Positions 1-20,000 of a stretch of DNA of 20,000 bases are shown piece by piece; position 1 is the stretch's first letter, and every line of letters begins with the position of its first letter. The position numbers and the translations under genes were made by a program. The DNA is from an uncultured virus (IMG/VR IMGVR_UViG_3300042480_000533). Lineage: Duplodnaviria; Heunggongvirae; Uroviricota; Caudoviricetes. The notes beneath the pieces were generated by a model. It saw only the letters and a list, made by a program, of their open reading frames with translations. It had not been told where the DNA came from and searched no databases. The stretch is taken from IMG/VR virus record IMGVR_UViG_3300042480_000533; one strand, written 5' to 3'.

Positions 1-1
1 T

Positions 2-3000
2 GCGATTAACGCTTCAAAAGAAAAGCTAAGAAAAGTATATCAAGAAAGAATCAACAAAGCTGCGGCAATCATGGCCAAACATGACATGTCAAACCCAGGT
101 ATCCGAAGCGATCCCAAGATTCAAGACGAAATCAACATCGCTTTAATGGGTGACAAGAAAGCCTATGAGACGCATCTTATGTTGTTTACACTTGCAAAAA
201 GAGCAGCCACTCCATTCAAGATGTTTACGGATGCGGAAACAGTAGCCATGCACTCTGCGTTGGCGGGGCAGTACATTGACGAATCAGACATCATGCCATT
301 TGTCGGCAAGACATTGTTCCACGCAATGGGTTCTGAACTAGCCAGCGGACGACACCACATGTTTGGTAGTTATGACTTTGGTCCACAGGGTCCAAAGGAA
401 GCCCAAATCAGGGTATTGCATGGCAAGGAAAAGAACAAGTACGGTATCTGGGATATCAACGAAGTGTATGAAAGCAAGGAACGCGAACAAGCATATCGCA
501 AGGCATACGCAATGCAGATCATGCTAGACCTTGTTCCTAACTATTACCACCCAGGATATGACCCAGACAAAGAAAGCATGGAAAACTACTTTGACGCAAT
601 GAAAAAGCGATCAAACCTAGAACGCCTTGCTCAGGTCAATGCAATTAGAACCCTTGAACAAGCAAACTCAGTATCCCCCAATGATCCCGAATATGAGAAT
701 ATCCAAGAAACCGCCAAGAAACTAAGAAAGAGTGGCTTTGAGGAAAGATTGACTTGGGTTCGTAATAGCTATGGAAGGGATAACAAAAACCCTGTTGTAC
801 TTGATCCAACCGTGTCTGGGTTGGCTGCACTACGGCCACGGTACGCCAACATGGATTATACCCAGCGTGGCATGTATGCCTTGATTGAGGTAATGAAGAG
901 TCGTGAAATTCGACAGAATGAGATGTTCCAAAAGAAGAAACTATTGACGGCAGCTCCCCAGGATGGAGACCCAAACTCAATCATTCCATCTAGGTTCCGT
1001 GGATTTGAAAAGACAACCGATAAAAAGAACCTACCTTATATTCCACATCAAACTGGAAACATGGTCACTAGTCTTGTTATGTCACCTAATCGGGAAACAG
1101 AACTAGAGGCAATCAAGCTCAGAAACAGCCTGACATACTTTGCCACGCAAAACGGTCTTGAGTCGTTGCTGGAAAACAAGGAATGGACTAGGTTGTGGAT
1201 GATCAGGGAATGGAGGCGGCAAGGCTTGGAGAAGTCGGTCAATGTTATGAAGGACCAGATTAACAACGGCATCTTGGATATGTTCCCATCCCGTATTGCC
1301 ATGTATGAATCTGTCTTTAAGCTTATGGGTACCAATGCAAGAGCATACAGCCCAGGACAAACCTACAGCGTGTTGGACCTTATGGCAAAGCCAGAAGAAA
1401 TCCGATTCACAACCAAAGAGATGGATGAACTAAGGAAAAACTTCCCTGATGGTCTTCGCTACATGGATTTGCTCAGGCATCTATCAACCAGATTTGACCG
1501 TCTAGAAGGACTAAAGCCAGAATTCCCACTAGTGCTGGAACCAGGACTTATTGTTCGTGGAGAACAAGGGCTAATCAAGGGAACACCCACATACAAAGCC
1601 CTAAGCGTATTTAACATCGAAACCAACAACAATACAGTCATGATGCTCATGATGAGCGACTTGTTTGAAAAAGAAGCGCAGGAAGTCTATAGGTCCGATC
1701 CTGACTTTGACAAGTTCCCAAGAGACTCCGCTGGAAATCTTGTGCTGTCTATGCTTCCTGCTGACAAACTAAAGTCAGAAGAAATTCTTGACAGAGTCCT
1801 GAAGAAAGCTCCGCAACTTGCTGCCGAGCTTGGTACTCAAAAGGGTGTTTATTTTGTTCTTCACAAAGAACACCTAGACGGTATGGGCAAAATAGCCAAA
1901 GAACTTGTCACACCAGGACAAAGCTTGTTGGACATCAAAACTAAACTAACAAACATGGTTCATGTCTTTAGTCAGGTAAACAACCCAGACACTTTGTGGT
2001 ACTTTACACCAGACATGGTAATTCAGTTCCTCAATTCACTCAGGAATAATCCAGTTATTTCTGCGGCTGAGCTAAGCTGGCAAACACACAAGACAGTCGG
2101 TTTTGCAAATACAGAAACAGATATCCTTGTCTTGGAACAGCAAAAACAATTGATGGATAATGTCGGTCGTAGCGTAGACCTTACCCACCAAGCGTTGGTA
2201 TTGCTTCATACCGTAGACCCATCAAGCAACGAGAATGCTTTGCTGTATAGAAACAACTACAGAAGAAAAGACGCATTCGGCAAACCATCTGCAACCCTAG
2301 ATGCAACCATGTACCTAGGAAAGACATTTGACATGGAAGTAACCGTGGGTGGTAAATCACGCATGATGAAGAATGTACCTCTTGAAACCGCCGTGTATGC
2401 TACGGACATCTTGGCAGCAATGTCAAAAGCAAGAAAACTTGGTATGGACAAAGAAGCCGACGAGCTTGGTGAGTTCCTGCTGGCCGAGATGCAAAACTCA
2501 AGTGTAAAGATCGAAACAAACAAGGCACTAAGGATCAACAACACCCAGCATATTGTCATCAAGGCTGCTGTTCTTAAGTCAAGACTAGAGGGTATAAAAA
2601 GCAATAGAGTAGAAGGTGTCAAAGACACAATTATGTCTACCCTACAGACGGAGATTACCCAAGAAGCTGCGAACAAGGTATACAAAGCCGCAACCAGAGT
2701 ATCTCGGCTTTTGCAGAAGATTGCAGATGCCGTACCTGGTGAAAACCAGCAAATGACATATGTAGCCCACGCTTTGTTGTCAAAGATGGAAAACACAGAA
2801 GACGGAATCGAAGACAACACCGAGATTCAAAACAAGATCCTGGATGCTGTCGGAGTGGACAAAACAGACAAAGAAAGAAGCAAGGCGGTCAGGGCAATCA
2901 TTAATGCACGGCAAGACCTTACTACCGTACCAGAAGACAGACCCTTTACCCACCTACCGTGGGATGCCCGAAAGGATGTTGCAAAGTTTGCTGACCGTGA

Positions 3001-6000
3001 TGAGTTTATCAACGCCTTTGGGGATGCTGGTCGTGGCATCGTAGCTCAGTTGGATGGCATGGTAGCCATGAAACTAATGTCTCGTCGTGTTGCCGATATG
3101 AAGATGATCCTCATTGGTTCCTTGGCATCAATCAACCCAAACATCCTGTCAGATCTTGCACTAGAGGCAATGGAGTTTGATGGCCACACCTATGCCAAGA
3201 TGGCTAAGCTTAAGGGCAAATACACCATTGGTCTAAACATCAAGGCCATGGAAACAACACCAGAAAACGAAATGTTGCTTAAGTTTGCGGAAGAACTTGT
3301 TCACCTTGCCCGAGTCAAGTACATGGCCGAAGGTTCCAACGAATACAGAAAGATCCAAGCAATCTTTAGAACACCTAACTCGGAAGAAATGATCCGAGAG
3401 ATGTTGTTTGCCATGAACAGGGACAAGCCATATGCTGCTATCGAAGCAGATGTTCGGTATGCCATGGAACACACGGACGAGTTCTTGGCTCACTGGGGAG
3501 CTGTCGTGTTGCTGGCCGAAACAGTCTACAGCGAGGAAACGATGTCTGCTCTTGAAGCAAAGTATACCCCAGTAGAAATGCTTAATACATGGTACAAGAA
3601 AGCGTTCTTTAGGATTAAGAGCATTGCCGTCCGAAGTTTGAAAATGGTAAGCCAAATCGCAGTTGATCCGAAATACGCCGCTAATTTCAACGAAATGTAC
3701 AATGTAATGCAGGGAATAATCGGCCAAGGTATGGCAACCCGAGTAGACGCTGGAAACCCAGACACGGCATTTAACGCCGTCAAGTCAATTAGACCCAACT
3801 CTACAGAAGTAACACCAAGCATGGTGACAGACCTTCAGCGGCTCAGCATTGAGTTAAGAAATCTTAATAACAATATAGCAAAGAAAATCCCGTTGTCTCC
3901 CACTGAAAAAATGCGTCTAATTGAAATTGAAGACATCACCAATAACAAGGAAATGAATCCACACGGTATTCTTGATATGACTGAGTTTGATGTCATTCGA
4001 GAAATGGAGAATGTAAACAGAGCGGAAGACGGTGCTATTGTCAGGCTAGAAACCCAGCCGCTGACCGAGCGAGCCGTTTTACAACGGGGTCTTACAAACC
4101 ACCTTGCAGCCAGAGGATCACGTATTGACCAGAACGAAACCTTTGGTGGCTTGTTTAGAAACATTGCAAGTTCTTTAGGGTTGGATGACTTTGTAAGTTT
4201 GACAATCCAGAACAAACTGCTTGCTTCCATTAACGACAGCCAGCTAACCTACAACTCACCCGAAGGCATTTTGGTACTGATTTCCGAAATGATTGACAAC
4301 ACAACCGTAACTACCGAGTCAAGCTACAGACCATCCAGCATTGGTGGTGGGTTTGAGTTTAACAAGGAAGGTCTCAAGGGATATGTAGGGGATATCTGGA
4401 ATGTAGCCACAGGTATCGACAGCAAGTACAAGTCAACCGTAAAAAAGGAAGAAGTATCAAACAATACAGCCCTAATTTTAAACAGCCTACCAACTACAAC
4501 TACTGATTTAGAGATCAGGCGGGATGCGGAGCGTCTTGCTGAAAAGATCAAGTTGTTTAACGGTCAGTTGAGGAGTTTGTTGGTAAAGTCGAGAATCAAG
4601 GACAGGGGAGACAACTTAGATCCAATTGGCCTTAAGACGAGAAGATCTACAAAGCTAAACAGGGAAGACAAGGATCGTGGTCGTAAGGCAGTTGTAAACG
4701 CTATGCGTACCAAGTACACAAACAACCTAACGACCAACGGTGTTGATGCCGTTGTAAACCCCTTTATGTTGTTTATGAGCGGTAATATGCTTGACCCAAG
4801 CATGGACACCATCGGTGTGTCTTCGTCTGAGTTTGCTACAGATCTTCGTAAGTTTACCGATAACCCAAACGATACGGCAGACAACGCAAGAGAAGCCATG
4901 GCCAAGCAGATCGTCAATGATGCACTAAGCATCAAGCTCGGTAGAGAAAAGAACTATAATGCAAGCACGACATTGGATGATGTCAAAAACAGCGCCCGCA
5001 TAAATCCTGGTTATCTCAATGAAGATGTAATTGAAGCTACTAGAAGATTCATTATCAGAACAAGAGAAAACACCCAACGATTCAGCACGGCTTTCAAGCA
5101 CCTAAGTAAGCCTGAGATTGAATTGATTGTCAAATCGGTCATTGAAACCGTATCCCAGACAAGACCAGATTCTTTGACAGCCGAGAAGATCAGGCAAATC
5201 CTGGACAACCGCGAGTCATTCGGGTATTACCAAGGTTTATCTCCTTACATTCCAGAAAGCCATGTCACGGCTACCCCAATGGACATTCTTACCGACCAGT
5301 TCCTAGGTAAACTAGGAGCAACCGCATACTTGTTCTCAGAGGGTGGTCCAGACCTAACCTATAAGGACATCTTCCTAGATCCCGTAAAGCCAAGTGAAAG
5401 CGGCATCCTACAGGTAATGTTTGAAAAAGACCTGTCCAACATTCAGCAAAGCTTGATGCGTGGTCAAGGGTATGACGCTATTCAGAGAATTGTTGTCCAA
5501 AAGACAATGGGAATCGAAGGAGCATACTTCAGTATTTCTCAGTTGATTGATATGTTTAAACGACAAATCTCAATGGAATCAAGTGCCGAAGCCAAGCGCA
5601 TGGGTGTCAGAAACTTTGACAACAGAGGAGATGACGAAACAAGAGCAACCATAATTATGCGTGGCCTAGAAAGACTAGACGCGGCCAACCAAAAAGCCAA
5701 GGAAACATTGGGTACACGGCTAGAAGGCAAGCCTCTTATTGATTTCTTAAATAAGTATGGACCAATGGCAACAACCCTTACTTACGGGCCAAATGCCGCA
5801 TTGGCTACATCGTTGGTAGAAGGAACCATGTCCACGGTCAATGAGCTAATGCGGGGTCACAATCCGTTTACATTCTTGATCGAAGCAATTAGGATGAATG
5901 TCGAGACATCTGTTGGAACTGCATCCAGAGTCGTGTCAAGAAGAGATGGTCGTTTCTCATGGTTTAATGTAGACCCGTATGTTCTCAGTAAGGTAGCCGA

Positions 6001-7438
6001 GAATGCTTTGTGGATGTTTGAGGAAACCACATCTCCCATGATTCCAGGCCAGTTGGTCAGCAACGCGCTGTCTACGGCAGAGATTGAAGACATGTCCAGA
6101 TGGGACAGATTCCTAGCGTTTTCCAGAAGGTCATACTCAGATCCAATGAGATCCCTAAGGGTTGCGGCTGAGAACCAAGCCAACAGAGGTATCTACCAAA
6201 GACTGCATGACGGCAGTCTCCTTAGATTGCGGGACAGCGTTAACAAGATCCTAAGAGACAACCCATCCCCAAGCAATCAGGTATACCGAGAGGTAGCCAG
6301 AGATGCTGGTGTAAGGATGGATGTCGAGTTGATGGCAATCTATGTACGGTCTGGCATCTTTGAGCCAGGTGTCATAGAAACCCTGAACTACGCCAGATCC
6401 AGTGCTCCACCAGAAACAGGCAAGATTCTATTCAGCGTCATGGCAGACCTAGAAGCAGCCCTGCCACCTGGCGGCGTGATCTACGATGGTGTTGTAATCA
6501 CACCAGAAAGAATGCTGGCGGCAAGAACGACTTTGGCATCCTTGAGCAGACAGTATGCTGGACTCAGCATTGTCATGGATCACCCATTGGATGGTACGGC
6601 GGCAGCTTCGGCTACCAGTGTTGTCATAACATTCTTCAAGTCATATCCAGCATTGTTCATGGCTCAGCATGTAATGCGTCAAGGTACGATTACCCCCATG
6701 CTTCGGCATGGTGCCAGGTTGTTGCTGCACGGTATGCTAGACATGATTTACAACATCCTGCTGGCCTTGTCAAGCGGTTGGTACAAATGGGAAAAGTTGA
6801 TGGACCATCTTGAAAAAGGAACCATCAGCAAAGCAGAAGCAACAAAGCTGTTCCTAAGGCACCCAGTCTTTAGTATGAACATTCTTGGTATTGTTACACA
6901 AAGTCTTAGTAAGCTTGCGCTTCCTTCTGGCAGAGACAACAGCATGATTAGTTCAGTAGGCGAAGTAGCCTTGGCTCAACAGGTAAGCAATATATTCAAA
7001 GCAGCTGAGTCATGGTACTACTATGCGTATGACAAGGTACCAGCCGAAAGCGCAGCAGCGTCTACCTATTCGGCATTGCGGGGTGCGTTGTCGTTTATTC
7101 CAGGCAACACCATGGTTCGCCTTACCCTGCAACAAGCATTTGGTCAGGCAGGAACCACAGGAACCGCAGGAACAGCCTCGGCAAAGACAATGAGGTATAT
7201 TGACAGACTGACAGATGAACGGCCAGTTCTTGAGGCAGTACGCAGCATGTTCCCAGGGGGTCTTAAGAACCCCAAGAGAACCGTGTCCGAAGAACCACGG
7301 CAAATTAAGATGACCGATATCCCCAAGGTAAGGCCACCATCGGGTGAACCACAGCCAAAGGTAACTACGCCAACAACAAGATCACCGAGTATCCAAGAGC
7401 AAGCAACCACGCCACTGAAGGCTCCGTCTGGTCTGTAG
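2..7438 (+). CDS. Giant phage virion/DNA-ejection protein, 5'-partial (>2478 aa); internal degenerate zincin-like motif; C-terminus reminiscent of T7 gp16-type internal virion proteins
   Basis: The frame is open from nt 2 through ATG 71 to TAG 7436-7438. No Cys in the 2455-aa translation. EELVH at 3290-3304 with downstream DEFLAHW at 3476-3496. FFKSYP near 6632 and a C-terminal FIPGN are reminiscent of the QFKxF and LP/VP-N motifs of gp16-like proteins. Confidence 0.6.
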   Translation, partial: AINASKEKLRKVYQERINKAAAIMAKHDMSNPGIRSDPKIQDEINIALMGDKKAYETHLMLFTLAKRAATPFKMFTDAETVAMHSALAGQYIDESDIMPFVGKTLFHAMGSELASGRHHMFGSYDFGPQGPKEAQIRVLHGKEKNKYGIWDINEVYESKEREQAYRKAYAMQIMLDLVPNYYHPGYDPDKESMENYFDAMKKRSNLERLAQVNAIRTLEQANSVSPNDPEYENIQETAKKLRKSGFEERLTWVRNSYGRDNKNPVVLDPTVSGLAALRPRYANMDYTQRGMYALIEVMKSREIRQNEMFQKKKLLTAAPQDGDPNSIIPSRFRGFEKTTDKKNLPYIPHQTGNMVTSLVMSPNRETELEAIKLRNSLTYFATQNGLESLLENKEWTRLWMIREWRRQGLEKSVNVMKDQINNGILDMFPSRIAMYESVFKLMGTNARAYSPGQTYSVLDLMAKPEEIRFTTKEMDELRKNFPDGLRYMDLLRHLSTRFDRLEGLKPEFPLVLEPGLIVRGEQGLIKGTPTYKALSVFNIETNNNTVMMLMMSDLFEKEAQEVYRSDPDFDKFPRDSAGNLVLSMLPADKLKSEEILDRVLKKAPQLAAELGTQKGVYFVLHKEHLDGMGKIAKELVTPGQSLLDIKTKLTNMVHVFSQVNNPDTLWYFTPDMVIQFLNSLRNNPVISAAELSWQTHKTVGFANTETDILVLEQQKQLMDNVGRSVDLTHQALVLLHTVDPSSNENALLYRNNYRRKDAFGKPSATLDATMYLGKTFDMEVTVGGKSRMMKNVPLETAVYATDILAAMSKARKLGMDKEADELGEFLLAEMQNSSVKIETNKALRINNTQHIVIKAAVLKSRLEGIKSNRVEGVKDTIMSTLQTEITQEAANKVYKAATRVSRLLQKIADAVPGENQQMTYVAHALLSKMENTEDGIEDNTEIQNKILDAVGVDKTDKERSKAVRAIINARQDLTTVPEDRPFTHLPWDARKDVAKFADRDEFINAFGDAGRGIVAQLDGMVAMKLMSRRVADMKMILIGSLASINPNILSDLALEAMEFDGHTYAKMAKLKGKYTIGLNIKAMETTPENEMLLKFAEELVHLARVKYMAEGSNEYRKIQAIFRTPNSEEMIREMLFAMNRDKPYAAIEADVRYAMEHTDEFLAHWGAVVLLAETVYSEETMSALEAKYTPVEMLNTWYKKAFFRIKSIAVRSLKMVSQIAVDPKYAANFNEMYNVMQGIIGQGMATRVDAGNPDTAFNAVKSIRPNSTEVTPSMVTDLQRLSIELRNLNNNIAKKIPLSPTEKMRLIEIEDITNNKEMNPHGILDMTEFDVIREMENVNRAEDGAIVRLETQPLTERAVLQRGLTNHLAARGSRIDQNETFGGLFRNIASSLGLDDFVSLTIQNKLLASINDSQLTYNSPEGILVLISEMIDNTTVTTESSYRPSSIGGGFEFNKEGLKGYVGDIWNVATGIDSKYKSTVKKEEVSNNTALILNSLPTTTTDLEIRRDAERLAEKIKLFNGQLRSLLVKSRIKDRGDNLDPIGLKTRRSTKLNREDKDRGRKAVVNAMRTKYTNNLTTNGVDAVVNPFMLFMSGNMLDPSMDTIGVSSSEFATDLRKFTDNPNDTADNAREAMAKQIVNDALSIKLGREKNYNASTTLDDVKNSARINPGYLNEDVIEATRRFIIRTRENTQRFSTAFKHLSKPEIELIVKSVIETVSQTRPDSLTAEKIRQILDNRESFGYYQGLSPYIPESHVTATPMDILTDQFLGKLGATAYLFSEGGPDLTYKDIFLDPVKPSESGILQVMFEKDLSNIQQSLMRGQGYDAIQRIVVQKTMGIEGAYFSISQLIDMFKRQISMESSAEAKRMGVRNFDNRGDDETRATIIMRGLERLDAANQKAKETLGTRLEGKPLIDFLNKYGPMATTLTYGPNAALATSLVEGTMSTVNELMRGHNPFTFLIEAIRMNVETSVGTASRVVSRRDGRFSWFNVDPYVLSKVAENALWMFEETTSPMIPGQLVSNALSTAEIEDMSRWDRFLAFSRRSYSDPMRSLRVAAENQANRGIYQRLHDGSLLRLRDSVNKILRDNPSPSNQVYREVARDAGVRMDVELMAIYVRSGIFEPGVIETLNYARSSAPPETGKILFSVMADLEAALPPGGVIYDGVVITPERMLAARTTLASLSRQYAGLSIVMDHPLDGTAAASATSVVITFFKSYPALFMAQHVMRQGTITPMLRHGARLLLHGMLDMIYNILLALSSGWYKWEKLMDHLEKGTISKAEATKLFLRHPVFSMNILGIVTQSLSKLALPSGRDNSMISSVGEVALAQQVSNIFKAAESWYYYAYDKVPAESAAASTYSALRGALSFIPGNTMVRLTLQQAFGQAGTTGTAGTASAKTMRYIDRLTDERPVLEAVRSMFPGGLKNPKRTVSEEPRQIKMTDIPKVRPPSGEPQPKVTTPTTRSPSIQEQATTPLKAPSGL

Positions 7439-7468
7439 AAAATCGGCTTAGGGGTCGAGAATTTTTGT

Positions 7469-7506
7469 GGGGGTAATAGTAGCTTATGGTAAGCTATTTC
7501 CCCCCC
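7469..7506 (+). terminator. Hairpin just after the giant gene (possible terminator or processing site)
   Basis: TAGCTTA-TGG-TAAGCTA core, extended by outer GGGGG/CCCCC arms. No U-tract follows. Confidence 0.4.
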
Positions 7507-7513
7507 TCACCCC

Positions 7514-7552
7514 CAAGGTGTACCTGTGCACCAACGCCCCACAGGAAGAAAG
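7514..7552 (+). repeat. 39-bp upstream element, copy 1 (candidate phage promoter/leader)
   Basis: caaggtgtacctgtgcaccaacgccccacaggaagaaag; 38/39 identical to 7782-7820. Contains a CCTGTG/CACAGG stem and runs into the RBS of the next gene. Confidence 0.85.
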
Positions 7553-7560
7553 GACATGGA

Positions 7561-7722
7561 ATGTTCTACTACAAGGTAATGAATGAGTTCGGTATGTTCG
7601 TGGATTCGGAGTCTTTCGAGACCGCCGAGGCCAGAGACAAGGCGTTGGCCTTGAAGAACTTCGACTCGTACTACATTATCTGGGTTGGCCAGGAGGGCCA
7701 GCCCGCCAAGCAAATTCAGTAA
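7561..7722 (+). CDS. Small hypothetical early protein (53 aa, MFYYKV...)
   Basis: AAAGGA RBS upstream, C/G-ending codon bias like the RNAP gene, followed by a terminator hairpin. Confidence 0.7.
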   Translation: MFYYKVMNEFGMFVDSESFETAEARDKALALKNFDSYYIIWVGQEGQPAKQIQ

Positions 7723-7734
7723 AGCCCTACTGTC

Positions 7735-7770
7735 GCCCCTCTAGGAGCAATCCTAGGGGGGCTTTCAGTT
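7735..7770 (+). terminator. Intrinsic terminator-like hairpin
   Basis: GCCCCTCTAGGA-GCAA-TCCTAGGGGGGC: 12-bp stem (one G-U), GNRA loop, then TTTCAGTT. Confidence 0.7.
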
Positions 7771-7781
7771 GCGCTTTGCAA

Positions 7782-7820
7782 CAAGGTGTACCTGTGCACC
7801 AACGCCACACAGGAAGAAAG
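7782..7820 (+). repeat. 39-bp upstream element, copy 2
   Basis: caaggtgtacctgtgcaccaacgccacacaggaagaaag, ending 9 nt before ATG 7830. Confidence 0.85.
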
Positions 7821-7829
7821 AAAGACAAC

Positions 7830-8048
7830 ATGCTTAGAGATTTCAATAACAAAACCGCACCAACGCCGTCTGGTCTGGACCCGTTCGACTACTACTGGGG
7901 CGGGCGCACGGACGCCAACCTGGAGACGGGAGAGTGGAAGGAGATCTGGCACAGCTCCTTCCGAAACCCATCGAAGGATCACGACATTGTGATTACCTTC
8001 GGTGCAGACGGCAAAATCATTTGTAAAGAAAGGCGCGACGGATTCTGA
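7830..8048 (+). CDS. Small hypothetical early protein (72 aa, MLRDFNNK...)
   Basis: ATG downstream of repeat copy 2 and a purine-rich RBS; codon usage matches the module. Confidence 0.65.
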   Translation: MLRDFNNKTAPTPSGLDPFDYYWGGRTDANLETGEWKEIWHSSFRNPSKDHDIVITFGADGKIICKERRDGF

Positions 8049-8060
8049 TCTGACCGACAA

Positions 8061-8164
8061 CAAACCCTCCATGCTCTTTCAAGGGAGAGCATGGGGATGT
8101 TTGCTGTTGCAAACAACCCTGGCTTGTGGGGATCACAAGCAATCAAGTCTTGGCAATGCCAAGA
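8061..8164 (+). promoter_or_regulatory. Structured leader of the RNAP gene (consecutive hairpins; possible RNase III site or terminator)
   Basis: CCATGCTCTTTC-AAG-GGAGAGCATGG long stem; TGTTTGC/GCAAACA; GCTTGTG/CACAAGC (8122-8140); TCTTGGC-AAT-GCCAAGA (8148-8164). Confidence 0.5.
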
Positions 8165-8178
8165 GAAAGGTAGATTCC

Positions 8179-9978
8179 ATGAATATCATGGATCTCATGG
8201 GCGAAAGCCTTAAGGTGGTATTCGGTGGGCGTTCGATGTCCTTCGCTACTGCGGCGATGAACGCGATGAAGATCGCGTCAGCCGTGGAAACGGAGGCAAA
8301 CGAGCCACCGAACAAGACCTGGGAGCGCAGCAAGATGCTGCTCCAGGAACTGATCTCGGCGGGGGTGCTTCACACCACTCAGATCAGTAACCCCACCACG
8401 GGGTTGGCACAGACCTACTGTGCCTTCACGGAAGGCTTCGCACTTCGGGAGTTCCGCAGAGAGCCGTGCCTCAAGGAAGAGGATCTCCTTACCACCTTTC
8501 GGACGGCGGGTGTTCTCAGCTACCTCGGTAGCTGTGGGATCCGCATCAACCCCGAGGTTGTGGCGTTCATCCGCCGCAACAAGGATCGGTACGAGAAGAC
8601 CGATTCCATGGGACGGAGGGTCACACCCCCGTCCCTGTTCCTCAAGGACGCACAGTCCTTGGAGAACGAGGAGGATGACCGCCCGATCTACATGGACTAC
8701 AAGAGTCCTGACGGTCGGCGCTTCTATGCACTTCACAATCGGTTTACCCACCAAGGTGCCGAATGGATGCGTGGCTCTGTGGATGCGGCTGAGGAGAAGC
8801 CGATCAAGCCCGAGGACATTGACGATGCGTTCAACATCGTCAGTGAAGAGACTGGCGTGACCCGTACCAACTGGCGCGCCATCCTCAAGGACGAGTCCCT
8901 GTGCTTCACGGGCAAGCACTTGGGCCTCAAGACCAGCAAGCCCGCAGCGGTGTACCGTGCTGCTCTCTTCTTCAAAGAAATCCTGGAGAAGGGACGGTCT
9001 GCGTACATCATCCAGCAGGACCAGACTTGCTCAGGGTTCCAGATCATCGCCATGCTGCTGGCATGTCGAAACCTGATGACCTTGACGAACCTGAACGGAG
9101 GCACGAAGCAGGACTTCTACACTGCTTCGTCGGATCTGGCAAGGGGCATGTATTCGGGTGAGTTCTTCCCCGAGTGCTTGTTCATCCGCAGCGGTGCCAA
9201 GTACTTTGTGCTTCGTATCGGCTACGGTGCGGCCACATCCTCGCTGGCACGGGGTCTCATCCTTACTAACCCGCAGGAGAGTCCCGTCCAGTACCTGAGC
9301 GAGGAGGGCGCATTCATTCCTGGAGTCCTCGACAAGCTCCCGATCCAGGACCTCAACGAGGACTACTACGAGATGTGGAAGTCCCTTGGGTGGAAGCGAG
9401 CGGTGGAGGTCAGTCAGCAGACCTCCAAGGCATACTACAATGCCATCATGCAGATCAGCCCCAAGCTGAGGTGGTTCCTGTCCAGTATGAAGCTGGCGAA
9501 CAAGGTCGCTCTTGACCGTGGCGAGTTCTTGTCGTGGGAGCCAATCCTAGGTGAGGTCAAGAAGAATGTCCGCTACACGGCGGACTGGAAGGCCAAGCCC
9601 CGCAAGGTGCAGTTCTTCGACAAGAACGGGAAGGAGTTCTATGTGAACATCCATCCCTTCATGAAGGATGCGGCGGCAAGCGCGGCTCCTCCGTGCTATG
9701 TCCACAGCTTTGATGGTGCAACCATCATGCTGGTGGTGGAGATGTGCAGGGAAATCGGTATCCCCATATACCCGATCCACGACTCCACCGGTACCACAGT
9801 GGACAACTTCAAGAAGGTGAAGCAGATGTGGCTGGATGCCACGCGGCACATCTTCTGCTACGGTCCCTCTCCGTTCTGGGATGTTGTCAAGCGGTACAAC
9901 CTCCCAGTTCCTGCATCTCTCTTTCCCAATGGGCAACCAGACCCCATCGATGTCTGGGGCGAGCACTTTATGGGTTGA
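8179..9978 (+). CDS. Single-subunit (T7/T3-family) DNA-dependent RNA polymerase, compact 599 aa
   Basis: Motif A QDQTCSGFQ (Asp at 9019; T7 DGSCSGIQH). Motif B RSGAKYFVLRIGYG (Rx3Kx7YG, 9187). APPCYVHSFDG (T7 APNFVHSQDG). Motif C IHDSTGT (Asp at 9781). DGRRFY...FTHQG (T7 DWRGRVY...FNPQG). GAAAGGT RBS before ATG 8179. Confidence 0.93.
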   Translation: MNIMDLMGESLKVVFGGRSMSFATAAMNAMKIASAVETEANEPPNKTWERSKMLLQELISAGVLHTTQISNPTTGLAQTYCAFTEGFALREFRREPCLKEEDLLTTFRTAGVLSYLGSCGIRINPEVVAFIRRNKDRYEKTDSMGRRVTPPSLFLKDAQSLENEEDDRPIYMDYKSPDGRRFYALHNRFTHQGAEWMRGSVDAAEEKPIKPEDIDDAFNIVSEETGVTRTNWRAILKDESLCFTGKHLGLKTSKPAAVYRAALFFKEILEKGRSAYIIQQDQTCSGFQIIAMLLACRNLMTLTNLNGGTKQDFYTASSDLARGMYSGEFFPECLFIRSGAKYFVLRIGYGAATSSLARGLILTNPQESPVQYLSEEGAFIPGVLDKLPIQDLNEDYYEMWKSLGWKRAVEVSQQTSKAYYNAIMQISPKLRWFLSSMKLANKVALDRGEFLSWEPILGEVKKNVRYTADWKAKPRKVQFFDKNGKEFYVNIHPFMKDAAASAAPPCYVHSFDGATIMLVVEMCREIGIPIYPIHDSTGTTVDNFKKVKQMWLDATRHIFCYGPSPFWDVVKRYNLPVPASLFPNGQPDPIDVWGEHFMG

Positions 9979-10004
9979 TTGAATCAACCAGAAGGGACAG
10001 AACA

Positions 10005-10493
10005 ATGAAGGTTATCGTTAAGTCTATCGGTAAGGGTGTCAAAGACCTCAACGCTGAGGTCGGGCACATCCCAGGTACCCAGTCGGGTACCACCCAGGTC
10101 TTCGTCCGCGAAGGTGACAAGATCAGGGTTCTCATCGACCTCGCTAACAAGAGCACCAAGTCTGCCTTCTGGCAGAAGAAGTTGGTGCAGAACGAGAACG
10201 GGTTGTTCGTTCTCCTCAGCAACGAGACCCCCGCTCAGGTCTTTGGCCATGAGCTGGTCATGGAGAAGAAGGACACCCAGTACCGTCTGGGTGTCAAGGT
10301 GACCGACAAGGAGGGCACCAAGCTCGGTGTCTTCTACGGTCCCATCGCCAACAGCCCCGAAGAGGCCAAGACTCTGTTCTGGTCCACATGGAACATGAAG
10401 GAACTCAATCCCTTTGTTCCCGAGGATCGCAAGACGGTGCATCTCCGCCTCACCGTAATGGGGTACCGCACTCAGGAGGTGGCCTCCTTCTGA
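10005..10493 (+). CDS. Hypothetical protein (162 aa) directly downstream of the RNAP
   Basis: AGGGA RBS, ATG 10005, strong C/G3 codon bias, beta-strand-like Lys/Val-rich sequence. Confidence 0.8.
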   Translation: MKVIVKSIGKGVKDLNAEVGHIPGTQSGTTQVFVREGDKIRVLIDLANKSTKSAFWQKKLVQNENGLFVLLSNETPAQVFGHELVMEKKDTQYRLGVKVTDKEGTKLGVFYGPIANSPEEAKTLFWSTWNMKELNPFVPEDRKTVHLRLTVMGYRTQEVASF

Positions 10494-10513
10494 CAGAATA
10501 GATAGAGCAGCAT

Positions 10514-10850
10514 AACCCCTTCGGGGTTTCTTGTGCCCCCTTTGGGGTACATCTGCCCCCTTCGGGGCCTTGGCTATAGGCCCTTCGGGAGTCATTCGAC
10601 CCTTCGGGACCTTGGCTGACCCTTCGGTGTGTGTGCCTGTGGGGGTCACTATCATCATTGGGTAGTCCCCTATGGGATATTTGCATTATTGCGTATACGC
10701 CCCTAGGGGGCTTTAGGCCCTTCGGGACCCCTACGGGTACCCTTCGGGCGTTAGAACGCCCTATAGGCGATCCTAGGGGCATTAGAATGGATGTGGTAAT
10801 CTCTTTGGGGAAGTGTTTCCCTTGGGGGTTACCTGTTTTTCCCCTTGGGA
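10514..10850. repeat. Array of short CCC-N3/4-GGG palindromic mini-hairpins
   Basis: CCTTCGG at 10518, 10559, 10582, 10601, 10621, 10719 and 10741, with a CCTTTGG variant at ~10539 (about 20-nt period), plus CCCTATGGG, CCCTAGGGG, CCCTACGGG, CCCTATAGG and CCCTTGGG variants. Confidence 0.75.
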
Positions 10851-11043
10851 CTGCCATAACATGTCATGTGACTGCCATTTCATGCCATATTGGCACACCC
10901 ACGCCCCAACGCACGCGAGATCCCAACACCAACGCGCCTTCGGCGTGCGGGCAACTCTAAGTTGCCCTTGGTGAGAAAATGTCAGGGTGATTGTCCACAG
11001 CGCGTATACTGTGACAATGACCCCCATTGCAAAAGGACAGAGA

Positions 11044-11304
11044 ATGGCAGATATCAATGAAGCAGCCGCAAAGTTGGCGGCATTCGGAGTGACCGTGACC
11101 ACCCAGCCCGTGAAGCGGGAGACGCGGGTGGTCGATCCCCTGAACAGGGCCATCGGTCTCTTGGCTGCGGCCAAGAACCCCAACCTCTCGGAAGAGAGCC
11201 GAGCAGCCGCCATGGCCCGCCTTGGCACTTTGCTCGACAGCCAGCCTGGGCTGGCATCCAGCGTGTCGGCTGTGGCTGAGAAGCAAGCCAACAACGGTCG
11301 ATGA
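11044..11304 (+). CDS. Hypothetical protein (86 aa, MADINEAAAK...)
   Basis: AAAGGA RBS, Ala-rich helical product, preceded by a long hairpin at 10985-11023. Confidence 0.7.
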   Translation: MADINEAAAKLAAFGVTVTTQPVKRETRVVDPLNRAIGLLAAAKNPNLSEESRAAAMARLGTLLDSQPGLASSVSAVAEKQANNGR

Positions 11305-11308
11305 AGCA

Positions 11309-11559
11309 GGACCTGAGCATGTCATAAAACTGCTCAACTTTACTAGGACGGGTTAAGCCTAGTGCGTTCACATGGTAACATGTGGGGTCCCGATTGCTAC
11401 AACCGTGGCAACTGTAGACTTGAAACACCTACAGCAAATATTGCCAGTTTCAACGGTAATGGGCTAACAAACATGGGATACTTAAACCCACATTCCATGT
11501 TTGGCAGGGTTATATAGGGTTACATGGGGCCATCTAGTGGAAACGCTAGGTGGTCTTTT
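11309..11559 (+). ncRNA. Putative structured non-coding RNA element A
   Basis: No credible ORF. Pseudoknot 11310-11336; hairpins 11341-11364, 11367-11386 (GUAA loop), 11412-11434 and 11440-11460 with complementary loops, 11468-11503; ends in a terminator. Confidence 0.5.
11528..11559 (+). terminator. Intrinsic terminator
   Basis: GGCCATCTAGTG-GAAA-CGCTAGGTGGTC followed by TTTT. Confidence 0.7.
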
Positions 11560-11571
11560 ACAGGAGGTGTC

Positions 11572-11691
11572 ATGAACGACGAAGTCAAAAAGCTGTTGGA
11601 TCAGCGAGAGATCTTGATCGACCAGATCAACATCCTACAAGCCGAGCTGTTAAAGCACGGTATCCCACTCCCGCCTGTACCAGAGGTTTAG
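11572..11691 (+). CDS. Small coiled-coil-like peptide (39 aa, MNDEVKKLLDQREILIDQINILQAELLKHGIPLPPVPEV)
   Basis: Strong AGGAGGTG RBS; below the ORF-track cutoff; translated by hand. Confidence 0.6.
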   Translation: MNDEVKKLLDQREILIDQINILQAELLKHGIPLPPVPEV

Positions 11692-11700
11692 TTCTCTGAC

Positions 11701-12120
11701 GGGCATTCTCCCCGCAAGGGGAAAGCCCACATAGGGCACCGCAAGCAACCTAGCCTATAGGCGGTTTATAAATAGTAGGACACCCTTTTGTTGTGGGTTT
11801 GGGAATAATCACCCCAAGCCAACCGAGCCTGAATATGCTCTGGTTATCAAAACTATTCTGGACTAAACGCAGCCATTGTCTGCAAAGACATAGTTTGGGC
11901 TGTATAGAACTTTGTTGTGGATAAGCCCCAACAAATACGCCGTCAAATTAGCGGTACACTCTAAGCCTGCACTAGAGGGTGATACTTCTCCTAGGTTGCA
12001 GCAGGAGCGGATATGGTTGCTGGCAAACCATATCTTGTTGAAAGGAGGCCACCGTGTTACTCCGAGCGGGCAATTCGGAGTTCCTTATAAGATGTACTCT
12101 GGTGTACAGAGTGCGCCTTT
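11701..12120 (+). ncRNA. Putative large structured non-coding RNA element B (~420 nt)
   Basis: Long-range pair GCAACCTAG (11745-11753)/CTAGGTTGC (11991-11999), GCAA-tetraloop hairpins, pseudoknot 11821-11858 and at least six further hairpins. Confidence 0.55.
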
Positions 12121-12135
12121 ACAGGAGAATAAACA

Positions 12136-12471
12136 ATGAAGCATCAAGTAAACTTGCTTGGCAACAGCGTGAAGCGACCAAGGATTCTGCTTGGTGATGG
12201 ATGTAGCCTGAGCATTCAGGCAAGTGAATACCATTACTGTACTCCTCGTTCATCCTTTGCAACCTTTTACACCGCATGGGAGATTGGGTTTCCTAGTAAG
12301 GCGATCCCAGAGATCCTGGAGTGGGCAGAGGATCCGGAGGATCCAACCGAAACAGTCTACGGGTATGTTCCTGTAGATGTGATTCTTGATGTGATCAAGG
12401 CCCGAGGTGGTACCGTACAGCAAGAAAAAACATATGAGCAAGCAACGCAAAATCAATCGTCGGAAGCGTAA
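12136..12471 (+). CDS. Conserved-looking phage hypothetical protein (SIQASEYHYCTPR...EIGFPS...TVYGYVP)
   Basis: AGGAG RBS, 111 aa; the motif pattern resembles a common phage hypothetical family (recall only). Confidence 0.8.
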   Translation: MKHQVNLLGNSVKRPRILLGDGCSLSIQASEYHYCTPRSSFATFYTAWEIGFPSKAIPEILEWAEDPEDPTETVYGYVPVDVILDVIKARGGTVQQEKTYEQATQNQSSEA

Positions 12472-12565
12472 GACTGGATATGTTAACCTAGTTCCTGCGT
12501 CTCCATTTACCCGTACATTCAACTCTTTCAAGGAATTCGCAGATGCAATGGTACATCGCAGTTGA
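12434..12565 (+). CDS. Small basic peptide (43 aa, MSKQRKINRRKRKTG...)
   Basis: Fills the gap between neighbours; its TGA overlaps the ATG of the next gene (TGATG). Confidence 0.45.
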   Translation: MSKQRKINRRKRKTGYVNLVPASPFTRTFNSFKEFADAMVHRS

Positions 12566-13017
12566 TGGGACAGTCTGGCCAACAGCCAAGGAAGCAAGGG
12601 AGGTCATGGATGGCCGTTGACCCTACCCTGTTCAACGAGGTGGTTACCAGAAAGACCGCCCTTCGGGAAAAGATGATTGGTGATGTCATGGTAAGTGGCA
12701 AGCCTAGGTGGGCTGCGGCTATGCTGGTTGACCAGCGGATGCCTACGACAACCAACCGAAAGCAACTTGCAGAGGTCGGTATTGATGTGACTGGGCCAGA
12801 CCAGATCCAGGAAATCCTGGATACCATGGCTATGTTTGGTGTTTATTTCATTAACACCAAGGGAATAACCAAGGAAGAATTCTGGGACATCCTCCAACCC
12901 ATTCTGGACGAGGAGATCACAGATCTCCCACCTAACAACGACATGTGTGAGTTTATTGAACTTCAGGGACAAGAGGGCAATAACGAGTTTTTCAATGTCC
13001 CAGTAAAGGAAATGTGA
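12565..13017 (+). CDS. Hypothetical protein (~150 aa, acidic C-terminus)
   Basis: ORF track; start uncertain (12565 or ATG at 12607 behind GGGAGG). Confidence 0.7.
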   Translation: MGQSGQQPRKQGRSWMAVDPTLFNEVVTRKTALREKMIGDVMVSGKPRWAAAMLVDQRMPTTTNRKQLAEVGIDVTGPDQIQEILDTMAMFGVYFINTKGITKEEFWDILQPILDEEITDLPPNNDMCEFIELQGQEGNNEFFNVPVKEM

Positions 13018-13021
13018 TAAC

Positions 13022-13261
13022 ATGGGTGACAACATCCGAATTGCTCTTTGGGAAGTCAACAGTGAGAATCCCAAGAGTCCTAAGTTCAATGGCATCGTGA
13101 CCATTGATGGCAAAGAAATCAAGGTGTCGGTATGGGATAACAAGGATGCTCAGCATCCCAAGGCCCCCCGACTCAAGGGCAAGACCTCGCGTCCTGCGCC
13201 TATGGCGGAAACGGCAGAACCTGAGACCCTGGATTCAGTCCAGGCACCTTTGCCTTTCTAA
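13022..13261 (+). CDS. Putative small ssDNA-binding protein (DUF736/Drc-like pattern)
   Basis: NPKSPKFNGIVTIDGKEIKVSVW beta-rich core, acidic/Pro linker and C-terminal LPF tail typical of phage SSBs. Confidence 0.55.
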   Translation: MGDNIRIALWEVNSENPKSPKFNGIVTIDGKEIKVSVWDNKDAQHPKAPRLKGKTSRPAPMAETAEPETLDSVQAPLPF

Positions 13262-13276
13262 TAACAATACATATAA

Positions 13277-13398
13277 GGGGAGTACTTAGGTTGACCTAGG
13301 ATACTCTAGGAGTTATAACATATAGTTATAATACTACTTAGGTAATATACCTAGGTAACCTAGAGTCCACGGTTAAACCTAAGTACTCCCCATTTTTT
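13277..13398. repeat. Nested palindrome with a 16-bp perfect terminal inverted repeat, followed by a T-tract
   Basis: GGGGAGTACTTAGGTT (13277-13292)/AACCTAAGTACTCCCC (13376-13391); inner ACTCTAGG/CCTAGAGT, TTATAAC/GTTATAA and TACTTAGGTA/TACCTAGGTA. Confidence 0.8.
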
Positions 13399-13407
13399 TC
13401 CCCGAGT

Positions 13408-13650
13408 ATGACTTTTAACCATAGACTAAATGTAACTCTAGAACAGGAGACCTATGATGTCCTAGTTCTTGTAGAAGGTGTTGTGATTCCTGAACCTTAT
13501 GGTTCTGTGGACAGATACAATCCAGTTGTTCTTTCCTTTAAGATCCTTAACCAAGACAATCCTGTACTGTATGATTTAATCAACACTATGTACATGTCTC
13601 AGCTGGAAGAAGCTGTAAGCAACAACTTTATTGGAGTAAATAATGAATAA
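13408..13650 (+). CDS. Hypothetical protein (80 aa)
   Basis: ORF track; overlaps the start of the next gene. Confidence 0.6.
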   Translation: MTFNHRLNVTLEQETYDVLVLVEGVVIPEPYGSVDRYNPVVLSFKILNQDNPVLYDLINTMYMSQLEEAVSNNFIGVNNE

Positions 13651-14017
13651 GAAAATTGCAGACATGTGGTGTGCAGCCCTACGGAGTGGGGAGTACACCC
13701 AAGGCAGGGGATCTCTTTGCACTGTGAATGACAACGGCAAGAAGTTTTGTTGCTTGGGTGTCCTTTGCGAGTTGTACAAGCAGCGCGACCCATCAATGGA
13801 TGTACGCTACTCATGGGCCACTGCCGATAGCAAATTTGTTTTATACAACTCCTATTCATGTAACCTTCCGCCAGAAGTTTGTCTATGGAGCGGTGTTAAA
13901 ACCCAGCTGGGATTCCGATGCAAAAATGGAAAAAGCCTTGTTCACCTAAATGATTCAAGTTATTTTTCTTTTGATCAGATCGCCAATGTAATCGAAGAAG
14001 AATGGGAGACACTGTGA
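13643..14017 (+). CDS. CCLGVL-family paralog 1
   Basis: WCAALRSGEYTQG...FCCLGVLCELY...LND...SFDQIANVIE; GGAG RBS. Confidence 0.85.
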   Translation: MNKKIADMWCAALRSGEYTQGRGSLCTVNDNGKKFCCLGVLCELYKQRDPSMDVRYSWATADSKFVLYNSYSCNLPPEVCLWSGVKTQLGFRCKNGKSLVHLNDSSYFSFDQIANVIEEEWETL

Positions 14018-14361
14018 ACCAAGAAATTAAGAATCGCTGGATTGACGCCCTCCGTAGTGGTGACTATGAGCAAGGTAAGAATTACCTGTGTAATAGGAAC
14101 GGTAGTGGAGGCAGAGAGTGGTGTTGCCTCGGTGTTCTCACCGACTTGTACCAGAAAGAAACAAACAACAAGCTTATTGCTACTGGTGACAATCCATGTA
14201 CTTTTGGTGCAGTTGTGTATGGTAATTCATGTCAGTTTCTTTCATCAGAAGTTCATGAGTGGGCTGGTCTTACCATCAAGCAGGTTGATGTGTGCATTAA
14301 ACTTAATGACACATATAGTGTAGGCTTTCAAGGCATTGCCGCTGTGGTTGATACTTGGTAG
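14014..14361 (+). CDS. CCLGVL-family paralog 2
   Basis: GTG start overlapping the previous TGA; WIDALRSGDYEQG...WCCLGVLTDLY...LND. Confidence 0.85.
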   Translation: MNQEIKNRWIDALRSGDYEQGKNYLCNRNGSGGREWCCLGVLTDLYQKETNNKLIATGDNPCTFGAVVYGNSCQFLSSEVHEWAGLTIKQVDVCIKLNDTYSVGFQGIAAVVDTW

Positions 14362-14380
14362 CAACCAATGGAGACAACAA

Positions 14381-14725
14381 ATGAAGAAAGAACTTAAACA
14401 AAAGTGGATTGATGCTCTCCGTAGTAAAGACTATCGACAGACAACCAACTGTCTTCGCCACAGAAGTGGGTATTGTTGTCTTGGTGTCCTTTGTGACATC
14501 GTGGATAACACCAAATGGTGTTCAAATGGACAGCAAGGATCAATGTACTACTTTGATTCAGGCTATGAAATTGCGTTTCCAGAAGAGTCTTGGTTGAACA
14601 CGATTGGTCTGCCAAAGGATAATGCTAATGCTTTGGCTAGAATGAACGATGAGGGCTTAGAATCATTTGAAAACATCGCGGATTGGATCGAAGAGAATGT
14701 GTTCGTAACTAGTGAACAACCTTGA
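14381..14725 (+). CDS. CCLGVL-family paralog 3
   Basis: GGAG RBS; WIDALRSKDYRQ...YCCLGVLCDI...MND...SFENIADWIE. Confidence 0.85.
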   Translation: MKKELKQKWIDALRSKDYRQTTNCLRHRSGYCCLGVLCDIVDNTKWCSNGQQGSMYYFDSGYEIAFPEESWLNTIGLPKDNANALARMNDEGLESFENIADWIEENVFVTSEQP

Positions 14726-14741
14726 TGTAATTGACACCTAG

Positions 14742-14814
14742 GCTTCGGTAACTCAGTTGGTAGAGTATCGGACTTTTAATCCGTTAGTCGCGGGTTCGAG
14801 TCCCGCCCGAAGCA
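14742..14814 (+). tRNA. trnK: tRNA-Lys, anticodon UUU (CCA not encoded)
   Basis: Acceptor GCTTCGG/CCGAAGC+A; D arm ACTC-AGTTGGTA-GAGT; anticodon loop CT-TTT-AA (TTT at 14775-14777); T arm GCGGG-TTCGAGT-CCCGC. Confidence 0.95.
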
Positions 14815-14828
14815 TTACAGGAATTCTT

Positions 14829-15101
14829 ATGTATAGACACAAAGCTAGAAAAGAATCATTTCAAGAAGTTAGGGAAACATGCCCACATGTTGATGCTGCC
14901 TTGGTAAGTGTTGCAGAAACAATCAAAGAACAACTTGATGTGTCTTTGCAGATGGCAGAAAGAAACATTAAGAAACAAACAGAAGCTCTTCGTGATGCTT
15001 TGATTGAGGCTTTTGATCGAGCACTCACAGCGGAAGACCAAGTAGCGGAGCTAGAAAACAGAGTTGCAGAACTTGAATCACAACTGGAGAATCATGCCTG
15101 A
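14829..15101 (+). CDS. Hypothetical coiled-coil protein (90 aa)
   Basis: ATG after the tRNA with an AGGA RBS; heptad-like C-terminus (VAELENRVAELESQLE). Confidence 0.75.
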   Translation: MYRHKARKESFQEVRETCPHVDAALVSVAETIKEQLDVSLQMAERNIKKQTEALRDALIEAFDRALTAEDQVAELENRVAELESQLENHA

Positions 15102-15297
15102 CATAATGAAACGATACCTTGTGTTTGGGTGGGAGTTTCACGAACAACGTGGTGGATTCCATGACTTTCTACGAGATTTCTCTTCCCAAGACGAAGCATA
15201 CCTTTATGCAAAAGCCACTAAGGAATCGCATAAGATAGATGAGTATCAAATTTACGATACCTATAGTGGACAAATCCTAACCCCAGGAAGATATTAA
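15094..15297 (+). CDS. Hypothetical protein (67 aa)
   Basis: GGAGA RBS; overlaps the previous stop. Confidence 0.7.
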   Translation: MPDIMKRYLVFGWEFHEQRGGFHDFLRDFSSQDEAYLYAKATKESHKIDEYQIYDTYSGQILTPGRY

Positions 15298-15298
15298 C

Positions 15299-15553
15299 AT
15301 GACCCCTAAGTACCCAGACATTACCGTTAACCTTGACAATGTGGATGGAAATGCCTTTGCTGTAATGGGTGTTGTCACCCGTGCATTAAGGAAGCATGGT
15401 GTTTCCAAGGAAGAGATTGATGCATACCGTAAGGAATCAATGAGCGGAGATTACGATAATCTCCTGCAGACTATTCCTAAGTGGGTCAATGTCGAGGGGG
15501 GATACCCCGACGACGACGACAATGACTATGATGATCGACAGTACAACTTCTAA
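15299..15553 (+). CDS. Widespread phage hypothetical protein (DGNAFAxMG...SGDYDNLL)
   Basis: Recognisable DGNAF/SGDY motif pair, acidic tail, 84 aa. Confidence 0.8.
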   Translation: MTPKYPDITVNLDNVDGNAFAVMGVVTRALRKHGVSKEEIDAYRKESMSGDYDNLLQTIPKWVNVEGGYPDDDDNDYDDRQYNF

Positions 15554-15566
15554 AGGATACTGATCA

Positions 15567-15953
15567 ATGAAAAAGAAGATTGCAGATATGTGGGTTAATG
15601 CCCTTCGTTCTGATGAATACAAACAGGGTTATCGTACGCTTTGTCGTGTTAACTATGACAACAACTCTAAGACCTATTGTTGTCTTGGTGTTCTTTGCGA
15701 TTTGTATCAGAAGAATCAAACAAAGAACAAAAAGAAAAAGCTTAGCGTGAAACCCGAAACAACTGGTTCTACCGTTATTGCTTTCGATAGCAATAGTGGT
15801 GTACTCCCCCAGGCAGTACAGAATTGGGCTGGAATGTCTTCTTTCAATGGACACATCCCAGGTGGTGGTCCTAATCTCGTTAAAATGAACGATAATGGAA
15901 AGACATTCATTGAGATTTCCGACCAGATCGAAAAGCATTACAAGGAGCTGTGA
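15567..15953 (+). CDS. CCLGVL-family paralog 4
   Basis: WVNALRSDEYKQG...YCCLGVLCDLY...LPQAVQNWAG...MNDNGKTFIEISDQIE. Confidence 0.85.
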   Translation: MKKKIADMWVNALRSDEYKQGYRTLCRVNYDNNSKTYCCLGVLCDLYQKNQTKNKKKKLSVKPETTGSTVIAFDSNSGVLPQAVQNWAGMSSFNGHIPGGGPNLVKMNDNGKTFIEISDQIEKHYKEL

Positions 15954-15954
15954 T

Positions 15955-16485
15955 ATGAATAAGAAGCTGACCAAGGCAGAGATGCGTGTTGCAATCGCAA
16001 AGGATGTGATTGCACAGATCAAGGCAAAGAAGTACAATCCAGTGCAGGGTTGTTGGGTTATCTGGGTAGATGGCCCAGACTATGATGATTGGCTTGTGGA
16101 TAATTCAGCAAATTGTAGGGTTGATGTGCAGAAGTACACCAAGAGCATCAAGAAGTGTAATGTCTGTGCTCTTGGTTCCCTGTTCGTGAGTGCCGTAAAC
16201 AAGTACAACAATGTCTACGGAACCTATATGACCGTTTCAACCGATCAAGTCTTTGATACTTCAGAAACAAACAATCGCAGTCCACTGCTTAGGTACTTTA
16301 CCATCAATCAGATGCGGTTAATTGAGTATACCTTTGAGGGTGGAATGGGGGCTGTTTATTTCGATGACCTTAAGCAAATGAAAGGCAAGGCTGATGCATT
16401 CTACTCTCAGTATCCTGATGACAAGGATCGTCTCCTGGCAATCATGAAGAACATCATCAAGAACAACGGAACATTCAAGCCATGA
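15955..16485 (+). CDS. Hypothetical protein (176 aa) with CNVCALG motif
   Basis: AAGGAG RBS, ATG 15955. Confidence 0.8.
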   Translation: MNKKLTKAEMRVAIAKDVIAQIKAKKYNPVQGCWVIWVDGPDYDDWLVDNSANCRVDVQKYTKSIKKCNVCALGSLFVSAVNKYNNVYGTYMTVSTDQVFDTSETNNRSPLLRYFTINQMRLIEYTFEGGMGAVYFDDLKQMKGKADAFYSQYPDDKDRLLAIMKNIIKNNGTFKP

Positions 16486-16748
16486 TCACCAAGGTTGCTC
16501 AGTCTTATATCTATTACGAAGATAAACTCTTCTACATATCCACCATTAACCGTCAATCGTCTGCAATGATTACTGATCCTCCTTGGTACACAGAAACTTT
16601 TGTATGGGAGCTTGATCCTAATAACCCAACTAATGTTGGTGATCTTGTTCATGAATCTAGTTCAAACTTTATGAACGATATCACCAGTCACTTTGAAACT
16701 TGTATGCAATTCTTTGAGAATGGGAAAGCAAACAAAGAAGATGAGTGA
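16482..16748 (+). CDS. Hypothetical protein (88 aa)
   Basis: ATGA overlap with the previous gene. Confidence 0.7.
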   Translation: MITKVAQSYIYYEDKLFYISTINRQSSAMITDPPWYTETFVWELDPNNPTNVGDLVHESSSNFMNDITSHFETCMQFFENGKANKEDE

Positions 16749-16908
16749 ACCTAAGTTAATTTTTGATGGCGATTACTGTTCTGTTTGGTCAGACAATACA
16801 ATGACCTTCAGTGATGGCGTTGGGTTTGTTGGAACCACAGACCAGAAAGAAACCCATCAATTGTATCTTGCCTTAAAGTTTTTATTTGAAAAGGAATCAC
16901 ACCAATGA
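16741..16908 (+). CDS. Hypothetical protein (55 aa, MSEPKLIF...)
   Basis: Tightly packed between neighbours with overlapping start/stop codons. Confidence 0.6.
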   Translation: MSEPKLIFDGDYCSVWSDNTMTFSDGVGFVGTTDQKETHQLYLALKFLFEKESHQ

Positions 16909-17255
16909 ATCTATCTGTAAATACGCATGGTAATGTTACGGTTTGGGAAACTAATCTTCATACTAATTGGTCTTGGACATTCACCCCAGAAGAAAGCCTA
17001 CGGGTTTTCAATCATCTCGCCAAGTACCACCAGCCAAAGCCAACCATCAGTGCTGAGCTAAATTACCTCAAGGAGTTTGTCACTAAGGTTGTCAAGACAG
17101 AAGTTTTTGAAGATGGATCTGTTAACTACATGATTAGATCAATCGCAAGCAACGATAACTATGTTGAATATCTTGAACTTTCTAAGGAAGCAACCAAGTA
17201 CATCGAATCCATTGCCCGTGACAACCTTATCAAGAAGATTGAATCCCATGCCTGA
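16905..17255 (+). CDS. Hypothetical protein (116 aa)
   Basis: AAGGA RBS, ATGA overlap. Confidence 0.7.
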   Translation: MNLSVNTHGNVTVWETNLHTNWSWTFTPEESLRVFNHLAKYHQPKPTISAELNYLKEFVTKVVKTEVFEDGSVNYMIRSIASNDNYVEYLELSKEATKYIESIARDNLIKKIESHA

Positions 17256-17469
17256 ACAGAAGATCAATGTTAATATCGGTGGGGGCCTCTTGACTTTTCT
17301 TGGTGTGCTGCTTATCATCCTCAAGCTTGCCGAAGTAATCAATTGGTCTTGGTGGATCGTACTTATTCCGCTGTACCCACTAGTTATTTTTCTTGTGATT
17401 CTCTTTGGCCTGTTGTTCTTTGCGGGTTGTGTTGCGGTGTTTTCCAAGGTAAGGGGGGTGAAGCCGTGA
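17248..17469 (+). CDS. Small two-TM membrane protein (LKLxxVIxWSWWxVLxP type)
   Basis: Hydrophobic 73 aa with ILKLAEVINWSWWIVLIPLY, a motif common in phage membrane proteins. Confidence 0.8.
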   Translation: MPEQKINVNIGGGLLTFLGVLLIILKLAEVINWSWWIVLIPLYPLVIFLVILFGLLFFAGCVAVFSKVRGVKP

Positions 17470-17573
17470 GCAATGACTTCGGAACTGGAATCATCTGCGG
17501 TATGTTCATAGCCGTTATCTTTTCATTGGCTGGGGTTGGACTTGCCGTATTGTTTCCAAAAAAAGCAAGGTGA
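17466..17573 (+). CDS. Single-TM peptide (35 aa)
   Basis: GTG start behind a GGGGGTG RBS; hydrophobic core and basic tail (FPKKAR). Confidence 0.55.
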   Translation: MSNDFGTGIICGMFIAVIFSLAGVGLAVLFPKKAR

Positions 17574-17586
17574 AGGGGGTAAATCC

Positions 17587-17871
17587 GTGAGCAATGTGGA
17601 TGAGCACATTTACTTTCTCCGCTTTTTGTTCGACGAAACAAGCGAAAGCGGTGAACGATGTGACGAGATCGCTGACATTTTGAGCCGCTTCCGCGCCGAA
17701 CTCGAAAAGGCAAACGCCAAACTCAACGAGGTGCAACTCAAATGGCAGCGGTTGTATGGCGAGATCGATTGCCGTATAGAGCATGGTGCAAATAGCAATG
17801 GACATCTTGAGGCAATCCTTAAGATGATGCAGAAAATAGAAACAAACATTAAGGAGACAGACAATGACTAA
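17587..17871 (+). CDS. Hypothetical coiled-coil protein (94 aa)
   Basis: GTG start behind a GGGGGT RBS. Confidence 0.65.
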   Translation: MSNVDEHIYFLRFLFDETSESGERCDEIADILSRFRAELEKANAKLNEVQLKWQRLYGEIDCRIEHGANSNGHLEAILKMMQKIETNIKETDND

Positions 17872-18130
17872 GACCGCAGAACAGATCGTCAACCTCAGTA
17901 GCTACTATACCAATCACACCTATTTCGGCAAAGGTTGGCAGGATCGAATGAGTGGATACGAGTGCTTTAATCCGCACATGGTTGAAGACCACGAGATTGC
18001 ACATCTTCCGCACTATGCTCGCATTGCCCTTCAGGATTATGCCTGTGGGTGGAACATGGCAAGTGCAAAGATCACCGAACGCCGCAATGCAACAGCGGCT
18101 GCTGCTACCTATCTCAACGACTATGTCTAA
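17864..18130 (+). CDS. Hypothetical protein (88 aa)
   Basis: AAGGAG RBS. Confidence 0.75.
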   Translation: MTKTAEQIVNLSSYYTNHTYFGKGWQDRMSGYECFNPHMVEDHEIAHLPHYARIALQDYACGWNMASAKITERRNATAAAATYLNDYV

Positions 18131-18140
18131 GGAGTAACAC

Positions 18141-18503
18141 ATGGACAAGAAGATTATGAAGAAGTGGGTCAAGGCTTTGCGATTTGGCAAGTATTGCAAA
18201 ACTAGGGAGGTTCTTTGCAAGGTTGCCGAGAATGGTAACAAGAGTTGGTGTTGCCTCGGTGTTCTCACCGACCTGTACAACAAGGAACATAAGCAAGATC
18301 CGATTGAAATTGATGCTCTTGATGCAGAACTTTCATACGAGGTTAAAGAGTGGTCTGGTATGGGATCTTGTGATGGGAATCTTCCGTATGGCTATGGTAA
18401 TCAATCAATTACATCCCTCGCTGAACTCAACGATTGCAAGAAAAGCAAGCGTTCTTTCAAACGTATGGCAGACATTATCGAAAAGAATTGGAAGGAACTT
18501 TAA
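18141..18503 (+). CDS. CCLGVL-family paralog 5
   Basis: TAAGGAG RBS; WVKALRFGKY...WCCLGVLTDLY...LAELND...SFKRMADIIE. Confidence 0.85.
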   Translation: MDKKIMKKWVKALRFGKYCKTREVLCKVAENGNKSWCCLGVLTDLYNKEHKQDPIEIDALDAELSYEVKEWSGMGSCDGNLPYGYGNQSITSLAELNDCKKSKRSFKRMADIIEKNWKEL

Positions 18504-18835
18504 TGAATAAAAATGTAAAGCACAAGTGGGTCAAGGCACTTCGTAGTGGTGATTACAAACAAGGCAAGGGATGTCTTCTTAACCTTAAAGAAGGAGAAGC
18601 AAATTACTGTTGTCTTGGTGTTCTTGTAAATCTTTTTGAAAAAGAGCACCATCTTCAGTTTAATAAACAACTAAGTGGGTGGGGAGAAAATCACGGTTAT
18701 AAGCTTCCGCTTCTTGTTTCTGAGTGGTCTGGTGTTTCTAATTCACAGGAGTCTGTACTGATGGAGCTTAACGATAGAGAAATTCCCTTTGATACAATCG
18801 CTTGTGTCATTGATCAGTTTCAAGAGGGGTATTAA
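18503..18835 (+). CDS. CCLGVL-family paralog 6
   Basis: TAATG overlap; WVKALRSGDYKQG...YCCLGVLVNL...ELND...FDTIA. Confidence 0.85.
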   Translation: MNKNVKHKWVKALRSGDYKQGKGCLLNLKEGEANYCCLGVLVNLFEKEHHLQFNKQLSGWGENHGYKLPLLVSEWSGVSNSQESVLMELNDREIPFDTIACVIDQFQEGY

Positions 18836-18836
18836 A

Positions 18837-19205
18837 ATGACCGACACAACAAACATCGACACCATGATCGACAGCCTTTCTGACCGCCAGCGCCGCGAGT
18901 TCGCGTTGTGGTGCGCGGAACGAGTCCGCCATCTGATGAGCGACCCGCGCAGCACGACCGCTCTTGATGTCGCGGCTCGGCATCTGCGCGGGGAGGCGAC
19001 GGACCAGGAACTGGCGCGGCGAAACCAGCACCGACATTGCGGAACTACGCGCTCGCATGGATCGAATCGAACAGGCGTTCGTTGCAGTCGATCAACGATT
19101 GCGCAACATCGAAGGGGGCGCAAGTGATTGACCACGACAAAGGCGAGGACGCGGGCGGCGGAAGCCATCGCCGCAATCCGCCGTGCGGAGGAGGCGAAGC
19201 GATGA
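18837..19205 (+). pseudogene. Mosaic/frameshifted gene remnants with an Imm5-like N-terminus
   Basis: FALWCAERVRHLMSDPRSTTALDVAARHLRGEATDQEL is followed by implausible sequence. A plausible coiled-coil continues in another frame (19021-19131), and AAEAIAAIRRAEEAKR* appears at 19155-19205 without its own start. Confidence 0.5.
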
Positions 19206-19504
19206 GTGACACACCGAGGACGGACGCGGTCACGGAGCACTTCTACAACAGCGGTGTTGGTCTTCGCAGCGGGTCTTTCGTGGAAGCATGCGTCGCCCGC
19301 ACACTTGAGCGCGACCTCAACGCCGAGAAGGTCGAGCGCGTCGCTCTAGCAGTCGAACTCGCGCGGCGCACCGCCGAGCGCGACGAGGCGCGGCGGGAGG
19401 CTTGTTGCGACTCACTTTATGTTCGGGCGGGCATTCACACCGCCAAAGAGGCTGCCGCTAGGCGCGGCTGGGACTGCTTCGACGCGAAGGAGGCGAAGCC
19501 ATGA
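19202..19504 (+). CDS. Hypothetical protein (100 aa, MSDTPRTDA...)
   Basis: GGAGGAGG RBS, ATGA overlaps at both ends, GC-rich codons. Confidence 0.75.
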   Translation: MSDTPRTDAVTEHFYNSGVGLRSGSFVEACVARTLERDLNAEKVERVALAVELARRTAERDEARREACCDSLYVRAGIHTAKEAAARRGWDCFDAKEAKP

Positions 19505-19929
19505 CCGACGAACAACGGCAGATTCTCGATATCGCGCTGTTCGACTTGAGTTCGGATAGTGGCGTCAGATGGAGCCGCGAATACATGGCAGAGGTCGCAG
19601 CGGCGCTGCGGGCGCTGCTTGACGAGGTCGCCGCGCTCAAGGCTCAGCCCGACCCGCTCGCGGAGATGTGGGCGGCGCTTGCTGACTATCAGCCGCAAGC
19701 AGACCGAGACGGGCATGGAGAGTCGTGGCGAAGGATGTGCCACGAGCGGACAAACGCTAGCGCGTGGAACGCAGCAAACGCGGCGGCAGAAGCGTTCGCC
19801 GCTAGTGCCGCTGGGCATGCGGCTTTCGCAGTTTCGCGATCTCAGTCGAACGCGACAAAGAATTCGGTGGATGAGGCGGCGCAGTTGGCCATCGCCGCGA
19901 TCCGCCGCGCGAAGGAGGTGCAGCGATGA
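19501..19929 (+). CDS. Hypothetical Ala-rich protein (142 aa, MTDEQRQILD...)
   Basis: AAGGAGG RBS, ATGA overlap. Confidence 0.75.
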   Translation: MTDEQRQILDIALFDLSSDSGVRWSREYMAEVAAALRALLDEVAALKAQPDPLAEMWAALADYQPQADRDGHGESWRRMCHERTNASAWNAANAAAEAFAASAAGHAAFAVSRSQSNATKNSVDEAAQLAIAAIRRAKEVQR

Positions 19930-20000
19930 CCGACGAACAACGGCAGATTCTCGATCTCGCGCTGTTCGACTTGAGTTCGGATAGTGGCGTCAGATGGAGC
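19926..20000 (+). CDS. 3'-partial paralog with a duplicated N-terminus of 19501-19929
   Basis: 74/75 nt identical to 19501-19575; AAGGAGGTG RBS. Confidence 0.75.
   Translation, partial: MTDEQRQILDLALFDLSSDSGVRWS

Follow-up and report, generated by a model that had tools for sequence, protein, structure and literature searches.

Among the described relatives of T7 RNA polymerase (RNAP), N4 RNAPII (PDB 6DT7) is made up of gp15 (RNAP1, 269 aa) and gp16 (RNAP2, 404 aa), which together come to 673 aa (PMC4496689). It is described there as transcribing, when alone, only single-stranded DNA and that non-specifically, and, with an N-terminal domain reduced in a similar way to that of the enzyme reported below, it requires gp2 or Drc (PMC4496689, PMC7145618). 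The specificity loop of N4 RNAP2 is reported to be too acidic for DNA binding (PMC7145618). The same phage has a virion RNAP of 3,500 aa, whose mini-vRNAP domain (1,106 aa) works with hairpin promoters and the host SSB, and promoter melting by mitochondrial RNAPs is described as factor-dependent (both PMC4496689).

The window, by which we mean the whole 20,000-nt stretch of uncultured-virus DNA analyzed here, encodes a compact single-chain T7-family RNAP of 599 aa (8179..9978, + strand), recognized by PF00940, phrog_414, its motifs, an AF2 model, and its dN/dS. The ORF list gives a 658-aa frame opening at a GTG (8002..9978, +), within which the ATG at 8179 yields the 599-aa product. We take this ATG to be the start because a homologue with 93% identity (P0002) is itself 599 aa long, because the family alignment agrees, and because a Shine-Dalgarno-like sequence, GAGAAAGG, with an AAAGG box can be read at 8163..8170 (+), 8 nt 5' of the ATG. 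The product matches Pfam RNA_pol (PF00940) at 43.7 bits (cut-off 22) and phrog_414 at an E value of 5.3e-20, and the profile of the compact RNAP retrieves T7 RNAP at 3.4e-10. Pfam searches for RPOL_N at E<=0.1 produced no match in this protein, and the domain was absent from all three compact enzymes checked; as controls, T7 RNAP scored 120.7 bits and the phages' own canonical RNAP 28 bits. By profile, motifs A, B, and C, the T/DxxGR motif, and fold, the compact protein is a T7-like single-subunit RNA polymerase.

The preliminary description of this locus had placed all catalytic motifs in one 599-aa chain and had expected PF00940 with no RPOL_N, some 240 missing N-terminal residues, a motif A-to-B spacing of 56 residues rather than 90, and an altered DxxGR motif, all of which the domain searches above and the alignments bear out. 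MAFFT pairs the compact and T7 residues as D178-D421, R181-R425, D281-D537, R337-R627, K341-K631, Y349-Y639, and D535-D812. Compared to T7, 243 residues fewer precede the DxxGR motif, the A-to-B distance is 56 residues against 90, and the DxxGR variant reads D178-G-R-R181, one residue less than D421-W-R-G-R425 of T7. D178, R180, R181, and Y183 (in PDGRRFY), D281 (in QQDQTCSGFQ), R337, K341, Y349, and G350, and H534 and D535 are invariant in all 14 compact-family members. The altered histidine of CSGxQH, which the same description had pointed out, is indeed Ile in the window protein, as in P0002 and P0003, but ten of the 14 members have His and one has Glu, so the change is specific to a subclade and not family-wide. 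On the wider scale of 164 aligned family members, the motif C Asp is present in every one, while that of motif A and the Lys/Tyr of motif B are kept in nearly all. G286 corresponds in motif A to T7 G542, and Y349 and H509 are the counterparts of Y639 and H784; we take these three to be ribonucleotide-selecting residues.

The AF2 model of the compact RNAP (pLDDT 84.2, pTM 0.82) likewise has the T7-type fold. Its top Foldseek matches are mitochondrial RNAPs at E ~5e-16, with mitochondrial and T7 RNAPs at ~1e-15. Residues 52-599 of the model align with residues 250-883 of T7 RNAP at Z 26-30, and comparison with T7 elongation complexes aligned 446-471 residues at an rmsd of 4.0-4.7; the N4 mini-vRNAP fold matches at a Z of about 18. 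In the model, the enzyme retains the palm and fingers and has a thumb that is shortened, and a basic beta-hairpin takes the place of the T7 specificity loop. The ~300-residue promoter-binding and melting domain of T7 is replaced by about 100 residues, predicted to form three helices followed by a beta-hairpin at residues 64-83. The basic loop lies near residues 465-497. In the window clade, the segment at this position has a net charge of +4, compared to 0 in T7 and -1 in N4 RNAP2, and it is +4 to +5 in six of the seven listed members of the window+G004 clade.

We also considered whether close homologues of this protein might be full-length, a possibility raised in the preliminary description. 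The homologue search accepted lengths of 329-1049 aa, and all 13 close homologues fell between 580 and 601 aa, so, judged by sequence comparison, the compact length is native and not a truncation. Measured against the orthologue at locus L002, the gene has a dN/dS of 0.10 (dS 0.41, dN 0.042), which indicates purifying selection. In a midpoint-rooted FastTree tree of 164 sequences, a sample biased toward the query, the compact RNAPs make up 61 tips with a support of 0.98, all of them single-chain proteins of 476-663 aa. The N4 RNAPII clade (20 tips, support 1.0), which also includes single-chain members, does not contain the compact RNAP, and the canonical T7-like clade, with 60 tips including the companion RNAPs described below, is weakly supported (0.52). 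The tree points to a large uncultured clade, distinct both from N4 RNAPII and from the canonical T7 enzymes. Searching 50,697 phage records by tblastn with four members retrieved only canonical RNAPs at 22-26% identity and no cultured-phage member; the top identity of the compact RNAP to cultured phage RNAPs is 22.7%. No locus of the P0043 subclade turned up among the viral contigs scanned, and our literature search found no published description of the lineage. The earlier remark that N4 RNAPII, unlike this RNAP, is split and the suggestion that the lineage may be undescribed agree with the single 599-aa frame, its place in the tree, and these searches. The clade also holds predicted proteins of only 476-560 aa, so that the window enzyme is probably not its smallest form.

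The lake phages that carry the compact RNAP are T7-supergroup phages of ~65-71 kb. A canonical T7-like RNAP of 809-823 aa is encoded 7.5-14.5 kb downstream of the compact gene, on the same strand, in all seven contigs with enough DNA (G001, G002, G004, G005, G006, G007, and G009), and the gene of a giant protein ends about 0.7-1.9 kb upstream in all seven contigs examined on that side (the window, G001-G005, and G009). The gene map of G004, a complete relative, follows a T7-type order with a gene set that is T7-like rather than N4-like, and these phages encode a T7 gp4-like primase/helicase (phrog_239, 6.6e-157). The compact gene heads the early region, outside the replication module, with the canonical RNAP and the replication genes downstream. 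It may also enter the cell ahead of the other genes, although circularly assembled contigs leave the physical genome ends unfixed; the G009 contig has direct terminal repeats. No description of a compact and a canonical single-subunit RNAP in one T7-like genome was found in the searchable literature. Contigs from two metatranscriptome libraries span 8118-9653 and 7513-7720; as contigs only, from libraries that may contain DNA, without a readout of transcript ends, strand, or expression level and with gaps in cover that carry no meaning, they offer a weak hint that the compact gene is expressed.

The giant protein is represented in the window by its C-terminal 2,478 aa of ~4,058 aa (2..7438, +), the full-length proteins being 3,946-4,172 aa long, and is probably a virion or ejection protein. 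Pfam and PHROGs searches with the window part and the full-length giants of relatives gave only a sub-threshold RNase_H_2, no PDB sequence was matched by profile, and tblastn found nothing in the 50,697 phage records; the closest atlas clusters are LPD39/LPD38/LPD1. The window part has no cysteine in its 2,478 residues, as N4 vRNAP has none in 3,500, compared to 10 in the 599 residues of the compact RNAP. The giant protein also contains a motif-B-like string, K-x3-K-x7-Y-x2-G-x2-G-I, where N4 has R-x3-K-x7-Y-x2-G-x2-G-I. The candidate for a motif A Asp was not invariant after a distant member was added. With hhalign, the giant protein gave E values of 0.27 against N4 vRNAP, 0.28 against the mini-vRNAP domain, and 0.13 against the compact RNAP family, and eight giant proteins compared with eight N4-like vRNAP domains gave 0.44; an AlphaFold model of residues 1150-1850 of the G001 giant was unusable (pLDDT 48.8). 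Because the profile, PDB, and hhalign searches gave no match, we treat the motif-B-like resemblance as a lead only.

The giant gene is separated from the early genes by a conserved noncoding element (7436..7520, +) in which a AATCGNCTTAGGGGTC box is followed by a variable hairpin set among two G-runs and two C-runs. All seven contigs examined have this element, with 31 invariant columns, and in its consensus fold the G-runs pair with the C-runs, most of the pairs never varying. A 39-nt repeat (CAAGGTGTACCTGTGCACCAACGCC...AGGAAGAAAG; family D9) occurs at 7514..7552 (+), before a 59-aa small early ORF (7543..7722, +; no family, with a 97% identical copy in L002), and again at 7782..7820 (+), before a 53-aa small early ORF (7831..7992, +; no family). 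The cassette of the latter is missing from some strains: one contig from lake run X5 passes directly from 7779 to 8112, and L002 does not have it. The two copies of the repeat are 97% identical, and its core 16-mer has two exact occurrences against 0.11 expected; no further copy was found before other genes. The identical RNA-library contig at 7513-7720 surrounds the first copy, again a weak hint. A hairpin at 7735-7762 and then GTTGC-GCTTT-GCAAC at 7768-7782 lie 5' of the second copy. Closer to the compact gene, a terminator-like scan detected an intergenic unit (8067..8114, +) consisting of a 13-pair hairpin (8067-8096) and the small hairpin GTTTGC-TGTT-GCAAAC (8099-8114), and similar units precede early genes in loci L002-L006. 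The unit is a candidate terminator plus promoter, or a candidate RNA-processing site. RNase III-type processing sites occur in the T7 early region, and the hairpin units here could be sites of this kind instead of promoters.

Promoter searches did not find a repeated class that could be assigned to either the compact or the canonical RNAP. No sigma-70-like promoter was found on the + strand in 7300-8200 with an E. coli-type consensus, which may not be that of the host, and the sigma-70 scan as a whole gave 3 sites where 4.4 were expected. In G004, searches for exact k-mers and searches allowing 3 mismatches retrieved hairpin-terminator repeats only, the three occurrences of TTACAATAG just 5' of genes are too few to assign this motif to either polymerase, and an Rfam search returned tRNA only.

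The 162-aa ORF directly 3' of the RNAP gene (10005..10493, +) has no family and is poorly conserved, with tblastn matches only to L002 (90%) and, weakly, L004. The 79-aa protein ending in LPF (13022..13261, +) is a candidate small ssDNA-binding factor, with an E value of 6e-4 to phrog_18154 ("single strand DNA binding protein"). It is found at 52-99% identity in four of five loci, the fifth (L004) ending before this position, and is better conserved than the compact RNAP; its family has no PDB sequence match. Its LPF end can be compared with the C-terminal tips of SSB-type proteins. A predicted complex of this protein with the compact RNAP scored 0.00, which we count neither for nor against binding.

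The reading we prefer, which we regard as about evenly balanced between right and wrong, is that the compact RNAP is a functional, cofactor-dependent enzyme standing first in a two-polymerase relay, its timing, regulon, and need of a cofactor being what we infer from the arrangement described above. The compact enzyme would be made first, its gene being the first large one after the giant gene and the conserved noncoding element, and would transcribe the early-to-middle genes, the one for the canonical RNAP probably among them, after which the canonical enzyme would take over the later genes. Since the compact enzyme lacks most of the N-terminal domain, it is unlikely to open promoters unaided. 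A small accessory protein, for which the 79-aa SSB-like protein is the best candidate, could assist it, or the enzyme may rely on pre-melted or structured DNA as N4 RNAPII does. More broadly, the compact RNAPs may be a third, unrecognized branch of dedicated first relay polymerases, single ~65-70-kDa chains with their own promoter specificity in large T7-supergroup phages, a tentative proposal that we consider somewhat doubtful.

The basic loop counts against the cofactor idea, since it would suit direct, factor-independent DNA recognition. One might then suppose that the compact RNAP is a self-sufficient mini-polymerase reading its own double-stranded promoters through the basic hairpin and a small N-terminal helix-hairpin module, and serving a regulon separate from and parallel to that of the canonical RNAP, for example the small-ORF cassettes. 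The loop charge of +4 to +5 against -1 in N4 RNAP2, the modeled beta-hairpin at 64-83 after three helices, and the 39-nt repeat 5' of two cassettes would all fit. However, the compact RNAP lacks the region of the AT-rich recognition loop of T7, along with most of its melting domain, with the alignment beginning at about T7 residue 250 and no RPOL_N, and the repeat has two copies only and is absent before other genes; we consider this reading unlikely. T7 RNAP and mitochondrial RNAP make primers or R-loops at origins, and a canonical RNAP could cover all transcription in these phages, which would leave the compact enzyme free to act mainly as a replication or R-loop primer synthase at a phage origin instead of making mRNA. 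An AT-rich stretch downstream of the gene (13276-13395), which has inverted arms of 16 nt, could be read in the same way, as could the non-specific use of single-stranded DNA alone that is described for N4 RNAPII (PMC4496689). Nevertheless, the phages encode the gp4-like primase/helicase, and the compact gene heads the early region rather than lying in the replication module, making such a role very unlikely.

A further reading would make the compact RNAP an unsplit orthologue of N4 RNAPII and the giant protein a virion RNAP reading hairpin promoters. It draws on hhalign matches that place the C-terminal part of N4 RNAP1 on residues 111-208 (E 0.012) and N4 RNAP2 on residues 220-354 (E 4.5e-4), the structural match of 6dt7_B to model residues 212-599 (Z 16.7), the hairpin units before early genes, and the near absence of cysteine and the motif-B-like string in the giant protein. 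Set against these are the position of the compact RNAP outside the strongly supported N4 RNAPII clade, the T7-like gene set, the E value of 0.44 against N4-like vRNAP domains with no Pfam, PHROG, or PDB match, and the variable motif A Asp candidate, and we judge this reading to be highly improbable. Finally, the protein is 284 residues shorter than T7 RNAP and its gene has a GC content of 57% next to neighbors of 43-46%, as might be expected if a normal T7-like RNAP had been truncated, were decaying, or had been misassembled. That explanation is already contradicted by a size kept in 13 of 13 homologues and across the 61 clade members, by invariant catalytic motifs, by the low dN/dS, and by recurrence of the gene in several independent lake-water contigs, and we give it almost no credence.

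With all catalytic motifs in proteins of 476-663 aa, the compact clade reduces the size limit known for this fold, and its members are natural test cases for promoter recognition and opening without the T7 N-terminal domain. The pairing of a compact with a canonical RNAP would also separate polymerase reduction from its correlation with the N4-like combination of virion RNAP plus heterodimeric RNAPII. Should the compact RNAPs prove to be a third branch with its own promoters, they would be the smallest natural single-chain promoter-specific RNAPs, and should the giant protein also hide a polymerase, each phage would encode three. Small single-chain RNAPs with new promoters are also attractive as practical tools, both for transcription in vitro and for orthogonal expression.

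Among known systems, N4 RNAPII resembles the compact RNAP in being a minimal member of the T7 family whose N-terminal domain and thumb are strongly reduced, in being encoded among early genes, and in its A-to-B spacing (59 residues against 56). The two chains of the N4 heterodimer are divided between the DxxGR motif and motif A, which corresponds to compact residues ~208-220, where the chain is unbroken; the compact enzyme also belongs to a separate clade, has a basic instead of an acidic loop segment, and comes from a T7-like rather than an N4-like genome. The N4 mini-vRNAP (PDB 2PO4, 3C2P) shares with it a T7-like fold and likewise belongs to a phage that has at least two single-subunit RNAPs, but no sequence relationship is detectable beyond the common fold. 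POLRMT and Rpo41 are eukaryotic enzymes of 1,100-1,350 aa with large N-terminal extensions, whereas the compact RNAP has 599 aa. With the T7/Autographiviridae RNAPs (about 780-900 aa) it has in common the fold, the catalytic residues, the single chain, and PF00940. It differs from T7 RNAP in lacking ~243 residues before the DxxGR motif and the RPOL_N domain and in an A-to-B spacing 34 residues shorter, and from the canonical RNAPs in that it coexists with one of them in the genomes of its relatives.

The long plus-strand open reading frame at window positions 8002-9978 yields a 599 aa product when read from the ATG at 8179, a start that follows an AAAGG box by 8 nt, is shared with a 93% identical 599 aa homologue and agrees with the 14-sequence family alignment. 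As the preliminary description had expected, this compact RNAP matched the Pfam RNA_pol profile PF00940 (43.7 bits, cut-off 22) and gave no RPOL_N match at E ≤ 0.1; among the PHROGs it hits family 414, "RNA polymerase", across positions 378-760 of an 816-position profile. In control Pfam scans, RPOL_N was detected in T7 RNAP (120.7 bits) and in the canonical, normal-sized RNAP of the related phages (28 bits), and none of the three compact enzymes scanned had a match. The dN/dS against the orthologue at L002, a related phage locus, is 0.10. Contigs from RNA libraries cover the gene, which is no proof of transcription because such libraries can contain DNA. Positions 8179-9978 certainly encode a genuine compact RNAP of the T7 family that is under selection and belongs to a distinct uncultured clade.

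The compact RNAP has every catalytic residue named beforehand, and none of them varies among the 14 family members: D178, R180, R181 and Y183 in the DxxGR-equivalent, D281 in motif A (QQDQTCSGFQ), R337, K341, Y349 and G350 in motif B, and H534 and D535 in motif C; the T7 RNAP counterparts by alignment are D421/R425, D537, R627/K631/Y639 and D812. The estimate of about 240 missing N-terminal residues held, with the segment before DxxGR 243 residues shorter than in T7 by alignment, as did the shortened spacing from motif A to motif B (56 versus 90, i.e., 34 fewer). Relative to T7, there are also 13 fewer residues from DxxGR to motif A, 13 more from motif B to motif C and 7 fewer after motif C, and the whole chain is 284 residues shorter. 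The described change of the CSGxQH histidine is not shared by the whole family: Ile replaces it in 3 of 14 members, the window enzyme among them, His is kept in 10 and one has Glu.

An AlphaFold2 model built with a 14-row alignment (mean pLDDT 84.2, pTM 0.82) retrieved human and yeast mitochondrial RNAPs and T7 RNAP as the best PDB matches in Foldseek (E 5e-16 to 1e-12). With VIA-align, residues 250-883 of T7 RNAP elongation complexes superposed on model residues ~52-599 (Z 26-30, 446-471 aligned, rmsd 4.0-4.7), N4 mini-vRNAP on 2-598 (Z ~18) and residues 5-404 of N4 RNAP2 (6dt7_B) on 212-599 (Z 16.7). Model residues 1-100 (pLDDT 58-87) fold into three helices plus a beta-hairpin (64-83).

The reading of the compact RNAP as a truncated copy was rejected, as a word-indexed search allowing 329-1049 aa returned 13 proteins, every one of 580-601 aa. 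An exhaustive profile search retrieved 2,504 representatives at E ≤ 1e-3; of these, 262 reached E ≤ 1e-10, and the 26 that reached E ≤ 1e-30 all measure 572-663 aa. We aligned 156 of 161 collected proteins with eight references (the window enzyme, the compact enzyme of the related contig G004, four companion RNAPs, T7 RNAP and N4 RNAP2), leaving out N4 RNAP1 and dropping P0001 (a GTG-extended form of the query) and P0041, P0044, P0071 and P0142 (<380 aa). The midpoint-rooted FastTree phylogeny (LG+gamma, SH-like supports) was built from 359 columns running from the DxxGR motif to the C-terminus; its sample is biased because it was drawn from the best 150 matches to the compact-enzyme profile, and a few of its short tips could represent fragments of genes. 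The window core clade (15 tips, 580-601 aa) has support 0.94, the clade uniting window and G004 enzymes (20 tips, 580-663 aa) 0.998, and the whole compact clade (61 tips, 476-663 aa) 0.98. The N4 RNAP2 clade (20 tips, support 1.0) holds split forms of 398 and 404 aa, one protein of 451 aa and single chains of 561-671 aa, and the canonical clade of T7 and companion RNAPs (60 tips, 441-1265 aa) has support 0.52.

Relatives of the compact RNAP are encoded at five IMG/VR loci, and in the window and at all five the end of a giant ORF on the same strand lies about 0.7-1.9 kb before the compact gene. A PF00940 scan of the contigs found a canonical RNAP too, 8-14.5 kb downstream, in G001, G002, G004 and G005 (open frames of 812-823 aa, 267-285 bits); in G003 and G008 the contig end is too near the compact gene for a downstream RNAP to be counted. 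The second compact subclade, the P0017 group, contributed four further contigs, and G006, G007 and G009 each carry one RNAP of 595-605 aa and one of 809-815 aa, so that both polymerases occur in seven of seven contigs with enough downstream DNA. In G009, the compact gene is preceded at ~870 nt by the end of a 3,946 aa ORF. Identity of the canonical RNAP to cultured phage RNAPs is at most 29%. G004 (68,574 bp, 100% complete by CheckV) is a T7-supergroup podovirus by PHROG annotation, with replication genes (gp2.5-like SSB, primase/helicase, DNA polymerase, exonuclease) and virion and packaging genes (portal, scaffold, capsid, tail tubular proteins A and B, fibre, terminase), after which come proteins of 1,318, 1,511 and 4,172 aa without family, followed by the early region, where the compact RNAP gene lies.

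At least half of the sampled words of the window were found again in 12 of the 24 lake-water runs listed, 4 of which may be its own source. GC content is mosaic, with 7000-12000 standing apart from the remainder of the window (RNAP gene 57%, giant gene 46%, downstream paralogues 43%, 19037-19929 64%). The compact RNAP is 93% identical to that of L002 and the giant protein only 61%, identities which suggest module exchange. Seven paralogous ~120 aa genes of PHROG 18067 (function unknown) lie at 13643-18835 (+) with other small ORFs between them, and L002 has at least seven copies. A tRNA-Lys gene (anticodon UUU) at 14742-14814 (+), within the early/middle region, accounts for a read-depth spike there.

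The compact enzyme would act first in a relay of two polymerases, probably with help for promoter opening, a reading that could equally well prove right or wrong. The relay is favoured by the constant location of the compact gene where the early region begins, by the gene order, in which those for the canonical RNAP and for replication lie downstream of it, and by the enzyme's loss of the promoter-melting domain. As the main alternative, the enzyme may be a mini-polymerase that is self-sufficient and promoter-specific; the charge of the specificity-loop segment speaks for this (+4, versus 0 in T7 and -1 in N4 RNAP2). The 79 aa product of 13022-13261 is a candidate cofactor of the RNAP: it is better conserved (52-99% identity in four of five loci versus 27-93% for the RNAP), has a weak PHROG match to an SSB family (E 6e-4) and terminates in (L/I)PF behind a linker rich in Pro and acidic residues. 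Bacterial SSB and T7 gp2.5 tails are of a similar C-terminal type. N4 RNAPII needs the ssDNA-binding proteins gp2 or Drc, according to PMC4496689 and PMC7145618. Window positions 13276-13395 are AT-rich, with 16-nt inverted arms (GGGGAGTACTTAGGTT and AACCTAAGTACTCCCC) at the flanks and several CCTAGG palindromes, and are a possible origin or regulatory region.

A ~75-nt noncoding element at 7436-7520, which combines a AATCGNCTTAGGGGTC box with paired G- and C-runs flanking a variable hairpin, is kept in all seven contigs examined, where proteins are just 21-37% identical (other copies: L002 9076-9160, L003 8400-8484, L004 8031-8115, L005 8624-8708, L006 8597-8681 and L037 2464-2548 (-)). Its predicted fold is unproven because the consensus pairs are mostly invariant; the element may be a genome end, packaging site or primary early promoter. 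Upstream of each early gene, that of the RNAP included, stands a strong hairpin carrying a T-run and, after it, a small hairpin of the GTTGC..GCAAC type; a 39-nt repeat lies upstream of both small early ORFs (59 aa, 7543-7722; 53 aa, 7831-7992). The hairpin units behave as cassettes: a lake-water contig joins 7779 to 8112 and hence lacks the 53 aa ORF, which is missing from L002 too. Because the joint falls within the GTTGC..GCAAC hairpins, which are repeated, recombination between these hairpins is a likely way for cassettes to be gained and lost. The units may serve as promoters or as processing sites of RNase III type, the latter being carried by the T7 early region. No sigma-70-like site was found on the plus strand at 7300-8200 by a scan of E. 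coli type, which could overlook promoters of the phage's host. Directly downstream of the 162 aa ORF (10005-10493), about six short GC-rich hairpins of the CCCTTCGGG type occupy 10494-10633, with mostly TTCG loops and TTTG in the second. In G004, TTACAATAG occurs three times (reverse-complement 45022, 54924 and 61507), each time 15-25 nt before a start codon, versus ~0.26 expected on one strand; it is similar to the T7 promoter core and possibly serves the canonical RNAP as a promoter.

Complete giant proteins in relatives are 3,946-4,172 aa long (genes at L023 2326-14466, L024 2911-15342, L020 108-12626 (-), L022 303-12821 (-) and L037 3190-15030 (-)), and the window's own is probably P0162, of 4,058 aa. 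The part encoded at 2-7438 (+) has no Cys in 2,478 residues; the giants of G004 and G009 have 2 in 4,172 and 1 in 3,946, N4 vRNAP has 0 in 3,500 and the compact RNAP has 10 in 599. PMC3821669 reports that vRNAP must lack Cys to enter the cell. In the ESM Atlas, the clusters nearest to the giant carry LPD39, LPD38 and LPD1 domains, and its N-terminal third has DEDD-exonuclease-like motifs, backed by sub-threshold RNase_H_2 matches only. Its string K-EFL-K-GAITPAF-Y-SAG-..-GI resembles N4 vRNAP motif B, R-GIA-K-NPLTITI-Y-GSG-AR-GI. Since none of the statistical tests for a polymerase domain in the giant succeeded, no statistical link to any polymerase being found, and its AlphaFold model (pLDDT 48.8) was too poor for use, we regard it as probably an ejected virion protein.

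Searched with tblastn against 50,697 phage records, the compact RNAP had a single match (22.7% identity), to an uncultured marine fosmid phage, and the clade members P0043, P0017 and P0035 retrieved canonical RNAPs only (22-26%) from phage records. In the full-text literature searched, which covers few subscription journals, neither compact single-chain T7-type RNAPs nor T7-like phages with two T7-type RNAPs were found described. PMC4496689 counts N4 RNAPII, at 673 aa, among the smallest family members and places a heterodimeric RNAPII in every vRNAP phage. Identity with N4 RNAPII was rejected: the compact RNAP falls outside the N4 RNAP2 clade, and the N4 split point corresponds by hhalign to about residues 208-220 of the compact RNAP, where its single frame runs on open.

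Follow-up and report, generated by a model that had tools for sequence, protein, structure and literature searches.

The preQ1-I riboswitch (RF00522) is a small H-type pseudoknot in which an A-rich strand follows the stem and the loop pairs with the tail. Frameshift pseudoknots of the luteovirus type (BWYV, PLRV) are H-type folds of ~28 nt whose A-rich strand lies in the groove of the stem (PMC10321173). In plant, fungal and insect RNA viruses, the coremin motif (xrRNA-C, together with a Watson-Crick variant) has been described (PMC6546385, PMC10520033, PMC10321173) and is reported to stall Xrn1, to block scanning ribosomes and to promote frameshifting (PMC10520033, PMC10321173). Its loop follows the rule YGAD or YGNNAD, with G in the second position (PMC10520033). 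Among self-cleaving RNAs, the activity of the pistol ribozyme has been reported to be strongly lowered when its P1 helix is disrupted (PMC4604425). We found no text that links coremin to phages, the sole one naming both concerning BNYVV, and likewise no report of nuclease-resistant RNAs in phages. Nor did our literature search return a description of a pseudoknot that phages carry close to tRNAs or ribozymes; the motif described below may be among the 10,006 candidates of PMC10690425.

Here, we describe such a motif, which occurs twice in a 20,000-nt stretch of DNA from an uncultured virus (IMGVR_UViG_3300042480_000533), hereafter the window. The window belongs to a phage, as judged from a T7-type RNA polymerase domain (ORF 8002-9978; PF00940 and phrog_414), from a series of small ORFs starting at 12054, six of which fall into phrog_18067, along with a tRNA-Lys, and from the orientation of its long ORFs, all of which lie on the + strand. 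The polymerase ORF is preceded by an ORF of 2455 aa. Both copies of the motif are located in the longest gene-poor stretch of the window (11305-12053), where the sole ORF encodes 39 aa (11573-11691). A distant-similarity search with 10900-12500 gave no DNA match among GenBank phages, and a promoter and terminator scan of 10900-12300 detected nothing on the + strand. The features of the region are compiled in Table 1.

Table 1. Positions of the two pseudoknot copies, the pistol-like core and neighboring features in the window.
Feature	Position	Strand	Description
Upstream ORF, 105 aa	10987-11304	+	TGA stop at 11302-11304, 5 nt before copy 1; weak Pfam match
Copy 1	11310-11335	+	GAC-CUGAGCAU-GUC-AUAAAAC-UGCUC, 26 nt, read directly from the sequence
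Copy 1, P1	11310-11312 with 11321-11323	+	GAC/GUC, 3 pairs
Copy 1, loop	11313-11320	+	CUGAGCAU
Copy 1, linker	11324-11330	+	AUAAAAC
Copy 1, tail	11331-11335	+	UGCUC, pairs with loop GAGCA 11315-11319
Pistol-ribozyme-like core without canonical P1	11342-11392	+	Rfam RF02679 match and complementarity read from the sequence
Candidate pseudoknot strand	11342-11347	+	ACUAGG, complementary to CCUAGU of the core
Pistol-like P2	11349-11352 with 11389-11392	+	CGGG/CCCG
Pistol-like core letters	11353-11367	+	UUAAG, CCUAGU, GCGU; core UUAAGCCUAGUGCGU; Rfam alignment UUAAGCC..GCGU
Pistol-like P3	11368-11385	+	7 pairs, GUAA loop
Predicted cleavage junction	between G11387 and U11388	+	GGU
Conserved non-coding stretch	11393-11560	+	follows the pistol-like core; ends in a hairpin and then UCUUUU (11529-11560)
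Copy 2	11821-11858	+	AACCGAGC-CUGAAUAU-GCUCUGGUU-AUCAAAAC-UAUUC, read directly from the sequence
Copy 2, P1		+	AACCGAGC/GCUCUGGUU, long stem of 8 pairs with a single bulged U
Copy 2, loop, linker and tail	within 11821-11858	+	loop CUGAAUAU, linker AUCAAAAC, tail UAUUC pairing with loop GAAUA
tRNA-Lys	14742-14814		

An initial annotation of the window had proposed that the same H-type pseudoknot occurs here twice, and both stretches read as it had written them, save that it ended copy 1 at 11336, one base too far. The copies share the features of the family described below: a C-G-closed loop CUGAnnAU, a linker ending in AAAAC and a complementary tail UnnUC, so the common 8-nt loop and AAAAC linker noted at that time are indeed present in both. 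The covariation claimed for the loop-tail helix was likewise recovered. Two pairs differ between GAGCA/UGCUC and GAAUA/UAUUC, a G-C becoming A-U and a C-G becoming U-A from copy 1 to copy 2, with both sides altered each time.

To define the family, we searched viral and bacterial sequences with patterns of different stringency. A loose pattern was found in at least 119 viral stretches; a minority of the 120 matches analyzed fit the fold, and these share CUGAGCAU...AAAACUGCUC between complementary stems that differ from one another. The strict pattern CTGAGCATN{3,16}TNAAAACTGCTC occurs in at least 123 viral stretches, with 105 distinct sequences among the matches listed. The resulting motif of ~28 nt consists of a C-G-closed stem of 4 pairs, an 8-nt loop, an A-rich linker and a 5-nt tail whose pairing partners are loop positions 3-7, with the consensus A-N-N-C / CUGAnnAU / G-N-N-U / (U)AAAAC / UnnUC. 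A logo of 102 fixed-length instances reads A-N-N-C, CUGAGCAU, G-N-N-U, (U)AAAAC, UGCUC, A, where many columns, as in the alignment described below, were preset by the search patterns and are invariant by construction. The same logo contains no promoter-like conserved letters upstream of the motif.

The motif is carried by cultured phages as diverse as Paracoccus phage ParMal1, cyanophages S-RIM4 and S-EIVl, mycobacteriophage Labelle, Vibrio phage D456, Geobacillus phage GR1 and the crAss-like phage cr8_1. A related pattern yielded 109 bacterial stretches in 185,579 species genomes from many phyla, including Saccharibacteria, Aminicenantes, Thermodesulfobacteriota, Firmicutes, Actinobacteria and Cyanobacteria. 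Its neighbors in these genomes comprise integrase, resolvase, Mu-like gpT, DUF932, DUF3768 and Cro-type genes, along with some ordinary genes. The motif forms a large family in phages and bacterial mobile elements. It is not private to the phage represented by the window.

To follow base pairing in the loop-tail helix, we performed two variant searches in which the middle of this helix was left free and the commonest letters were excluded. The first returned 36 stretches, 27 of them distinct, with the helix types GAACA/UGUUC, GAAUA/UAUUC, GACCA/UGGUC, GAAAA/UUUUC and GAUGA/UUAUC; in 24 of the 27, both free pairs were complementary and at least 3 of the 4 stem pairs could form. Among the matches listed for the second search, 65 were distinct and 63 of these had a complementary loop-tail helix (GAGUA with UGCUC, 38, or with UACUC, 18; GAGAA with UUCUC, 7), leaving 2 mismatched. 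Complementarity is thus preserved in homologs, whose loss of pairing would have spoken against a selected fold according to the initial annotation.

Every distinct 4-pair instance from the searches, misfits included and none from the window, was then combined in an alignment of 101 rows. In this alignment, 94.2% of the pairing cells were complementary compared with 77.8% in shuffles, none of 500 shuffles scoring as high, and sliding the partners against each other left only 30-40% of the cells paired. All four pairs that the search patterns had left free show changes on both sides, while the other five pairs were preset by the patterns and are uninformative on covariation. At one of these fixed positions, Geobacillus phage GR1 carries a compensated change (AAGCA/UGCUU). 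G-U cells (35) far outnumber A-C cells (5), which places the fold on the sense strand. The motif is a selected H-type RNA pseudoknot, transcribed within the sense-strand message and intercistronic, and the selected RNA fold first proposed from the two copies is borne out by covariation of both helices across 101 distinct instances.

A covariance model built from this alignment (R1) was used in a search of 33,875 bases on both strands that took in the window. It recognized copy 1 with 36.2 bits (E 2.5e-10, model positions 1-33), whereas copy 2 gave a partial match of 7.7 bits (model positions 5-18), because its stem has 8 pairs and R1 was built from 4-pair forms. No third copy was found in the window. 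The joint pattern CCTGANNATN{3,14}ATNAAAACT matched the window once, at copy 2, compared with 0.00 matches expected from 200 shuffles. Copy 2 is also conserved at 9659-9701 of a close relative (L001) with two substitutions, one removing the outermost P1 pair and the other turning a G-C into a G-U, and its GAAUA/UAUUC helix is found again in 5 distinct viral instances elsewhere. Within the family, copy 1 is a typical member and copy 2 a long-stem variant with a recurrent helix type. Minimum-energy folding of the copy 1 region was better than that of shuffles (z -3.45) and less so for the copy 2 region (z -1.97); these scores concern non-knotted folding, as such folds cannot represent pseudoknots. 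Applied to four complete phage records, R1 found one strong copy in each, with up to three extra weak matches in S-EIVl.

No Rfam family matched either copy at E values up to 10 within 10800-12600, and the family is absent from RNA catalogs. Like coremin, the motif has a 4-pair hairpin, often GUC/GAC, a loop that begins with a pyrimidine and ends in A-U, and a spacer, close to the UUAAAC of coremin, followed by letters that pair with the loop. Most copies read (U)UAAAAC in this spacer and some UUAAAC, the exact coremin form being found in S-EIVl and the Vibrio phage copies, while copy 1 has 3 stem pairs and AUAAAAC. The motif differs from coremin in its 8-nt loop CUGAnnAU, whose G is third and which fails the published loop rule, in a second helix of 5 Watson-Crick pairs where coremin has 3 or non-canonical contacts, and in its bacterial hosts. 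The second hairpin that coremin requires directly after the spacer is not enriched behind the motif either (a stable hairpin starts ≤4 nt downstream at 41/211 loci compared with 48/211 and 55/211 control windows).

The luteovirus-type knots resemble the motif in size and layout, and the last decoded codon is similarly spaced, at 5-8 nt. Here, however, the knot follows a stop codon rather than a slippery heptamer, no extended frame runs through it, and direct reading of the sequence before either copy revealed no such heptamer. With preQ1-I, to which the initial annotation had likened the fold, the motif shares only the topology: its conserved letters are different, its tail does not cover a ribosome site, and no preQ1-I match was obtained at E values up to 10 in 10800-12600 or up to 5 in 11 motif loci. 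The likeness in topology holds, while membership in that family is not supported.

The motif also resembles the 5' domain of the pistol ribozyme. There, too, a C-G-closed stem of 4 pairs prefers the letters A-N-U-C / G-A-N-U, the 3' part of an 8-nt loop is paired to a strand further downstream, and the linker after the stem is of the AUAAA type. In the motif, the tail follows directly after the linker, and P2, P3, the conserved core and the G-U junction are missing; at all loci examined other than copy 1, it stands without a pistol. At copy 1, a pistol-like core begins 7 nt downstream. The Rfam pistol model (RF02679) aligns to 11348-11392 with its positions 23-68 of 68 (29.3 bits, E 0.0062), below the cut-off of 34.5, and P2, P3, the conserved core letters and the two-letter G-U junction are all present in this alignment. 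A canonical P1 is absent, since ACUAGG lies outside any hairpin loop and copy 1 uses its loop for pairing with its own tail.

Close relatives of the phage document what has changed. L001, with 92% protein identity in the polymerase, carries a full-length pistol at the same place (38.9 bits), as do three more metagenomic relatives (L534, 40.1 bits; L618, 40.1 bits; L644, 45.1 bits). Alignment of the window with L001 shows similarity up to 11300 and again from 11353; in between, the window has copy 1 and AACUUUACUAGGA, and L001 has ACUCCACUAGGGGAGUAUAAAGUAG. Both the AUAAA linker and the 3' half of P1 are consequently missing from the core of the window, which has the pseudoknot upstream instead, so that copy 1 stands exactly where four relatives carry the pistol P1. 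Given the strong loss of pistol activity upon P1 disruption, the core would be either inactive or dependent on something else. Of 105 distinct matches to the word of the pistol core, none is preceded by the motif. Three loci that looked like P1-less pistols by eye (L585, L624 and L579) gave no pistol match at E values up to 1. Relatives with a full pistol, with a core in which the motif replaces P1, or with neither provide a natural experiment. Downstream of the core, 11393-11560 is nearly identical in L001, and the small ORF 11573-11691 is not conserved there.

At 61 of 76 distinct viral loci, the 60 nt upstream of the motif contain the end of an ORF with at least 60 codons, compared with 30 of 228 shifted controls. 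At 29 of the 76 loci, the distance from stop codon to loop is 9-12 nt, i.e. 5-8 nt before the stem; distances of 0-8 nt do not occur, and the only smaller value is -4, observed twice. Copy 1 fits this spacing with its 5 nt, and copy 2 does not, as the nearest ORF stop (11691) is 130 nt away. On the downstream side, a tRNA on the same strand starts 4-14 nt after the tail at 26 of 112 loci, and an SD-like site with a start codon follows within 40 nt at 38 of 112. The proteins encoded on either side group into 33 clusters upstream and 48 downstream, among which no common gene function was found; the largest upstream cluster is DUF932 (36/104).

We tentatively favor, at somewhat less than an even chance, a role of the motif as a self-contained mechanical barrier or insulator at the borders of RNA segments. 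This reading is based on the host-independent conservation, the spacing from stop codons, the structured or independent RNA that often lies downstream and the coremin precedent; the lack of a gene function common to the neighborhoods also speaks for it. The knot would work alone as a mechanically stable barrier and would be placed as near behind the stop codon as a terminating ribosome permits. A host-specific partner appears dispensable because of the breadth of carriers, which span at least 123 viral stretches, 109 bacterial stretches and varied cultured phages. Once folded, the knot may hinder 5'-to-3' movers such as a scanning or read-through ribosome, RNase J or scanning RNase E, and a downstream tRNA, ribozyme, structured RNA or cistron could fold or survive apart from the upstream message. 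Copy 1 would then mark the border between the ORF 10987-11304 and the pistol-like core with its conserved structured RNA.

Several observations run against a barrier function. The coremin-type downstream hairpin is not enriched, copy 2 has no adjacent ORF stop, and most cultured phages checked carry one strong copy, which is odd for a general boundary device. A plain hairpin could also serve as a barrier, and the letters of loop and linker, being nearly invariant, may instead point to a binding pocket or to catalysis. To our knowledge, Vibrio and Pseudomonas lack RNase J although their phages have the motif, and therefore no single nuclease explains it. An extended form of the barrier hypothesis, which we regard as unlikely, would make the motif a bacterial-virus counterpart of coremin that halts ribosomes as well as 5'-3' nucleases whatever the host, cutting messages into independently stable pieces; in the pistol 5' domain, this module would have become part of an enzyme, and copy 1 would have replaced the deleted P1 and may keep the ribozyme working. 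The letters are nearly constant in phages of cyanobacteria, actinobacteria, firmicutes, proteobacteria and Bacteroidota as well as in mobile elements of many other phyla, and any interaction partner must therefore be universal or internal to the RNA. The role of the motif would bear on how phages punctuate polycistronic RNA, on the reasons for the clustering of tRNAs and self-cleaving ribozymes at the same borders, and on whether eukaryotic RNA viruses and phages have small barrier knots in common.

Most of the probability beside a barrier function falls to ribozyme-related, ligand-binding, protein-binding and recombination explanations. An involvement in ribozyme biology, either as a tiny self-cleaving RNA or as an accessory scaffold replacing the pistol P1 as copy 1 would, draws on the mirrored pistol 5' domain (stem letters, 8-nt loop, AUAAA-type linker), on copy 1 standing exactly at the P1 site of four relatives, and on a hatchet ribozyme 600 nt from the motif at locus L145. 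Mu-like gpT and DUF932 genes are also among the neighbors, and Mu-like phage genes have been reported as ribozyme-associated (PMC10085705). We nonetheless consider such an involvement distinctly improbable: the motif has neither the pistol core letters nor a cleavage junction, no distinct pistol-core-word match has it upstream (0/105), and the core of the window itself may be dead after the loss of P1. Within 1-kb flanks, moreover, the hatchet is confined to 1 of 40 scanned loci, the others containing tRNAs only. At 28 nt, the motif is well below the size of every self-cleaving class known to us. Still less probable is a ligand-sensing aptamer of preQ1-I-like architecture, in which the invariant letters of loop and linker would build a pocket where the two helices meet. 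The topology is that of small pseudoknot riboswitches, and the unpaired C, U, U and AAAAC are (near-)invariant, in logo columns fixed by the search patterns, while stem letters vary freely. The identity of the downstream tRNAs is suggestive as well, 24 of 26 being tRNA-Asp(GUC), which carries queuosine. Yet these cases mostly have a DUF932 gene upstream and may, because most share it, represent one lineage; no queuosine synthesis or transport genes are found among the named neighbor clusters, and no gene function common to the neighborhoods was found. Neither preQ1 nor any other riboswitch matched at E values up to 10, and the variable sequences after the tail contain no consistent terminator or sequestered ribosome site.

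Binding of a phage or host protein, such as a translational repressor, a nuclease or an antitoxin-like partner, would account for the G-C and A-U pairs kept at fixed places in the second helix and for the fixed loop letters, although these columns are partly pattern-fixed. We give such an operator little credence, as no protein family is common to the neighborhoods, the hosts are spread across many phyla, and the copies are not in tandem, unlike type III antitoxin RNAs, which are tandem repeats. The borders at which the motif occurs point in yet another direction, namely to a mark or promoter of gene-cassette exchange, i.e. recombination or a mobile mini-element at module borders, for which RNA folding would be secondary. 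Up to the gp85 stop codon, Labelle is 99% identical to Madruga, and the two are unrelated from the motif onward, where ~480 nt of Labelle, including a different tRNA-Gln, replace ~120 nt of Madruga. The motif is sporadic among close relatives, Labelle being its only carrier among Patience-like phages. The 185-nt stretch after the motif in Labelle has no Rfam match and folds no better than shuffles. Likewise, related phage variants part from the window exactly at 11300, as do RNA-library contigs from lake samples, two of which continue with the pistol P1 of a relative, while one joins 11300 to 11514 and skips 213 nt. Even so, there is only a slim chance that exchange is the primary function: compensatory changes in two helices and the excess of G-U over A-C indicate selection on the folded sense strand, the motif invariably shares the strand of the genes at loci with reliable annotation, and 28 nt are short for homologous exchange.

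Four further candidates were tried and rejected. A promoter is at odds with the spacing of the conserved halves, which varies with stem length, and with the mostly single strong copy per cultured phage. An attP site or tRNA fragment does not agree with the covariation of both helices or with the presence of the motif in T4-like and T7-like families, which are lytic. A type III antitoxin mimic was dismissed as the 109 bacterial stretches contain no tandem arrays and paired copies are ~300-480 nt apart. A mimic of the tRNA acceptor was discarded in view of the letters after the tail, where A (71) is followed by mixed letters and ACC occurs in a minority only.

The stretch of the window described here is present in lake-water DNA runs and partly in four freshwater RNA-library runs from one study. 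Contigs from the RNA runs extend over 11150-11300, with small pieces at other places; they stem from variant phages, contain neither copy and show no ends, and are therefore silent on expression or processing. In the window itself, copy 2 is located within a long structured leader ahead of the early genes.

Downstream of the pistol core, the window and its close relative phage L001 share a non-coding stretch in near-identical form; beyond it the window continues with a small ORF that has a good AGGAGG site, where L001 carries unrelated sequence instead. At its 3' end, the window stretch terminates in a hairpin followed by UCUUUU, and it may therefore represent a small RNA freed by the pistol ribozyme. 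One contig from the RNA-library run X12 links position 11300 of the window to 11514 through CTA; in this natural variant, copy 1 of the pseudoknot motif and the pistol core are missing, as is the greater part of the conserved RNA.

The pistol core of the window has good P2 and P3 helices and core letters, with the canonical P1 and linker absent. At the corresponding position, L001 and the metagenome relatives L534, L618 and L644 carry full-length pistols, all four of which score above the Rfam cut-off; the poorly pairing helix in the L001 and L534 pistols is P2. By eye, three metagenome loci (L585, L624, L579) resemble the window in that ACUAGG, one base and a 4-nt P2 strand precede a pistol core, and they carry a hairpin farther upstream. 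None of the three gave a pistol match against Rfam at E-values up to 1.

Several hairpins downstream of motif copy 2 have kept their position between the window and L001 while their letters changed; UUUGUUGUGG..CCAACAAA of the window, for instance, has its counterpart in UCUACAGG..CCUUGUAGA of L001. Compared with the window, L001 contains ~160 additional bases directly 3' of copy 2. Farther into the early region, a word that recurs in the form GTACAGAGTGCGCCTTTACAGGAGA lies upstream of early-ORF start codons and may serve as a phage promoter or leader signal. Six ORFs scattered through this region matched phrog_18067 (PHROG of unknown function) and form a paralogous family.

Coordinates of features in the window and in related or motif-bearing loci
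Feature	Window	L001	Other locus
Pistol (core in window, full-length in L001)	11342-11392	9169-9230	
Conserved non-coding stretch	11393-11560	9231-9399	
Small ORF	11573-11691		
Hairpins 3' of copy 2	11866-12053	9860-10050	
Repeated word	12095-12135	10085-10125, 10377-10413	
phrog_18067 ORFs	13643-18835		
Hatchet ribozyme			L145 273-410
Labelle stretch with 11-pair helix			L528 1478-1650

Among the matches listed for viral loci (e.g., L137, L140, L155, L160 and L165), 24 of the 26 tRNAs starting 4-14 nt after the motif were tRNA-Asp(GUC), and a DUF932 gene precedes most of these cases. This association may reflect either a single phage lineage or a genuine link. In one viral contig (L145), a hatchet ribozyme scoring 77.7 bits is located 5' of the motif, at a distance of 600 nt. 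The segment of mycobacteriophage Labelle (L528) that separates the motif from a tRNA-Gln is 185 nt long and has no Rfam match; an 11-pair helix (GGAAGCGGGAA / UUCCCGCUUCC) closes it, and it also contains an unannotated small ORF.

Follow-up and report, generated by a model that had tools for sequence, protein, structure and literature searches.

The window analysed here, a 20,000-nt stretch from an uncultured virus of the Caudoviricetes (IMG/VR IMGVR_UViG_3300042480_000533), carries a gene for a single-subunit RNA polymerase (8002-9978) and, 1.3-2.1 kb downstream of it, a largely non-coding tract with the features compiled in Table 1. In the window only, the tract is interrupted by a small ORF (11572-11691), placed after the hairpin at 11527-11559. 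The genes that flank the gap are all encoded on the same strand. An initial annotation had proposed a novel, large, multi-domain phage ncRNA at 11701-12120. Comparison with homologs shows that the + strand from about 11738 to 12092 encodes a modular, pseudoknot-rich RNA of an undescribed family from uncultured freshwater phages. The proposal thus holds as to kind, since covariation is abundant, the homologs are not codon-like and there is no credible Rfam match. A conserved RNA does lie in the proposed interval, but the unit begins at 11738, and the last ~40 nt (12094-12135) are a separable cassette.

From 5' to 3', module A (44 nt) is followed by a variable region and by a conserved core of ~225 nt. 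The core comprises helix C with its enclosed hairpin, hairpins D and E, a kissing pair, a pseudoknot between a loop and downstream sequence, and the invariant hairpin H. The variable region takes up inserted modules, including copies of motif B; insertions within the RNA region of relatives measure 155-250 nt, and the minimal form is ~200 nt long. Four tertiary pairings occur in the ~355-nt architecture, three of which were counted by covariation.

Table 1. Features of the non-coding tract and of the conserved RNA unit (positions in the window)
Feature	Position	Strand	Description
Non-coding tract, ~830 nt	11305-12135		contains the conserved RNA unit and the pistol-like ribozyme element
Canonical motif B	11310-11337	+	H-type pseudoknot immediately 5' of the pistol-like element, outside the main unit
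Pistol-ribozyme-like element	11348-11392	+	RF02679 model positions 23-68 of 68
Stable hairpin, then U run	11527-11559	+	directly abuts module A in other lineages
Gene-free gap	11692-12135	+	start codon of next gene at 12136
GCAA-tetraloop hairpin	11701-11728	+	upstream of conserved unit; one of the unrelated hairpins preceding module A
Conserved RNA unit, ~355 nt	~11738-12092	+	module A, motif B, core
Module A	11738-11781	+	44-nt near-invariant 5' pseudoknot
Module A, S1	11738-11742/11761-11765	+	ACCGC/GCGGU; invariant in A4
Module A, S2	11753-11758/11775-11780	+	5/6 pairs changed on both sides
Small hairpin	11781-11795	+	CAC/GUG, by eye from alignments; relatives ACAC/GUGU, ACAU/AUGU, ACA/UGU
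Hairpin GGUUUGGG / CCCCAAGCC	11796-11820	+	window-type lineages only
Motif B, window version	11821-11858	+	stem 11821-11828/11837-11845
Helix C	11870-11874/11898-11902	+	element 11868-11911; encloses hairpin 11877-11890, then conserved junction UGUAUAGAACU
Hairpin D	11911-11935	+	position constant, sequence variable
AUACG + hairpin E	11936-11955	+	E = 11939-11942/11952-11955; AUACG conserved
Hairpin F1	11957-11963/11973-11981	+	GG bulge; 5/7 pairs changed on both sides
Hairpin F2	11988-11992/12003-12007	+	4/5 pairs changed on both sides
F1-F2 kissing pair	11967-11971/11997-12001	+	CUGCA/UGCAG; pair 149/180 GC:10 CG:6 UG:1
Hairpin G	12009-12017/12027-12035	+	7/9 pairs changed on both sides
Hairpin G pseudoknot	12021-12024/12048-12051	+	loop UGGC/GCCA; pair 158/183 CG:9 GC:9
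Invariant block	12050-12093	+	CACCGUGUUA + hairpin H + UUCCUUAUAAGAU
Hairpin H	12060-12066/12074-12080	+	loop CGGGCAA
Hairpin I cassette	12094-12135	+	hairpin I 12094-12100/12108-12114 + CCUUUACAGGAG (RBS), start codon 12136

Covariation identifies a structured RNA on the + strand

The + strand of the gap folds with -154.8 kcal/mol, compared with -130.4 +/- 7.0 kcal/mol for shuffled sequences (z -3.48; 1/100 shuffles as good). The - strand is weaker (z -2.04), and the conserved G-U pairs would become A-C mismatches on it. Both-side changes affect five of the six S2 pairs of module A (alignment A4, 34 distinct sequences). For the core they amount to 22/44 pairs in the plain MAFFT alignment A5 (92.9% of cells paired) and to 20/35 pairs in the model-fitted alignment A7 (96.8% paired; helices E, F1 and F2 of the two core subtypes had not been matched correctly by MAFFT, and A7 was in part rebuilt with a covariance model from one subtype). 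The observed covariation score was not attained by any of 500 shuffles in these three counts, and in slid controls only 30-48% was paired.

Codon-like conservation, on the other hand, was not found among the homologs. Substitutions fall on codon positions 1, 2 and 3 in numbers of 461, 464 and 407, and 67 of the 95 indel runs have lengths that would shift the reading frame. Three candidate protein-coding ORFs (11793-11924, 11912-12139 and 12054-12197) were rejected, as they have no third-position bias, tolerate indels out of frame and take the 155-250-nt insertions.

All complementarities listed in the initial annotation are present in the window. Comparative support was obtained for the local hairpins at 11701-11728, 11870-11902 (inner TGTCT-GCAA-AGACA), 11911-11935, 12009-12035, 12059-12081 and 12094-12114, as well as for a pseudoknot within 11821-11858, in which both the stem and the loop-tail pairing covary across motif B instances. 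The long-range proposals had to be revised. A 9-bp helix (11745-11753/11991-11999) is not conserved, because it relies on a 2-nt insertion found in the window only. CACCCT (11781-11786)/AGGGTG (11976-11981) is not conserved either, and its 3' strand belongs to a covarying local helix. CCTGC (11966-11970)/GCAGG (12001-12005) was nearly right: the pairing that is conserved and covaries is the F1-F2 kissing pair.

The same data bear on whether the element might act at the DNA level, to start replication, to direct packaging or to serve the phage single-subunit RNA polymerase as a promoter. Some features would suit such a role. The T7 primary origin sits just after gene 1, which the position of the RNA past the polymerase gene recalls; the GC content drops from 0.55 to 0.43 at the RNA site; and the element is single-copy, with one module A per genome in 5/5 phage records checked. 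However, neither compensatory changes at over 40 base pairs nor one-strand G-U pairs, pseudoknots and loop-loop pairings arise from double-stranded DNA sites. Moreover, the GC skew does not turn at the RNA site, and a phage polymerase promoter would be expected several times per genome; no repeated, T7-like promoter motif was found. We regard a DNA-level function as very unlikely.

Module A and its neighbourhood

Module A carries two conserved single-stranded runs, AAGCAACC and UAUAAAUA, in addition to its helices. The invariance of 19 to 22 of its positions is partly imposed by the search patterns; among the 119 matches listed from a pattern scan without S1, at least six are true copies, and S1 is identical in all of them. 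Conservation begins abruptly at A11738 regardless of the upstream sequence (34 distinct flanks, unrelated hairpins). Usually an unrelated stable hairpin lies 0-5 nt upstream, and in 27/34 distinct flanks a stable hairpin ends no more than 10 nt from module A, versus 31% of shuffles. In the window this is the GCAA-tetraloop hairpin, which shows a compensatory C-G to U-A change relative to L001 and varies as CUCCCC/GGGGAA, CUCCUC/GAGGAA and CUCUCC/GGAGAA. From two sequences, RNAalifold proposed a long-range pairing between GGCGG in module A and ACGCC (11938-11942); it was rejected as a general feature because module A has quite different downstream RNA in L052, L054, L056, L057, L060-L062 and L064.

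Further upstream, the region 11305-11571 folds with z -4.39 and contains the pistol-like element. The window copy, at 29.3 bits, stays below the RF02679 gathering score of 34.5, with the P1 stem unmatched; ACUAGG (11342-11347) can pair with CCUAGU (11359-11364) as a 6-bp pseudoknot, and the orthologous site in L063 reaches 38.9 bits. On the strand of the RNA, 12 of 15 related loci have a pistol ribozyme above the gathering score; it is 166-735 nt upstream in 10 of them and 355-991 nt downstream in the other 2. A scan of the + strand from 10900 to 12600 for sigma-70-like sites found none; being of the sigma-70 type only, it could miss a phage-RNAP promoter.

In view of this neighbourhood, module A might represent a new class of self-cleaving ribozyme that would cut at its own 5' edge and, together with the pistol, dice the transcript. 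Such an activity would be compatible with a free RNA as well as with a leader. Known ribozymes have reportedly guided Weinberg et al. (2015) to new classes located close to them, and the sharp start of conservation despite so many different flanks, the compactness of the pseudoknot, the length and strict conservation of its single-stranded runs and the nearby pistol on the same strand would all fit. Yet the sharp edge may be a mere module boundary, and the Rfam models for hatchet, twister, twister-sister, hammerhead and the HDV family gave no match to module A at E up to 10. An attempt to map the HDV fold onto module A failed. There are two helices only, without P3/L3/P1.1; the gap of 1-2 bases between the 5' strand of S2 and the 3' strand of S1 cannot accommodate P3/L3, and the junction AUAUAAAUA before the 3' strand of S2 is devoid of C in 31 of 34 sequences. 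Judged from sequence and predicted fold, self-cleavage by module A is improbable. Of the Rfam models, RF01107 alone overlaps module A, with a non-significant score (14.6 bits at E 2.3; gathering score 39).

Motif B and the variable region

The hairpin at 11796-11820, likewise part of the initial annotation, has weak comparative support, namely one-sided changes that keep the pairing (U-G to U-A, G-C to G-U). Motif B is better documented. In the window version, the loop GAAUA (11831-11835) pairs with UAUUC (11854-11858) across the linker AUCAAAAC. Its loop-tail pairing varies as UGAGCA/UGCUCA, UAAGCA/UGCUUA, UGAAUA/UAUUCA, UAAAUA/UAUUUA and UGAGUA/UACUCA, and the stem covaries, too. The canonical copy, with stem GAC/GUC, loop C-UGAGCA-U, an A-rich linker and UGCUCA, is the same module. 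Matches to motif B number 77 on the strand of module A and 12 on the opposite strand (53 oriented loci), and several copies of the motif share one non-coding tract.

The preQ1-I/II, SAM-II and guanidine-III aptamers are built as H-type pseudoknots, in which the loops are conserved and the linkers A-rich. Because module A and motif B resemble them in architecture, and since a helix sequestering the RBS is possible at the 3' end, either could conceivably bind a ligand as an aptamer and thereby control the downstream genes. No riboswitch family matches, however. Module A and the RBS are ~340 nt apart, motif B is present in several copies, one of them upstream of the pistol element, and the downstream genes have no common function. 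A riboswitch is thus a highly doubtful explanation.

The core

In helix C, pair 41/74 occurs as CG:7, GC:7, AU:2 and GU:1, and its inner hairpin is found in 14/17 sequences (15 distinct sequences). The site of hairpin D holds a hairpin of at least 5 pairs in 17/17 homologs with 14 distinct sequences. In hairpin E, both sides changed in two of four pairs, and 100% of the cells are paired. The pairing of the F1 and F2 loops could be intramolecular or could join two molecules. The pseudoknot formed by the loop of hairpin G (pair counts in Table 1) is absent from the model behind the alignment.

The 3' end and the adjoining gene

A second, diverged copy of hairpin H in L047/L049 (GACCGAG...UUCGGUC) has preserved its stem through two double changes. 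No intrinsic terminator (GC-rich stem, at least 5 U in 8) was called on the + strand between 11692 and 12135; the hairpin H tail UUCCUUAU has 5 U in 8, yet it went uncalled by the scan. Hairpin I, the stem of which covaries, and the RBS are a gene-start cassette outside the RNA core. The same combination occurs alone before an extra gene in L001, and a similar hairpin plus UUUUACAGGAGG precedes the ORF at 11572.

This arrangement raises the question of a generic cis-acting operon leader, which would lend stability to the downstream message, render the polymerase resistant to terminators or gate the RBS. Precedents exist, as the put RNA of HK022 makes polymerase terminator-resistant and RNase III cuts the early sites of T7. 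In the gating variant, UUCCU (12081-12085) would hold AGGAG (12123-12127), with UCCU (12082-12085)/AGGA (12123-12126) as the invariant part, and the RBS would be opened by a factor or by cleavage of the extended hairpin. A leader would account for the observation that the RNA always ends right before hairpin, RBS and start codon, and the common orientation of the flanking genes is in keeping with it. The possible anti-SD pairing is maintained in that the only changes, C to U and A to G (L085, L091), preserve wobble pairs; none of them is compensatory, however. Furthermore, the first downstream ORF is unrelated between phages and falls into 8 groups without detectable mutual similarity among 19 distinct sequences (one of them a 4-residue ORF), tRNA genes take the place of an ORF after the module A region in 2 of 21 loci examined, and the cassette also exists without the RNA. 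Finally, ~355 nt with four tertiary pairings far exceed the needs of known translational gates. We consider the leader possible, but rather unlikely.

Distribution and presence in RNA libraries

Scans with module A patterns yielded 15 IMG/VR stretches and 42 real stretches from metagenomes. The 36 pattern matches from 185,579 species genomes included none with the rest of module A and thus 0 true copies. Complete records of carrier phages are 67-69 kb long; the contigs nearest to the window measure 45-49 kb, and the completeness of one is rated at 73%. A blastn comparison of 11500-12300 with 50,697 deposited phage records gave no match, nor did tblastn of the giant ORF, and the search with the RNA polymerase returned one weak match. 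A 16-mer scan of IMG/VR retrieved 31 stretches, against a rough estimate of ~28 chance matches, and by blastn only the stretch on L001's own contig is related.

Among 4227 Rfam 15 models (including GOLLD, ROOL, HEARO, OLE, tmRNA, RNase P, group I/II introns and riboswitches) there was no credible match to the RNA, so the earlier statement that it does not resemble tmRNA, RNase P or introns is borne out by covariance models. At gathering scores, the whole window contains only tRNA-Lys (14742-14814). At E up to 10, a search of 10900-12300 gave within 11701-12120 only two chance matches to CRISPR repeats (11706-11723), and the laxest filters on 146 nt added a snoRNA (E 0.38) beside RF01107 (E 2.3). 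A literature search found no description of the motif and no matching new class of phage ribozyme.

Contigs assembled from RNA libraries cover parts of the region: an exact one of 153 nt spans 11880-12032, and those of relatives correspond to 11812-11864 and 11935-12092. As DNA carry-over is possible, these assemblies show presence only, and the parts they leave uncovered carry no weight either way. One contig of 1599 nt continues from the RNA into downstream genes and therefore fits an unprocessed leader as well. A relative's contig starts ~3 nt inside module A; strain variation would break an assembly at this point, too, so that the start is not evidence for cleavage.

Discussion

From the lack of a promoter-like site on the + strand in or around the gap, together with the usual upstream hairpin and upstream pistol, we infer release from a polycistronic transcript. 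The RNA would be made within a long transcript and set free, or would at least fold independently, as a discrete stable RNA, with its 5' edge at module A and its 3' edge at hairpin H or at the extended hairpin before the RBS of the next gene. Because the next gene differs among relatives, we read it as an RNA that acts as such, as is assumed for GOLLD and ROOL, possibly as a scaffold, decoy or factor-binding RNA, and not as the regulator of one particular gene. We assign this reading, a processed RNA rather than a gene-specific leader, a probability of roughly one half. A more specific scenario, built on sequence features, is quite improbable: module A would cleave itself at its 5' edge and, with the pistol, dice the transcript, and the liberated ~355-nt RNA would act alone, for example as a multimer held together by the palindromic kissing loops CUGCA/UGCAG in the manner of GOLLD and ROOL.

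Large intricate RNAs without an assigned role are rare, and the known ones, GOLLD, ROOL, OLE and raiA, proved to be structurally unprecedented. The RNA described here is a compact and well-delimited addition to this group, the secondary structure of which is backed by dozens of natural variants, and an architecture with such covariation support is suited to chemical probing or cryo-EM. In addition, the pistol ribozyme gains a recurring neighbour, and module A represents a near-invariant 44-nt candidate for self-cleavage or ligand binding. Even if the RNA were only an operon leader, it would be an unusually elaborate one, common to uncultured lake phages and without a match among the deposited records.

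Comparison with known systems

HDV-like/theta phage ribozymes have a nested double pseudoknot P1/P1.1/P2/P3, in which the first nucleotide of J4/2 is a catalytic C (PMC10879173). Module A shares with them the location of a pseudoknot at the 5' border of an RNA unit in phages and independence from upstream sequence; it differs in the absence of P3/L3/P1.1, of the catalytic junction cytosine and of an Rfam HDV match. The pistol (RF02679) is a recurring neighbour, not a relative, as the RNA itself does not match its model. With RF01107, the upstream-pseudoknot-domain pseudoknots of plant-virus 3' UTRs, module A has in common a CCGC/GCGG stem followed by UUAUAAAU-G, whereas loop length, host and position differ (5' for module A, 3' for RF01107); we read the resemblance as convergence on the classical H-type pseudoknot.

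The preQ1-I aptamer consists of a short hairpin and an A-rich tail, the end of which pairs with the hairpin loop. The layout of motif B is identical, but the preQ1 model does not match, its second helix has 5-6 instead of 3-4 pairs, and it is multi-copy. T7 early genes are separated by RNase III processing hairpins. Hairpin I with its possible lower stem, located directly before the RBS, could likewise separate the RNA from the message; this lower stem is invariant.

GOLLD and ROOL (Rfam RF02032 and RF03087; see also bioRxiv 10.1101/2024.12.08.627333) are large, ornate phage RNAs with multiple pseudoknots and inserted peripheral modules, sometimes located by tRNA genes and partly known from lake metagenomes, and they form RNA-only multimers. 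The present RNA agrees with them in being large, phage-borne, rich in pseudoknots, variable through insertions, sometimes adjacent to tRNA genes and partly lake-derived. In contrast, it measures ~355 nt versus ~580-800 nt, tRNA genes follow it in only 2/21 loci, and the GOLLD and ROOL covariance models do not match it at E up to 10. The precedent that the initial annotation saw in GOLLD and ROOL thus applies to the kind of RNA, conserved, non-coding, multi-pseudoknotted and phage-carried, rather than to a homologous family.

A structured non-coding tract among small phage genes

The window derives from an uncultured phage, and all its plausible genes lie on the + strand. They include a giant ORF (2-7438, at least 2478 aa), which runs off the window's start and matches nothing in Pfam, PHROG or the deposited phages, a gene for a single-subunit RNA polymerase and, 3′ of it, numerous small ORFs. 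The DNA runs containing the sequence carry lake or freshwater metagenome labels. Where alignable, the giant ORF shows only 65-73% identity to the closest relative, a divergence much greater than elsewhere in the window. A 39-nt direct repeat (7514-7552 and 7782-7820; 97% identical, 268 nt apart) separates it from the RNA polymerase gene; the repeat includes a small hairpin followed by ACAGGAAG, resembling gene-start cassettes, and the stretch 7514-7784 shows 95% identity to the closest relative, above that of the flanking genes. The tRNA-Lys gene is surrounded by four small paralogs assigned to PHROG 18067 (13643-14017, 14002-14361, 14336-14725 and 15567-15953), which have a repeated block of 26-42 nt in common.

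The gap at 11692-12135 contains short ORFs only. Its + strand has a folding energy of -154.8 kcal/mol versus -130.4 +/- 7.0 kcal/mol for dinucleotide shuffles (z -3.48; 1 of 100 shuffles as good), and the - strand reaches z -2.04. The upstream stretch 11305-11571 folds even better (z -4.39; 0 of 200 shuffles as good). Since it is highly structured too, the non-coding tract amounts to about 830 nt, with the small ORF 11572-11691 as its sole interruption in the window. This ORF (39 aa from an ATG, with a good ribosome-binding site) was seen in the window only; the closest contig (L001/L015) lacks it, and a non-coding module of about 175 nt takes its place in L001 and L091. The upstream stretch harbors a canonical copy of the small pseudoknot motif B (11310-11337) immediately 5′ of a pistol-like element (11348-11392). 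Several hairpins are found there as well, together with a hairpin followed by a U-run (11527-11559). A listed ORF at 11362-11517 is probably not a gene, because it overlaps these RNA elements, has a 1-nt indel relative to L001 and is devoid of third-position bias. Across 7000-13500 the GC content rises in a step from 0.44 to 0.55-0.58 (7-11.5 kb), then drops to 0.43; the non-coding tract coincides with the drop, as would a boundary between mosaic modules.

Features of the RNA and its surroundings
Feature	Position	Strand	Remarks
T7-type single-subunit RNA polymerase	8002-9978	+	
Module A (5′ pseudoknot)	11738-11781	+	ACCGC-AAGCAACC-(UA)-GCCUAU-AG-GCGGU-UUAUAAAUA-GUAGGA-C
Small hairpin	directly after module A	+	
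Hairpin	11796-11820	+	window-type lineages; weak support
Motif B	11821-11858	+	short stem; loop pairs with end of A-rich tail
Helix C			encloses a hairpin, then conserved UGUAUAGAACU
AUACG with hairpin E	3′ of hairpin D		
Hairpins F1/F2			loop-loop pairing of CUGCA 11967-11971 with UGCAG 11997-12001
Hairpin G			loop UGGC 12021-12024 pairs with downstream GCCA 12048-12051
Invariant 31-nt block			includes hairpin H, 12060-12080
Hairpin I, CCUUUACAGGAG, start codon	12094-12114; start codon 12136	+	
tRNA-Lys	14742-14814		Rfam at gathering threshold

Relatives and distribution

The gap encodes, on its + strand, a conserved RNA rich in pseudoknots. The family is not represented in Rfam, is restricted to phage-like contigs and occurs in a single copy. 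Similar sequences are absent from deposited phage genomes. Searching IMG/VR with the protein encoded 3′ of the gap identified 14 loci, and a search with the RNA polymerase returned the same closest contig. In this contig 11734-11864 is 95% identical to the window and the flanking genes 88-90%; a block of 155 nt is added after 11864, and other hairpins replace 11870-11902 and 11911-11935. By pattern scanning, the exact 21-mer of hairpin H was found in 5 viral stretches, a gapped exact pattern for the 5′ module in 15, and a slightly longer one in 43 metagenome stretches, one of them by chance. Including the window, the total is 62 real instances with 35 distinct 52-mers. Module A occurs exactly once per record in the five phage records searched whole, three of which are 100% complete (67.7-69.0 kb); the reversed-pattern control gave zero matches there. 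Across 185,579 species genomes its pattern matched 36 times, close to a rough estimate of chance matches, and the rest of module A was present at none of these sites.

Four metagenome loci (L091, L095, L113 and L114) have a tandem pair of module A copies, one long form and one short, 223 nt apart (1001 and 1224 in L091), with a full core after the second copy only. The RNA 3′ of module A varies between lineages. The window-type core was detected in 28 of the 58 sources searched; lineages lacking it carry about 190-200 nt of other folded RNA before the next gene. Relatives show insertions of 155-250 nt. In L049 and L058 an insertion of about 450 nt follows hairpin H (L058 about 2260-2700), between two diverged hairpin H copies; it contains two T-arm-like GGGGTTCGAATCCCC motifs but gave no tRNA call with either ARAGORN or Rfam.

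Conserved pseudoknots and helices

In module A, both sides have changed in 5 of the 6 pairs of stem S2 (11753-11758 with 11775-11780) among 34 distinct sequences. Pairing amounts to 90.4% against 30-48% in slid controls, and 0 of 500 shuffles reached the covariation score. Stem S1 (ACCGC with GCGGU) never varies and therefore lacks covariation support. It is important to note that much of the invariance of module A was imposed by the search patterns; an S1-free pattern yielded at least six true copies among the matches listed, all with identical S1. Of 34 distinct upstream flanks, 27 have a stable, unrelated hairpin whose end lies no more than 10 nt, mostly 0-5 nt, from the first base of module A (shuffles, 31%). 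For motif B, both helices covary across instances, bearing out the pseudoknot that the initial annotation had suspected within 11821-11858. A mechanical scan of 53 oriented loci gave 77 motif B matches on the strand of module A versus 12 on the opposite strand; 48 of the 77 begin 0-199 nt downstream of the point where module A starts.

The core (about 11868-12092) was aligned with MAFFT (17 distinct sequences) and with a covariance model (18 distinct among 28 matches in the 58 sources). In the MAFFT alignment, pairing over 44 pairs stands at 92.9%, compared with 81.9% for shuffled and 32-45% for slid versions; both partners differ in 22 of the 44, and none of 500 shuffles reached the observed value on any of five measures. 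The model-based alignment, whose model was built from one subtype only and which is biased towards the modelled helices, gave 96.8% over 35 pairs, 20 of them changed on both sides. The G-loop pseudoknot (pair 158/183, CG:9 GC:9) and the kissing loops (pair 149/180 in the MAFFT alignment, GC:10 CG:6 UG:1) lie outside the model. At the position of hairpin D, all 17 homologs form a hairpin, with 14 distinct sequences.

Comparison with relatives bore out the seven local hairpins proposed initially; the one at 11701-11728 is real and covarying, and lies upstream of the conserved unit. The proposed CCTGC/GCAGG pairing captured the kissing interaction, one register off. Two long-range helices did not survive: the 9-bp helix 11745-11753/11991-11999 depends on an F2-loop dinucleotide found in the window only, and CACCCT/AGGGTG, itself without covariation, clashes with the covarying helix F1. 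Both are best read as chance complementarity. Codon-like conservation is not seen: core substitutions number 461, 464 and 407 on positions 1, 2 and 3 of the longest window ORF, and 67 of the 95 indel runs have lengths not divisible by three. Homologs covary in S2, the core and the stem of hairpin I; that the conservation reflects a function at the DNA level we regard as very improbable.

Expression and possible function

Neither a sigma-70-like promoter on the + strand of 10900-12600 nor a repeated promoter-like motif was found. Assembled contigs from RNA libraries cover parts of the region, indicating presence rather than transcription, ends or strand: an exact 153-nt contig (11880-12032) in one metatranscriptome, and relatives' contigs on 11812-11864 and 11935-12092 in a second library. 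The RNA would be co-transcribed with its neighbours and may form a discrete folded unit with edges at module A and hairpin H. Hairpin I with CCUUUACAGGAG is treated as a gene-start cassette, as L001 also carries it by itself, ahead of an additional gene, and a similar hairpin with UUUUACAGGAGG precedes the ORF at 11572.

We give a probability of about one half to the RNA acting as RNA. A generic cis-acting operon leader seems a less likely, if possible, explanation. In its favour, UCCU (12082-12085) could pair with the Shine-Dalgarno AGGA (12123-12126), a putative pairing that never varies and so offers no covariation. Also in its favour, the 11935-12092 contig is part of a 1599-nt contig extending into downstream genes. 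However, the gene downstream differs among relatives: the first ORF 3′ of the RNA falls into 8 groups without detectable mutual similarity among 19 distinct sequences, and tRNA genes come next in L057 and L061 (2 of 21 loci). Moreover, the architecture far exceeds the needs of a translational gate, and the RNA is bracketed by elements resembling processing or insulating devices (pistol, flanking hairpins, the hairpin and ribosome-binding site cassette). For these reasons we prefer an RNA that acts as such.

Comparison with known RNA families

At gathering thresholds, tRNA was the sole Rfam match. In line with the initial annotation, a scan of 10900-12300 with E up to 10 gave nothing credible within 11701-12120. 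With 146 nt alone and the laxest filters, the top matches were a snoRNA (E 0.38) and the plant-virus pseudoknot model RF01107, which falls on module A (14.6 bits versus a gathering score of 39; E 2.3). We hold a riboswitch to be highly unlikely. Module A might be a self-cleaving ribozyme that cuts at its own 5′ edge, compatible with a free RNA or a leader; the abrupt edge of conservation, the closeness to pistol and the length of the conserved single-stranded runs would agree with this, but it fits neither an HDV-like fold nor any ribozyme model, and we find the idea rather improbable. In the relative L059, a sub-threshold match to the manA RNA motif (1535-1711; 38.8 bits versus a gathering score of 55.2; E 1.3e-6) lies between pistol and module A; the equivalent stretch of the window has no manA match. 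The sole notable match near the RNA is the pistol-like element (29.3 bits versus 34.5; model positions 23-68 only). Pistol ribozymes at or above the Rfam gathering score are present in 12 of the 15 viral loci, always on the same strand as module A; in 10 loci they precede it by 166-735 nt, and in the other 2 they follow it by 355-991 nt.
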